Origin: Yuukianura sp. NJ FZ-2021
Taxonomy: Eukaryota
Reading direction: 5' to 3'
DNA length: 64,000 bases
Assembly (NCBI GenBank): GCA_046563655.1
Contig: CM102289.1
Coordinates: 6,324,001-6,388,000 of the forward strand
Made by a program: the position numbers and the translations under genes. How positions within the stretch are numbered: the first letter of the stretch is position 1; every line of letters starts with the position of its first letter. Positions 1 to 64,000 of this stretch are shown piece after piece. The notes under the pieces are model-generated. The model did not search any database. It saw nothing but the letters and a program-made list of their open reading frames with translations, and was not told where the DNA came from.

Positions 1-1279
1 TAATCACGTCAGCATCAGATGACCTCCCCTGCAAATTAATTATCGGAAACCCATTTATGGAAGTTGTGGGATAAACCATTTTTCTTGTCTCCAAAAGTGT
101 GAAATTAACTAAATTGGATTGAATCCTATTTAACAATTGGATCAACTGATGCTGAAGTACTGGCGTTTTAAACCCATAAACTAGTACATATAAGCGTGAG
201 AACAAAGAAGCATTTCAGTTTTTACGATCCAATACGACATGTCAGCAACTTGGAGGTTTGCCACATAATTCAAAAATTTTAAACTGCAGACTAAAGAGTA
301 AAGCACATATTTTAGTTAATTGTTTATACTTTCGTGATTTTTTGGTGTCTAATCTCGTCAAGTGTCGAAAAGCATGTAGAAAGCTGATCTCCGATGACTC
401 ACAGAATGTTTAATGGTACCATTTACTGTGTTTACCGACAACGATATGCAGAGATTTGAATGTTAGTTTAAACGTTGTCAAAAAATGATGGCGAATGACA
501 TCAGAAAACAGAACAAAGATCACGAAGACGATGCTAAGATGTTTACTACAAAGTAACTTGAGAGGTGTAAAGAATTGGAAAGTGCTGATGGAAGTCATTT
601 AGTATGTAAGACAATTATTTTTATGAGATCTAAACTTTGATTCCAAAGTTTCGGTACCTCGACCTTGACTTTTCAGACGCTGAAAAAGTGTTATGCAATT
701 TTGTTCATTTCGAATATGTTTACATTCCTTCGCAAAACTAAAAACGGAGTTTTCATTGATATGTAAATTCAAATTGGAGCGCTATGTTCTGCTGCAAACT
801 TCGCTCTTTTCGAGTTCCATTTTCCACCAATGTTTTCTGAAAAACGGATGGTAGACTGTGATGGTGATGGTAGCTACAATCTCACCATCCGTTTTGAGAG
901 TATTTTGGGCCTTTTTCTGAAACCCGTCTCTGCTCCGGACGGGACGGTAGGAATCCCTTTGTGTTGGGGGAGAATGAGACTTTCGGTGCCCGCGAAAACG
1001 AAATTGAATTTAAAATTAGGGGTTGAAGTAAACTTTATGGTGTCACTTGTACCCGCGAGGTTTAAAAAAGGCGTGTCTTCCAGGTGCGGTTACGTATGTA
1101 ACCGTCGGTTGTTTTTTCGACGGAAAAGTTGGAATAAGCTGGAATTGCACCTGTTGTACCCACAGTAGCCACTGACGTCGTGTAACAATTGTGTGTTTGC
1201 AATGACGTCGGTAGTTACGTTGTGTTACGCCATATTATTACCACTGCGTGGTTACATTGTGGTTGGGCATATATATAAT

Positions 1280-1540
1280 GTCAGTGGTTACAAATGACGT
1301 CAGTGGTTACAAATGACGTCAGTCGTTACAAATGACGTCAGTGGTTACAAATGACGTCAGTCGTTACAAATGACGTCAATGGTTACAAATGGTGTCAGTG
1401 GTTACAAATGACGTGCGTGGTTACAATTGACGTCAGTGGTTACAAATGACGTCAGTCGTTACAAATGACGTCAGTGGTTACAAATGACGTCAGTCGTTAC
1501 AAATGACGTCAATGGTTACAAATGGCGTCAGTGGTTACAC
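1280..1540 (+). repeat. 19-bp tandem minisatellite (GTCAGT[G/C]GTTACAAATGAC)n, about 14 units, with a 133-bp higher-order duplication
   Basis: Units start at 1280, 1299, 1318 and so on to 1527 (period 19). The variant order from 1299 recurs from 1432. Unit junctions form TGACGTCA. Confidence 0.95.
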
Positions 1541-2373
1541 ATGATTGTAACCACCCAATGTATATGCGGGTATATTGATTTTTTCATAAAACGTTCATGG
1601 GATAATGTTTATAGCGTTTGTTTACAAGAGAAACAGTTCGGGTTCACCTTAACCGGAATCCAAATTGGGCGCAAAAAATTAACTTAGTACCATCCCACCA
1701 TACATCAAAACCGAAATTGTTTTTGCTACCGTCTGGTATTGTGGATTGAAACTTGAAGCACAATCTACCATCACCGTCACCGTCAGAAAACCGAAATTAC
1801 CTAATGTTATTTACGGAGCGTGTTGTAGAATTGTATTGTAAACTGGTTGAGTTCAGGTTTAACTACGCGAATTGTAGCAGCTGCACTGAATAGTGTAGTC
1901 TCGCTGTTACAGTGACTACGCAATGTATAGGTATATGTTAGGATGCCACTTTTTGTTAGGCTAGGTTAAATTGGCTAGTTAAGTTGCTACTAGGTATATT
2001 CACCGATTGTGGGCACAAAGACGCCTTGAATGAGTACGGTTACAATGACTGTCGTTACTCCTTAATTTCGCTTTGTAAAGTTGAAGGCAGGGAGAACGAG
2101 AACCGGACTGCCACTGCCACTGTGCTACTGCCACTGCTACTACAAAGGTCACAGTTTAATTTCGGCTTGACAGTGACACTAGAGGGAAGGGAGGCACGAC
2201 ACACTAAGTGCTCATCATCATCTACCTTGACGTTTTTGTTTCGGTAAGCTTTATTCAATTTTTTCAGTAATTCATACTCTTCGTCCTCCTCAGTCAGCTT
2301 TGAATTTATGTCATAATTTTGAATTGATCTATTTATTTAGCAGACTAAGTTGTAGAATTTCACGCGTTCAATC

Positions 2374-4043
2374 ATGACCAGGAAGCGGAAAGTAGGTCAC
2401 GGTCCAACCAAAACAGCTGTCAGCACAACGGAGAAAAAACTGGACAAAGGTCAAAACCAAGAAGAGAATAAGAGTGGCACTGATTCTCCCAAAGAAGCCG
2501 GTGAGAAGCAATTAGTCAGTATTTTAGTAATACTTGTCTACAATGAGGTTTCGGTATTAACTTAACTTTGATTGTATGCTAGATATGAATGGCAATGTGA
2601 CCTCGAAAAGTCCTGATGCGCCGGAATCCGATTCATCAACTTTACCATCGACTCGTGCACCAATCCAGAAGGCTATTAGAAAGCCCAGAGTTCGTGCTCA
2701 AATTCCCGTCAAGTCGCCGAGGGTCACCAGATCTCGTACTGCTATTGCAACTAAGGCATCCGCAGGAGATCTGGTTTCGGATCCCGTAGTGGTGATAGAC
2801 AAAACTAATGTTCCGGATTCGGTTAGGAACGAAGATAAAGAGAATCCAGTTGGGGAAAACCTTGTCAATAATAATCTGTCCAAACCTCACGAACAAGCTG
2901 ATGTACAAGTTTTGGCACCTAGTAAAGAGAATCGTGATGATGGAAATACTGTGAATAATCAATCTCTATTATCTCAAGAGGGAGAAGATGCATTCGTTCT
3001 GGCACCCACATACACTCCTCAGATACCGTCTGGATTGTCAAATTCCCCCGAAGTTGAAGAAATTCCAGTGCCTCCAGGAGGAGCTGTTTATGAAAAAGGA
3101 TTTGTCTGGGAAAATTCTCCAATGCCAAAACCGAACGGTACACCAAGCAAAGGCATCTTGAAATCCTCCGGGAACGAGCGTCTCCACTTGGACCAAAGGT
3201 CAGAACAGGATCGGGAACTGGATTCTCCAATTCCAGTAGCTGCGAAGGTTTGTTAAAATCCATTATAACAACGAATAAGTTTTTTTTAAAGTTTCACTTC
3301 TAATTTGACAATGTTAAATCTCAAATATTGTCTTATAGAAAAGCAGAGGTGGCATTTCGTTTTCTGAAGACCCACACCATGTGCGTTATTTTCATTCACC
3401 GGCAACGGCAAGGAAGCTGAGGAAGAAATCAGGAATGCTTCCTAAAATATCTCGTAGAAGACTACAACAGAAAGAAAAGCGGTCGCTTACTCCAATTCCA
3501 CAACCTTGGAATCCTACTAACGGTGAGTCTTGCATTTTATGGTTCATGTCTTATCAAGACTGCGTTAAAGTCAAAGCAATATTGAATTTTGTTTTAATTT
3601 CAGCCATGATGAGCTTACCTCTGAGCGAAGGCGAACCAGGGGCTAGTAACAATTTAGCAACGGATATTCGCTTTTCCAAGGAAAACCAGGACGTGAAAAC
3701 AGACGGTTCGTCGGCGCCATTCCAGTTTGGAGGTGGATTTTCTTACACGAATCAACCTGCCAGTGTCCATATGGATCCAGCAGCGGGAGATACCCAAGGA
3801 TTTGATCCACCATGTTCCTCAATTGAAGCAGCAACTGCATCAGCGGTGGTGGATAAAGACAACGAGTTAGCAAATGCGTCTGTCAATGGGAGTCCACCGT
3901 CAATGAATACTCCGTGCGAGACGAGTGAACAAGATGAAATTGATGAACTGATCTGCAGAGTACGTCGACTTAGTGCTGATGGAGTGTCGAAGTTTATGTG
4001 CTCCTTATTCCGTACTGGCTTTTTCAATGCGACGAAGTCCTAA
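2374..4043 (+). CDS. Uncharacterised low-complexity, probably disordered protein of about 471 aa in 4 exons (2374-2500, 2583-3247, 3339-3522, 3604-4043)
   Basis: Three ORFs join in frame through canonical GT-AG introns with consistent phases (1, 0, 1). The protein is S/P/E/N-rich with no recognisable domain. Confidence 0.65.
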
Positions 4044-4660
4044 AAGTATTATTCTTTCTCACGATAGTGATCTCTCCTTTTCATTCCAATTTAAAACTTA
4101 AATCTTAGCGTCTTCAAAAGCTTGGCTACTGAAACGATACCGTGTGCCTTACGAAACAAGTTTAGACTTAACATTTATATGAGTCTTCAAATCAAATTAG
4201 AATTCCTTTTCTACTCTAAATCAAATTAGAATTACTTTTCTACTCCTACGCTAATTCAAATACATGTTCGCATATTAGTTTTAAGTCAATTTGTGTTCTT
4301 TCAACTTATTAGGCCTTTAATTACAATTTAACACTTTGGTATAAAGTCAAATTGTGTTCATGTGGCATCAAGAACGATCTCTTTCTATGTTAAAACTCGA
4401 AGAAACAAAATAATTTTAAAATCGCTCAATTTTTCTCCCCATTAATTCAACATTCTAAATAGGCTAATTAATTCTCGATTCAATTTTTTCTCGCCACTAA
4501 AGAATTGTGGCATTACCTGGACCCTGACTAAATCTAGCAATAAAATATTCATTGAACTCACTTTTGCTTTTTAATTAATATTTTGCAACGGTAATTAATT
4601 TTAAATAACTTTATTCAATTTAAATTAATTTTAGCATCTAGTTGCATGTAGTGGACTCTG

Positions 4661-6506
4661 CTACGCAAACTCGCATGTCCCGAATACCTAAATAACTAAA
4701 TAATTCATCAGTATAAATATTTTGTATAGGACGTTTATAATTCGTTGTGTGATGCTGTTTCCATTAGGTCAAGACAGTGGGACAAGACGCCCATCTAGAA
4801 CAAAAATAGCACCAAAGTATTAGTCGACCTTGAACGGTATTCGTCTACCGATACCGAAATACCGTTTCGTCTTACCGTGCAGTCGTTTCCGTCATTTCCA
4901 TGGTAGATACTGTTGTAGATATTGACAAAGTCGTTGTCGTTCCGTTTCACTTGAAACGCAGTCGCAATGGAACTGAATTTGATAATGTTGCGTCGAATGA
5001 AATTGGTGTCGTAGTAGTTGTAATTGAGTTGACAGAAAATGAAGTTGCGACATGCGTAGTTCTCTTTAGCTTTAGCATAAATGTCCAAAACGACACTCAA
5101 TGGCTCAAATAATTCATCGTTCAGAAGATCATGAATGATCACTTCAATATCTTCTGGCTTGAGATCCATCAGAGAATTGCGCGTAATTTTGAATCTGTCT
5201 CTAATGTAAACCACGATTGGTTCAATCCAGTTGACCGTAATGTCCAAGTTGAGCTTCTTGTTCAAGAGGTCATCGGCCTTGGCAATTAACTGTTTCATGT
5301 CTGCCGGAATGTTGACTTTTTTGATGAAGTTTGTTACAGGTTGAATCATTTGTTTGACCAGGATTTTACGCACAGTCTTGTCTTTCATTTGCATCAGAAT
5401 TGTGTCGAATCTGATGGAAGTTTCTTTTTCGAGCAGGCGCAGAGCATCCGGAAGTGTTTTGGCCTTGAACAGTCTTGGAAGGAGGAAATTTAGTTTCTTG
5501 CCAAGCGGAGATTTCATGAAAGTTTGGTAGCTTTTGTAGATTTGATTCAATTTAAGAGCGTCAATGATAGTCGATTTCTAAAAATTGCAAATGTTCTGAA
5601 ATTGCTTAAAAAATTTGTGAAGTTTTGATTTTACCAAATCATCAGCTTCTCCTTCGCCCCTTGGAAGCCGGAGACTGTTACCGTCAAGGCCCAATGATGA
5701 AGCCATGGAAAGCAGAGATTCAAAATCTAGCTTTTCTGTAACCATGTTCATAATTGCTTCGTAGTTGAGTCCAGCAAATCCATTGTCCTGGAGAAGTCCT
5801 TGTGCCATGGTAATCAACATTTGAGGATTTGTTCCAATCAGATTTCCAACCATTGACCCCAGAGATGAGAGGTCAAATCCATCACCGCCTGGAGAGTCAC
5901 CGTTATCCGACGTGGATTTTTCAGTACCTAAGAAAAGTGCAACGATTCTGAGTAATTGTGTCAGTGACGCTATATTCTGAGAAAACTCAAGTCTAAACAT
6001 AAAAAAGTTTTACGATGCTTCCGATATAAAATCTGTAGTTTCAAATGAATATGATAAGCGATGGATTCGAATAGCATAGTTTTGGAATTATCGATTTTCT
6101 TATTTTTCTGATTTCATATTTTTAGTTTTTGTCCAAATACCTTTCCCAAGATTTCCAAGAACGTTGGACAGAATATTTTGGAACTGTGGACCAACCAGGT
6201 TGAGAACATCGGCTCCAACTTTGTTAGGATTTGCCAAAAAATCTTTCATGAGCTTTTCCTTAAATTCCGCCGGAAGGGCACTGTACATACCTGAAAAACA
6301 AATGCACATAGAAAACCAAAATTTTGCAAAAATTCTTTGGGAAGTTCGTTATTTTCAGTTTTACTTTTTTGAAAAATGGACTTACTTTGAATATTTTTGA
6401 GCCCATCTCCTTGCATAAAATTGTTGACAACATTTGCAAAGTCAAAGCCCTGTTGACCAACCGTCAATCCTAGACAAATGGACAACACTAGGATCTTCCG
6501 GAACAT
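4661..6506 (-). CDS. Secreted protein with a C-terminal DM4/DM12-like cysteine pattern, about 5 coding exons
   Basis: Signal peptide MFRKILVLSICLGLTVG. ORFs 6246-6515, 6100-6309, 5578-6000 and 4795-5550 are bounded by GT/AG sites. The C-terminus reads ACRNFIFCQLN...YNSIYHGNDGNDCT|VFGTCEFA*. The family assignment is from motif memory only. Confidence 0.7.
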
Positions 6507-9500
6507 CTTTGTCAAAAATCTGAAACAGAAAACACATTATGTAGTAATCTGAAAAATTGTCAATTTTAGATTAAATATTGTTCGTTGAACTAAAAGTTCT
6601 ATCTCTATTTTTCTCCTAACCGGAACTTTGGCTGTGGCTATTATTAATTTGCACAAGTATTGAAGACGCTGTTAGAGTTGTGAATATGATTGAATTTTGA
6701 AGAAAGTATTTCCCTGATGTTTCTTGCTCTAACAGGTGAATCGAAGTGGGTTCTTGGCCAAGGTCTTCTTCCGTTCTATTGTGAAGTCCTCTACTTCTTC
6801 ACCGGTTAGCCCCAGGGCAGGGCATTTACCTCTGCTTACCAGTCACAAATAGCTACCAACCACCAATAATTCCACTTTACACTTGACTCAGAACTTGAAA
6901 CCAACAGGGAAGTGCTAAAACGTTAGGCCATGAGGGGAGATTGGCATAAAATCTAACTAAATATAAATAACAGTTTTCTTACAAAAACTTCTGTAAAAAC
7001 TTCTATTTGAGAGACAGCATAGCAGGGCGATAAAAACAACGCCAAAGAACGTTTTGTAGACATGGCAACGACTGAGAATTGAGAATTCACACGCTACGTA
7101 ATCATGAAAAACCCGAACGGGTGGATTCTTTACATTTGAAATTTTGCATAACTCATGCTAACTCGCGAATCACTGCTCCTTTTGCTTTTAGAGTTGCAAG
7201 TAGTTTTTTGCAATGAACTTCCCCGCACGGCAGTGCCGGTGAAGCTCGTGTAAAGTTTACGATTGTAAATTAAATTGCTTATTCTGTATTCCGTTATGTA
7301 TTTATGCTTTGAAAAATCACACGTCAGCTCCAAATGTGTTTTAAATATTGATCTAAGCTAAGATAATAACCAAAAAAGAAGTGCAACAATTTTTCTTTTT
7401 CAAAATCTGCATTCACTACAAAAGAATTTCCAGCAGACAATTATTGAAAATTAACACCTTGTTCTTGGAAAATATTTTTGAGGTTCAAACCAATTTTAAA
7501 CCTTTGGTATTGAACTGGATTTGTCTTCATTAAAACTTCAAAGGCTTCGAATGTTGAACTTCGTGATTCGTGAAGGACCACATGTATGCATAGAGATTTT
7601 TTTTGGCGATGATGTTGTAGAAATGCGGAGATGCTGGGGATGCTGCGAGAAGAGATGAGCTGCCGTACAAGTACCCTTAGCCAAGGGTACCCCGAGACCA
7701 TGGTTGATGTTGTTGCAGTTGAGCAGGTGAGGGAAGTGGTGTGACCGGTTTTGGAGAATCTGGAATCACAGGGATGAAGATCTGTGGAAGTGATCATCTT
7801 CATCAGTCAGAATCTGGACCCAAAAGTGCCAAGTACTCCTCTATGCCAAGGGCATAAGGGCCTTTCTCTCATATCAGTCCGTAAGGGCATACGCAATTCC
7901 AAACTAGCTCAATTTTCACAAACATCACATATCATCATTACACAAAAGTTCCTAAAACATAACCTTAAACAAAGCACATGTGAAAGTGCAGTTACAGTTA
8001 ACTGTGTTGATCAAATTTTGGAATTTTGGAAAAGTTGTGAAACTTCACAAGCAAACGTTATTTCAGACTATTTTTCTTCCTTTTTTGCCGGCACGTTGTT
8101 AAAAATTTTGGTAAACTCCAATTTATTTTTTTTTAATTTTGATAATATTTATTTAGTTGAGTTTATAAAAAGTTTTTGGTAACATTTTCTTGTTTGGATT
8201 ACGTTTGTCTGCTATAATTTTTCAACTTGCTTCAAAAACATTTCTGGACTGCATTAGTTTAGTAAAGCTTTCAATCATTTTAACTGGACTTATGTTGTTC
8301 AAATAAACCTTAAGGCTTTAAACTTTTAAAGCTTTTTTCAAATCCTTTGATTGTTTTCGAAGAAAATGAAGTCGGTTTGTTTCATGTCAAAAACCTTTTT
8401 AAAACTTAAAACGTTTTATGTTGTTTTTTGAGACTGTTAAACTTAAAACATGTTTTTTCACATAAAGTTGGAAATACATTTCTTTTGTTTCCCAAATAAC
8501 AAAGTTTTTGTTCAAATTTCCAAATGTGTTTCTAGAAACGCTTAAAATTTTTTCAAAATTTTAAAGCCGTTATGGTTTAATGCCTTCCAAAAAGTTTTCT
8601 TAGTATTCAAATTCAACTTTCTTTTTCTTTAGGAAATAAACTTTGAACCAACACCAAACACGACGTCGTCTGTACCTGCTACTGAACTTAAACTCGAAAT
8701 TTAGAAAATTTTGTGAATTGTGATATAACTTGTTCCAAATTCAATTTGTGAAGACGGGAAGTAACACTTAGGAGTCCATTGTGTTTCCAAAGAAAACGTA
8801 TCTCAAAATTTGTGGTATTGTGTAGAGAAAATGCGCCATTTTTTGAATTCTCATTGACTCAAGAGAGACAGCAGAGAAAGAAGAAGAAGAAGGTTGACAT
8901 TAGAGTCGCCATTGTCACTCGACCTCATCAATTCCAAAGCAGTCACTTTTGTTCGAAAGACTTGTTCTGCTGTGTTGGAAATTTTGAAAAAAAAAAGTTT
9001 TTAAAGTTTGAAAGAAGAAGGGCCTTCTTAATCCATACGAAAGAAGATTTAAGGGCTCCTGTGTTCCCTTGGCTCCATTCTGGTGGTGGCCTCAAGGCCC
9101 CATCGAACGAACCATCACAGACTAGCAGATTGCAGACTTCATTTTGTTTTGAACAGACTTTTGAAGAGAAGCGGAGTCGCCTTTTTTTGAACAAGGAATA
9201 CAAAACACAAGACAAGTTTTTTGAATCTGAGGAGAACAATTTATCATTTATCATGATCAATCACAAAGTGTTTGTCTGCTCAAGGAGGGAAGCGAATTTC
9301 AAATGAGGTTCTGACACGAATCACTTACAAATCGAGAGCCAAGAAACGCCTGGTAAATGCAATTTTTGAAAAAAAAAATGATTTTTTTTGTAGAATTTTT
9401 AAAAATGAACAAACCTTTTACAATAAACGTCCGTCACTTTTTCCAAAACATTCCTGGCAAGCCAGAAAACAAATTAAAAATTTCATTAACAGCTTCTTTT

Positions 9501-9587
9501 TTTTCTTTTGCAGAATTCATGCTATTCAACTTTTTGCTCTAATTTGAAAATGAAATTTGAATTTGCACTTGGCCATTGACCAATGAC

Positions 9588-12380
9588 ATGGCCACAGCAT
9601 TGACGTCAATCCAGCATCAGCATCAACATTCACAACAGTTACAGTTCAGTGCTCCAGGAATTCCAGTGTCGTCATCACCCGTTAGCTCCGCCTCTCCAGC
9701 GCCATCTCCTGCCAGTGACAACTTTTGCAAAGAATGTGGATTGGCCTTTGAGTCACAAACAAGTCTCGAAGTTCATTTAAGTTATCATAGGTCAAACCTA
9801 CTCAGTCGATGGGCAGCTCAGAGCGTCCCAAATTCAAATTCTGCCGCCACTCCAAATTCAAATTCTGTCAATTCTAACATGGAGTCCAAGTTCCACCCGA
9901 AACCAGAAATCCACCCACCTCCCACCAGTGCTCCCTCAACTCCATCTTACTATGACCCGCCCCACCATGCCCCCTACTCACTTCATCCCGAGTATCAAAA
10001 TAATGTCAACGATGGGCCGCCCCACTTTCAGCGTCACCATTACCCACCACCAGAAGCTCCACCCCACGTCTACGACCATCACCGAAGGGAGCCACCAATG
10101 CCCAAAGATCGCTCGGCAGCTCCACCCGAGGAAATACTTGACCTTGATTCGAACAAAGTTCACATCTACAACCTTCCGCACCATCAGCAGCTTCAGTACA
10201 TTCAGTCCAATAATTTCTACCGTCCGTACCTAATGACTCAGTCACCAACAAATCCTGGATCCCACCCACCACCACAGCAAAACTTGCCACCCCCGCCCCC
10301 ATTTCCACATGAAACCCACCCTCCTCATATGTACAGACCAAGCTCTCCTCAGACTCGGTCTCCCGCAGGAAACATGATAATGAACAACCCATATGAATTT
10401 TCGCATGGACATGGTCAGTATCCACCAGCGGGTGGGCCACCGGATCACCAAGCTCCGCCGAATGCTTTTCATCACAGCGGGCCCCACCAGGGAGGTCAAG
10501 GTCACACATTTCGTGGAAATTTTCCGCCTAAGCAGCCATTTTCTGAAGAATCGAGGTCACCAGAGCCAATGATGACTTCGCCCAGTCTACATATGCCAAC
10601 GGAGAGAGTAACTACACCAAAGGGGAACAAGAAAAGCAAAGCAGCGGCGGGGCAAACCAACGGTGGTGGCTCAAATGAAGATTCAAATTCTCCCGCTCCG
10701 CCAAGAACTAAGGGGTGGAAAGGGGGTGAATGCAAAAGACCGAAAACTTATAACTGCACTGCATGCAACAAGTGGTTCACTAGCAGCGGCCATCTCAAGC
10801 GTCACTACGGTACCACTTTGCATAAGGTACGTTGAAATAAAAAGTATTTCAAAAAAAAGTTTGTGTTTTTTAAAAACAAGTTCCGATTTTGTTTTAAAAG
10901 CATTAGTTAATCCTGCCTTGCGCTTTGGGTACTTTAAAACTTTACTCGAACAATTGTGGTTAGGTATTTTGTGTTCAAAATTTTAAAAAAGCTTGTTTGA
11001 AAATGTTGGGTTTGTTTGATTAACTCCCTGGAGCTTCCTGTTTCTGTTTGATTAAGAATTCTTTTGTGCCGGTTGCAGAACTCCCTTCGTCAGCGCGGTG
11101 AGAATCCGGATGATGAGCCTCCGGCCCCTTCAAACGGCAAGAAATCCAAGGGCCCACAACAGCAGATGCAACTTCCAAAGAGGACTTCAGGTGAGGACTG
11201 CAATGGTTCTGGTGGGGAGTCCAACAACGACAATGGAGTCGAATCTAGCGCATCCTCAAGGGCCAAATCCGATGACCTGCCAAGGAACTCTAACCATTCG
11301 CCACCTCCAAACACCAATGGGAACGGCCAGAGACTTCCAGAATTCAGTCACACTCACGGTCATCATGCTATGATGAGTCCAGTTCCACCCAATGGTGGTC
11401 CAAATCCACCAACTTACCTTCATGTCTACCACAATGGACTTCAAGGGCCCCCACCCCAAGGACCTTATGCTATGTCGCCTCATATGATGTCGCCGCACGG
11501 ACAGTTCCATCCGTCCCTTGGGTACGACACCCCCGGGGGGCTCATGCCATCTTCAAATGTTTATGCCGTATCGGTACCGACGAGTATGTACAACGGTGGG
11601 TATCCTCCGACGTTGATGGGATCCGATCTTCCGGGAAGTTCACTTCCGCCGTTCGGTACCGTTCTGTCACCATACGATCAACAGTTTTCTCATGCCGGTT
11701 TGACCATGACCTCCAACGGTCCAGTGTACCTTCATCACGGAAGTGTCGGTCCACCCCCAGGGTCACCGCCATTTGACAACGAGTCTGGTGTCCATAGCAA
11801 CAGCACTTCGGACGGTACGGAGCTAAAAAACGGGGAAAGCCCGGAAGCTGCTAGATCTGCTAGCGCTGCTTCCGGGCTTGAAATCTCCGATGACGCCGAG
11901 CTCCTGTCGGTCTCTTCCGCTTCAACCGGCTTCTCAAGTGGAACTGACGAATCTGATCTTAGTTCTGGAGTGACCTCTACGAGTCCATCAGACACTAACG
12001 TGATAAAGTGTCCCAACTGCTCCAAGACGTTCAATCGCCCTTGCTACTTGACCCAACATCAAAAGAGTTCTCACTCTGGCGGGAAACCATTCAAATGCCC
12101 TACTTGCGGCAAACGATTTCTGGAAGCTCCCGCGCTTTCTGATCACGTCGCAAAGCACGGAGACAACAAACCGTACAAATGTGAGCTTTGCCCGAAACAG
12201 TTCAACCACAAAACGGATTTGCGACGCCATCTTTGTTTACATTCGGGTCAAAAACCGTACGTTTGTTCCATCTGTGGTAAAGGCTTTATTCGAAAAGATC
12301 ACATGAACAAGCACTGTGAGACACACAGAAAGGTCAAAGGTCAAGGTAACCAAAATCAAATACTTACTCAAGGTCAATAA
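9588..12380 (+). CDS. C2H2 zinc-finger transcription factor with 2 coding exons (9588-10826, 11079-12380) and 6 fingers
   Basis: N-terminal finger CKEC...HLSYH; finger CTACNKWFTSSGHLKRHYGTTLH; four tandem C-terminal fingers with linkers GKPF, NKPY and SGQKPY; P/H/Q-rich spacers; in-frame splice CATAAG|gt...ttgcag|AAC. Orthology is not established. Confidence 0.93.
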
Positions 12381-15300
12381 TGCTCAAATGAAAATGATTT
12401 GCCATAACTATAATTTTGACAAACTTATGCGATTTTTAAACCCTTCTGCGATTTTTAAATACTTAAAAAAAAGTACAATGTTTTAGCATTCCTGCTTTTT
12501 AAAGAAACGTTACAAAATGAAGTAAACCTATAAAGCTACTGTAATATTTTGACAATGGACGACTTACGGAAAGTTTAAAACAAAACTTCTCCCGTCGTGT
12601 CAACGAAAGTTCCTCAACTGTGTAATAAGCAATAATATTAGCAAATTACAATTATTAATGTTATAATAGTAATAATACCAAATTAGTGTATAATTTTAGA
12701 AACAAAATTTAAAAGGCTTTACAATTTTTAAATTAAAAAAAAAACTATTTTCATTTTTTTTCGAAATCCTTTTCTTCTCTTCAACGCTGATAAGTATCCT
12801 GAAGCAAAATTTTAAGTTCGGTTGTTTCACTTTTTTGGACTTAACTTTTTTTAGTGTTGTTTAAAATTTCAAAAAAAATTATTTAGAAACGCTGTAAATT
12901 TGTGCAATTACTAACAACTGTATGATAACTTTTAAAGTGATGTCACCAAAATGACTAAACTAACTTCTGAGCTCTTTGTCATATCATATGTCAACGAAGT
13001 GTCAAAGGTCACTGTGTAACAAACTCATCAATTTGAAACTTCAAAGTTCCTTAACATGTGCTGCGGCTAACAAAATGTTAAACATATTATATTATATTTG
13101 AAATAATTAATCAAAAATATAACACTATTAAATGTATCTTCGATGTTAACCTAAATGTATAATTTCTACATTCCTAAAATCACAAGATTTGTTCGAGTAA
13201 CTTAATTTGGAGAAAGGATTTATGTTATTCATAATAATTGTTATAGTTTCTAAACTTACATAAACATTGAAAGTGAAATAAAACTGTCACAAATTGAACA
13301 ATGATTTAGAGAAAATTAGAAAATTCGTAACCAGTGTAGTATAATAAAATAACGCAGTTTTCATGCGAAAGTTGCATAATTTTGAAAAATTCCAACGAAA
13401 ACTAGTTGTGAACCGCAAAAATGCGTTGCTGACCCTAAGGTTTTTTTTTTGGAATTTCTATACACTACTATATTATTAGAGTCATTGTTGGCCCGTGCTA
13501 GAAGTAAGCTCATGCAGAGTATTGAACCTAAGAAATGGAAACCTACATTTTTCAAAAATTTAAAAAAAAAAATAGAGAGGAACAACCCACAAAATACCTT
13601 TCCAGTTTTTGTGTAACCATTTGAAGTGTGAGGTGTATCATTTAAAATTACGAAAAGTTTTGCTCCACCTACCAGGTCATTTTGATTTCCCAAAAAGGTG
13701 AAAAGAAAGAATTTTTTCTTAAAAGCAAAAAGCAATTAGAAATAAGTTGTGGATCAAAAATAACTGCACGACGAATTGGAGCCTAAATTTCTGAAAATGT
13801 AGGTCAGCATGACAGGCGAACCAGATTTACTTCCAGATGGAAAATGGAACATGGCGAGACAGATGAAAATCTAAGAAGACTGACAGTTTCACAAAGTTTC
13901 AAAATTTTGAAAACTGATGTTTTGAGCTTACAGAGAAGAAAAGAGTTAGGAAGAAAAGAGGTTCAAACTTGAAAGAAGTTTTATTTTTAAAAATGAGAAA
14001 AAGTTTCAGAACAATGAAAATGTTGATGAGGTTTTCATTTTTAGTAAAAAAAAATCTTTTCGCTGATTCAACAATAGAATCCACTTAACTTTCTTCATCA
14101 TTGTTCACAAAATACCATTAAAAAATTACACAAAAAAGCGTTTTTTGAAATTTTGGCTCAAAATTTTTTCTATCGTCGACTTTTTTTTAAGTGTTGAAAG
14201 ACCTTTTTTCAACTAAAATGCAGAATTGATGACTATATTATGTCTCGTCATGGATGAACAAATTTGGAAAAAATGCGGAAAAGAGTTCAGGTTTTTTTAG
14301 TAAATGAAAACACTGAAGCAAAAACATCTAAAAAAGTACAATTTCGGTACAATTCAAATGGAAATGTACTTTTCGCAGTTAGTAAAAAAGTTACCCAAAA
14401 AGGTACTCGGGGGAACACGGGAGAAGTTCTTTTGAAAATGAAAATGTTGATGGAACAGTGGGAAAAGTGCAACTTATTTTTTTTTAAAGAAAAGTACAAA
14501 AGTAAGGATTTAAAAAAAGAATCTCACCAATAAATTCAAATGGAACAGAAATCCAGTTTGAGACATGCATCTCCCTTTCCCTACTTTTATAGAAAGTGAC
14601 TCAAATTGGTAAAAATGTGTGTGCAAGGATTTAAGATTGGATTATAGCAGCTCCACTGGAAGAGATTTATACCCCCAAATCTACCAATTCCAAAATACCG
14701 TAAGTGTTCTATATTCTGGCCGCTAAAAGTTATAGCCTTTGGATCTTATATCAAAAAATTTCTATACTTTTCCCAGTTTCCTCCAAAATGCCTATGCTTG
14801 GGGCTGAATAAATTCAATCCACTTAATAGAACCTTTACGGTACTGATTGTAATCTTGTGCTAGGACTGGAGCCATGTGCTTTTTTGAACAATGGAACTAG
14901 GGCGTCAAAAGTCTTGAACAAAAATCAATCCATTATTTCCGTGCTGGGAGTGAGTAAACAATGGAAATTCGGAAATAAATCTCCCCATTGTCACACTTTT
15001 AAAAGTTCCCGCTTCTCCAATCTCCATGCTTGTCAATGCATTTTCGTTTCGATTCTGTCACTTTTTCACCCAAAATTCAAAATCCGAATTTTCACAAAAG
15101 CAAATTGTTCACAGAAATCATTAAGCAAATCACTTTCATACTATTCAATTTATCAATTCACGCAGTTTTCACACCTCGGGTTCATTCAAATTTTGAAAAT
15201 TTTAAAATTTTGAATCTTGGTAGCTACAGACAGCAGCAATTTAAAACGTCTAAATAAAAGTACCCACCGAAGACGAACACAAAACATCTAACGAAAGTTA

Positions 15301-18300
15301 GAAACGTAGTTAAGTTAGTGTAAAATTTTAAAAACTATTGGAGTAAAATTTCGCCAGCATAACTTGCAAAGCAATTTTCCCCTAAAACTTTTTAAAAATG
15401 ACTTTCACAATTTTAATTTTAGATTAAACCAAGCGCAAGCTCTGCTTCCGGACCGAATTTTGGGTGTTCCTTTGTCCTCGAGGAAATTCGAACATGGAAA
15501 GGTGACCTACAAAATAACGATGGCTCGGAATTGAAATGGGAGATGGTTAGGTGTATTGTGGTAGTTGGATTTCTAAAAGTCACTTTGATTTATTGTCCCC
15601 TTTGAATGTTCGTTTGAACAATATTCTAACCAAGTCCATTTTTCAAAAAAAGTTCATTTTGAATTGGGAGTCTAATGAAATAATTCCACCACCCAACAGA
15701 TACTGTTTCTTATTTATTAGGAATTTATACAAAATTGTATTTGATACTTTTGGAAAAATACTTTTTGTTCACAAGCCGTTCCCAAAGTCCAGCTCTCTTC
15801 GTTGTTCAAAATGGAAAGGGCTCCCTATTTGAACAACATTTGAACAATAGGAGAAACAGTTACAAACAGAGCAATTTACATTTACAATCCTCCGTTGAGA
15901 AGCCGTTTGCTGAACCTTGGAGTCATTCATCCGTGTCAAGTCGGCTTCCAAAGTTCTATTCAACTTCTGCTCCCTACATCATCCGACGATGGTAGCCGAA
16001 GAGAATGAGTCAATGAACCGTAGCCAGATTTTTTTTTTGAAAAAGCCCGGGAAAACCCGGACATGACATAAATATTACCCGATTTCTCGGATCTGGAGTT
16101 GCACTGGTGGATTCAAACGAATTCTTGTGTGTACTGAATAAACGAAGGGATTATTGTAAGGGTAAGGGAACCTTCCAGGAAGAACAATTTCATTCCGATT
16201 CATTGAGTTACAACTTGTAATCAAAATTATCCAAGTTTTTTATTTAAATTTGGTACAAGAGGTTTCTGTTTAAGCCTTTCTGAATAGAACAAAACAAAAA
16301 AGTTTTAGAAAATCTTCAAAATTGCAAAAACATTACCACAACAAAATGTCGCAGCGGGATGCCAAAGATCTAAAATTCAGTTTTGAAAACATTCCTACAA
16401 GCTTTTTTGCGTTACATAAATTAACAATTTTCAAAATTGAAATTTCGAATTCAGTGTTTTTTTTTAAACGTAGTATTCAAAAAATAATGGTTACTTTTAT
16501 GAATTGGTCTGGCGTCCTGTGCTAATTGAACTTGAAACTGACCTAACAAATAGGAAACTGGAGAGAGCCAACTGGATTCATGGCGAGAAGGACTAAAGGG
16601 CCCCCATAGTTTTCCGTATGATAATGTTTATGGCTTCAAACTTCAAAGGGCCCTTTGGCACTAAATTCAAAAAGGGCCCTTTTACTATACTACTCTCTCC
16701 AATATCCAAGGCACCACCGGCAAACTTCAATAACAGACGCCTTCTCCCTCTGCTCTCTGCATGAACGGAATTACACGGTAATTCTGACTTGTAAAATAAG
16801 GAAAACGAAACTGGAAGGAATTTTTTTTGAAAGTGTGAAGCGAGAGCCAGGAGCCCTTTGAAATTCGGATCTTTCCAAAAAGAAAAGATGCGGATGAAAG
16901 GGAGATTTTTTTTCCTTTGTAAACAAAAGTTCTTCGTCTGCATCATCACAGTGGAGAGAATCCAAGCCAAGGTTGGACTTTCCTGATGGACATCGAAATT
17001 CTGGAAGGAAAATCTGGTGGTTTAAGTGATGCAGAAGTAATACGATTTGAGTTCAAATTTGAGCGCCCTGGCGGTTGGTTCGTCCATTTGCATTGATTTG
17101 GGGCTACTTGAGACGTTCCGTTTGTATTAAATTATCTAACGAGAACCAAAACTCAATTTGGTTTCAAACGTATGCCAGTTTCTTCTTCTTCGTTGAAGAA
17201 AAAAAGAAAGAAGAAAATTCTTCTTTAGAAGAATACAAATGACGCACACGAAGTCCGAATTTCAAAAAATTGGGACATGACATTGAAATGTTCAAAAAAT
17301 TTGAAAACGAGAAGCCCGAATCTAGTTTAACGAACCTTAATGTAGCTGAACCTTAGTAGGTGCAAATCTTACGTATAACAATTTGTTCCTTGCGCTAAGG
17401 TTAAGGACAGAATGCTAATTTTATGAATAAGGTTTAAGGTTTGATGAAAGCTCAAACCCTCGAAAAATGTCCAATGACTGTCACTTTTTTGTCAATGTAT
17501 GTCGTGACGTTTAGATTTTCAAATTTGAAAATAGAAGTTTTTGAAAATGGGATTTTGTTATTCATCAGTTGACGTAATGTTTTTGTTGTTGATTTCAAAT
17601 GTAAAGGTAGGCAGCTAAGACTTGAATTTTGATGATTTGAAAAAACCCGCTTTTCATTTCCAGGTTCCCTCCACTCACATGGCTGACTTAATTACTCCTG
17701 CGTTTCAAAGGCTTGAAAATGCTTGCTCATGCGCAAACAAGTTTTTGAAAGAGTTGCAAGACACGCATGCATTTTCAAAAATGAAAGAGTAAGAGGATAG
17801 GGTTGTTTTTCCATCCAACGCTTTCAAAATCTCAACATCTTTGGAATTAAACAAGGTCAAGATTTTTGTACGGCTAGGATAGGGGTAGATCAGCTCACCT
17901 TTTTCAAAAATCTGTTTTTCAAAAAAATGTTTTCAATTAGGTTCAGTGACTTCACAATTCTAAAGTTTTTTGAAAACTTTTCACCTTGACAGTTTAAAAA
18001 AATTATTCGTGCAAGAGAAGAATAAATGCCTTCACTCCTTCCTTTAAACTTGAAAAAAAAACTTGAGTTCAAAAAACTTTTTTGAAAATGTCCACTCACG
18101 TAGAAAGTTCAATCGGAAGTTCTGCATTCCGATTGTGAGAAAAAGTCAAGGGCAAGGGGTGACATAAGGAACAAAAACGATGTTTGATCTGCTCTACTTT
18201 AAAATTCTGATTTGCTGTTCATTTTCTTTTATGAAAAGGTAACTTAAAAGTTTTTTCAAAATTTTGTTCTAATGAATCTTTTTCTAGAAAAGCTTTTGAG

Positions 18301-21300
18301 TTCGTGTCAGTGTCAGAAGAAGCGTCGCTCTGTCAAGATTTTGAGAAGCGTGTCTGACTTGGAAGGGAACCCGTCACCACCATTTCGTTGGCCAGACAAT
18401 GGAGGGAACCCTTATACCTTCAGCAGGAGATTTCAAAAAATATTTGTTTATCGTCAAGGCGTCGAGACTTTGGCCCTTCAAGGGCTCCTAGCCTCCCCAA
18501 GGGCCACTTTGACATAAACACCTTCCCCAAATCACTTTTTTCTGACCTAATTACGTAACAAAACAACAACAAAAAACTCAAAAGTCAAAATTGAAGAAGG
18601 AAACTTTTTCGAAATTGCTGCGCTAAAACCGAAACGTCGTAAAAAATTTGTTGTTGATTTAAAAATGAACATTGTGTTTTTTGTCAAAAAATTCAAATAT
18701 TGCTAAACAGTTTCTGAAAATTCGTATTATTGTGTGTGAAGCGTTTGGAAAAATTCCAACAGAAAGTAGAACGTAGAGTTAGTAGCAGATTTTGTGGTGT
18801 AAGAATACTTTGTGACATTGAAATATGCAAACACAGCAGCAGCATTGTTACAACCTACGACGACTTTTGGTAACACGGGTCCCTTGACCTTTTTGATGCG
18901 CGTGGCTCGTGCGTAAGTCATAGGGTCGCTTCCCGGTTAGGTTAAGTTAGGTAGCTAGCCCAAAAAATAAGGGTCCTTCCGGGTTGGCGATCAAATGTCT
19001 TGAATTAGGGACTTTGTGGCAAGTGTAGGGTCACAGGGTCTCAAGGAACTGCGTGAGGAAGATGCGGGGCCCTTGACTCACTCCTTCTGGATACACCAAA
19101 GGTAGTAACCGGGTACCTTCAATAATAGATTCAACGGATCAAGGTACGTGGTGGGCCCTTTGCCTTCTTGGAGGCAACTGCATCTTACACAATTTAAAGG
19201 CAGAAGCAAGTGGTTTTGGTCTTTTGGGAACAAAAGTGTTTTACTAAAGTTGTAATAACCCTGCGGTGGTAATTCTTTAAGGGCTTAACCCTTCTAGGGT
19301 CTAAGGGTCCAGGGAACTTTGACATTTTGCTGAACCCTGACAGTGGGTTCTCCTCAATCAATTTTTAAACGTTATTTCATAAAAAAAGTACAAGTTTTTA
19401 GTACGTTCGTACCCGTAGTAGTTCCAATTCAAAAAAAAAAGTTCAGTGGAAGGCAGAATTTTGCAAAGGCTTTAGTCGCAGGATAAGTTTACTTTACCAG
19501 GCGCAGTTTGAGTAGATACCAAAAAGTTTCTTTGAAATTTGTTTTTTAGAATTTGCATTTTCTGTTTCAAGCTTTTTCAAAACTTGTTCTAGAACATATG
19601 AAGACCAACGCTCGGAATGGTAAGGCTGATTCAAGTGCGCAGGCGTGAGACTTAGCATAAGCTATGCGTGGGAACTTTCAAAAATGGGTCAACATAGCCC
19701 TCTTGAGGCTTCCTGTCTTTTGAAAACTGAGCGGCTGGTTTGGTTGAGCAAAGATGCAGCATCCCCTTTCTTCTTTTGTTCTTTGAGATGAACATTTTCA
19801 AAAAAAAAGAGTTTCGAAAGGGTTGAAGTTGATCTGAAGCACAACACAGTGTAAACTGATCTTCAAAATTTTGAAGAAATGGAGCTGCAAGTTTCCGATG
19901 CTTCAAGAACTCTTTCATTCGTCTTCGTCTTCTTCCTCAGTAAGCAGCAATTTATTAAGTGCTTGTCTCTTCTACAGCATCACTTTTATCATTAATGGAT
20001 CTCTTTTAGACCTGACCTGAGAAAACAGATTTAAAACGAAAGCAAATGTTTGGTGACCTCGAACTTAATAGTGTTTTTAGAAAAAAAAAACTTAAGGGCC
20101 CTCTTTGTTTTCTCTGGAAAATGTGTTTAAGTACCCTTCGAAAGTGTCTCCTTCCAGAAAGCAGCTTTAGAACTAGCAAGAAAATAATAAAAACGTTTTT
20201 GAACAACGCGGTTCAATTTTTATGAGGCTTGAAGGCCTTGAAGAGACACTTTGCAAAGCTGGACACAAAATAGAACCAAATGACCAAATTTCGCAATCAG
20301 TCACAAACCATTAAAATTTTAAAAGGCTCTTTTTGGTATTTCGAAAATTTTGAAAATCGAGAAGGCGGAGCCTTGTCGTTTAAGACCACTGTACTTTGCT
20401 TAAGTTTCAGAAAACATAAAATTTGTCTTTTTTCAAAATTTTGAAATACTTACCATAAAAAATTTATGTCACATTTTATGTTTAATTTTAAGGATGTTGA
20501 AGTTTAAAATAGAAACACGATTTTGCTTTTCTGCTCTTCTTTTTTGTGGTCTTCTTTCGCTTCCAATTTGTCTTACAATTTGATTACGATCTTTGAAAAT
20601 GAAATTCTAAAATACACACAAGGTTTTTAGAATTGTAAATTTTCCAATTCGGAAAGGCTTTAGATGAGAGTATTTTGAAATGATGAGAGCTGTTGATAGG
20701 TGAAATAAATCCGAAGTAGTTTTAGAGTTTTAGAATAAATTGCTTCTGGTTCCTTGATAGTAATCTTGTGAGGGAACGAAAACGGCAGTGGCGGGAGTAA
20801 CTATTTCTCGCTACCTTTTCTGATACTTTGGGATGATCTGAAAGTGGTTCCTAAGAGCTGAATAATAGTTAATAGCAGGATTCATATCTTTAGATGATAG
20901 GAAGGGGAAGAGATGAGATTTTAAAGTTTTTAAGCCCGCTCAAAATTTAAAAAAAAGTAGCGATGGGGTTGTTTGATAGGAGAATCGTAATGACAGGAAC
21001 CAAAATAAGGAACCCAAATTTGTCTAAGAACGCTCCGTATCAAACCACTTATTTGTTTCCAATCTGTTATTTTGAAAACCCATTTCATTAGCTTTTAGAC
21101 AAAAAGTCTTTTTTTCTAATTTGATTTTTTTTTTTAAAATGATGATGTTTTGTTATCCGCTCACTTTTGAACATCAAGGCAAACGTTTTCAAGCTTCAGG
21201 CGAACCAATTTATTGTTATGACCTACAATTCTGAAGCAATAAAAATTTTGATCCTCCTCAAAATTAAAGCTGGACGCGAAATTAAGGTAATAACAAGCTT

Positions 21301-24300
21301 TTTTCGAAATTGAGAAAATTTTGAAAACGTTGGTTTCAAAAATCGTTAGTCAAAGATTCCTTAGCTCCAGGGAATGTGTCTGAGATTTCAGCAGCGGGAA
21401 TTTTGAATTTCGAAATTCGAAATTTACATAAGTTGAATGCTAATGTTCTGGAAGGACTAACTATGAAGCGGAAGTGGGCTGAAGTGGGTGTGTTGATGGT
21501 GGGAGGGACTGGAACTGGCAGCATTTCTGTTAGCGGTCTCACGATTTTGAATTTTTTGAAATTAGGCGGGGAAGTGGTGCACAGTGGGGGATTGCTGCTA
21601 AATTCTTTTGACTCCAAAACATTAACCAAAGTCTCCAACTGCCCGACTGCTGTGTCGCCAGAGCTAGAAGTCCAAGGGAACCACAGCAGGAGCCAGGGAG
21701 AGCCCTTCAGAAAACAATATTCTCAACGGAACTGCGTCAAGGCTTCATGGGAAGGAAGTTTAAGGGTACGCCAAGAGCCTCTAGCCAGGCATAAGCTCTG
21801 TTCAAACAGTCTTTGGTTAAGGCTGGTTGGAAGTTTTGAAAACTCAAACTTGGCGAGAGATTTTGAAGATCATGTTCTGCCTCAACGTTGAGCGGAACAA
21901 GAACTTACTCACTTAAATTACCAGGGTTCCAGTGCCTACACCCGCTAAACCCGCGGGCTTTACAAAATTTTGTGAAAGTTTCATGTTCATCATTTTGGAA
22001 ACTGTAACTAACTGAAATTGCTTACGAAACTGAGTAAACTTACGAAAATTTTATTTCAGAAAATAATGAATGCAAAATTCCTGCCGAAGAATTTCCCACA
22101 CAATCTTGAAATATTTCAATTCGATATAAATGTTGCCTATAAAAGGTAAGTTTATGCAATTCAAATTAAAAGTAAATTTTGGTTTCTTAAGTCGCTAACC
22201 GCGTGAAACCCTGGGCGGGAAATTTATGCTTGAAACTCTGAGCGGAAAATTTGAACTTCTGCAGAACGTTGAAGGTGTTGAGGTTCTTAAAATCAGCTTA
22301 TGTTATGTAATGTTGGTCCAGGCAATAGCGGGAAGCTGGAAGAGTCTTATGCAAAGCGTTAAGCCGTTTAAGGCAAAGGCGGGTAAGTAGGAAGCCTATA
22401 ATTTCCCATTAGGAAATGCATGTCCACCATGTATTGAATCAAGGCCAAGGGAACCATTAATTTTGAAACGTCCCTCTACCCTGGGCCCTTCTGAATAGAA
22501 ATCTTCGTGGCCCTTAATTATCATCCTAGTCATCTATTCTACCAACGTCCAAAATCCATTCCAAAAGCCCCTACGCACACGGAATTACATTAAAACCAAA
22601 ACACTTTATTCAACACAGGGGGAACATTTCCTAATTCTTCTCCTGTGCATAGCCTAACAATTCACCTGGAATCTCAAATTAGACAATAGAATTCCTCTGC
22701 ACCAACATCGTACAAAAACTTTCCATTTGTTAAAAAAAAAGTTGATTTTATGGGAAAATTTTTAATTAAAAACTCGATTTTAATAAAACTTGGACAACTG
22801 ATGCTTAAAATTCAGAAAGCGTAAGTGACCTGTTGACCTCTAGAATTCGAACCAAACTAGACTTGCGAATCCAGTTTTCGCAAATTGTTGAAAATTTTAA
22901 AATTACTGTAAATTGCATGGTGAGAATCTGGATTTCAAAAAAGTTTGACAAGTGGAATGATTTGTGAGGACAACTTTTTTTTTTAAATTTCAGATGTAAA
23001 ACATCATATTTCAATTTTTTCCAAATTCTTTGTTGACCTGTCACTTTAATTGTTAGAAATCAAAGTCTGGACGTAAAAAAAAGAAAGGCGGAGGTTGGGT
23101 TTGAAGCCGGAGCTGAACATGAATTGAAGTCTCTCTGCGGCGAGTCTTAGACAGTTCCAATTGGAATTCCTGTTGAGTTTCAAGGGACCACGCCCCTTTT
23201 GAGACAAAGGAAATCCATCCATTGTTGAGTCACTGGAATCCGAAGCTTTGTTTCTTAAAACCTACTTCTAGACTTCACTAAATCACGGAATGAATGATGA
23301 CTTCTGCCAGCATATAATCACCATCATTACAGTCACTGCAGTCTTCGCATTCTTTAGACATGTGGTAACCACCTGGTAATGGTTACATGGTTACCAGAGA
23401 CAATGGTTACCTTGATTTCATTACACCCTATGTACAAATCCAATTAAAAACTAACCTAACCTTAGTTTTATAAGGAGAATAAGAAAATCTTAAAGACAAA
23501 GCATTTCGAAGTCATATTTTTTTGGACTTATTTCAATTTGAATTAGAGCTAAATTGATTTTAGCTCTTTTCTTACAGCAACGTTTGGAATGTCAAAATTT
23601 AGAAAATCCTATGCTTTCTGTTCACGTTTGTACCCGAAACAATTTTTTAAACTCTTTGAAGCTGAAATAACTCCAAAATTCAAAATTTCGAAAGTTTGGT
23701 TTGCAAAGTTAAGTGCTTATCGGCTTGGCCGTGTCATGTTTTGTTTGATTTTAAGACATGCCTTTGATTTTTGGGATTTTGAAACACTTGAAATGTTCCA
23801 TGAGACGCTCAAAGGTCACGCCTGGATTTTGAAAAGAATTGTCTGAGTCAAAAGTCTCTGTAGAATTTTATGACATTTTGACACGACTTTGTTATATGGA
23901 TGACGAAAACGTGTTTTCTTTTTCAAAAGTTTTATTAGTACTGGGTACCTTTGCAGACTTTTTGAAAAATAAATTTAAGTGTTTTTATGACAATTTCATG
24001 CGTACTGAATTCCTTTTCCATTTCCTTGTTTAATTTCCGTCAAATTGACTTTGTTTATTTTTATTACGTTGTTTACACTTCCGTTCCGAAGGGTCTACAA
24101 ATTCAAAATTTTGAACCGATTCGACGTCCTCAATTTTTTTTTGAAGGGACGTGTGAGACTTGGAAGAACCAAGTGATCTCACAAGTATCATCGTCAAGAG
24201 CCCTTATGTTGAAGGGCCCCCTAATTTTCTTCCCAAGGTTCATCTCCATACAACATGCAAAATACATAGCCTATCCTATGTAAAATAGAAAGTGATGGGA

Positions 24301-26179
24301 ACTGGAGCTGCGCTTCCTCCCATCAACAAGTGTGTTTTTAAAGCGTAGGAACCCAACTTCACCTGTAAAATTTAAATTCAAATATTGAAGGGCACCGGGC
24401 CCTTTATTCAAATTCAAAATTTAAATACTCCCGGCTAAAGATGTGCTTCTAAGGGCCCTGGGGGATGAAATTGAAAATTGAGAATTGAATAATGAATGAG
24501 GGCAGCAGGGTAAAAAAGTGAAAGGGGTTGAAGTTTTTTCAAAAGACTTTTTTGAGCGTCCCGCAAAAGGAAAATAGGCTTTCAAAAAATTTCTTAACCA
24601 CTGTTACTATGAGCAAGTGCGTGTTGTGTTCAAAATTTGAAATGGGCATGCGCACAATACCTGAAGAACGAAGGACACGCCTTTATACGTCCAACGGCTC
24701 TTAAATTAAATTTTGAATTAAAAAATAATATGTACACTGTGACGAATTTAAAATTTAAAAAACGCCTGCTTGTCAATATTCTTGAAAGGAAGCCAACCGA
24801 TGTTTCGCCTGCAGAATTGAAAAATCATAATAATTGAAATAACATTTTCACGGGAGAGGTTTTTGAATTGTGTTTTTTTTAAAGAATTTTTTTCTTCAAG
24901 GTAAGAGATACGATGAAAATGAAAAGGAAAGTCTCCCCTCCTTTCATTTCTGATTTGAAATGCTTCTGCATCTTCTTTTCATCTTTGCATCTTCCTCATC
25001 AGATTCAGATTCATGCAGATGAAAAGACTTTTACATTTGAATGGGAGCAGATGGAATATGTAAGGAAATTCTATTGATCTTCTTCTAATTCAAAATTTTC
25101 TAAACATGAATTAGAAATTTGGTATTTAGAAAATGGAAATGTAACAAAGTTCTTGTGTCAGAATTTATTTGCATCAAATGTAAACTGGCAGATGAACTCG
25201 AACAGAAGTGGATATGTTCGTGAAACTGTTTTTGAAAAATTGTTGGCCGTTGATTTCAATACAAGATTTTGCTACATATTTTTGTTTATTTATAAATTAA
25301 AGGTATTGACTAAATTAAAGTGAAAGAAAAATTGCGCGATGGAAATGGTTTTTCGTTTTTGAATTTCTTAGGTTTGATTTTTTGTAAATACAAACAGCTC
25401 GTGTATCAAAGACATGACTAATACGGTTAAGGTGAAAAGAGATTTAATTGCGGTTATGATTTTTTCATTAATTTTAATCCATATTAAACCACAACTGACA
25501 TTAAGTAGTAAACTCTAACTTATGTAATTATAAAGAAACGGGGAAAACCCTACTCCAGTTTTATTACAGACAAAGATCTCTGTCTACTGCTGTTCTAACA
25601 GTCGTGAGCAAAATTTTTCAGCAGTTTTTGTGCCAAATGTGTCAAAATTGAGGGCGTTCAAAATTTACCCATAAGGTTTTCGGTTTGGAATTTTTAAAAA
25701 TAGTTTTTGAATGACGCGTGTGTTCCATTTAGCAAGCACATTCCACAACCTGAAAAATCCACTTCTGATTTTATTGAAAACTGAGAAAAAAGTGTCTGAG
25801 AGTTTCTGTGTGAACGCAATCGACCTTTATTAACCTTCTCTTATAACAGTCAATTCTGTATAACTTGCATAATTCTAGAAAGTTAATTTTAGTCATCATT
25901 CGAGTGAATTGTTTATTGTCTTCTATGTGCGTCCTCATTAATCAAAAAATACAATTTGTCTCTTATGGAATTGCAAAACGACAGAATTACTCTGAGAATT
26001 AAGAGTAAGCAAACTTTTAAGCTTGATCTATGCAAACCATTTCAATGAACTGGAATCACATCTGTAAAATTCCGACGATTAGAGGCATTGTTCCAATCAG
26101 TACAATTTTATATAAGTCAGTGAGCGACAGAAGTGTTGGTGTCTTTTGTTTTGGTGACTGAAAAAATTCAAAGCTGAAA

Positions 26180-28829
26180 ATGGAAAATCATCTCGGACTT
26201 TTGGACTTTGGTTTGGTTGTGGCTACGTTAGCTTTTACAGCATTAATTGGAGTTTTCTTTGGTCGAAAAAATAAAACAAATGAAGACTTGTTGCTTGGTG
26301 GCCGAAAAATGAATCGTTGGCCAGTGGCTCTATCAATGATGGCATCCTATGTAAGTTGAAGTAGTTGAAAAACATAGAAACATTTCCAATATTTAATTTT
26401 TCATTAACTTTTCTCAGATATCGGCGGTAACTGTAATAGGTAACGAAAAAAAATATTGAAGGAAGTATCGTAAGCAGAATCATTTTATTTTTAGAGAAAA
26501 TAAAATTCAACTAAATTTTTTTCAGGATTTCCAGCCGAAATTTTTGGTTACGGAATTGAAATATTCAACATGGACTTTGCGTATATAATTTGCTTTCCAA
26601 TCAGCGTAGCACTTTTTGTACCGTTTTTGTATTCTTTGAGGCTCACTTCTATTTTCCAAGTAACATTCATTTATATTTCTTTAAAAAATATTATAATCAA
26701 AATAGACAAAAGAACATGCGATTTTTGACTTTTTTTCAGTATTTGGAATTACGTTATGGTTGTAAAACGCTGCGAAAATTGGTAAGTAGTGTCTATATCT
26801 TCGAACAACTTGCACTGGCTGGAGTTATTCTCTACGGACCATCTCTAGTACTTGACACATTCCTTGGCATCCCTACTTGGATGTCAATCTTTGGAATTGG
26901 AATACTCTGCACTTTGTATACATGCGTGGTACAGTTCACTATTTAAAATACATTGTTTGCAGATTTCAAAATTTAGAACAATAATTGATACTGTTCATCA
27001 GGGTGGAATTCATGCAGTCGTTTGGACAGATGCACTTCAAGCCATCATAATGTTTATGGGCAAGGACTTAAAATATTTCCATTTCGTGATTTCAGAAATT
27101 GTTAAATCCGTTTTGTTCTAAATTTTAAACAGGAATGTTAGCCATCATGACAACGGCATTTCTAGAAGCTGGTGGAATTTCAAAATCCTTTACGATTGCT
27201 GAACAAAATGGACGTCTCAATTTGTTCAAGTAAACATACTTTTTGAAGTATTTCTGTTAATATCCAAAAGATGCAAACATTTTCTGCTCACAGGATGAAT
27301 TTTGACATCTTCCAACGCCATAACTTTTTTAACTTTTACTTGGGATCATCTTTCATGCTACTCTTTCGAAGCTCAATTCATCAGCAACAAGTTCAACGAT
27401 TTTCAAGTCAGCCAACACTCAAAGATGCAAAAACGTAAATATTTTTACAATTATTCAAAAAAAATTGTACTAAGCAGAAAATAATTTATATACAAATATC
27501 TTTTATTTCATACTTTTGACAAAATAGAACCATGAATCTCAGCATTCCAGTCACGTTTTCCGTAAAACTAGTGAGTGTACTTACTGGAATTGCCATTTTC
27601 GCACTCTACTATGACTGTGACCCAGTTAAACTTGGCAAAATTAAAAAGATTGATCACTTGATTCCAAATTTTGTCGTTACGGAAATGACTCACATTCCGG
27701 GTATCCTAGGACTTTTTGTTGCTTGTATCTTCAGCGGCGTCCTTAGGTACAAAACTTAACTTACCACTTAAATAACCAAATTCAAGCAGTTTTTTCTAAC
27801 ATTCTAAAGTTCAATTTCATCCACAATCAATTCCTTGACGGCTGTGACTTGGGAGGACTTTCTGAGTGACATGCGAATTTTTGCGGATAAGGATTCAAAG
27901 GGACAAGCCAATGTCTGCAGAATAACTGGGCTTGTCTATGGCCTCCTAAGCGTCTTATTGTGAGCATTGTTTTAACTTACTTTCCATTAAGTATTAAATT
28001 AGTTAACTAAATTTTATTTTAACATTTCCAGGGCCTTCAGTGCTCAGTACATGGGTTCTGTATATTCTGCAAGTTATCAAGTGGTGGGAGCATCAAACGG
28101 GGTTGTTACGGGAGTATTTATATGTGGATTTTTTATGCGTTTTGTCAATGCAACTGTAAGTACAGTTATATTTTGGTAATCTAAACTGCATTAGAATCTA
28201 CCAAACTTGAAAGTTAAATACTTAAACCACTTTTTTAAATTTCAGGGAGCTAAAATTGGTTCTATTGTGGCATTTACTACGATGCTGACGATTGGAATAA
28301 GAAGCTTATTCTCTGATATTCTAAAGGAACCAACTCTTCCTACAAGCATTTCAGGCTGCACGTCTGAACAACTCGCCATGGTTACCAATATTACAGCAAC
28401 GCTAACTGCTGTACCTACATATGTTTCACCGTAATGATTTACTGAATTATAGCGTTGTGAAAGATCGATGAAAAATTTTTATGAAAAATCTATAATTTTT
28501 AAAATTTTAGAGAATGGCCAGAGAAGATTTTCGCCATTTCCTATTTGATGTATCCCTTGATCGGCGCCATCATCACAATCTTAGTTGCCGTTTCTGTAAG
28601 CTACTGCTCTGGAGGTAACACGCACTGCTGGCAGATACAAAGTTAACATCATGACAAAGTTTCCAACAAATGCAACAAAAGTTCAGAAAATTTCTTGTTT
28701 TTAAATATAGGATTCCAAAACTCTAGTCTTGTTCCAGAAGAATATCTGCACCCACTTATGAGGAACAAAAAACCGGACAAAAGTACAAGTATATTAGAGA
28801 TCAACACACGTCTGGAAACACGTATGTAG
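26180..28829 (+). CDS. SLC5/SSS sodium:solute symporter (SMCT/SMVT/NIS-like), paralogue 1, multi-exon
   Basis: Motifs MENHLGLLDF...LLLGGRKM..WPVALSMMASY, YLELRY, LYTCVGGIHAVVWTDALQ, YYDCDP, PGILGLFVACIFSG and YLHP. Ends ETRM*. Confidence 0.92.
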
Positions 28830-29517
28830 TATTAAGTCGTTTTATATTTATTTTAATGCATTTCCAACAAAATAAAAAGTGACAAACAATTGTTAAAGTT
28901 TGGAAATAAATTTTTAAATGTAATATTAATTTTCAAAGACTCATGTAAGGTAATTAGCTAAACCTTAAATAAATTCAGTAGTTGAAAAAATGTAACATGC
29001 GCTATATTTCATGCAATGAATAGAACATGGAGCTTGATATTCTTCTGACCTTCGTCAGTCGTACGTTTCCAAATCAGTTGCAATTGATTCAAGGTTTCTA
29101 GCGTAAAAAGAAGAATTTTCATGTTTCATTTGTGCAATTCATAAAGTGAACTCAATTATAAATTCAGATTTAAGTGAGTTTAATCAGAGCTGTCAGTCAA
29201 GTTCACATGCTTGATTGTCTCTGCCATATAATGACTGAATCGTCCAGCACATACGGTTCAAGAAGTTGTCATGCAGCTTAGGACTAAATGTACGCAGAAG
29301 TGTGAGAACAAATTCGAACCTATCAACGTCCACAATTTTATGAAACACTTCGTCAGAAAAATTTAACACTTTTATATTTAGCTGGAGTACAACATTTTAC
29401 CAGTCAGCTTTTTCCTTTCCAACTTCAACAAAAAATTTACTCGTATCTTACAATATCTGACAGCGTAACAAAAGCTGTGTGATAAATAAGAGTAATTTAA
29501 AAAACGTTTTTCTAAAA

Positions 29518-32500
29518 ATGGAGAATCATCTTGGATTTTTGGACTATGCATGTGTTGTGGCAACTCTCGCTGGCACAGCGCTGATTGGGATTTACTTTGG
29601 GAGAAAAAATAAAACAAATGACGATTTAATGCTTGGAGGAAGGAAAATTAATCATTGGCCTGTATCTCTGTCAGTGATGGCATCCTATGTGAGTTTCAAA
29701 ATTTTAAAACGAGACTTATGACAAGAAATTTGAAATAAAATAGCAAATTCTCTTTTAGATTTCGGCGGTCACCATTATAGGTAAAAACCAAATTTAAAAA
29801 AAAAAGTATTGCCGGGAACACTATTGTTGTTTGAATTTTCAAAACTAAGAATTTCTTTAACCTTAATCCAGGATTTCCTGCAGAGGTTTATGGCTACGGA
29901 ATTGAAATTTTCAATATGGCGGTTGTGGGTATAATCATGTTCCCAATAAGCATGGCCGTTTTTGTCCCATTCCTCTACCCAATGAAACTAACTTCACTGT
30001 TTCAAGTAAGGTGTCCTAACATATTTTTAGAATTTATGCCTTCCACGTCAATACGTTTGAAATTATTTTGAAACAAATTTGTATCAGTATCTGGAGCTAC
30101 GTTTTCACGATAAAACTCTACGAAAATTGGTGTGTGGGATTTATATTTTTGAACAACTTGCGCTTACTGGAGTTATTCTGTACGGCCCATCTCTCGTCCT
30201 GGATACTTTTCTAGGAATTCCTACGTGGATGTCAATTTTTGGAATTGGAATACTTTGCGCTTTGTACACATGCGTGGTAAAGCCATTTGAAGTTTAGAAA
30301 TTATTTGAAAAGTCTGAAATTAAAATTCAGTTACTTTTGGGCTTTGGTTACAAAATGTTACTTTGTAAACAGGGTGGAATTCGAGCAGTAGTCTGGACAG
30401 ACGCGCTCCAAGCCATCATAATGTTCCTAGGTAAGAAGTTTGAATCTCGTAAGTTAGAAATATTATAATATTATATTTTTACTTTGAACTTTATACAGGA
30501 ATGGTGGCTGTAATGGCCAAGGCTTTTATGAATTCAGGGGGAATTTCAAACTCTTTTAGCATTGCCGAAGAGAGTGGAAGGCTTAACCTTTTCAAGTAAG
30601 CGAAGATAATTTGTGTCGAACTTTTTGTGAAAATCGCTTATTCAGTAGCAAATGTAGCTAGGTACTTTATGTGTTTGCTCGTGTACGTCTGTCTGCCCAT
30701 CTGCCTGTCTACTTTTTAGTCACAATAACACCAGAAGTTTTGGTTGGATTTTGATTCTGTTTTAACAAATCAATTTGAAATGCTCGGAATAAGTTGGTTT
30801 CCAGTTTCACCGGAAGTGACTAAATTGCAGGGTCAAAAGCAAGGTCAAATATTTATTTAACGATAATCGAAGAAATGCCCTTTACAATAGTTGTTCGTTA
30901 TACTGAGCCAAGCAACTTTTTTGTGTAGTTGACCTTGACCTTTGACCTACTGTTTTGTAGTTATGCGTGTAACCTAACAAGCGTTCAATTTTATTTCGCT
31001 GCTTTCCATCCTACATTTACAACGTTTATTTTAAAGTGAGACTACGATATTTTTCAACAGGATGAACTTCGACATCTTTCAGCGTCATAATTTTTTTAAT
31101 TTCTACCTGGGGTTCGCATTCAGTTCTTTCTTCCGAAGTTCAGTTCATCAGCAACAACTTCAACGTTATTCGAGTCAACCGACATTGAAAGACGCAAAAA
31201 AGTTTGTAACCTTGCACCACAAAAATTTTCCTTTTGTACTACATTTTTAAATACCAACTAATTTTCATGTTTTGTGTACGCAATGATGGTAACAGAGTCA
31301 TGCTTCTCAGCATCCCTGCAACTTTTGCCGTGAAAGTTGTGACCGTTTTAACTGGAATTGCTGTTGTTGGTCTCTACTACAACTGCGACCCTCTTAAACT
31401 CGGAAGCATTAAAAAAATGGATCACATTATTCCATACTTTGTTGTTACGGAAATGAGTTACATTCCAGGTATTCTTGGGCTCTTTGTTGCATGTATCTTC
31501 AGTGGTGTGCTCAGGTATTACTAAATCATAACAATTGGCATTAACAGAAAATAATTTTAGACATTTTTTTTTGTAAAGTTCGATTTCGTCGAATCTAAAC
31601 TCTATGACGGCTGTGACCTGGGAAGACTTTTTGAGTGACATTCCAATGTTTGCAAAATTGGGCTCGATGGGCCAAGCAAACGTGTCTCGAGTCACTGGAC
31701 TTGTGTATGGGTTGATCATCATCATCCTGTAAGAACTGCTTTTACATTTGTTTGAAAAGTTCTAGTGAGCTAAATATAACTTTTATACGTCGGTTTCAGT
31801 GCCTTCAGCGCTCAATACATGGGGTCAGTTTATACTGCCAGTTATCAAGTGACTGGAGCTTCAACCGGAGTGGTTGCGGGTGTGTTCCTCGTTGGATTTT
31901 TTATACGCTACGTAAATGCAACTGTAAGATGTATTTTGGTTTTACAAAGTAGGGACAACAAAAATATTTACGCAGAATTGTTTGCGACTTATGTTTGGAC
32001 TCAAAACTGTAAAGGGCAGAAATACTTTTCAAATGTTGCAAATTTTAGGGAGCAAAAGCCGGTGCTACCGTTGCCTACATTGGAATTATGGCTATCGGCG
32101 TGCGGAATATTTTTTCACAAATGCTAAAAGAACCCACTTTGCCTACAAGCATTGACGGCTGCACTTCTGAGCAACTTGCAACTTTTAATTCAACTAGCAT
32201 AACGCCAAAGTCTATATATGTTCCACCGTAAGCGTTTCAAAAAAAAAACTATACCTCATTCACAGTTTTTTCTGAGGTAATTTTTTTATGTCCAGGGAAT
32301 GGCCTGAGAAAATTTTCGCAATTTCGTACTTGATGTATCCTTTAGTTGGAGCGATCGTCACAATTCTCGTTTCTATTTCCGTGAGCTACTGTACCGGAGG
32401 TAACAATTCGTTTCTTTAATAATACCATTTAATAATTTAATAGTACCATTGCTTGGAAAATATTTTTGAAAATAGTTTTTCATTGTTTCTAAACACAGGA

Positions 32501-32623
32501 TTCCAAAACGCACAACTTGTTCCGGAAGAATACTTGCATCCATGTGTACGAAGCGAAATAAAACAGAGTGCAAACAATGGTAGCTTGAATCAAGTCAAAA
32601 CGATCCGTGAAACTAGCGCGTAA
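29518..32623 (+). CDS. SLC5/SSS sodium:solute symporter, paralogue 2
   Basis: Same exon order and motifs as paralogue 1 (YLELRF, GGIRAVVWTD, YYNCDP, GLFVACIFSG). Ends ETSA*. Confidence 0.92.
30640..30960. mobile_element. Probable degenerate non-autonomous repeat in an SLC5 paralogue 2 intron, with a related copy at about 34700-35100 in paralogue 3
   Basis: This intron is about 460-560 nt in paralogues 2 and 3 against about 65-70 nt in paralogues 1 and 4. It contains a GTCT/GTCC microsatellite and GGTCAA...TTGACCTTGACCTTTGACC inverted motifs. Boundaries are approximate. Confidence 0.4.
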
Positions 32624-33566
32624 ATTTTTTAGGTTAGGTGCGATGGTCTAATTGTGTTTGGTGAATTATTTCGGAACGAACTTTGATTTTAATCGGAACA
32701 TGTTTTAATAAAATATCTAATCCCCCTCCCAAAAAAAAAAACATTCCTTTAATGTTTTGCAAGGACTTCGATATAAACAAGGTAGAGGCAGGGTAATGCT
32801 CAAGTTTTGAACAGACATTGGTGTTCTGCAGGGAGTTGACAATTTATGCGACTTTCTACATAATTTGTTTTTACATAGCAATAAAGCGAATCACTTAAGA
32901 GGGAGAAGAAAAAATCCACATTCATTTGAGAATAGTAAACAAATGTCATTTGAATTCAGCGTAAGGCGTAAATTAGAAAAATGACATAGAATTCCAGTAG
33001 TAAGTTAATTAGTTAATCGAGAATTTAGACAATAGCCTTGTGCAGTTTAGCTTCTAAGCGTTACTTAACAAAACCCTATTTAGGTCGGTAGGTATTTTTT
33101 TTGTACCCCTAACATAGGAATATTTCACCACAAAACCGTTCATAACCCGGATATGATGTGGCTTTGATTTGCGTAAATACAACAACTCTTGCGTCTGAAA
33201 CATTGTTCTTTGAGGTCAGACGAGTTTAATTGCGGCTACAATTTTTGTGTACTTAATCTTCTTAAACCGCGAAATTAAATTGCAGGTAACCTGGAAATTG
33301 AAATCATGCGGAAAAGAATCGGTTGAGGTTTTGTTATAATCATGCAACAGTCGTGTGTAACCATTATTCAACAGAAGTAAATTTTAAAACTGTGGTGTAG
33401 AACTCTTCTATATTTTAATGCTAATCCAAATACTAAAACCGCGCAGTCAATTGTTTAAGTTCACACAATAAATTTTCAAGAAACTGATTTTTCATTCTTA
33501 AAGCAATTTTTAGTGTGCAAAAATTTTCCTGTATCCTAAATACTAATTTGAAAACGTTTTTAAAAA

Positions 33567-36500
33567 ATGGAAAATCATTTGGGAGTTTTGGACTATGTAT
33601 CTGTGGTGGCAACCCTCGTAGGGACGGCGCTGATTGGGGTTTACTTTGGAGGAAAAAATAAAACAAATGACGATTTAATGCTTGGAGGAAGAAAAATCAA
33701 TCATTGGCCTGTAGCTTTATCTGTGATGGCATCTTATGTGAGTTTCAAATTTTTAAAACAAAAAATTATAGCTGAAATCTTTAAATGGCAACTTCTTTTT
33801 TAGGTTTCAGCAGTAACTATTATAGGTAAACCAAATTAAAAAAAAAAGCATCGCCCTGAGCATTATTGTGGTTTGAATTTTCTAAACTAATCGTAAGAAC
33901 TTCTTTTACCTTTATGCAGGATTTCCTGCAGAGGTTTATGGCTACGGAATTGAAATTTTCAATTTGGCGCTTGTGAATATAATTATGTTTCCAATAAGCA
34001 TGGCCATCTTTGTGCCATTCCTTTACCCAATGCAAATAACTTCGCTGTTTCAAGTAAGGCCACAGAATTTTTTTTTCCACATTTAAACCTTACACAATGG
34101 AAATTTTGTAAAAACGATTCTGTCTCAGTATTTGGACCTACGCTTTCACGACATAACTCTACGGAAATTGGTGTGTGGGATTTATATTTTTGAACAACTT
34201 GCACTTACCGGAGTGATACTTTACGGCCCATCTCTCGTCCTGGATACTTTTCTAGGAATTCCTACATGGATGTCAATTTTTGGAATTGGAACACTTTGTA
34301 CTTTGTACACATGCGTGGTAAAGCTATTTGAAGTCTAAACATTCCTTAAAAACGATCAAATTGAATTTTTTTACCATTGGAGTTTGTTTACAAAACATTA
34401 CTTTGTAAACAGGGTGGAATTCGAGCAGTAGTTTGGACAGACGCGCTCCAAGCCATCATAATGTTCCTAGGTAAGAAGATTGAATTTAGTAGTTTAGGAA
34501 TATACAATATTAAATTTGTTTTTACTCTGAACTTTACACAGGAATGGTGGCTGTAATGGCCAAGGCTTTTATGAATTCAGGGGGAATTTCAAGCGCTTTT
34601 AGGATCGCGGAAGAGAGTGGAAGACTTCACCTTTTCAAGTTAGCAAAAAAAAACTAATCGTAAACTGTTTCTGAAGATCGTGTATTAAGTAGTGAATGTA
34701 GTTCGATACTTTATGCTTTTGTCTGTCCGTCCGTCCGCCTGTGTGTCTACTAGTCACAATTAACTCAAGAATCTCTGGACGGGTTTTGGATATGTTTTGA
34801 CTTTTTTTTTTTGCAAAGTTTCGCATCTGTTTTGCGTTGAAAACTTAAACAGAACCTCTTGTGGAATGTGTTTTCAACATTTTTGTTTAACGGTTTTGCG
34901 GGCGGTTGGAAATGTCTACAAGTCAAATCAATTGTCAAGCTTTCCAAGGCTGCTGGTGCTCAATCCTTGCGCATTGCTCTGACCTTGTTTTGACACGGTA
35001 ATCTAAGAAATGACCTCCACAAGAGTTGCTAGGCTGTGATCATTACACTGAGCCAAACAACTTTTGTGTTGAGCTTTACCGTTGGCTTACCGCTTTGAAC
35101 ATGAATCTACCAAACCTTTCTGTCCACAAGTCCACATCGCTACTTCTATACAGCGTTTACAACGGTTTATTTTAAATTGAAGCCATAAATTTTGTCAACA
35201 GGATGAACTTTGACATCTTTCAGCGTCATAATTTTTTTAATTTCTACGTGGGATTCGCATTCATTGCTTTCTTCCGAAATGCAGTTCATCAACAGCAACT
35301 TCAACGTTACTCAAGTCAGCCAACATTGAAAGACGCAAAAAAGTTTGTAACTTTACGCCAGAAATTTTTATTTTGATATTAAATTTTAAATAAGTTCAGC
35401 AACTAATTCTCATTTTTTGGGTACGCAATGCCCGAAACAGAGTCATGCTTCTAAGCATCCCTGCAAGTTTTGCCGTGAACGTTGTCAGTGTTCTAACTGG
35501 AATTGCTATTGTTGGTCTCTACTACATCTGCGACCCTCTTAAACTCGGAAAAATTAAAAAAATGGATCACTTGATTCCATATTTTGTTGTTACTGAAATG
35601 GGTTCCATTCCGGGTGTCCTTGGACTCTTTGTTGCATGCGTCTTCAGTGGTGTGCTCAGGTATTACTAAAACAAAACTGTAACATTAACAGAAACAAACA
35701 ATTTAAAACATGTTTTTTTTCTGAAAAGTTCGATTTCGTCGAACCTTAACTCCATGACGGCAGTAACCTGGGAGGACTTTTTAAGTGACATCCCAATTTT
35801 TTCAAAATTGGGTTGGATGGGCCAAGCAAACGTGTCCCGAGTCACTGGGCTTGTGTATGGGTTGGCCATCATCATCCTGTAAGTACTATGCTTGTACACA
35901 AGTTCAATAAGTTCTGATTTAACTTAAATGCAAAACGTTTATGTCGGTTTCAGTGCTTTTAGTGCTCAATACATGGGGCCAGTTTTTACTGCGACTTATC
36001 AAGTGGCTGGTGCATCAAGCGGAGTCATTGCTGGTGTGTTCCTGGGCGGATTTTTTATACGCTACATAAATGCAACTGTAAGATGTATTTTGGTTTTAAA
36101 AACGTTTACAAAAACCATATTCAAACTGAACTACAGAAATATTTTAACTCATAATTTAATTCTGGGTTAAAACATATATCTACCGAAATACTTTTGACAT
36201 GTTGCAACTTTCAGGGAGCAAAAGCCGGTGCTATCGTTTCATACATTGCAATAATGACAATCGGGATCCGAAACATTTTTTCACAAATGCTAAAAGAACC
36301 CACTTTGCCTACAAGCATTGACGGTTGCACTTCCGATCAACTTGCAACTTTTAATTCAACAACCATAACACCAAAGTCTATATATGTTCCACCGTAAGCG
36401 TTTCAAAAAACCTATTCCTCGATCACGGTTTTGTTTCTGAAGTAATGTTTTTCTATGTTTAGGGAATGGCCTGAGAAAATTTTCGCAATTTCGTACTTGA

Positions 36501-36774
36501 TGTATCCTTTAATTGGAGCTGTCGTCACACTTCTAGTTTCCATTTGCGTGAGTAGCTGTACCGGAGGTAACAATTCGTCTTTTTTAATAATACAGTACCA
36601 TCGATATGGAAATATTTTTACAAAATATTATTTAATTGCTTCTACACAGGATTCCAAAAAGCACAACTTGTTCCGGAAAAATACTTGCATCCTTTGGTAC
36701 GAAGAGGCACAAAGCAGAGTACAGGCAACGGCTGTTTGAATCAAGTCGAGACGATTCGAGAAACTAGTACGTAA
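33567..36774 (+). CDS. SLC5/SSS sodium:solute symporter, paralogue 3 (closest to paralogue 2)
   Basis: Exons are near-identical to paralogue 2 and introns are alignable. Ends ETST*. Confidence 0.92.
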
Positions 36775-37597
36775 ATAATTTTTAATGTTGTGATGTTGTA
36801 ATTGTGATTAAATTAATTATTTGGAATCAACGTTTGATTTCAATTAGAAAAATCTTTTAATAAATCAACTAATTTAAAAAAAGAAACATTCTTTGCAAAG
36901 ACTTCAATGCAAAATGTTTTCAAATTAAAAGTTGTAGCGACGATTTATTTTATATAATGCAAGGTCAGCCGTTTTGAGGGAGAAGCAAAATTTTGAAAAT
37001 GGTAAACAAAAGTCGTAAGAATTCATCGTAAGATCAAGAATGGAGGGACGACATACTTACAATTCAAGTAGTAAGCAAATTAGTTAATCAAATTAAGAAA
37101 GCTAAGCGAATTAAAATTTAGAGCATAGTAGTGCGCAGTATAACATTTACCCATTGCTTGAACAAAACTCTAATTATGTCTGTAAAATAATTGGGTTGTT
37201 ACATGGGACATAGGAATATTTCAATAGAAAACCGTCCTTAACTGGGATATTTTGTGAGGGTGACTTTTGATTTACGTCAATACAAAGAACTCGTGCTTCT
37301 GAAACGTTGCTCTTTGAGGTCACACGAGTTTAATTGCGGTTACAATTTCTGTCGAACTTAATCTTCATTAAACCGCAAATATTTAATTGTAGGTAACTTG
37401 CAAATTTAAATCAAGCGAAAAAAAAACATTTCAGTTAAGGTTTTGCGAGAAACATGCAACACTCGTGCGTAATAATTACTCAATAGGTTTAAAGAGCTTT
37501 TTTGAAAACAGGGTAATTTTTTTAGTGTGACAAAATTTACCGGTGTGCTTCAACTAATTTACATTACAGCGCATAGAAATACATACGTTTGTATAAA

Positions 37598-40257
37598 ATG
37601 GAAAATTATCTTGGATTTTTGGACTACGTATCAATTGTGGTGACACTTCTTGGCACAGCGTTGATTGGAATATACTTTGGTGTAAAAAATAAAACAAACG
37701 ACGATCTACTGCTTGGCGGAAGAAAAGTTAATCCTTGGGCCGTAGCGCTATCTGTCATGGCGTCTCATGTGAGTTTCCAAATTAAAAAATATTTAATTTG
37801 ATTACTTTTTTTTTAATTTCTAACAATTTGTAGATTTCGGCAGTAACAATCATAGGTAAGACTGTTACAAACACCAATTTCAAACTAATGGCTTAAAATT
37901 GCAATTTTTACAAAATTCGCTCAGGATTTCCTGCAGAAGTTTTCGGCTATGGAATTGAAATTTTCAACATGGCCATTGCAACAGTGATTGTGTTTCCAAT
38001 AAGTGTGGCCATGTTTGTTCCATTTCTTTATCCAATGAAACTCACGTCAATTTTTAAAGTAAGTAGTAAAGTAAAGAGTCGTTTCAGTACCAAACAGAAT
38101 TCAAGAAGATAACTTTTGTACACTTTTTTGGCAGTATTTAGAGCTTCGTTTCCACGATAGAACACTACGAAAATTGGTGTGTGGAATTTATATTTTTGAA
38201 CAAACTGCAGTAGCTGGAGTGGTGCTTTACGGGCCGTCACTGGTTCTGGACACATTTCTAGGCATCCCCACGTGGATGTCAATATTTGGTGTTGGAATAC
38301 TTTGCACCTTGTACACATGCGTGGTAAAGGTTTTTTTTAAATGTTTCTTCCACTCAGATTTTAAAAGTGTAGCTGCAAGTTGTTCAATTTCTAAACAGGG
38401 TGGAATTCAAGCTGTGGTATGGACAGATGCACTTCAAGCCGTCATAATGGTTTTAGGTAAAGAAAAAAAGAAAAATGTATCAAAATTTGTAAAACTGCTG
38501 ATTTTTGAATTGTGTACCCGAAAAATTTTATCTAAATTATCCAGGAATGGTAGTAATCCTGACTAAGGCTTTCATAAATTCAGACGGCATTTCCAGAGCT
38601 TTCGAAATTGCTGAAGATAATGGAAGACTCAAATTGTTCAAGTAGGTGAACTGCTTAAAAAAGTTGTTTAGAACTTGATGAATTCTTGAGACTTAAAATT
38701 GCGCTTCTGACAGAATGAATTTTGACATTTTCCAACGCCATAACTTTTTCAACTTCTACTTGGGCTATGGTTTCCTGACACTATTTCGAAGTTCAATTCA
38801 TCAACAACAAGTTCAACGGTATTCAACTCAACCCACTCTAAAAGATGCAAAGAAGTATGTAGTAACTCATAGATAAATTTTTCAGAAATTCTATATTTAT
38901 TATAACTACTAGTACTATATTTTATATGAATTATAATATGCCTTTATGCTATCCATCAAAATAGAACAATGAATCTGAGCGTCCCTGCAACCTTTGCCGT
39001 CAAAATTGTCAACGTTCTGACCGGAATCGCTATTTTTGCAGTGTACTACAACTGTGACCCCATCAAGCTCGGAAAAATTAAAAAGTTGGACCACGTAATG
39101 CCGTATTTTGTTGTTTCTGAGATGGGCCAAATACCGGGTATTCTTGGACTTTTCGTCGCCTGTATCTTCAGCGGTGTGCTCAGGTAGAAAACGTAACCCA
39201 CACACACAGAAAACGCAGCATAACTTTACACTTTGTTTTATAACTTTTAAAGTTCATTCTCATCTATCATCAATTCCTTAACGGCTGTGACCTGGGAGGA
39301 CTATTTGAGCGACATTCCAATTTTTGGAAAGATGTATGGGCGTGGTCAGGCCAATGTCTCTAGGGTGACTGGACTACTTTATGGCGTCGTGAGCGTCGCA
39401 GTGTAAGCAGAGCTTTGACTTTAAGCTAATCTCAGGTACGTTAACTCAATTACATTCACAATGTGTTGATTCCAGTGCCTTTAGTGTTCAGCACATGGGC
39501 TCCGTCTATTCTGGAGCGTTCCAAATCGTTGGAGCTTCAAATGGTGTTGTTGTGGGAGTATTCATCAGTGCATTTTTTATACGTTACATCAATGCAACCG
39601 TGAGTCGCCGCTGAATGTGAAACTGTGTGTTAATTAACCACGACATCTACTCATTTCAGGGAGCTAAATTTGGAGCAATCGTGGCATTTCCAACAATGCT
39701 TATAATTGGGTTGAGAAATTTATTCTCAGAAGTACTAAAGGAACCAATTCTTCCCACCAGTACATCAGGTTGTACTTTTGAGCAACTTACAAGTTCAACA
39801 AATTTAACAACGACCCTACCGTTGTCTAAATATGTCGCACCGTAAGTACTGCTGAAAACAAAACCGAATCAAATTCAAATTATGTCAATTTAAGGTAAAC
39901 TTTTTAGCCAAAAAGGCTCACAGACAATTTAAAATTTTAGGGAGTGGCCTCAGAAGATTTTCGTAATTTCGTATTTGATGTATCCCGTAGTTGGAGCCAT
40001 TATTACACTTTTAGTTGCTACTTGTGTGAGCTACTGTACCGGAGGTAAAAATTCAACGTCGATTTTAGTTACACTATGTGCAAAAAGTGTTTCAAATGTG
40101 TTCTTAACAACAGTTTTTAAAAACAGGGTTCCAAAATTTACAACTTATTCCAGAGGAATACCTGCATCCATTTGTGAGAAGAAACACAAAAGGGAATGTA
40201 CAATGCGGAAGTGAGATTGTGAGACAAACTGAAACAATTCAGGAAACTGAAACATGA
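37598..40257 (+). CDS. SLC5/SSS sodium:solute symporter, paralogue 4
   Basis: Same motifs and exon structure as the other three. Ends ETET*. Confidence 0.92.
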
Positions 40258-41048
40258 ATCCATAACCTGCCGCTTTAATTAAGAAAGTTATTTGGGCAAA
40301 ATTCTGATAATACCAAAAAAAGAAAACGCTTGGTAAAATAAAGTTTACGGTAATAAAATAAATAATAACAAAATTTTTATAATATTAAAACCAACCGTAT
40401 TGAGGGATCGCTCCCGTTCCCGTAAAGCAGTAAAGAAAAAACGCTTCAACATGGCGGGAGATGATTTGAAGTAGATTTTTTTACGGGACTAAAAATTTTT
40501 AAGTTTTTGATACAACTGCGTGCAAAATCGAACTGACCAATTGCTTATGGTCAACGTTCTGAAATATTTGCAGCTAAAGGAAGGAAAAACTGTCAAAGTC
40601 AGGATTTGCTGAGAAACTAGGGAACTTTCTTCAATAATGCATAAACAATCAAAAATTCCCTAAACCACAATACCAATTTTCGAAAACAATTCTTTCCTCA
40701 ACCAATTTTCTGCAAAATAATAATACCTAATACGAATTAGTTAACCGTGGAAATCTTTTCCTCAACCTGGAACTTTTCTACCAAAAAATAAAAACAATAA
40801 AAAAAAACCACAAGGACAATTATACTTGTAGTATTATAAATACTATAATAGAACTACCACATTAACAAATTCGTAAACAATTTACCTAACGTTTGTAATT
40901 TATTTAAACATCGAATTGAGTATTACTAATACCCTAAAATGATTTAAGTTAGCAACATGAGAAAAACTATTAGACTAGTATAAATCCAATCCACAAAATA
41001 CTTTTGTAAGAACAGACTTTGAAAAAAGAAGTGATTTCTTGGTCCGTG

Positions 41049-41415
41049 CTATTCCAGTGATCTGTAAGCTTGATAAGCGTTTGGATGTAATCTCTATTTA
41101 AAAAAATTAAAATCTTTGTATAAGAGTTGTATTTCGCCTTTATAATTACAATTTACCAATAGAAAAATAGTACGAAAATAATTAGGTATACCCTCAAATG
41201 CGTGATGAAATTTGATGTCGTCGTGTTGAATGCTGCAATGACTCGGCCGCACTCCATGCATTTGGCATACGATTTGTGTTCAGGCCCAATCCGAACAATG
41301 GACGTCAATTCAAAAAAAGTTCCGTTCAATATTTTCGGAAGTTTGTTCCTAAGGCGAATGCGTGGAGGTGAGAAGTACGTCGAGTCAAAGTATGGACTCG
41401 TTTGGATAAGCATTA
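41049..41415 (-). CDS. Alternative terminal module V8 of the BTB gene: BED-type zinc finger (exons 41415-41192 and 41093-41049)
   Basis: Phase-1 acceptor; PKILNGTFF...CMEC...TTSNFITHLR|RLHP...*. Confidence 0.85.
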
Positions 41416-41951
41416 CTGTTACAAATGACACATTAATTCTTTTACAATTTTCATAACCATATAATTCAGTACAACTACATTTTCATCAATTTAAAACAAA
41501 CTGCGTTTGTTGCTTTCATGAGAGTTTCACCACGCTAAACCCGGTTTAAATTCATAATGAACAACAACTTATTAAAAAGTCAAGAGAATCTGAAATCTGG
41601 TAAATTAAAAACAAAAAAGCTTCATCCAAACAACGAAGAATTTATTATTTTTGCTTCTGTAAATTAATTAAATATATAGAAAATTACTTAATTCTAAACG
41701 ATAGAAAGCTATATTCAAAGCTAATAAAACTTTTCCATCTAGCTAGAATTGGATTTCAGTAAGCAAGCAACTTCGCTTCTTCCTGTACACGCCATTAGAA
41801 CAAAGCTCAAATCCCGAGCAAGGCGTCAGCATCCTCGATGGACACTTTGTAATTTTCATAAGTTTCTGGATGATTCAACTAAAATAATTAATTCAAAAAA
41901 ATCTTCAAAAATTTTTCTTTTAAATATAAATTTTTCAAGTGCAACTGTTAC

Positions 41952-42130
41952 CCGTAAATGGCGCACAAATGCGGCTGTTCCATCATGTTCAATCCTCGTA
42001 TTACAAAAGCGACAAGTTGCAGTATGAAAAATCCGTATCTCAGAACCAACCAATCGCCTATTAAATCCGATCCACTTGTAGTAATTCCCGTTCAAAATAC
42101 GGCGATACTTTTTGCTCCGCTTAAAATTTT
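41952..42130 (-). CDS. Alternative module V7, first exon (BED-type finger; second exon unclear)
   Basis: Phase-1 acceptor; RRILNGNYY...CRFC...GTAAFVRHLR|gt. Confidence 0.75.
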
Positions 42131-42388
42131 CTTGTAAACAACAAAATTAATCAAAACAAACGCAAATGTTACGCTGCTAACCGTAAGTTTTGCTTGCTAA
42201 AAATAAACCCATCGCTTGAGAGATTCACCGCAAAATAAACAGAGGCTGGCAAACTTCATTAATTAATGGACTTCAAAAAATACTAAATTTTTATTCCACA
42301 AAAACTGAAAGATTGAGGCAATACACATTACTGCTAACATTCCTTTAGGAACTATAAATATTTCCCCGATTTGCCCTGTCTAAGTCCT

Positions 42389-42707
42389 TTACGCTAAGCG
42401 CGGCTTCTCGCTCTTGAACGCATAGTACTGCCTACTATGCTTATTCTGAAAATGAATTCAAAGTATTCAGAAAATGCTAAACCAATCATATCACTTCTCA
42501 ATTTCAATTTCAAATGTACCTTCAAATGCCGAACAAAACTTGAGGTCATGACCCCTGACAGATATGTGCCGCAGTAGCAGCAAGCAGCTCTGTACTTGTT
42601 TCGTACTATACCACTAACACAAACTCTGCTACAAACTGAAACATCTTCAAAGTATTTCCCATCCAAAATTCGTGGAACAGCCGAACTTCCACCGCCTTCG
42701 TTGTCTC
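42389..42707 (-). CDS. Alternative module V6: BED-type zinc finger (exons 42707-42520 and 42445-42389)
   Basis: PRILDGKYF...CCYC...TSSFVRHLK|NKHS...*. Confidence 0.85.
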
Positions 42708-42934
42708 CTGTTTCCAAATATTACAATCAACTACACATCACGAAAGAGCCAATCGAAAAAATTTCTCCGTACTCAATGAGAGGTTCACCGTCCGTTAAAT
42801 TTACTAGTATAATAAATCACATATTCATGTGTTGCATCACAGAGTTGAAATTTGAGCAGAAGTCTAGAAAACATCTACTATCTATTGGATGGAGGCAGAT
42901 ACAGGTCGTCAAATTGCTTTTCAGTTTTGATTGT

Positions 42935-43266
42935 TCAAGAATTTTGAAACTCTTCGTAGGATTCAGGATGTTGATGCTACAAGATAGCAAACGACAAAAT
43001 AAAATCTTGACAATTGAAACTTAATTAAAAAAAAATTACTCTCAAATGCCTGATGAAATTGGAACTCCTGTCGGCCTTATAAATGTTGCCACACGCCAAG
43101 CACTTTCCACACAACTTTACTTTCTCCCGCCCATCTTTGACGTATGTTATGGACTCGATCGGATCAAAAAATCGTCCATCTAGAATTCTCGGACCATAGA
43201 ACCTCGCACCAGCAACGGAAGACATCACACCATCCGCATGTCTTTCATCCTCATCCTCTCGAATTC
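42935..43266 (-). CDS. Alternative module V5: BED-type zinc finger (exons 43266-43040 and 42976-42935)
   Basis: PRILDGRFF...CLAC...SSNFIRHLR|HQHP...*. Confidence 0.85.
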
Positions 43267-43652
43267 CTTTCAATAACCAAAAATCCTAAACTTCTTCTAA
43301 AATAAAAATTTAAACCAAAAACCAAAAAGAGGTTCACCACAAACACAAAAGTTTAATACGTAATAACCGCCAAATTTCATTCCAAGATCAGAAAATTATA
43401 CAAAGAGTTTTTAATGTAAGAAAATTTTTTAACACACATCTAAGTTAAATTTCGTCAAACCTAACTACATTTCAAAGATTCAACAAGTGCCGAGAAGTAC
43501 AAACAGCAAATAAATATGCAACTGGAACAACGCCATCCACTAACTTATTAAATGAACAAAAAATTGGTAAGTACTGTCATACAAGTACATAATTACCCAT
43601 TAACGTAGTTTAAGTAACAATTTAGCAACTCCTTGGAACTCTTCTGTGGTAC

Positions 43653-43954
43653 CTAACGTTTGTAAAGACGGTATAACGCTGGATGCATTACCTATAATAA
43701 AAAACACGCACAACTGTTGAAACTTTGTTTTTCGCAACACAAGAGGAATATTGCAACAATTCTAAAAATCATTACCCGCAAGTGATTGACAAAATTGGAA
43801 GGTTGAACAGAATTAAAGTCCCGACTGCACTCACGACACTTTGCAATAATTCGTTCTCTCTTCCTTCCAGCATAGTCAATGTATTGAGTACGACAAAGTG
43901 TTTCAAAAAATATGCGGAACAGAGCAGCAACGCTGTATGAACCCGGTTTCAAAT
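43653..43954 (-). CDS. Alternative module V4: BED-type zinc finger (exons 43954-43776 and 43691-43653)
   Basis: LFRIFFE...CREC...PSNFVNHLR|VMHP...*. Confidence 0.85.
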
Positions 43955-44380
43955 CTGTGTAACCTAATCAATTAACCCACCTTTCTGCAATCCATTTTTT
44001 ATCAAACAAACTTTTAGACTTGGAGTATTCACCACGCTAAAAACATATAGATTCAAAGGCGCAACTCGCAACTTAAGATTTTCGAAACTTTTATATCTTA
44101 CTCTTGTTACGAATAAGAATCAATTCGGATTCCTAAGTGGCCAATAAAAGTGCCGTGTTACTCAAATAAAAAAGTGATTGTGTACGTGTTTAAACAAACC
44201 TATTTCAAATATTTCCTTGATAAATGCTCTTTAAAATTTAAGATTTTGGTTTCCGCAGTTGAGTGGAACTGTTTTTGAAACGGACGAAAGACCGCAGACG
44301 CTACTTCTTTGGCTTGCCAAAAAAAAACTTCTCCAAAATTACGACAAGAATTTTTTCAGTGCTTTAAAAACTTGTCATAC

Positions 44381-44538
44381 AATTAATTGTTTCTGGAAAT
44401 TTGCGACATTCACGGAATTGAAAGCTTGTTTACATCTAATACATGTAACACCAAAACGTTTCCAATCCTTACCGAAGTGATGCACAAATTGAGTGTAACT
44501 TTGAAAAATCTTCCATCCAGAATTAGACGGAAACCGCA
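44381..44538 (-). pseudogene. Alternative module V3: degenerate BED-like exon, not in the ORF track
   Basis: The phase-1 frame is open through CIRC...ANFQKQLI|gt, with the first His replaced by Gln. The family motif LILDGRFF lies in a shifted frame. It has its own selector at 44641-44659. Confidence 0.6.
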
Positions 44539-44802
44539 CTTCATTTAATATTAGTGGTGAAAGTAAAACTAGATCATCGTTACAGAAAACGAAAAAAATT
44601 CAAAGTTTCCAAATTTTCAAAGAATGATCGAAGTTCGTTCAAGAGTTCACCAAGTTAGCACTCGGAGCAAAGGGAAAAGTGTAAAATTGCCCTACGTTAC
44701 AGAATTCATCGCAATAAAATCCTACGCGAATTATTCAGCAATCGACCTGGATTCAATAATTTTAAAGATAAGTTACAGGCAACTAAAATTAGAGTTACGA
44801 CA

Positions 44803-45155
44803 CTACGAATACATGGCGGTATTTTTGTGTTTGTTCCTCGCTGCAGTTCTTGCTCTTTGATACTGCAAAAACGACCGTGGGTGACGATTCTAGTAAAAAC
44901 CAATTGCTCAAATGGTCAAATCAACCCAAATTCTAGATGCAAAAAGCAGTTTTTTTTTCAAAATTAGTACCTGCAAATGTCTTACAGCATTCGAACTCCT
45001 TGAAGTGTTAACGACAGCGTTGCATTGAACACACTTTGCCGAAATTCGACTACGGAAACCAGAATTTTCTAATACTTTTTCGCATGATAGAATTTCAAAA
45101 AATCTGCCATTGTAGATTGAACCCATGTACTTGTTGTACTGAAATTTCCGTCTCC
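44803..45155 (-). CDS. Alternative module V2: BED-type zinc finger (exons 45155-44971 and 44889-44803)
   Basis: SIYNGRFFE...CVQC...SSNAVRHLQ|NRHP...*. Confidence 0.85.
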
Positions 45156-45308
45156 CTTACGAAGTGAAACAAAATACAAAGTTTATAAAATAGAAAATAT
45201 TGTAAGTTTGTCGTTTAGACCAGGACGATCACCACGTTAAACTCTTATTACTGTCATTACAACGTCCTACAACTCAGAATACTATGAACTTTGACACATT
45301 GTACAGTT

Positions 45309-45644
45309 CTAATTTCTGTACTCCGCATGAAGCTTGGAATGGGCACGCTGAAAACAAATTAAATCATAAATCAACACGTTACTTAAGATGCACTTTTAAC
45401 AACAAATTGCCAAAAATGGCTTATGTGAGTATAGTTACCTTTAAATGTGCAATGAAATTTGAAGTGGTTTGTCCTACAATAGTTTGGGTACAAGAGGAAC
45501 AAACCCCAACGATTTTCCTCCGTCGTAAATTTGTCTTTTTGTCGATACAATATGAGTCCGACAAAATTTCAAAAAATTTCGGATCGAAAACACGAGGCTG
45601 TAATTTTGAAGTGAACGGAAGTCCAGGCCATGCGAGAAAATGCC
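45309..45644 (-). CDS. Alternative module V1: BED-type zinc finger (exons 45644-45439 and 45347-45309)
   Basis: PRVFDPKFFE...CSSC...TTSNFIAHLK|RAHS...*. Confidence 0.85.
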
Positions 45645-46464
45645 CTGTGTAATGTCGCAATATTTTCTAGTATGCAACTTTAGTGTTTTAATAGAATCGC
45701 ACGGTATGGGTCATCGTCGACCACTTAAGTCATACGACGCCTCTGAGAGGCACACCGCGTTTTAAGTCACCTTTGTCAAACTTTAAAATTTTGAACATGG
45801 GTGAAAATATTCCAAAAGCTTCCACCTCCACTGATTCAGCAATAAACTGGAAACAACCTTATTACAAAGCAAAAACCAAACCAGAACCAGCCCAGACTAA
45901 ATACTTGCAATATGTCATGTGAATACATTAAAAAAACTGCACATACAACTAAATAAGTTTCTTTAACACAAGATAGATACACCTCGAATCCTTATAATCA
46001 AATTCACAATATTTATGCAGCAAACAGCAGGGCGACTGCTACATTTCAAATTAGAACAAATCCGTCCTTTGAGACTTGAAAATGGATAGCCATTTCCATT
46101 TAAACGTACACGTTATGCAGTAGTATTTTTCCGAAAATAACTCCCATAAATGTTCTAATGGGTTTACACGCCATGGCTAGGGGTGTTACAGTCTGTCTCA
46201 GAAAAGGTATTTAGAAATCACATTGGAATATTGGAAATATAAATAATATGTGACTGCGTAAAAGTTGTATCCAACATCTAAGATTTCATTTCTTGAAAGA
46301 AGTGAACAATTTCAATTTCAACGAAACTGTAGCGTTATGTCGAGTTACTTTATGACAAAGTTGGTTTTAAGAGAATTCCTTTGGAAAATAGACTCAGGTT
46401 GAACCGAACTTTCAAAGCTAAATAAAAGTCAAACCTTCTGAAACAGACAGTACCCCCTTTGACT

Positions 46465-46490
46465 GTTTTAACGTGGTGAACCTCTCAAGG
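46465..46490 (-). promoter_or_regulatory. Putative splicing docking site (RNA 5'-CCUUGAGAGGUUCACCACGUUAAAAC-3')
   Basis: Lies 40-65 nt into the intron after the last constant donor (46530). It is reverse-complementary to eight motifs, one upstream of each variable module. Confidence 0.8.
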
Positions 46491-46530
46491 TCGCCATGAC
46501 GACAAATTAAAAAGATGGAAGCACTCTTAC

Positions 46531-47851
46531 CTTCTCCATCGGAGCCACCACCTTGACCACCCGTCCGTTCCGTTCCATCGTCGTTATTCACATAACCATC
46601 CCCTGGTTCCTGCTCACTATTTCCAGGATTATCATCGCCGATTTTAAAACGTTCGGAAAAGCCTAGAATATGTAAAAAGGAAACAATAAATGAACAAAAA
46701 ACTTTTTTGAAAAAAGTAATCGGAGTAACCAAAAGTATGTGTAAGTAGTGACCCTAACACATTGAAAACCTACTTGATTGGCTCATTGAATTGTCTCCTT
46801 CTCGTTCTTCCTCATCCAAATCCACTTCAACATCCACAACGGGAACGTCTGCCTCGATCTTAACCTGCAATAATAAAAACAGCGGGTCGCTCAGTACGAT
46901 TATAAACTCAGAACTCAGAATTCGTTTAAGATTGATAGACAATCTTAACAGCTTGCCTCTTGGCCTCCATAAGCCTCTGGCTCTTCCATCAATGCTGCTA
47001 GCGATGCGAAGTTATCGTTCTCACGAGATGAGGATTCATAGAACGGAGGTGTTGAAATTGATCCCACGGTCTCTAATGGGTCTTGCGGCAGCACGTTTAG
47101 AGCGTCCTGAAGAGGGTCCACAACTTGTGAAACCCTTTGTACCTGCGTGATTTGCGTCGTAGGAATTTTAGGATCCATTCTAGGTTTCTTGATAGCTGGC
47201 ATAGAAGAGGAAGCGGTGTGAGAAGTAGTAGAAGTGGCTGTTGCTGATGCGAATGGGCGTGTCGAAGAAATACGGGTAAGTTGCACGGTGGACGTGGAAG
47301 GAATAGTAATAGGAGCAGGAGCTGCTGGCGGTGGCGATGGAGCAGCAGTACTTGGTGCTATATGAGGTGTTGTTTTCTGTCGCTTGCTTCCAATGTCTTT
47401 CAAAATAATTGTATCCGACGAAATACTATTTGTAGTTGTTTCAACCTCTGTCAATCCGCGTATTTTGAGAGACTGAGCAACAGCAAGGAGGGAGTTCAAA
47501 TCTTCATGTGCAATGCTCACTTCACCACGGTACATGTACTGAATTAGCGCTTTCAGTTCAGCATACTTGACGTCCTTCAGGAAGAAAATTGGATGCTTGC
47601 TAGTGTCTAGATCCAGCAATTTCTAAACGCACACCAACAGTTAAAAATAACAAAACAGCTTGCTTTTTAGTAAAATGAGTTACCTGGAAGTAGGGACTGC
47701 ATGCTGAAAGTATCACACGATGTGCTCGAATATACTGACCCTCACATGCGAGCGTAACATCGACGAATGATTCACTAGCCAGCAACACGTCGAATAAAGA
47801 CAAAACAGTTCCTTGATGACTCGTCCATCGAAGTCTGATTTGTCCATCCAT
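46531..47851 (-). CDS. lola: Constant exons of a Tramtrack-group BTB protein most resembling Longitudinals lacking (lola-like): 47851-47684, 47622-46957, 46864-46774, 46662-46531
   Basis: [18 protein letters not shown]...[24 protein letters not shown]...[27 protein letters not shown]...AQSLKIRGL. It ends at a strong donor GAAG|GTAAGA in phase 1. The symbol reflects similarity, not proven orthology. Confidence 0.8.
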
Positions 47852-48947
47852 TTCTTCAACACGAGACTTAGCTGCGCTCGTGTTCTGAAAATATACAATC
47901 TATAATATAAATACCAGAAGATGATTAAATGGTAATAAAAATTTATATTAATACAACGTGTTATTACCAGTGGATGATGAATACTACTACCGTTTCGAAC
48001 TCCGTACTCGGTGTCGGTATCCGTAACTTTATAAAACAGTAGTTTTTAATTTGTTGATTCTAACCGAAGATCGATCCGGTGTAATCCGACTCCTGGCCCT
48101 CCTCTTGTTATGTTTTTGCTGATTGATGAAATGATGCCGACCGATCAATCGATTGATCTTAGTATTCGAAAAATAAAAAACCCGAATTCTGAATATGAAT
48201 TTCGATGATGATGTCTCAAAGGCAAACATTAAAAAAAAATATCCCTCTCCTTTAGTAATCCGTGTCGTTCAAAAATGTTCGCACATTACCCGTAATGCAT
48301 AGACAAAGTTGGGAGCACAAACTAAATTACAACTGCTTGGTGAGATACTTAACAAGATGTTATTGTGTATTATTTCAAATAAATATTATAAATTGAAACA
48401 AATTAATTTATTATTTTTCATAAATAGTATGAGTTTTTTGAATAACCTATTTATTACCTGCAGGAAGAAGGTTTCAATGATGATTGTTGCCCATACAATA
48501 GGGCGGATGGCGGTAGTGTACCGGTTGGATAAATTTCAAATATTTCAGTTTTTTTCCACTTTCAAATCTCCAGCGCTGGATTGCCCCATCATATCACCGC
48601 CACCGCGTTATCTGCAAATCCGCTTATACCGATGACATAAACCCTGCCCTGGCTTCCGCTACATCGTAGCGCTTCACTCTTCTCCGCTTGATGCAGGAGT
48701 TCGCGAAGTAGCGAATCGCTGCCAGCTCATTTCCGGTCGACGCTTTAGAATGGGCAAAGTTAACGGCAACCGTAACATGTCTAATTTCAAGCTTCTTCAA
48801 CACAACAGAATGTGATTGGGTGGAATGCCATTGTAGTAATTCAATTAACCCCTCCGGTAATTAGACAAACAGTTCTGGAAACCTCCAATGAAATTTACTC
48901 GTGAAGTATACACCAATGCATTTAAATATTATGTCTTCATATATTAT

Positions 48948-49031
48948 GCCATTAATTAGATAAAATCTTCAATTTTATCTAATTAATGGCTATTAATTAG
49001 ATAAAATCTTCAATTTTATCTAATTAATGGC
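48948..49031. repeat. Tandemly duplicated perfect hairpin (19-bp arms, 5-nt loop, period 41 bp)
   Basis: GCCATTAATTAGATAAAAT-CTTCA-ATTTTATCTAATTAATGGC at 48948-48990, repeated at 48992-49031. Confidence 0.9.
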
Positions 49032-49748
49032 TTGATTAAATTTATAAATAATTTAATAATAAATTCAAGCTTAATCCAAAACGAGTCCATGTCTAGAAGA
49101 CTTCTTAAAAAGTGGCGTTTTTCTCCAGAAAATACGCAAAAGAAACAGAAAATGAAATTATATCTGGAAGGAAGTTGTTCGATACATTGCAATTTTATGA
49201 ACATTGAAAATTCCGGTGCAATTTGGTTTGTTGTGTTCTCTGCAACTAAACAATGCAATATACTCATACTGGGATTTCGGAACTTTCCGATAATTATAAA
49301 CCAGTTCTTTAGGGTAATTTTGTTCAAAAACAAAACAACTAACACATTAGTAAAAACCTCATCTTCCCGGTAAATTCATGTTTGATATGTGATTGTAAAC
49401 ACAACCCAGATAATAATTAAGATATTAGCTAAGATTTATTTAGGAGCAAGTTAAATACATAAAAACACTATTACATTACTTGTTTTAAACAATTTAATTT
49501 TCAAATAGCTACGAATTAAACCGCGACGGGAGACACCGTCGGAACTTGATTCACCTAGTATGTAACACACCGAGGGATCGAAAAGGCGAAAAACTAACCG
49601 ATTGAGACTATGTTAAACTCTGATTAAGTAATTTTGAAAACTATGAAGCGCTTAGTACTGAACACTGGACATTTGTAATACTGTGGTAGTCTTTGCATTG
49701 ACCAGCAACACAAAATCGATTTTCTACTCGTTTAGGTGGGAAAACTCC

Positions 49749-52631
49749 TTAATAGTAATCCTCTTCCTCACCATAGCCTTCACCCGCTTCTTCTCTGAAT
49801 TGTGACAAAAGTTGACTGGCTGAAAGGGTTCCCTCGTTGTCATCTTCATCTTCGTAGGCCTCATCGTCATCGCCATAATCCTCTGCGGATTGGTCAAATG
49901 CTTCGGGTGGCAGTGGACCCGACTCAATGACAACAGGACCTTCCTCGATAACGACTTCTTCTGGCTCTTCTACGACGGAATCTATTCGTTCGCTACTGTA
50001 AGAACTTGACCTGACCAATTCTCTGTCAGACTCTCCTTTCATGGGTTTCAGAACAATACTCTTGGTGTCGGGGTCAATCATGACTGATACAGATGAACTG
50101 CTCTTCAGACTTGAAATTGATTCGGATTCAGACTTGTACCGCTTGCGTGGCGTGCGACCATACGAATCTTCTCCAGCACGAGCTGCATTACGCCTGGGAA
50201 TAACTGGGCCAGATTCGATGACTGTCATGAAATCATCATTGAATTCATCTGAGCTTGGATTCAATGCTACTTCATTTCCAATTGGTAAGGATTCGGAGGT
50301 ACTACTCAGGGATTTCAAAACTTCATAATTGATCTTGGATGAAAGTTTTTTCTCTAACATAATTTTGATCGCTTCGCCTGAAAACACGGAAAATCAGAGA
50401 TGATTGACTTGAGATCAGAATTTCGCTAAAGAAACAAGAACAAGCATTGCAGTTACCAGCTGTTTTTGCTTTGTACTTTTCCCTGGAACTACCGCCCTTT
50501 TCTTTCATATTTCTACGTTTCTTATCGAATTTCCCGGCTTTGATATCTTCCTCCATTTGGATTCTCTTTTCTAATTTACACAAAACGATAATACATTAAC
50601 GACAAAGGCTTACATACTTTGCAAAAGCTTACGTTCTTGGCTGACGATATACTCGTTGTTTAGTCGCTCCCAGAGGATTCTTTTTCTCTCCGCTTCTACG
50701 TCGTTCATAATATAAGCATCAATTTCGTTGTCATCGATTCCTGTTAAATCCAGCTCCCCGCCTTCCTGCACTTCCTCCTCGTCCGAACCTTCCTCCTCTT
50801 CTTTTTCATTCAAAGCAAAATCTTCTAAATCGTTTGGTTCAGAAGGCGGTGGCATTAGAAGACGATCCCGATCCACTCCAGACTCTGATTTGACTTCTCG
50901 TTTGACCTCTTTCTTTACATTGACTTTAACATCAGGTTTGAATTTAAGCGCCGGCAATGGAGTTGTAAGGGCGATATCTCGAATGATGGAACTCTCGGTT
51001 GGGATTGTGACAGTGTCGGAGATGATTTCGCTGATAGATGATAGTGTCGCTTCTTCAATTGCTCGAGATTCAGTATCTTCAATTTGAGATTCTTGTGTCC
51101 CTTTGAGAGCTGGGCAAGGAACAGTGATTTGATCACTTGGTAAAGATCTTATTAGCAATAAAATCGTCCTTACCTTTCTCTCTTCGCTTCGTTTTTCTTT
51201 TCTCCAGTTCGGACTCAATTTTGTCTTGAAGTTCGTCTAATTCGTTGGAAATTGCGCCACTATCCAACAGCTGATAAAAAAAAACTATTTACATTACAAT
51301 TCCAGAACTATCAAAATATGTAACGTCAAAAGGGCAACCTTTTGCAGTTGATCTCGATCCTTTATGCGAGCTGCCTTGAATGCTGGTGGATCGTGCTCCT
51401 CTTCAAGGTCAACGGTCATGAATTCTTCCATCGTGAGAGAACTCGAAGGTGTTTCGCCAAATTCGATTAATCTAATAAAAACGAAAGGCTATTCTAAGCA
51501 GCCAGCTTCTCGGTCACCCATAACACACATAAATTACAAATGGATATAGTAGAGAAATGGATCACCTAGATCCTAGATAAACATAATAATATTTGATACC
51601 TTCTGCGTAAAGTAGTTTCATGAACTTTCACAACATTGATTATATCCTGGACTGTTCGAGAAAATCCATGAATGCGTGCGGCGATAAGCAGAGCTGGAAA
51701 TAGAAAAAAAACATGTCGAACAATGCGAACTTAATAATTGAGACGAGTTGGGTTGGATAGAATGCGTTAAAAACAGTTAACCTGCTCCACAAAGCCCTGA
51801 TGGTCGCCGACCGAAATGTAGCCAGTCTCGTTTCATACGCTGAACCAATCGCAGGGCAGTGACAGAAACTTCATGGGTCTTTGGTTCCAGGTCGAATTTA
51901 TGAGCAAATCGTAGAATGTACATGCAGGGATCAACAGAAGGAATGTTGATGAAAAGCGCTCGCGAAATTTGAAGGTATGCTCTACCGAGGGCATACACGT
52001 CCATTTGTACAACGTCGCTGAAGTCGATCAGCAAATCTATCCAAATTAAAATCATCATTTTGGTACAGACACGCACGACACAGTAATAATAAACGGATTC
52101 TTTCTTACGCGGAGTTCCCTCCATTCTACATGTCATGTAGACACATGCAGCGATGGTAAGGGGATGCCTACGTCCCTTAGTAATTTGCTTGTGAAGGGCC
52201 ATTTTGAAGAAGTTGAATGCGACATCAATGCAATGTTGATTTAGCCTGTAATAACAAACAAGGTACGTACATACGAAACGTCCGCCATTAGCTCAACTCA
52301 ACATTTCATGTCGTAAGTACTACCTGAGTTGTTGAGCGACATCCGTAATTCGTTTTTTCGCTAACCGCAGGGTTATTTCCCTAGATTCCTTGCCAATCCC
52401 ACTATGGAATCCAGCTCCTCCAGCAAGGGCTCCACCGCCACGACTTTCAGCTGATACGAATTGACCTACAGCGGATGCCACACCATGACCATCTTCTTCA
52501 AAGGTCACTTCTGAAACAATAATTGATTCTTCTAAGACGAAGCCGCAGTTGGTACAGACAGAATCCCCACGTGAAGGGTCTGTATCAATTTCACTGCATC
52601 CGCACTGTCGACAACTTGTAACCCCCGACAT
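49749..52631 (-). CDS. Brf1: TFIIIB 90 kDa subunit Brf1, multi-exon
   Basis: Zn ribbon CRQCG...[18 protein letters not shown]; cyclin folds [10 protein letters not shown] and [24 protein letters not shown] motif; TBP-binding block [22 protein letters not shown]. Confidence 0.95.
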
Positions 52632-53139
52632 GATCAGAATAACTTCAAAACGCCCTTCACTTTGTCCTGGTCCACTTGGCGTCTAAAGAAGGAATTGACA
52701 CACACAATTACAAAAACCAACAACAGTTCATACCGTTTTCTGTCACTTGTCACATCACATCGCAATCACTTTCGACTGTCACTTTAATTTCTTTGGCTAA
52801 AATTAGAAAGAGTAGGATGATGCAAAACAACACACACAGAACTGTGTGACTAAAAATCAGACTCGGCAGAAATGTCGGAGAGCCGGAAAACCCGGACGGG
52901 TGTACTAAAAAAAATAATACCTAATATAATAATAATAATAAAGTAATGGTGTAAAGCACATGCACGAGACACTGCCATTGTCACTGACTAATTGTTGATT
53001 AATAGTACCAAATGCTTAACATGAAAAAATATGAATGTATGAAGATTAATTAGTTGGTATAGCCTTTACTTGCGTTCTTAATCTTAATTCACAGTAAGTC
53101 AAATTAAAAATTAATTTATCAAACGAGGAATGGATTGAA

Positions 53140-56100
53140 TTACTCAAATGGATTCAGACTAGGATCGTAGTCGTCTTCTTCTTCGAACGGATTTTTCGCC
53201 ACTGGTAGATTATCCATATTCAGGAATGGATTGTTCGCGTCGTCATCTTCTTCAAATGGATTCTGCTTCGCAGGTTCCTTAACTTTGGTAACACTGGATG
53301 GTGGTTTCCTCTGTGCCTGCGTCGAACTTGTAGCTGACATAGGGCCCACTTGCAATCCAGGAACGCCCGAGGAGATGACCTTGCCACTACTGGCCGACAC
53401 GTACTGCTTCGACTCAAAGGACAATGGAACAATAGGCACAGACTTAGTAGACTCTTTCATCGCATCCAGAAGTGAATCCATGTTGCTGTGACGATGACTG
53501 CTTTCGCTCATTCGATCACGACTTCCAGGTTTTGATCCTTCGTTGAGCCTTAGCCGACCCTCAGAAACATTTTCTGAAACATGGTAATAACTTTTGTTAA
53601 AATTAAATCTCAATTTCAAATTCTCCTGATTTCATACCCATGACGGAGACAATGCTGGCTGGTCCACGTACTCTTTCTAGATTCTTCTTCTGCAGTTCTG
53701 CTGCAACGTCTTCTTCGCGGTCTGATGACACAAATATTCCTTTGGCAAAGAAATCTGCTACGACGGAAAATGAATTCGACTTGGCAGTGCTAAGCTTCAT
53801 AGCAAAATCTGCATCCATAACGGCTCTCGATGGCTTGTTCTTAAAGCATTATCAATAGCAACAACATTGATTAGAGCAATTAACTTGGTTAGCCGAACTA
53901 ACATCTCAACTCAACCACAAATAGTTGCTTACTTTCAATTCAGCTCCCAACAGCTCCTTATGTTTATTGAGACAAACTGGACAGTCCTTGTCATTCTCTG
54001 CATAACTCTCGAAACAACTGGAATCAAAGGCAAAGAATAACATTTTGTGAAGGAAAGGTTAATTAAGTAGTTGATGTCGATGTCACAATAAACTTACTGA
54101 TGATGGAATGAATGAAGACAAAGGAAATGGACGGATGGAAATTCCAGTTTTTGCATACAAGCATTACACCTTGATCCTTGAAACACTGACGGTTTTGTTC
54201 GTATGCTTTCTGTGTGTTGCTTAATAGTTTTCGTGTTTTCTTGTAATTTTTGTGCCTCCGCTTCATCTGCTTCCATCTCTGTCCGATCTAGCACTCGAGT
54301 CAAAAAGTTACGAACACTCCCCAGTTTCAACTTCGTTTGACAAAGCTTGTCTAAGATTGGCAACGGTTCCAGTAGTCCTTCTTCTAGTAACTTATCCAGA
54401 ATTTCTTGAACAATGAACTGTGGGATATCCGCATCACCTGGAGATGTGATGAGGTAAAACGCATCTTTCCAAAGAGCCGGTTTGTTCTTGGCGTATTTTC
54501 GAACTGTTTCTATAAAATTCGGCCATAAGGTAACTGAGGCTTGAGCAGCACTGAAGCGAATTGCCAGAAGATCGCTATGTAGTCCTAACTTTTCATAGGC
54601 GATAATTTCTCCTTGGCTGAACCCATACTATAAACATAATTTTTCCAAATTGGTATTAAATTTTTCAGCGACATGTTAGTTTTAACGTTCGAGAGGAAGA
54701 AATACTTTGTAATAAGTAATTCTTTGTATGTACTTACCTTTTTGCAAGCAAATAAAGCGCGAGCCCAATCCCATGAAGGACACTCTGGAGCTTTAGTAAG
54801 AAGAGCTAAAAGCTTTTCAGCTGCTGGAAACTCCTCTGATGACCATTGTTCCAAATAAGTTTCCAACAGAAGATTCATTAATGGACCATCATGGGCTTCG
54901 AACTCCAAACAAATGTTTTCCAACAGAGGTGTCAGGATATCTTTATTTGCCACAAACAAGTCAACGAGTTCTCTTTTTGCAGGAGATTCACAGAGCAGGC
55001 GCACAATCTTTCTGGTGCCTTCTGAAAGAAAAATTACTGGAATTAAATTACACAACTTAACAGCTCGAACCAACACCAATTTAACTCTTTGAACGTACAG
55101 CACAATACTAATAATACTAATGTAGTAATACCTGTTGACTTGTTGTCTGTTTCACAAAGAAGTGAAACAAGTGCATGTCCGTATCTTTTCAAAATCACTT
55201 CAGCATTGTCTCCACGGATGGCATTTTCCAGGGTGTTGTATAAATCTTCCCTAGAAGGATCACGAACATCTTCTAACAAAATCTGCAGAGCACTTCCGTA
55301 GAGCTGATGTTTTTGGGCTAGCTGATATGCATGCTTAGACATACCGCCACGACGAAACACTTTGATGGCCGTTTCCGGTTCAAGAAAATCACATGACGGA
55401 TCACCAACATATTTTTCAATTTTTTCATTCAGCTTCAGTTTGGTGAGGCAGTTGAGGAGGAGACTGGTTAGGTCGGGAGTGACATACGGTGTTTTATGAA
55501 CGACTTCCAAATATTCCAGAAGATTTAACACTCGTGAAGCGTCGATGTACTGTAAAGAAGTGATACTTACTATAAATTACATTCATTTAGTAGTTGAAAC
55601 GATTTGCATTACCTTTCGAACAACGTATGAAGCTTCCAACTTCCCAACAGTTTTACAGTACTGACGAATAGCTCCATCCAAATCCCCTTTTGCGTATAGG
55701 TGATCACCGTATTTCCGAAAGACATCAGCCATAGAATCACCGTCAAAGTTGTTACTTTTAGCAACCTTGATGGCCAGATCGTAGTGATTCTTGCGGTAGA
55801 AAACTCCCATTTTCGTCTGCAAATCTTTTTCTTTTAGCTGCCAAAGAGTTCCATCGGAGGTTATAAGAAAGAAACACCCCCATTCACCAACAGCGACTTT
55901 CATGGGATGAGAAGTGACAAGAGCCGAAGAAAATCCAACGTATTTGTTACCACAGTCAAAAACTATAATGTTATACCTAAACAGTAAATTATTAAAAACA
56001 GGTTTTAAAGTTTGCCCATACTACAACTAAGTTTAAAGTCTTACGATTCTGAAGACAGTTTGGAAACGATAAGGAGGTGACCGCGAAATGAATATAAATA

Positions 56101-57482
56101 TTGTTTTTCTCCATCGAAACCATAGCATGGTCCTCTTGCATCATGCGTGTAACAGTAAACTGCCTGAAACATTATAATCCAAGCAAACTAACTAACCAAG
56201 TTCGTCAACAATTCAGTAGGTTTTGATTCCTCAGCCTTACATCGTTTCTGCCCACAATGTAGTTGTCTTCGCTGGATCCTTCGGAGTAGCATGAACAATT
56301 CAACTCACATCCCGATTTGTCCGTTTGGAGCTGAACCAGATACGTCCAAATCAAAATCCATGTATTACTAGTGCGTTTCACTATCGTGCAGCATACCTTT
56401 GATTCACGATCCTTATGTGTAACGTCAAAAGTACACACCGAATGCTTGGTAGACACGAACAAAACATTGTTGGCGATACTGGAATTACTCTTTCTGAAAT
56501 AGTAGTCACGCAAAAGCAAAATCAGCGGCAATTCAACCGTCTTTGTTCCAATTGGGCAATGCTGTTTAAACTATTTACGTACTCGGCTGCTGTAACAAGA
56601 GTTTTGAATACAAGGCCAGTAATTCCACCATTGTCGTCCTCCATTGACATGCTCTTTGGTTTGATGTTCTTCTCCTTTCTGAATTCCCCTGTTAAAATCA
56701 ATCCACAAAAATTAATCAGCGACAGTGAAAAGTTGGAACACGGAAGTTAAGAATGGCTGACCTCTGTAGATTTGCAGATACCCATCGCAGTATCCGATGG
56801 CGAGGAGATTGAGATTTTCATGAGCAGCAAAACATGAAGGCGCCTTTTGACGATTCAACTTGAGGGTCCTCTTGAGGTAAAATTGTGTTTTGTTGGAATC
56901 AGGTTCCAAAGAAAGTTCATCCCAAACCTTTACCGAGTACACCCCTGGTTCATCTAACTAATGTCAGAGAATCAGTCACATTAATTTATTAACCAACGCC
57001 AACGTACAAAATAAACGACGTTAGCATGGACGAACCCCAAGTGTAAGAAGGTAGGGTGACTGTTTTAGCTGATGAATCTGAATAATTCCTCCAGCATGTG
57101 CTTCAGCCACTCTTCGGGACTCCAGTTGACGTGATATGCAGTGAAGAAGGCCTTCTGAGTCTCCAAGAATTATAAGACCACGCCCACTCGCTCCACAGAC
57201 AACTTGACGCCCCTTCAAATTGGAAACCCATTTTTTAGACAATATTACACAAGCATTTTCATCCTGATGATACACATACCTTCAAGTTCTCCTTGACAGT
57301 AATATCAACATCGACTTTCTCTAAATCAAAAAACTGGAACCGCCGACACTGCAATTAGGCAAAAACATAGATACTGATACTGATGCCAAACTTGTACTTA
57401 TAAAAATACATTTTTATAATTCAAAGCGGTTATAAGGCAACGCTGTTGACACTAAAACAAACCATACCTGAAAGAGACTCAT
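53140..57482 (-). CDS. Vps11: Vacuolar protein sorting 11 (HOPS/CORVET core subunit), multi-exon
   Basis: N-terminus MSLFQ|CRRFQFFD; LKEKDLQTK...YGDHLYAKGD..GAIRQY..T.G.LEASYV; RING segment VFQGSRCNAC...LEFPSVHFLCLHSFH; FSVVADFFAKGIF. Confidence 0.95.
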
Positions 57483-58384
57483 GTTAGCAGTGACTCTGTC
57501 GTACCTCCAAGCATCCGCGTAGATACAACGCAACGCGACTAACCAACGAAAACGTAAGGAACAAAAACAATAAATTAAATACCAAATTGACACTTAAAAA
57601 TTTGTCTAAAAATATGATTTTTTGGTTGAACTGTACTTAGGCTCCCCTCCTGTACCCATCCGCTCGAATTTTCTGATTAACTCTGATTGTATTGTAACCT
57701 ACCCATTGTAACCACCGAATAGGTGCATTTGTACCCACCAAAATACAAATCCAATACGTTCATTTAGCGGAAGTCTGTATTCAAGTTGACAACATTTTTT
57801 CCGTTTGATTTAGTAAAAATGAACTTTTAGTTTCCCGTGCGCGGTGTTAGAGAGCAGATGAAATTAGAAGCGTGGTTACAGGAGGCGAGCCCAAGTTTAC
57901 TGCCACCGACCTTTTCTATTTAGCGCGACACACGCGCACTTACCTATACGCCCAGTGCATCAGGCATCGGCATCGAATTTCTTTACATCTTCTTTCTTTA
58001 TACTTTTTCCTTGAAAAAGTATTATTAAACCATTAAATTTTGCTTCAGATTGTAAATAATTAAATATCCAACCTGTACTACAATAAGTTAAACTCCATGA
58101 ACAATGTAATGCTGGAAGTTCCTGCAGTTGCTGGATAACATATAACATAACCATTTTTCCAGAAAAAAAAAACTTTTTATACACCAGGCTATCAAGTAAT
58201 TTGAGTTTTTCAATTGTTTGCCAAAACTTTCAAAAACAAAACAGTTAAAATAAAAAATTTGAGTTAGTTTTGTAAACGCTATTTACGCTTTTATAATAGA
58301 AGTTAGGTTAGGTTAGGTGCAGAGACGATAACCTGTTTCGCTATTTAATTTTCATTACGTTTAAGATTAACTACGAACTAAACG

Positions 58385-60611
58385 TTAGCGTAAACTCAAA
58401 TTCGTATCATAGTCGTGGGCAAAAAGCGCGTACCCAACAATTGGTTCCAAATTTGGCGGTGGGCTCCCTTCCGGGAGACTAAATTTGAACTTTTGAAGCA
58501 GAGTTGTAATGAATATGAAAATGCTGTCACGAGCCAATACTTCTCCAAAGCAATTCCGTTTGCCTACAAACAATTGAAACGATTTAAAGCTGGTTTTTAA
58601 ATAGCAACCAGTTTTCTTTTCCTCTTTTTTAAAAATAGTCGACCTGTGCTAAATAGAAGTTGGATTCTTTCCACTTTTTTGGAATCCAATTTCGGAAAAG
58701 AATCGAAGAATCTTTCTGGACGAAAAACTTGTGGGTCTCCCCAAAACGCTTCTTCAAAGAAAATACTTTGCAGATTCATCATCATAGCTGTTCCCTGTGA
58801 ATTAAAAAGGTTTTAAAGTTAATCCGGATTATTAGCTTAATTCTTATTATTAAATTTCATTTTGCTAACTTTCTTGATACAGTACTTTCCATAGACAATC
58901 GGGGCAAGGGCTTCCCTTGGAATACCCATAACGATTTCGCGACTCCATCGCATGCCTTCTAATATAACGGCTTGGGTATATGGCATTCTAAATCAAAAGA
59001 AAATATTCTAAATATACACAAAACGTAACATCATGAGCTAAATAAGTTTTTGCCGTTATTACGAAAATTTATCGTCAATGCTGGGAATTCTGGTTCCGAT
59101 GACTTCAGAAATTTCTTGGTAAACTTTCTGTTGTACAGTTTGATTTGCCACTAGTTGAAGCAAGATAAAGTTGAGAACGTTACTGGTTGTATCCATTCCA
59201 GCTTGAAGAATGTCTGCAAACAGTAGACCAAATTGGTCCTCTATAAAACAAGAGTTGGACTTTCAAACAAGATTTCAAAATAGTGTCGATGTATTTTTAT
59301 ATTTAGTTATTTGCTACCAGTGAACAACGGATTTGTTTGTCCAGTAGTGGCCACTTCTTCGTCCATTTTTCTCAAAAAGTCATCCGCGAAACACGTTGGA
59401 TTTTTGGCATAATTGCCCGTCTTTCTCCTTTCTCTAAGGAAATTCTAAGCACAGCATTAATATTAAAATATAACATTGCTAATAATAAATATCACTTTAA
59501 ATTTAAATTAGTTTAGTGATTGGAACTTTCTTCAAAGTGCTAAATGTAGTCGAATTATAATACAAAATTACTATGATATAAGAATGTACTTTGTTTTACC
59601 AATGCATCAGCTCGAAGTGTATTTATTCCTCTCATTTGTACGTTGTATCCAAGGGCTTCTGGGAAAATGAACCTTAAGAACGGAAACGCAACCATGAGAC
59701 CTGCGCCAAACACTCCCTTTCTGATCAGTTCATTTGAACTTTTGATCCAATTTTGAAGCACTTTGTCGTTGTAAGCATAACGCTGTCCTGTCATCCAAGT
59801 CGTCATGATGTTTGCAAAAGGTAAGTTGAAATAATCCGAATATATATGGAGAACTCGGTCACCGTTGGGCTGCGCATGTGCATCCTCTTCCATAAATTTA
59901 AGAAATTCAGTCAATTCGTCTATCAGCATGTTGCGCATGGCTTCTCGGTTGCCATAACCGTAATTCGCAAGAGTCTTTCGACAAAATGTACGAGTCTTCG
60001 ACCATGAAACAAGATCGGTGCAAAAACCTAAACCTTCAAAATTACCCAAATTACACCAAACCAAATAAAGGTAAATTACACTATAATTGACTCAATTAAT
60101 ACCAATGTCCTTTCGTTTGAGATTTCTGTCCCATATAACACCGTTACAAAACCTTCCAAGAGCTTCATCTCTTGTAAAAATCGAACGCACTGCTTCATAC
60201 GATGATAGTACGACTGTGAAAAACATGATACTATCATATGGATATAATATTCACTTGTGCCTAACCGAACGCACTGGCGCCTGCGTCATGCCCATTACAC
60301 TTTTACCTGTATCAACCAATCCCATTTTGATACTCATGATGTCTCCATATTTTTGAGCCATTTGATGCAAAGCAATGTGTGCATCCTTATACTGCATGCC
60401 AACCTGGATCAAATTTCCAAACGGAGGAATTCGAACGGGACCTTTAGAAATTTTAGTTTCAAAAATTAGATATTGTGGTAGATAAATTTAATAATTTTTA
60501 AATAAAACTGATTAAATTAAAGTTACCGGGCGGTCTTCCATCATTTCTGTTTTCAATATAAAACAAAATCAAGTAAAGGACTACAAAAATTGTTAGCAAA
60601 ACTTCTATCAT
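58385..60611 (-). CDS. Cytochrome P450, CYP2 clan (CYP15/303/305-like), complete
   Basis: N-terminal TM anchor followed by PPGP; WSKTR (WxxxR); I-helix QAGMDTT; EGMR (ExxR); FRPERF; heme motif FSTGKRNCFG. Confidence 0.93.
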
Positions 60612-61211
60612 TCTTGGACGATGTCACTGGAAAATTTAGTGCACAACTAACAGCATAAAGGCCAGACTTAGCTTGGAATAGTAAGGTTCTTTTTCATTGT
60701 AATACTGGATACAATAGGTAGTTAGGCGAGATACCCTTGAAGCTTTAGTTTTATTACTTAATTAGAAATTTAACGTAAATTACCTTATAACGTTATAATG
60801 ACGATAGTTGGCACGACTGCTTTCTTAACGCTTAGAAATTCGATGGCGTTAGTTGTAGGAGGCGGCGTGCCAATGGCGGCGGAGGAATGAGGGTAGCACG
60901 AATTTTAAAACCTTCGTCCGGCTTAATAATTTGGTTTTCATTTTTTTTTTTTGAAAAACCAGATTCAGTAAATAACAAAAAATACAAAACAAAATTTTGT
61001 GACTTCGGTATAAAGAAATGCCATAATTTTGAGTTTTATCAAACATTAGCATTGCGCTTTGAACTTTTGTAATCTTACTGTATTTATTTCTCTATGGTAT
61101 GGCTGAAATGACATAAAATCATTCATGAAAATAACATTTTTTCACGTATATGAATTGTGGCAAGGAAACTTTTGTTTCGAATTTTCGTCACATTTAAAAT
61201 TAACCGCCAAT

Positions 61212-64000
61212 TTACCATGACCGTGAGGTAAGGATAACATCGTAATCATGAACGCAGAGAGTGTATCCAACCACTGGTTCCAAATTTGGCGGTGAGCTTC
61301 CTTCCGGGAGACTAAATTTGAACTTTTGAAGCAGAGTAGTAATGAATATGAAAATGCTGTCACGAGCCAATACTTCTCCAAAGCAATTTCGTTTGCCTAC
61401 AACAATTGAAACAATTTGAAGTATTTTTTAACCATTAAGCAGTTTTCTTTTCCTCTTTTTTTTATAAATAGTTGACCTGTGCTAAATAGAAGTTGGATTC
61501 TTTCTACTTTTTTGGAATCCAATTTCGGAAAAGAATCGAAAAATCTTTCTGGCCGAAACGCATTAGGATCTCCCCAAAAGGCTTCTTCAAAGAAAATACT
61601 GTGCAGATTCATCATCATGACTGTCCCCTGTGAATCCAACAGTATTCAATTAACTTTAAATATTCCGCAGACCCCAATTAATGTTTAATACGGAATATAC
61701 TGTACTAACCTCCTTAATACAGTAATTTCCATACACGATTGGAGCAAGTGCTACCTTTGGAACACCAGTAACCACTTCGCGACTCCACCGCATACCTTCC
61801 AGTATAACAGCTTGTGTATAAGGCATTCTTTTTTAAAAAAGAAAAAGTTCTTATTCAAAATTTAAAAAAACACGACAACCAGCAGAACCCGACGCTTTTT
61901 CTTTACGCAAATTTATCCTCAATGTTGGGAATTCTAGTTCCGATGACTTCCGAAATTTCTTTGTAAACTTTTTGTTGTACGGTTTGATTTGCCACTAGAT
62001 GAACCAAGATAAAGTTGACGACATTGCTCGTCGTATCCATTCCAGCTTGAAGAATGTCTGCAAACAGTAGACCAAATTGGTCCTCTATAAAACAAGAGTT
62101 GGACTTTCAAACAAGATTTAAAATTTATAGTCGATGGTATTTTTTTTTAATTGTTGTTTGTTACCAGTGCACAACGGATTTGTTTTTCCAGTTGCCACTT
62201 CTTCGTCCATTTTTGCCAAAAAGTCGTCCGTAAAACACGTTGGATTTTTGGCATAATTTCCCGCTTTCCTTCTTTCTCTAAGGAAGTTCTAAACCAAGAA
62301 TTCTTACTATATAATTCTCACCAGTCTTGTCATTGTAACTTTAGTAATTGAATAATGCGGTGGAATTAGAATACAAAGTTATTATATAATATATGTAGTA
62401 ATATATAGTTTTGAGTTTACCAATGCATCTGCCCGAAGTGTATTGACTCCTCTCATTTGTGCATTATATCCAATAGCTTCTGGAAAAATGTGTATGAGAA
62501 ACGGAAATGCAACCATGAGGCCTGCAGCAAAAGTTCCATTTCTGGCTACCTCATTTGAACTTTTGACCCAATTTTGAAGCACTTTGTCGTTGTAAGCATA
62601 ACGCTGCCCTGTTATCCAAGTCGTCATGATGTTTGCAAAAGGTAAGTTGAAATAATCCGAATATATATGGAGGACTCGGTCACCGTTGGGCTGCGAATGT
62701 GCATCCTCTTCCATAAATTTAACGAATTCAGTCAATTCGTCTATGAACATGTTGCGCATGATTTCTCTGTTGCCATAACCGTAATTCCGAAGAGTATTTC
62801 GGCAAAATGAACGCGTTTCCGCCCATGCAACAGGGTCGGTGGAGAAAATTAGACCTTCAAAATTAAATCTTATGGACGTGTGTTATGCGTCTAATAAACA
62901 GTAATCGTTAAATTTAGTAACCACGATAACCGAGCTTGTTTAGTTAGTAAAAGATGCAGACATCGACAAAAAGAAACGCCCTCATGGGTGGTGAAAAAGG
63001 ATCAGTGCAAATATGATCAAAAATAGTATGCACTTTCAAACAAACAAAATACTGACTCAAAGTTCGGTTGCCGTCGTCTGGGTTTTGTCAACAACTTTTT
63101 TGAGAATGCGACATTGAAATTGAAAAATGGTTTTGCTCAGCGTAGGAAGGTCGTACAATGACCTACAATATATCAAACTTTAGGAAAAGACTTGATCTAG
63201 CATCATGCCCGAGGAAATTACAAAAATTTAGTTCTATCTATGTAAAAATAGAGGTGGAATGTTTGGGTCAATTTTTTTCACAGTTAGAAGTAAAATTTTG
63301 TAATTTCCTCGGGCATGCTACTAGATCAAGTCTTTTCCTAAAGTTTGATATATTGTGGGTCATTGTATACGACCTTCCTACGCTGATCCAGACCATTTTT
63401 CATTTCATGAGTTACAGTCGCATTTTGACCCCCAGTTTCCAGGGTATTCGCGACCCTTATGAAAGAAAATTTAGATCAATAGCCAATGAGATCATACGAT
63501 TTCTTGTCACATGTCTCAATAAATACAAGCTGGATTTGAATCAGTTACCAATGTCCTTTCGTCCGAGATTTCTGTCCCATAAAACGCCGTTACAAAACCT
63601 TCCAAGGGCTTCATCTCTTGTAAAAATTGAACGTACTGCTTCATACGATGATAGTACGACTGTCAATTAACATGATACCATGATATGTACATAATATTCA
63701 CTTGTACTCTGGCGCCTGCGTCATAACACGTTTACCTGTATCAACCAATCCCATTTTGATACTCATGATGTCTCCATATTTCTGAGCCATTTGATGCAAA
63801 GCAATGTGTGCATCCTTAAACTGCATGCCAACCTGGATCAAATTTCCAAACGGAGGAATTCGAACGGGACCTAGAGAAAGTTAAATCCAAAAAATTAATC
63901 GTTCAAAATACATCGTAATTAAAACTTGATACAATTGAAGTATACCACTTACCAGGCGGTCGTCCACGTTCATTTTTGTTGTCAATGTAAAACAAAATTA
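61212..64000 (-). CDS. Tandem paralogous cytochrome P450 (start codon lies just beyond the window end)
   Basis: Exons are highly similar to 58385-60611 and carry the same P450 motifs. Confidence 0.92.
63100..63426. mobile_element. MITE/foldback-like element in a P450 intron
   Basis: Near-perfect inverted arms of about 120 bp (about 63112-63240 against 63280-63409) around a short spacer. The equivalent intron in the paralogue is only about 65 nt. Confidence 0.85.

Follow-up and report, generated by a model that had tools for sequence, protein, structure and literature searches.

How a gene with a single constant region and a series of alternative 3′ finger modules could select one module per transcript is the question raised by this locus. 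The window, that is, the whole 64-kb stretch of DNA analysed, carries on its minus strand a BTB gene of the lola/mod(mdg4)-like transcription-factor type, from a springtail-like hexapod. Its four-exon constant structure is also found in a 20.7-kb locus on a metagenome contig (hereafter L001), and Pfam BTB was matched on both BTB exons of the window gene. The constant exons are as follows.

47684..47851, minus strand: constant exon 1 (coding part, from the ATG), first half of the BTB domain; open reading frame and Pfam BTB (E 8e-12)
46957..47622, minus strand: constant exon 2, second half of the BTB domain and a low-complexity linker; Pfam BTB (E 1.8e-8)
46774..46864, minus strand: constant exon 3, acidic (VKIEADV...SMSQSS); predicted from splice sites and reading frame, with an equivalent exon in L001
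46531..46662, minus strand: constant exon 4, the last common exon, ending in GAAG at the junction with GTAAGAGT, phase 1; tblastn match to L001 10841-11110

Exon 1 shares 48 of 56 residues with exon 1 of L001 gene A, and exon 2 is 45% identical to its L001 counterpart over 220 residues. The ends of exon 2 are predicted ones, since they were read from the sequence and from the comparison with L001, and its donor appears to be a GC donor (gcaagc). With 46531 as the final nucleotide of the last constant exon, the intron begins with GTAAGAGT at 46530.

Downstream of this donor lie eight tandem 3′ cassettes, each encoding a BED-type finger that is split by one short intron and closed by its own stop, which bears out the earlier proposal, made from the sequence alone, of a BTB gene with eight 3′ finger modules. 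The cutoff of the zf-BED family is 20.6 bits, and V5 and V8 lie above it.

45309..45644, minus strand: module V1, exons 45644-45439 and 45347-45309 with stop; zf-BED E 0.004
44803..45155, minus strand: module V2, exons 45155-44971 and 44889-44803 with stop; zf-BED E 0.011
44200..44568, minus strand: module V3, exon 44568-44381 and a possible second exon 44268-44200
43653..43963, minus strand: module V4, exons 43963-43776 (or from 43954) and 43691-43653 with stop
42935..43266, minus strand: module V5, exons 43266-43040 and 42976-42935 with stop; zf-BED 21.1 bits
42389..42707, minus strand: module V6, exons 42707-42520 and 42445-42389 with stop; zf-BED E 0.002
41807..42130, minus strand: module V7, exons 42130-41952 and 41878-41807 with stop; zf-BED E 0.0065
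41049..41415, minus strand: module V8, exons 41415-41192 and 41093-41049 with stop; zf-BED 23.3 bits

V1 begins at a phase-1 acceptor (CAG/GG), and its second exon reads RAHSKLHAEYRN followed by the stop. All eight acceptors are in phase 1, matching the phase-1 constant donor, and many of them have a weak pyrimidine tract. The Pfam search gave no match for V3 and no zf-BED match at E ≤0.1 for V4, which nevertheless aligns with the other modules. Since the V3 finger is without its first His (..FQKQLI), this module is probably in decay. The mean pairwise identity of the modules is 33% (range 24-48%), and on this comparison they are old duplicates of one another. An AATAAA lies at 40904, by V8, and AATAAA/ATTAAA signals follow some of the cassettes only.

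The sequence-only reading had placed a docking site just inside the last constant intron and one complementary selector before each module. The dock, the eight selectors and an extension of the first selector (ten strings) were all recovered exactly where it had put them.

46465..46503, minus strand: docking site, with a 26-nt core at 46490-46465 and a block identical in L001 at 46498-46470
45729..45765, minus strand: selector 1 with the extension that pairs with the dock 5′ flank; -29.0 with the core, -47.2 with a 51-nt dock
45224..45242, minus strand: selector 2; -24.0
44641..44661, minus strand: selector 3, the weakest; -20.7, which places it 12th in the window and 8th in the array
44019..44044, minus strand: selector 4; -30.0
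43328..43340, minus strand: selector 5; -27.4
42777..42799, minus strand: selector 6; -30.3
42215..42242, minus strand: selector 7; -26.8
41517..41541, minus strand: selector 8, the strongest core pairing; -30.9

The 26-nt dock occupies positions 41-66 of the intron, one nucleotide from the 40-65 originally claimed. Seven dock positions (46478-46475, 46483, 46484 and 46486) are paired by all eight selectors, in agreement with the common core that had been described, and since every selector uses this core, at most one of them could be on the dock at once. The window selectors pair with the central and 3′ parts of the dock, and V1 alone reaches the 5′ flank, up to 46503. There is one selector per cassette, and the selector 3′ ends lie 55-103 nt before the phase-1 acceptors in all eight cases (83 nt before acceptor 45644 for selector 1), close to the 60-105 nt given earlier. 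By a simple estimate, all eight sites, if placed at random, would have a chance of about 8e-7 of lying no more than 120 nt upstream of an acceptor.

An RNAduplex scan of the complete 64-kb minus strand with the 26-nt dock gave V8, V6, V4, V1, V5, V7 and V2 as its top seven duplexes (-30.9 to -24.0 kcal/mol). Unrelated minus-strand sites reached -22.6 at best, and on the plus strand the best site, the dock's own complement left aside, reached -24.3. Of the eight claimed sites, V3 alone is not among these seven; its selector is 12th at -20.7 and is matched or surpassed by the best background sites of the window. If the 5.5-kb array alone is considered, the claimed sites account for all eight of the top peaks, and the energy falls to -17.0 at the ninth. 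Among 60 dinucleotide-shuffled docks, sites at or below -24 numbered 0.03 on average and at most 1, as against 7 for the real dock, and the eighth-best energy averaged -15.0 (minimum -16.2), as against -20.7. With a 39-nt dock, the top nine include two sites, at about 7100 and about 10075, that are unrelated, and V3 lies outside the top 30. A blind detection of inverted repeats also recovered selector 8 (repeat I6, 90% complementary over 21 nt). We consider it likely that the pre-mRNA of this lola/mod(mdg4)-like BTB gene contains a dock/selector RNA pairing system, in which a duplex would form in vivo and govern acceptor choice.

The cassettes are clearly duplicates, and the selectors might be similarity left over from their tandem duplication, with the match to the intron arising by chance. 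The recent look of five neighbouring cassettes with near-identical selectors in L001 would suit this explanation. However, identity among the cassette proteins is down to 24-48%, and the introns upstream of them are unalignable apart from the selector block, as the sequence-only reading had noted in finding no visible conservation in the flanking intron. In an alignment of the eight upstream regions, conservation is confined to that block, and mean column identity is 43%. The failure of shuffled docks to reproduce the pattern also stands against it, as does a dock identical over 29 nt at a locus with no more than 45% protein identity in constant exon 2. Leftover duplication combined with a chance match is strongly disfavoured, to the point of being nearly negligible.

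The dock is identical to that of L001 at 29 of 29 nt. No other exact match between the 20.7-kb locus and the 64-kb window is as long, the second longest being 17 nt. In L001 the dock lies 33 nt after the donor, and the rest of that intron is not conserved. L001 is the one independent relative found, because L001 and a second locus, L002, are the same locus. In both loci the reading frame of the last constant exon stays open through the dock, so part of the dock's conservation could be coding. This frame also favours the idea that the pairing is real but serves another role, such as masking of the dock, setting the rate of intron retention (with the read-through frame), or polyadenylation or termination within the array; RNA structure is tied to transcription termination in the mod(mdg4) common intron (PMC13490949, PMC6237743). 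Against this, the read-through peptides of the window and L001 are unlike outside the 29-nt block, and within it all nine would-be codons are identical, compared with 19 of the 46 identical residues with degenerate codons in BTB exon 1, where the longest identical run is 14 nt. A role on the donor side only would not need selectors before acceptors. Acceptor selection predicts that each acceptor has a selector a fixed, short way upstream of it, as is seen in both loci and with both module types. We regard such another role as improbable.

Of sites at or below -28, L001 has 14 downstream of its dock (over 9.6 kb) and 0 upstream of it (over 11 kb), and 25 shuffled docks gave a mean of 1.04 such sites (maximum 3). 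The L001 selector sites are located 60-75 nt before the first Cys of lola-like C2H2 cassettes, and most of them pair with the 5′ and central parts of the dock. Five neighbouring L001 cassettes have near-identical selectors and look like recent copies. The finger types differ between genes there, with a FLYWCH module in the neighbour gene and lola-like C2H2 pairs in L001 itself.

For a covariation test on the flanks, sites were picked by the shared 29-mer alone and the 10-nt dock flanks were then compared. The L001 sites favour their own dock flanks over those of the window in 23 of 29 cases (random baseline 170/388, p=1e-4), and those with a core energy at or below -24 do so in 13 of 13 (p=2e-5). 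The window selectors favour their own flanks in seven of eight cases (baseline 239/387), which is not significant alone (p=0.13). Judged from these comparisons, the candidate selectors of L001 have co-adapted with the sequences on either side of their own dock; covariation in relatives was among the checks that the sequence-only reading had called for. The L001 array lends independent support to dock/selector pairing.

Other features of the window would fit a repeated element that is bound by a protein, as DNA or as RNA, and merely chances to lie in both orientations, such as a promoter or insulator motif for each cassette, with the complementarity to the intron copy lacking any function. The eight selectors have a clear consensus, with GGTG and one T as the invariant columns of the upstream alignment, and neither the wobble test nor the strand-asymmetry test in the window gives a sign of selection at the RNA level. 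Of 22 selector substitutions, 5 preserve wobble pairing, 4 are mirror transitions and 13 are transversions; several deviations thus retain G-U pairs as claimed, but they are not enriched over their mirror class and fail as evidence. The sense duplex beats the antisense one in 21 of 27 sites, and the corresponding figures for unrelated sequence are 29 of 44 and 39 of 56. What such a site does not predict is the strict orientation, with 8/8 window sites and 14/14 strong L001 sites one way and a single opposite copy after the donor, nor that the stretch of dock matched varies from selector to selector. A fixed protein motif also does not predict that L001 selectors track the species-specific flanks of their own dock, and an RNA-binding protein leaves the reverse-complement copy unexplained. 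We consider a protein-binding site very improbable as the explanation of the repeat.

The dock/selector arrangement has parallels in several known systems. Graveley in 2005 reportedly described a docking site and selector sequences for exon 6 of Drosophila Dscam1. As at Dscam1 exon 6, the window gene has a single dock after a constant exon, one selector per variant and an overlapping core. The Dscam1 variants, however, are internal and mutually exclusive, and their pairing relieves a repressor, whereas the cassettes here are terminal and have their own stops, so exclusivity would also come from transcript termination. A similar layout is that of Drosophila PGRP-LC, CG42235 and Pip, where dock/selector pairing was validated in the 3′ variable regions; as in the window, one intronic dock lies by a common exon and complementary elements precede tandem multi-exon 3′ cassettes (Pan et al. 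2018, RNA 24:1466, PMC6191721). In those genes, pairing activates the cassette downstream of the selector and compensatory mutations validate it, whereas in the window this is proposed from sequence (PMC6191721). The present gene differs in being a BTB transcription factor with finger modules in a springtail-like lineage, in having eight selectors on one short dock (at least 14 in L001), and in a 29-nt dock identity between loci with 45% protein identity.

The window gene resembles lola and mod(mdg4) in its Tramtrack-group-like BTB N-terminus in constant exons and its tandem terminal finger exons, although its modules are of the BED type and theirs are C2H2 or FLYWCH. In the literature on BTB genes of this type, no description of such a dock/selector system was found. 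Of the genes with this architecture, Drosophila mod(mdg4) is the best studied, and tests of complementary pairing there showed that it does not drive joining (PMC13490949). Joining in lola and mod(mdg4) occurs largely by trans-splicing and depends on a U1-binding pseudo-donor and redundant protein-binding motifs, and no donor-acceptor complementarity was found in the fly genes (PMC4387717, PMC13490949), whereas the window has explicit complementarity and no strong pseudo-donor.

The same pairing might act between molecules, with the constant exons and the cassettes (or groups of cassettes) transcribed apart and the duplex tethering the pre-mRNAs for trans-splicing. A BTB constant part with many terminal finger modules is the layout of these two classic trans-spliced loci (PMC4387717, PMC11426971), every cassette has its own stop, and a dock near the donor with selectors near the acceptors would form an equally good tether in trans or in cis. 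Pairing-aided trans-splicing is documented for the chelicerate sDscam genes (PMC9258826), where, as proposed here, intronic complementary sequences bring together a donor and one of several acceptors; there, in a clustered arthropod locus, pairing joins transcripts of separate clusters from alternative promoters. On the other hand, the eight same-strand cassettes are packed into 5.5 kb with 153-391 nt from each stop to the next acceptor, leaving little room for eight promoters, and the constant intron of either locus has no strong U1-binding pseudo-donor like those that promote trans-splicing in flies (0 sites with at least 8/11 matches to the consensus). We hold this variant of the main reading to be possible but rather doubtful.

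We favour dock/selector pairing that would act chiefly in cis, within read-through transcripts of the compact array, and the same pairing could also serve between separate transcripts. As all selectors need the same dock core, a single duplex would form per transcript and would loop out the intervening cassettes, placing one acceptor beside the constant donor. The outcome would be an mRNA that combines the constant BTB region with one finger module.

The docked BTB gene, which lies on the minus strand, has four constant exons:

47851-47684, minus strand: first BTB exon
47622-46957, minus strand: second BTB exon (Pfam BTB in the two exons, E 8e-12 and 1.8e-8)
46864-46774, minus strand: small constant exon
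46662-46531, minus strand: small, last constant exon, ending in GAAG before GTAAGAGT, phase 1

These exons are predicted to encode an N-terminal BTB domain of the Tramtrack group, the subgroup being assigned from database matches alone, and the best named matches of the BTB half are insect lola, tramtrack, bric-a-brac and jim lovell proteins. Orthology to lola proper is not supported: the Gryllus 'lola' match is a three-BTB fusion, and the similarity is at the BTB level only. When longer proteins were searched for close annotated orthologues, the constant region gave BTB-level matches only and module V5 gave none. The intron after constant exon 2 (46955-46956, minus strand) is apparently GC-initial (GAG/GCAAGC) and likely of the GC-AG type; its equivalent in L001, a metagenome-contig locus carrying a related gene, starts with a normal GTAAGT. 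The neighbours are unrelated to the docked gene: P450 genes, a Vps11 gene and a Brf-like gene stand on its 5' side, and transporter genes of plus-strand orientation on its 3' side. Three springtail proteins, each 63-64% identical to the Vps11 fragment, are the sole named matches of that fragment (three of the four matches at E 1e-20 or better), so a springtail or near relative is the probable source of the DNA. ORF translations, the only basis here, also reveal tandem duplicates of a sodium-coupled transporter-like gene (26000-40300, plus strand) and of cytochrome P450-like genes (58300-64000, minus strand).

Downstream of the constant exons lie eight tandem cassettes, V1 to V8. The first exon of each is open, carries a Cys-x2-Cys ... 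F-x-x-H-L-K/R motif and runs up to a GT donor; an intron of 63-112 nt and a short second exon with the second His and a stop codon come next. In all eight, a conserved RIL(D/N)G-FF motif is preceded by an AG acceptor in phase 1, and this phase matches that of the constant donor. The eight cassettes are predicted tandem alternative terminal exons, each with a zinc-finger module and its own stop, and lola and mod(mdg4) of Drosophila are the known examples of this gene architecture. The Cys-x2-Cys ... His-x3-5-His finger predicted from the translations fits the BED family profile. First-exon peptides of six of the eight modules match zf-BED (Pfam PF02892) at E 6.7e-5 to 0.011, two of them above the gathering score, each match being partial because the finger is split by the intron; those of V3 and V4 have no Pfam zf-BED match. 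A profile of the eight module peptides, which are 24-48% identical to each other, retrieved 52 proteins from 1.84 billion representatives, and zf-BED was present in 15 and BTB in none of the 18 scanned. No ninth cassette was found in a six-frame BED-module search of the whole window. V3 (44200-44661) has lost the first zinc-binding His, and its selector, the dock-complementary element upstream of the cassette, is the weakest of the eight; V3 looks degenerate, which suggests that cassette and selector are decaying together.

The sequence-only reading had proposed that one intronic dock pairs with a selector upstream of each cassette. All the strings it quoted are present where it had placed them, and the single dock by the constant splice site, 46490-46465, lies 41-66 nt past the donor at 46530. 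It had also predicted that the eight best sites for the dock in the whole locus would be the selectors. Within the 5.5-kb array this is exact, since the eight best peaks are the eight selectors and the ninth reaches only -17.0 kcal/mol (RNAduplex, as are all energies here). Across the whole minus strand, the 26-nt dock finds V8, V6, V4, V1, V5, V7 and V2 as its top seven sites, at -30.9 to -24.0; the prediction fails for V3, which is 12th at -20.7, and the best unrelated minus-strand site has -22.6. On the plus strand, nothing is stronger than -24.3 apart from the dock's own complement. In the proposed shuffle control, none of 60 dinucleotide-shuffled docks had more than a single site at or below -24 (mean 0.03), as against seven for the real dock, and the eighth-best energy of the shuffled docks averages -15.0. 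With the 64-kb window as the background for motif frequency, the presence of one selector in front of each of the eight cassettes exceeds chance, V3 being weak. When the dock is lengthened to 39 nt, two unrelated sites enter the top nine and V3 drops out. A blind repeat search recovered dock-selector pairs among the inverted repeats (I6, I14), and no Rfam family matched in 40000-48500.

The geometry of the elements also agrees with the proposal. The selectors end, at their 3' side, 55-103 nt upstream of the acceptors, and in an alignment of the eight upstream regions conservation is confined to the selector block, as had been described. In the predicted duplexes, dock positions 46478-46475, 46483, 46484 and 46486 are paired by all eight selectors, which bears out the common core. 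Since these seven positions are used by every selector, the pairings would be mutually exclusive. The suspected extension of V1 agrees with the prediction, in which V1 alone reaches the 5' flank of the dock, with -47.2 against a 51-nt dock. The dock and its selectors are confirmed as an observation.

Further dock-complementary sites occur elsewhere. The flanked dock finds secondary sites in the coding first exons of V6 (42545-42590, -34.0) and V5 (43195-43238, -26.7), both on the minus strand, which may be chance or decoys. Positions 7060-7105 (minus strand) are selector-like in both halves, with an AGCGTG-TGAATTCTCAA part and a GTCGTTGCCATG part; this site ranks 4th against the 39-nt dock (-33.0) but has only -19.5 against the core. 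We rejected it as a selector: no finger module comes after it, and the gene downstream is an unrelated one on the minus strand that begins with a signal-peptide-like ORF (6246-6536). The resemblance is probably due to chance.

Constant exon 2, used as a query against metagenome contigs, matched four loci. Two of them, L001 and L002, represent one sequence (99.9%), and L003 and L004 were set aside, being other BTB genes that match in the BTB half only and have no dock. L001 contains two BTB genes. Gene A, on the plus strand, has the same four constant exons as the window gene; the two share 48 of 56 residues in exon 1 and are 45% identical over 220 residues in exon 2. Its dock is a 29-nt block, 33 nt past the last constant donor, that equals window 46498-46470 at all 29 positions in an otherwise unconserved intron. 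No longer exact match exists between the whole window and L001 on either strand, the next in length being 17 nt. Of the 46 identical residues in BTB exon 1 that have degenerate codons, only 19 share the codon, and no identical run there exceeds 14 nt; the intronic block is therefore kept tighter at the nucleotide level than the most conserved coding exon.

One reservation is that part of the conservation of the block may be due to coding. In both loci, the reading frame of the last constant exon continues without a stop across the dock (window 46418-46530, about 37 codons; L001 11017-11122, about 35 codons). This frame reads the dock alike in the two loci (..HGDLERFTT..), the read-through peptides are alike within the block only, and all nine would-be codons of the block are identical between the loci. 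A short isoform that retains the intron and lacks a finger is conceivable.

The cassettes of L001 gene A differ from those of the window in kind. The analysed stretch, 20.7 kb of a contig that is about 29 kb longer, holds no BED cassettes but a minimum of 13 C2H2 cassettes of the lola-like kind, all with phase-1 acceptors. In L001, 14 sites complementary to the dock at or below -28 lie within the 9.6 kb downstream of it and none within the 11 kb upstream, and 25 shuffled L001 docks yielded a mean of 1.04 and a maximum of 3 sites. The selector sites are located 60-75 nt upstream of the cassettes' first Cys, and one cassette whose site falls below the threshold has a visible selector at 16631-16655. 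Four selector-like sites (11469-12160) lie within the first 1.1 kb past the dock, ahead of any clear C2H2 cassette, and are separated by ORFs with finger remnants only, which may be decayed cassettes. Gene B (1-2480, minus strand) stands head to head with gene A and has the same four-exon constant structure, with exon 1 85% identical to that of the window. Its first cassette encodes a FLYWCH finger (27.2 bits) and its second a C2H2 finger, so that mod(mdg4)-like and lola-like modules occur in one gene. No dock of this sequence was found in the 1.2 kb of gene B examined.

Two possible signs of selection on the RNA duplex were discarded. The sequence-only reading had pointed out that several deviations in the selectors retain G-U pairs. 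Five of the 22 substitutions in the window selectors indeed do so, but there is no enrichment, with four mirror transitions and 13 transversions besides, and the comparison of five wobble-preserving with four mirror transitions was dropped as evidence. The sense duplex is stronger than the antisense duplex at 21 of 27 sites, but these sites had been picked in a biased way; under symmetric site selection the count in L001 is 15 of 20, and unrelated sequence behaves likewise (29/44 and 39/56).

The flanks of the dock were more informative. Sites were picked by the shared 29-mer only, and the 10-nt dock flanks of either species were then added. Of 29 sites in L001, 23 form the stronger duplex with the flanks of their own dock (p=1e-4), as do all 13 of the stronger sites (p=2e-5); random L001 segments favour the window flanks, with their own better in 170 of 388. 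The window selectors do better with their own flanks in seven of eight cases, which is not significant against a baseline of 239/387. The covariation that had been proposed as a check is thus present in one relative, where an identical dock is accompanied by selectors that prefer their own flanks. The loci also differ in the dock segments used, L001 selectors pairing mostly with the 5' and central parts and window selectors with the central and 3' parts.

These results bear on two other explanations of the repeated element. A fixed protein-binding motif could recur before each cassette, and debris of cassette duplication could likewise leave one copy per module. Both are hard to reconcile with three features: the sites keep a strict orientation, selectors differ in the dock segment that they use, and they are co-adapted to the flanks of their own dock. 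The dock/selector interpretation is supported; how the pairing acts on splicing, and whether in cis or in trans, is inferred. One selector would pair with the dock, the intervening cassettes would be looped out, and the acceptor of the paired cassette would be brought beside the constant donor. The pyrimidine tracts of several acceptors are poor, in keeping with acceptors that must be activated by being brought close. Separate transcripts could be tethered by this duplex as well. The modules all lie on one strand, and strand alone leaves cis versus trans undecided; since the cassettes are co-oriented and the gap from stop to next acceptor is only 153-391 nt, cis action on read-through transcripts seems favoured. 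In flies, a U1-binding pseudo-donor promotes trans-splicing, whereas no strong one, defined as at least 8 of 11 matches to the U1-complementary consensus, was found in the window intron (46525-45645) or in L001 (11022-12222).

The classic case of dock/selector pairing is Dscam1 exon 6. In 3' variable regions, such pairing has been validated for PGRP-LC, CG42235 and Pip (PMC6191721). For lola and mod(mdg4) of flies, PMC4387717 and PMC13490949 state that the common intron and the 3' introns were searched for complementary sequence and none was found, and PMC13490949 that pairing was tested and rejected for mod(mdg4). How the common 5' part is joined to a 3' module is still termed unclear in passages of PMC11426971, PMC4387717 and PMC13490949. 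The window modules depart from both fly genes in being of the BED type, whereas lola modules are C2H2 pairs and those of mod(mdg4) are FLYWCH fingers; L001 gene A has C2H2 modules, as lola does, and gene B a FLYWCH module followed by a C2H2 module. In its excerpted passages, PMC11426971 gives C2H2, HTH and FLYWCH as the partners of Tramtrack-group BTB domains and does not mention BED as a domain. In the openly available literature searched, no dock/selector system is described for a BTB gene or for springtails. The system is of a known kind, here in a gene family whose exon-joining mechanism is an open question.

Genes of the lola and mod(mdg4) type produce dozens of transcription factors from one locus. 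Two loci of this architecture with an explicit, statistically strong and conserved dock, and one selector per module, point to a simple mechanism, and with them the control of 3' variable regions by docks and selectors, validated in three fly genes, would reach a transcription-factor family as well. They also add a BTB gene with BED-type fingers as interchangeable modules. A more speculative reading, which we consider rather improbable, is that pairing is an ancestral device of the lola/mod(mdg4) family for joining the constant 5' part to one 3' finger module, including by trans-splicing, that springtail-like hexapods keep its plain form and that flies have swapped in U1-binding and protein-binding intron motifs. 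If this were true, the 29-nt dock would be among the most conserved intronic RNA-RNA recognition elements known. The 29-mer provides a comparative handle on the gain and loss of pairing in springtails, other early hexapods and crustaceans.

What the first reader, a model, noticed from the sequence alone, without database searches (positions are those of the whole stretch)
41049..47851. lola-like BTB protein with an interchangeable repertoire of BED-type fingers, each split across two exons
SEEN: eight modules of about 0.5-0.7 kb are arrayed downstream on the same strand as the BTB exons. All have phase-1 acceptors matching the constant donor, and first exons of length 3n+2 (206, 185, 158, 179, 227, 188, 179, 224 nt). 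Each has a phase-0 intron exactly after HL[R/K/Q] (QLI in V3). In six modules a short last exon supplies the second His (H-x4-H) and a stop. A shared upstream motif P[R/K]IL[D/N]GxFF precedes CxxC. AATAAA follows V6, V7 and V8 (42290, 41641, 40899). KNOWN: CxxC...TSN..HL...H is the BED-finger pattern; Drosophila lola variable exons mostly carry C2H2/C2HC fingers and mod(mdg4) carries FLYWCH. INFERENCE: this is an independently expanded cassette array giving one BTB scaffold up to eight DNA-binding specificities, possibly from a hAT-derived BED domain. Gene finders would probably miss it or split it into tiny genes.
Basis: partly seen in the sequence, partly recalled or inferred. Interest (0 to 1): 0.78.

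Follow-up and report, generated by a model that had tools for sequence, protein, structure and literature searches.

The report
BTB gene with swappable BED fingers
A springtail-like genome carries a lola-like BTB transcription-factor gene whose DNA-binding end can be swapped among seven intact transposon-type BED zinc fingers, and matching RNA sequences, like those of the insect Dscam gene, appear to choose which one is used.

Summary
On the minus strand, four constant exons (47851-46531, BTB domain plus linker) end in a phase-1 donor. Eight tandem cassettes follow, each with a phase-1 acceptor, a first exon of 3n+2 nt and a GT donor right after HL[R/K/Q].

Corrections: seven cassettes, not six, have a mini-exon supplying the second His and a stop (V2 was missed). 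V3 is a decayed relic.

Six of eight first exons hit Pfam zf-BED, and every match stops at profile position 40/44, exactly at the intron.

New here: a 17-nt docking site lies 43 nt after the constant donor. It is complementary to a selector 54-96 nt upstream of each cassette acceptor. Seven duplexes reach -29.4 to -36.3 kcal/mol; 0 of 374 control blocks do.

A metagenome contig from another species (L001) has the same cassettes, orthologues of V5 and V6 in the same order, and selectors that pair with this window's docking site.

Best reading: mutually exclusive 3' cassette choice by competing RNA pairing, giving one multimerising BTB scaffold seven BED specificities.

No RNA data could be obtained, so splicing is inferred. 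No BTB+BED protein or paper was found. I rate it a new variant of known kinds.

The parts
47684..47851 (-). Constant exon 1: ATG and N-terminal half of the BTB domain (56 aa). Donor CAG|gtaact, phase 0.
   Evidence: Pfam BTB E 1.4e-11. Sequence read. Splice dinucleotides checked.
46957..47622 (-). Constant exon 2: C-terminal half of the BTB domain plus a Ser/Thr/Pro-rich linker. Its 3' end is unresolved: a GT donor after 47143 or a GC donor (GAG|gcaagc) after 46957, both phase 0. The ORF otherwise stops at TAA 46947-46945, which would give a possible BTB-only form.
   Evidence: Pfam BTB E 9.8e-9. The relative P0002 aligns up to EEPEAY, i.e. beyond the proximal donor. Both donors give single ORFs.
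46774..46864 (-). Constant exon 3 (91 nt, acidic). Phase-0 acceptor, phase-1 donor.
   Evidence: Read. Frames checked. There is no outside support for this exon.
46531..46662 (-). Constant exon 4 (132 nt). Phase-1 acceptor and the phase-1 donor GAAG|gtaaga, to which all cassettes fit.
46472..46488 (-). Docking site core TTGAGAGGTTCACCACG, 43 nt downstream of the exon-4 donor. It is complementary to all selectors.
   Evidence: (inverted repeats I6 and I14).
45735..45762 (-). Selector V1, 91 nt upstream of its acceptor. Duplex with the docking site is -36.3 kcal/mol.
   Evidence: Rank 1 of the whole window.
45309..45644 (-). Cassette V1: exon a 45644-45439 (206 nt), 91-nt intron, exon b 45347-45309 (second His and stop).
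   Evidence: zf-BED 17.7 bits, E 0.0036.
45217..45244 (-). Selector V2, 62 nt upstream of its acceptor. Duplex -29.4 kcal/mol.
   Evidence: Inverted repeat I14.
44803..45155 (-). Cassette V2: exon a 45155-44971 (185 nt), 81-nt intron, exon b 44889-44803 (starts NRHP, 28 aa, then stop).
   Evidence: zf-BED 16.2 bits, E 0.011.
44634..44661 (-). Selector V3, weakened. Duplex -22.4 kcal/mol, a value that 15 of 187 control blocks also reach.
44381..44568 (-). Cassette V3 relic. The ILDGRFF motif and the CxxC lie in different frames. Q replaces the first His. There is no His mini-exon.
   Evidence: ORFs 44410-44544 and 44375-44599.. No zf-BED hit.
44016..44043 (-). Selector V4, 62 nt upstream of the acceptor at 43954. 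Duplex -31.2 kcal/mol.
43653..43963 (-). Cassette V4: exon a 43954 (or 43963)-43776 (179 or 188 nt), 84-nt intron, exon b 43691-43653.
   Evidence: No zf-BED hit for exon a alone. It matches the module profile at 47 bits, but it is a member of that profile.
43320..43347 (-). Selector V5, 54 nt upstream of its acceptor. Duplex -31.1 kcal/mol.
42935..43266 (-). Cassette V5: exon a 43266-43040 (227 nt), 63-nt intron, exon b 42976-42935.
   Evidence: zf-BED 21.3 bits (cut-off 20.6). Most similar to the first L001 module.
42776..42803 (-). Selector V6, 69 nt upstream of its acceptor. Duplex -30.3 kcal/mol.
42389..42707 (-). Cassette V6: exon a 42707-42520 (188 nt), 74-nt intron, exon b 42445-42389. 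AATAAA at 42295-42290.
   Evidence: zf-BED 19.6 bits. Orthologue P0130 on L001 scores 128 against 89 or less for other cassettes.
42215..42242 (-). Selector V7, 85 nt upstream of its acceptor. Duplex -31.2 kcal/mol.
41807..42130 (-). Cassette V7: exon a 42130-41952 (179 nt), 73-nt intron, exon b 41878-41807. AATAAA at 41646-41641.
   Evidence: zf-BED 17.1 bits.
41511..41538 (-). Selector V8, 96 nt upstream of its acceptor. Duplex -32.5 kcal/mol. 21 nt are 90% complementary to the docking site.
   Evidence: Inverted repeat I6.
41049..41415 (-). Cassette V8: exon a 41415-41192 (224 nt), 98-nt intron, exon b 41093-41049. AATAAA at 40904-40899. It is the last cassette.
   Evidence: zf-BED 24.0 bits, E 3.9e-5. 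Atlas BED clusters.

Best explanation
This is one gene for a lola-like (Tramtrack-group) BTB transcription factor, in a genome whose neighbouring VPS11 gene is closest to springtails.

Its four constant exons encode the multimerising BTB domain and a linker. They end in a single phase-1 donor. Downstream lie eight terminal cassettes, seven of them intact. Each cassette consists of two exons that together encode one BED zinc finger, a stop codon and probably its own poly(A) site.

Only one cassette is joined to the constant part in each mRNA. The choice is guided by competing RNA pairing. A single docking site 43 nt behind the constant donor can pair with only one of the selector sequences, which lie 54-96 nt in front of each cassette acceptor. 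Pairing loops out the 0.9-5.1 kb in between. It brings a rather weak acceptor to within about 100-140 nt of the donor, the size of this genome's ordinary introns.

The cassette's own 63-98 nt phase-0 intron is then removed normally. Because it is phase 0 while cassette acceptors are phase 1, splicing from one cassette into the next would be out of frame.

The result is one oligomerising scaffold with up to seven different single-finger DNA-binding ends.

Shown here: the sequence anatomy, the BED and BTB identities, the complementarity and its uniqueness, and conservation in another species.

Inferred: the splicing itself, the role of the pairing, DNA binding, and the origin of the cassette from the intron-containing 5' end of a hAT-type transposase gene.
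For: Anatomy. All seven intact cassettes give single ORFs of 362-442 aa when joined to the constant exons.

Domains: BTB in exons 1 and 2. Best solved relative of the C-terminal half is the TTK-type BTB of CG6765, 8rc6, E 1.9e-5. Lola isoforms score best on both halves together, 59% identity each. zf-BED hits 6 of 8 first exons, and all matches end at profile position 40/44, which is the intron. Atlas: 19 of 30 hits are BED clusters.

Docking and selectors: with a 46-nt docking region, ranks 1-6 and 8 of all minus-strand 30-mers of the 64-kb window lie just upstream of V1, V8, V5, V7, V4, V6 and V2. With a 34-nt region, seven selectors give -29.4 to -36.3 kcal/mol. By contrast 0 of 187 minus-strand and 0 of 187 plus-strand 300-nt control blocks reach -29.4 (mean -17.7, sd 2.95, minimum -27.2). 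Each selector forms 13-17 Watson-Crick plus 1-3 G-U pairs over a 21-nt core. The selector is the only non-coding family repeated across the units apart from A/T-rich matches.

Other species: L001 (2936-bp metagenome contig) has three same-strand cassettes with phase-1 acceptors and His mini-exons. Its P0130 is the orthologue of V6 (128 against 89 or less). Its first module is closest to V5 (80 against 60 or less), in the same order. Its two best plus-strand partners of this window's docking site (-31.0 and -29.8; next best -22.0) lie just upstream of the two complete cassettes.

A second unnamed relative has a BTB model (P0002, 38% identity over 234 columns).

V1, V4, V6 and V7 have no in-frame ATG.
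Against: No RNA evidence: no RNA run was listed for this DNA, so no junction has been seen.

The ends of exon 2, and exons 3 and 4 themselves, rest on frames and splice motifs only. V4, V5 and V6 have more than one possible phase-1 acceptor.

The count of 14-mer matches alone is not significant: 6 found against 3.24 expected, and 12 of 100 shuffles reach 6. The argument rests on position and duplex energy.

One unrelated site (268-239) reached -30.0 with the longer docking region.

In L001 a docking-like sequence lies inside the coding part of the first module (-30.7 on the opposite strand). This is unexplained.

The docking site of the other species was not available, so no compensatory change could be tested.

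V2, V5 and V8 do have in-frame ATGs.

Structure searches with a model of an unsplit relative gave no significant BED match.

The hAT Pfam hits of the relatives are below threshold.
Confidence: 0.78

Rival explanations
1. The cassettes are transcribed from their own promoters and joined to the BTB exons by trans-splicing, as in Drosophila mod(mdg4) and lola. Docking-selector pairing would then act between molecules, as reported for mite sDscam.
For: BTB genes with many 3' alternatives are the classic trans-splicing loci (passages of PMC11426971, and PMC13490949). RNA pairing promotes trans-splicing of sDscam (abstract of PMC9258826). Each selector sits shortly after the previous cassette's stop and poly(A) signals, so separate transcription units are conceivable.
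Against: All eight cassettes lie on the same strand, downstream of the constant donor and within 5.5 kb, so cis-splicing suffices. In mod(mdg4), complementary pairing was tested and found not to drive trans-splicing (PMC13490949). No promoter evidence could be obtained with these tools.
Confidence: 0.12
2. The conserved element upstream of each cassette, and its mirror behind the constant donor, are binding sites for a splicing factor, or leftovers of duplication. They are not partners in an RNA duplex. Cassette choice would depend on proteins and poly(A) site competition alone.
For: Selectors share a conserved core (GGTGAAyCTCT) that could equally be a protein-binding motif. Tandem duplication copies flanking sequence along with the exon. 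The RNA 2018 paper notes that many 3' cassette genes work without pairing (PMC6191721).
Against: The docking copy is in inverted orientation and unique, which a protein-site or duplication model does not predict. The rest of the non-coding sequence has diverged beyond recognition, and cassette proteins are only 19-32% identical. Yet selectors keep 13-17 Watson-Crick pairs. They are retained in another species whose cassettes are about 30% identical. The decayed cassette V3 also has the decayed selector.
Confidence: 0.07
3. The modules are relics or small independent genes derived from BED-carrying (hAT-like) transposons that happen to lie behind a BTB gene. They never become part of its protein.
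For: Close unsplit relatives begin with their own Met and continue into transposase-like bodies (P0135, P0172, P0198, P0199 and P0126). None of the 20 scanned hits of the exhaustive search, nor the 2 hits of the word-index search, carries a BTB domain. V2, V5 and V8 have in-frame ATGs.
Against: There is no transposase ORF in the array. Four cassettes have no ATG. All have phase-1 acceptors matching the only phase-1 constant donor. The selectors are complementary to a site beside that donor. Orthologous cassettes keep the same order in another species.
Confidence: 0.03

Closest known systems
Drosophila longitudinals lacking (lola)
   Same: An N-terminal TTK-group BTB domain sits on constant exons, followed by many alternative 3' cassettes that each supply a different zinc-finger DNA-binding end. 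The BTB halves are 59% identical to Lola, the best score among the 120 relatives examined.
   Different: Lola cassettes carry C2H2-type fingers (17 of 20 isoforms; passage of PMC11426971). Here they are BED fingers split by an intron. Lola isoforms are made partly by trans-splicing. No docking/selector system was mentioned for lola in the texts I read. Orthology is not established, because no genome was held in which to look for a second lola-like gene.
Drosophila mod(mdg4)
   Same: A BTB scaffold with about 30 alternative C-terminal ends. Most of those ends are a transposon-related DNA/protein-binding domain (FLYWCH).
   Different: FLYWCH rather than BED: no FLYWCH hit. mod(mdg4) mRNAs are made exclusively by trans-splicing from independent promoters, and complementary RNA pairing was tested and rejected there (PMC13490949, abstract and passages). 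Here all cassettes are in cis on one strand, with clear complementarity.
Dscam1 exon-6 cluster docking site and selector sequences (Graveley 2005, recalled; Jin-lab papers seen as listings and abstracts)
   Same: One docking site lies in the intron just behind the constant exon. One selector lies in front of every variant. All selectors are complementary to overlapping parts of the same docking core, so only one can pair at a time.
   Different: Dscam variants are internal exons of a cell-surface receptor. Here the variants are terminal two-exon cassettes of a transcription factor, and the array is small (8 against 48). Nothing here has been tested experimentally.
Competing RNA pairings at 3' variable regions: Drosophila PGRP-LC, CG42235 and Pip (PMC6191721; abstract and passages read)
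   Same: Docking/selector pairing selects among tandem multi-exon terminal cassettes. Selectors are duplicated together with cassettes.
   Different: Those genes have 3 to 7 cassettes and are not transcription factors. That paper's authors did not observe pairing in other genes with 3' tandem clusters. BTB genes do not occur in that text (0 occurrences of 'BTB').
BEAF-32A/32B of Drosophila
   Same: Two isoforms share a self-association domain and differ by an alternative exon that encodes a BED finger.
   Different: The alternative exons are at the 5' end and there are only two. There is no BTB domain, and no RNA-pairing mechanism is known to me.
Host-transposase fusion genes made by transposase capture (bioRxiv 10.1101/2020.05.07.082677; listing and start of abstract only)
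   Same: A transposase DNA-binding domain with its own splice sites is captured as exons of a host regulator gene.
   Different: That work describes vertebrates and single captures. Here the captured unit has been amplified into an alternative-cassette array in a hexapod. The hAT origin is only suggested (sub-threshold Pfam hits).

Membership tests
BED zinc finger (Pfam PF02892) | Score against the Pfam profile at or above the gathering cut-off (20.6 bits) | tested here: met
   Only first exons could be submitted. V8 scores 24.0 and V5 21.3 bits. V6 19.6, V1 17.7, V7 17.1 and V2 16.2 are just below the cut-off. V3 and V4 have no hit. All matches end at profile position 40/44, so the last ligand region was missing from every query.
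BED zinc finger (Pfam PF02892) | Zinc ligands C-x2-C ... H-x3-5-H (pattern recalled from Aravind 2000) | tested here: met
   CxxC and the first His are in exon a. The second His is the third residue of exon b, giving H-x4-H across the splice junction, in V1, V2, V4, V5, V6, V7 and V8. This is not met in V3.
BED zinc finger (Pfam PF02892) | BED fold (beta strands followed by a helix around the zinc site) | tested here: inconclusive
   The AF2 model of the unsplit relative P0135 has three strands and a helix, with pLDDT 86-96 for the 10-residue blocks 61-110. Foldseek on the PDB gave no hit with E <= 0.001, and VIA-align gave best Z 4.6 with no BED entry. A profile search of PDB sequences gave only weak ZBED2 and Hermes BED hits, E 0.14-0.15. 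The window's own spliced modules could not be folded.
Tramtrack-group (TTK-type) BTB transcription factors of arthropods | BTB/POZ domain at the N-terminus | tested here: met
   Pfam BTB: exon 1 E 1.4e-11 (profile positions 2-38), exon 2 E 9.8e-9 (profile positions 53-100).
Tramtrack-group (TTK-type) BTB transcription factors of arthropods | FxLRWN motif in the N-terminal extension (as stated in PMC11426971) | tested here: inconclusive
   The window has IRLRWT at residues 5-10. The central LRW is kept, but F is I and N is T.
Tramtrack-group (TTK-type) BTB transcription factors of arthropods | Closest relatives are TTK-group proteins | tested here: met
   Named hits are Lola, Tramtrack-like, Bric-a-brac, Broad and Jim lovell proteins. 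The only solved hit of the C-terminal half is the CG6765 BTB, 8rc6. Lola scores best over both halves.
Tramtrack-group (TTK-type) BTB transcription factors of arthropods | Multimerisation (hexamers) | not testable with these tools
   Not attempted. It needs biochemistry.
lola orthologue | C2H2-type finger cassettes and one-to-one orthology | tested here: not met
   The cassettes are BED. Only a weak zf-C2H2_4 hit appeared, E 0.095 for V4. One-to-one orthology could not be examined because no genome is held.
mod(mdg4)-type locus | FLYWCH cassettes; cassettes on both strands joined by trans-splicing | tested here: not met
   No FLYWCH hit. All cassettes are on the minus strand. Trans-splicing is not testable.
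Docking-site/selector competing RNA pairing systems | A single docking site next to the constant splice site | tested here: met
   The core at 46488-46472, 43 nt after the exon-4 donor, is the only inverted copy in the window.
Docking-site/selector competing RNA pairing systems | One selector per variant, all complementary to the same docking core | tested here: met
   Seven selectors give -29.4 to -36.3 kcal/mol, 54-96 nt upstream of their acceptors. V3 is weak at -22.4. 0 of 374 control blocks reach -29.4.
Docking-site/selector competing RNA pairing systems | Conservation across species | tested here: met
   Two selectors on L001 pair with this window's docking site at -31.0 and -29.8 (alignment). 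The other species' docking site was not available.
Docking-site/selector competing RNA pairing systems | Disruption and compensatory mutation change variant choice | not testable with these tools
   Needs minigene or in vivo mutagenesis.
hAT-transposase-derived domain | Closest relatives are BED domains of proteins with a hAT transposase core and dimerisation domain | tested here: inconclusive
   P0126 has zf-BED plus hAT-like_RNase-H (E 0.0021, 18.7 bits, cut-off 27) and Dimer_Tnp_hAT (E 0.062, 13.5 bits, cut-off 21.4). P0199 has DUF659 at E 0.0069. P0198 has BED only. P0198 and P0126 gave no Hermes hit by sequence.

The most novel reading that the evidence does not exclude
This locus may be the springtail counterpart of lola. 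Its whole repertoire of DNA-binding ends would have been built from a captured transposase BED cassette. Isoform choice per transcript would be made by Dscam-like competing RNA pairing. A multimerising BTB factor would then be assembled combinatorially from seven DNA-binding specificities. Cis docking/selector choice would represent an older solution to the problem that flies solve by trans-splicing at lola and mod(mdg4).
Probability: 0.15. Interest if true: 0.9.

Novelty: new variant of a known kind. Interest (0 to 1): 0.76.

Why it matters
Two well-studied ideas meet here in a form I could not find described.

First, BTB transcription factors with many alternative DNA-binding ends are known with C2H2 fingers (lola) and FLYWCH domains (mod(mdg4)). 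They are not known with BED fingers:
- The survey of TTK-type BTB architectures (PMC11426971) names C2H2, HTH and FLYWCH. 'BED' is absent from its text and from the 12 of its 14 supplementary files that were searched.
- A full-text search for BTB-BED, BED-BTB, 'BTB and BED' or BTB-zf-BED found 0 papers.
- No BTB domain was found in the 20 scanned hits of an exhaustive protein search, nor in the 2 hits of a word-index search.

Second, docking/selector RNA pairing is known for Dscam1 and a few 3' cassette genes. I found no case where it selects the DNA-binding domain of a transcription factor.

If junction reads confirm it, the locus offers:
- a compact, 7-kb natural system to test how RNA pairing selects terminal cassettes;
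- a dated example of transposase-exon capture followed by tandem expansion;
- a contrast to the still unexplained trans-splicing of fly BTB loci.

It also shows that gene finders break such loci into a BTB-only model plus orphan mini-ORFs. Similar genes may therefore be missing from arthropod annotations.

Tried and rejected
RNA evidence: the look-up of sequencing runs listed no RNA holder for 40800-48000, so read laying could not be used. None was listed; that is not to say none exists.

Whole genome: none is held for this window. Paralogues, a second lola-like gene and transposon copies could not be sought.

Earlier findings: nothing for this place, for the V8 sequence or for the key words. 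The 'BTB lola' look-up returned only unrelated giant-virus and Naegleria BTB notes.

Structure: Foldseek against the PDB (0 matches with E <= 0.001) and VIA-align wide (best Z 4.6, no BED entry in the 50 rows), run with the model of the relative P0135, gave nothing usable. Small zinc fingers with a long helix are poor queries.

PDB sequence searches with P0198 and P0126 found no transposase.

Rfam: no family in 40000-48500.

The search for related loci with alignment A3 was not run, because the alignment has no conserved stretch of 7-10 columns. A single protein was used instead. That used the only metagenome scan, so the 7129-bp contig of P0127 could not be fetched.

The motif count alone is not significant. 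I do not use it as a test.

The gap of about 1.3 kb between the first and second module of L001 holds no recognisable ORF.

A BTB phylogeny with mod(mdg4), ttk and br was not built. Only relatives retrieved through exon 2 were at hand, and each half-domain is about 55 residues.

Literature limits: supplementary table S1 of PMC12062965, which lists TE domains co-occurring with BTB, could not be read. Files 13 and 14 of PMC11426971 were not searched. A BTB+BED architecture could be listed in either.

Full report
**What is there**

All features lie on the minus strand (sequence read; stop-to-stop ORFs).

An ATG at 47851 opens exon 1 (47851-47684). Exon 1 and the start of exon 2 (from 47622) encode the two halves of a BTB domain (Pfam BTB E 1.4e-11 and 9.8e-9).

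Exon 2 continues into a Ser/Thr/Pro-rich linker. Its ORF runs to a TAA at 46947-46945. Two phase-0 donors are possible: GT after 47143, or GC (GAG|gcaagc) after 46957. The unnamed relative P0002 aligns as far as the EEPEAY near the end of the ORF (38% identity over 234 columns). That favours the distal donor, or use of both.

Exon 3 (46864-46774, 91 nt) and exon 4 (46662-46531, 132 nt) fit by phase and have AG/GT boundaries. They have no outside support. Exon 4 ends GAAG|gtaaga in phase 1.

**The cassettes**

Eight units of 0.5-0.7 kb follow.
- Each first exon has a phase-1 AG acceptor.
- First-exon lengths are 206, 185, 158 (or 188), 179 (or 188), 227, 188, 179 and 224 nt, all 3n+2.
- A GT donor follows directly after HL[R/K/Q], or after QLI in V3.

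One search searched each downstream stretch for AG acceptors followed by xxH and a stop. It found exactly one in each of V1, V2, V4, V5, V6, V7 and V8. The introns are 63-98 nt. The mini-exons code for 12-28 residues. The His is the third residue, which gives H-x4-H across the junction.

So seven cassettes are complete, not six. The V2 mini-exon (44889-44803) had been missed.

V3 is a relic:
- Its ILDGRFF motif (ORF 44410-44544) and its CxxC (ORF 44375-44599) lie in different frames.
- The first His is Q.
- No His mini-exon exists.

Joined in silico, every intact cassette gives one ORF from the ATG to the cassette stop, of 362-442 aa depending on the exon-2 donor.

A profile scan of all 1567 six-frame ORFs of the window finds no further module on either strand. 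The scores of the seven member cassettes themselves are circular.

**Domain identity**

Only unspliced exons could be handed to the tools. Even so, six of eight first exons hit Pfam zf-BED:

| Cassette | bits |
|---|---|
| V8 | 24.0 |
| V5 | 21.3 |
| V6 | 19.6 |
| V1 | 17.7 |
| V7 | 17.1 |
| V2 | 16.2 |

The cut-off is 20.6 bits. Every match stops at profile position 40 of 44, exactly at the intron. V3 and V4 do not hit. There was no FLYWCH hit.

The ESM Atlas places V8 among BED clusters (19 of 30 hits, best score 0.92).

An AF2 model of an unsplit relative (P0135) shows three strands and a helix at high confidence. Structure searches were uninformative.

For the BTB domain, the only solved hit of the C-terminal half is the TTK-type BTB of CG6765 (8rc6, E 1.9e-5). 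Among the 120 listed relatives of exon 2, Drosophila Lola isoforms score best on both halves together, at 59% identity each. The TTK hallmark FxLRWN (PMC11426971) reads IRLRWT here.

**The new element: docking site and selectors**

Reading, I noticed an element like TTAGCGTGGTGAAyCTCTCA in front of each cassette. Its reverse complement lies just behind the exon-4 donor.

The docking core TTGAGAGGTTCACCACG is at 46488-46472, 43 nt after the donor.

*Whole-window scan.* I scanned every 30-mer of the minus-strand RNA of the whole window against a 46-nt docking region. Ranks 1-6 and 8 fall just upstream of V1, V8, V5, V7, V4, V6 and V2. Rank 7 is an unrelated site (268-239, -30.0). V3 is rank 20. 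On the plus strand, the best partner apart from the docking site's own complement is -28.3.

*Selector energies and controls.* With a 34-nt docking region, the best partner within 330 nt upstream of each acceptor lies 54-96 nt from it:

| Selector | Duplex energy (kcal/mol) |
|---|---|
| V1 | -36.3 |
| V8 | -32.5 |
| V4 | -31.2 |
| V7 | -31.2 |
| V5 | -31.1 |
| V6 | -30.3 |
| V2 | -29.4 |
| V3 | -22.4 |

Of 187 control blocks of 300 nt on the minus strand and 187 on the plus strand, all outside the locus, none reaches -29.4. Their mean is -17.7, sd 2.95 and minimum -27.2. Fifteen of the 187 minus-strand blocks reach V3's value.

*Pairing pattern.* Over a 21-nt core each selector keeps 13-17 Watson-Crick and 1-3 G-U pairs. 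Different selectors use different ends of the core.

*Other repeats.* Apart from the coding TSNF..HL block, the selector is the only non-trivial repeat family across the units. Two selector/docking pairs appear as inverted repeats (I6: 21 nt, 90%; I14: 18 nt, 89%).

*A test I do not use.* A plain motif count is not significant by itself: 6 found, 3.24 expected, and 12 of 100 shuffles reach 6. However, all six matches lie in the locus.

**Other species**

An exhaustive profile search of 1.84 billion representative proteins gave 60 hits with E <= 0.001. Many are short ORFs from unnamed contigs. They share the family pattern P.ILDGKFF...AKC..C...TSNF..HL[KR] and end in V, that is, at a GT in the same place.

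One of them, P0132, is listed with the same NCBI contig length (49,579 bp) as the BTB relative P0002. They are probably on the same contig, but this is not proven.

Two others, P0130 and P0128, lie on one metagenome contig, fetched as L001. L001 carries three cassettes on one strand. The two complete ones have phase-1 acceptors, and all three have His mini-exons.
- P0130 is the orthologue of V6: score 128 against 89 or less for the other cassettes, with a similar mini-exon.
- The first module is closest to V5: 80 against 60 or less.
- The order V5-V6 is therefore kept.

The two best plus-strand partners of this window's docking site on L001 (-31.0 at 1511 and -29.8 at 2013; next best -22.0) lie roughly 30-60 nt upstream of the two complete cassettes.

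Two oddities:
- In two L001 cassettes the intron sits one codon later.
- A docking-like sequence lies inside the coding part of the first module (-30.7 on the opposite strand).

**Where the cassette came from**

Unsplit relatives of the module open proteins that continue into transposase-like bodies:
- P0198 (aphid) and P0199 (ant);
- P0126 (Bactrocera), which has zf-BED, then hAT-like_RNase-H at E 0.0021, then Dimer_Tnp_hAT at E 0.062. Both of the latter are below Pfam cut-offs;
- P0125 and P0133 (hoverfly).

P0167 reads through what looks like an in-frame intron at the same place. This is my reading of its sequence.

A hAT origin, with capture of both exons and the intron, is therefore plausible but not shown.

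None of the 20 scanned hits carries a BTB domain. These 20 include all 14 hits longer than 250 aa. The other 40 were not scanned, apart from four more (P0135, P0147, P0165 and P0172). Neither of the 2 hits carries one either.

**Taxon**

The neighbouring VPS11 exon is 63-64% identical to the springtails Allacma fusca, Orchesella cincta and O. dallaii. These are 3 of 4 hits; the fourth is unnamed. The window is therefore most likely from a collembolan without a close annotated relative.

**How it most likely works**

One docking site can pair with only one selector. Pairing loops out 0.9-5.1 kb and places a cassette acceptor about 100-140 nt from the constant donor. That is the size of the introns this genome otherwise uses (63-115 nt).

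The cassette's own phase-0 intron is then removed. Because cassette acceptors are phase 1, splicing from one cassette into the next would be out of frame.

Each mRNA ends at the stop, and probably at the poly(A) site, of the chosen cassette.

The products would be BTB proteins that multimerise and carry one of seven single BED fingers.

All steps after the sequence anatomy are inference.

**Comparison with what is known**

lola and mod(mdg4) share the BTB-plus-alternative-ends logic. They use C2H2 and FLYWCH domains and trans-splicing. For mod(mdg4), complementary pairing was tested and rejected (PMC13490949, abstract and passages).

Docking/selector pairing is established for Dscam1 clusters and for the 3' variable regions of PGRP-LC, CG42235 and Pip (PMC6191721, abstract and passages). 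That text does not mention BTB genes.

The TTK-BTB survey (PMC11426971) names C2H2, HTH and FLYWCH partners only. 'BED' is absent from its text and from the 12 of 14 supplementary files searched.

A full-text search for BTB-BED and variants found 0 papers. PMC10027918 on transposon-derived factors does not link BTB with BED. Table S1 of PMC12062965 could not be read.

**Verdict**

The finding is a new variant of known kinds. It awaits transcript evidence, which I could not obtain.

Noticed in passing
window 59555-60091 and 62382-62882 (minus strand): Two long ORFs that are closely similar to each other over most of their length. By eye they look like exons of tandemly duplicated cytochrome P450-like genes.
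   Followed up: no
window 9561-12380 (plus strand): Two very long ORFs (424 and 442 aa) in the only GC-rich stretch of the window (50% GC at 10-12 kb). They are rich in Pro, Ser, His and Gln and end in C2H2-type fingers. This looks like a large zinc-finger gene.
   Followed up: no
window 51777-52292 and 54094-56020 (minus strand): Neighbouring genes: a TFIIB-related (BRF1-like) exon, named by eye only, and VPS11 exons. The VPS11 exon gave the springtail placement.
   Followed up: partly
L001 about 20-47: A sequence resembling the docking site lies inside the coding part of the first cassette of the other species. The duplex with the window's docking region is -30.7 on the opposite strand. It may be chance, or a second pairing partner.
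   Followed up: no
L001 69/70 and 2290/2291 versus window cassette donors: In two of the three L001 cassettes the internal intron lies one codon later (after HL[RK][KR]) than in the window (after HL[RK]). The His then becomes the second residue of the mini-exon. The H-x4-H spacing is unchanged.
   Followed up: partly
window cassette acceptors 45644, 45155, 43266, 42707, 42130, 41415 versus mini-exon acceptors: Cassette acceptors have fewer pyrimidines in the 20 nt upstream (9-14) than the mini-exon acceptors (12-15). This fits sites that need activation by pairing, but the difference is small.
   Followed up: partly
window 39933-40214 (plus strand): A membrane-protein-like ORF of a plus-strand gene (also 38075-38566) ends about 0.7 kb from the V8 poly(A) signal. 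The BTB gene's 3' end therefore converges on another gene, and V8 is the last cassette.
   Followed up: no
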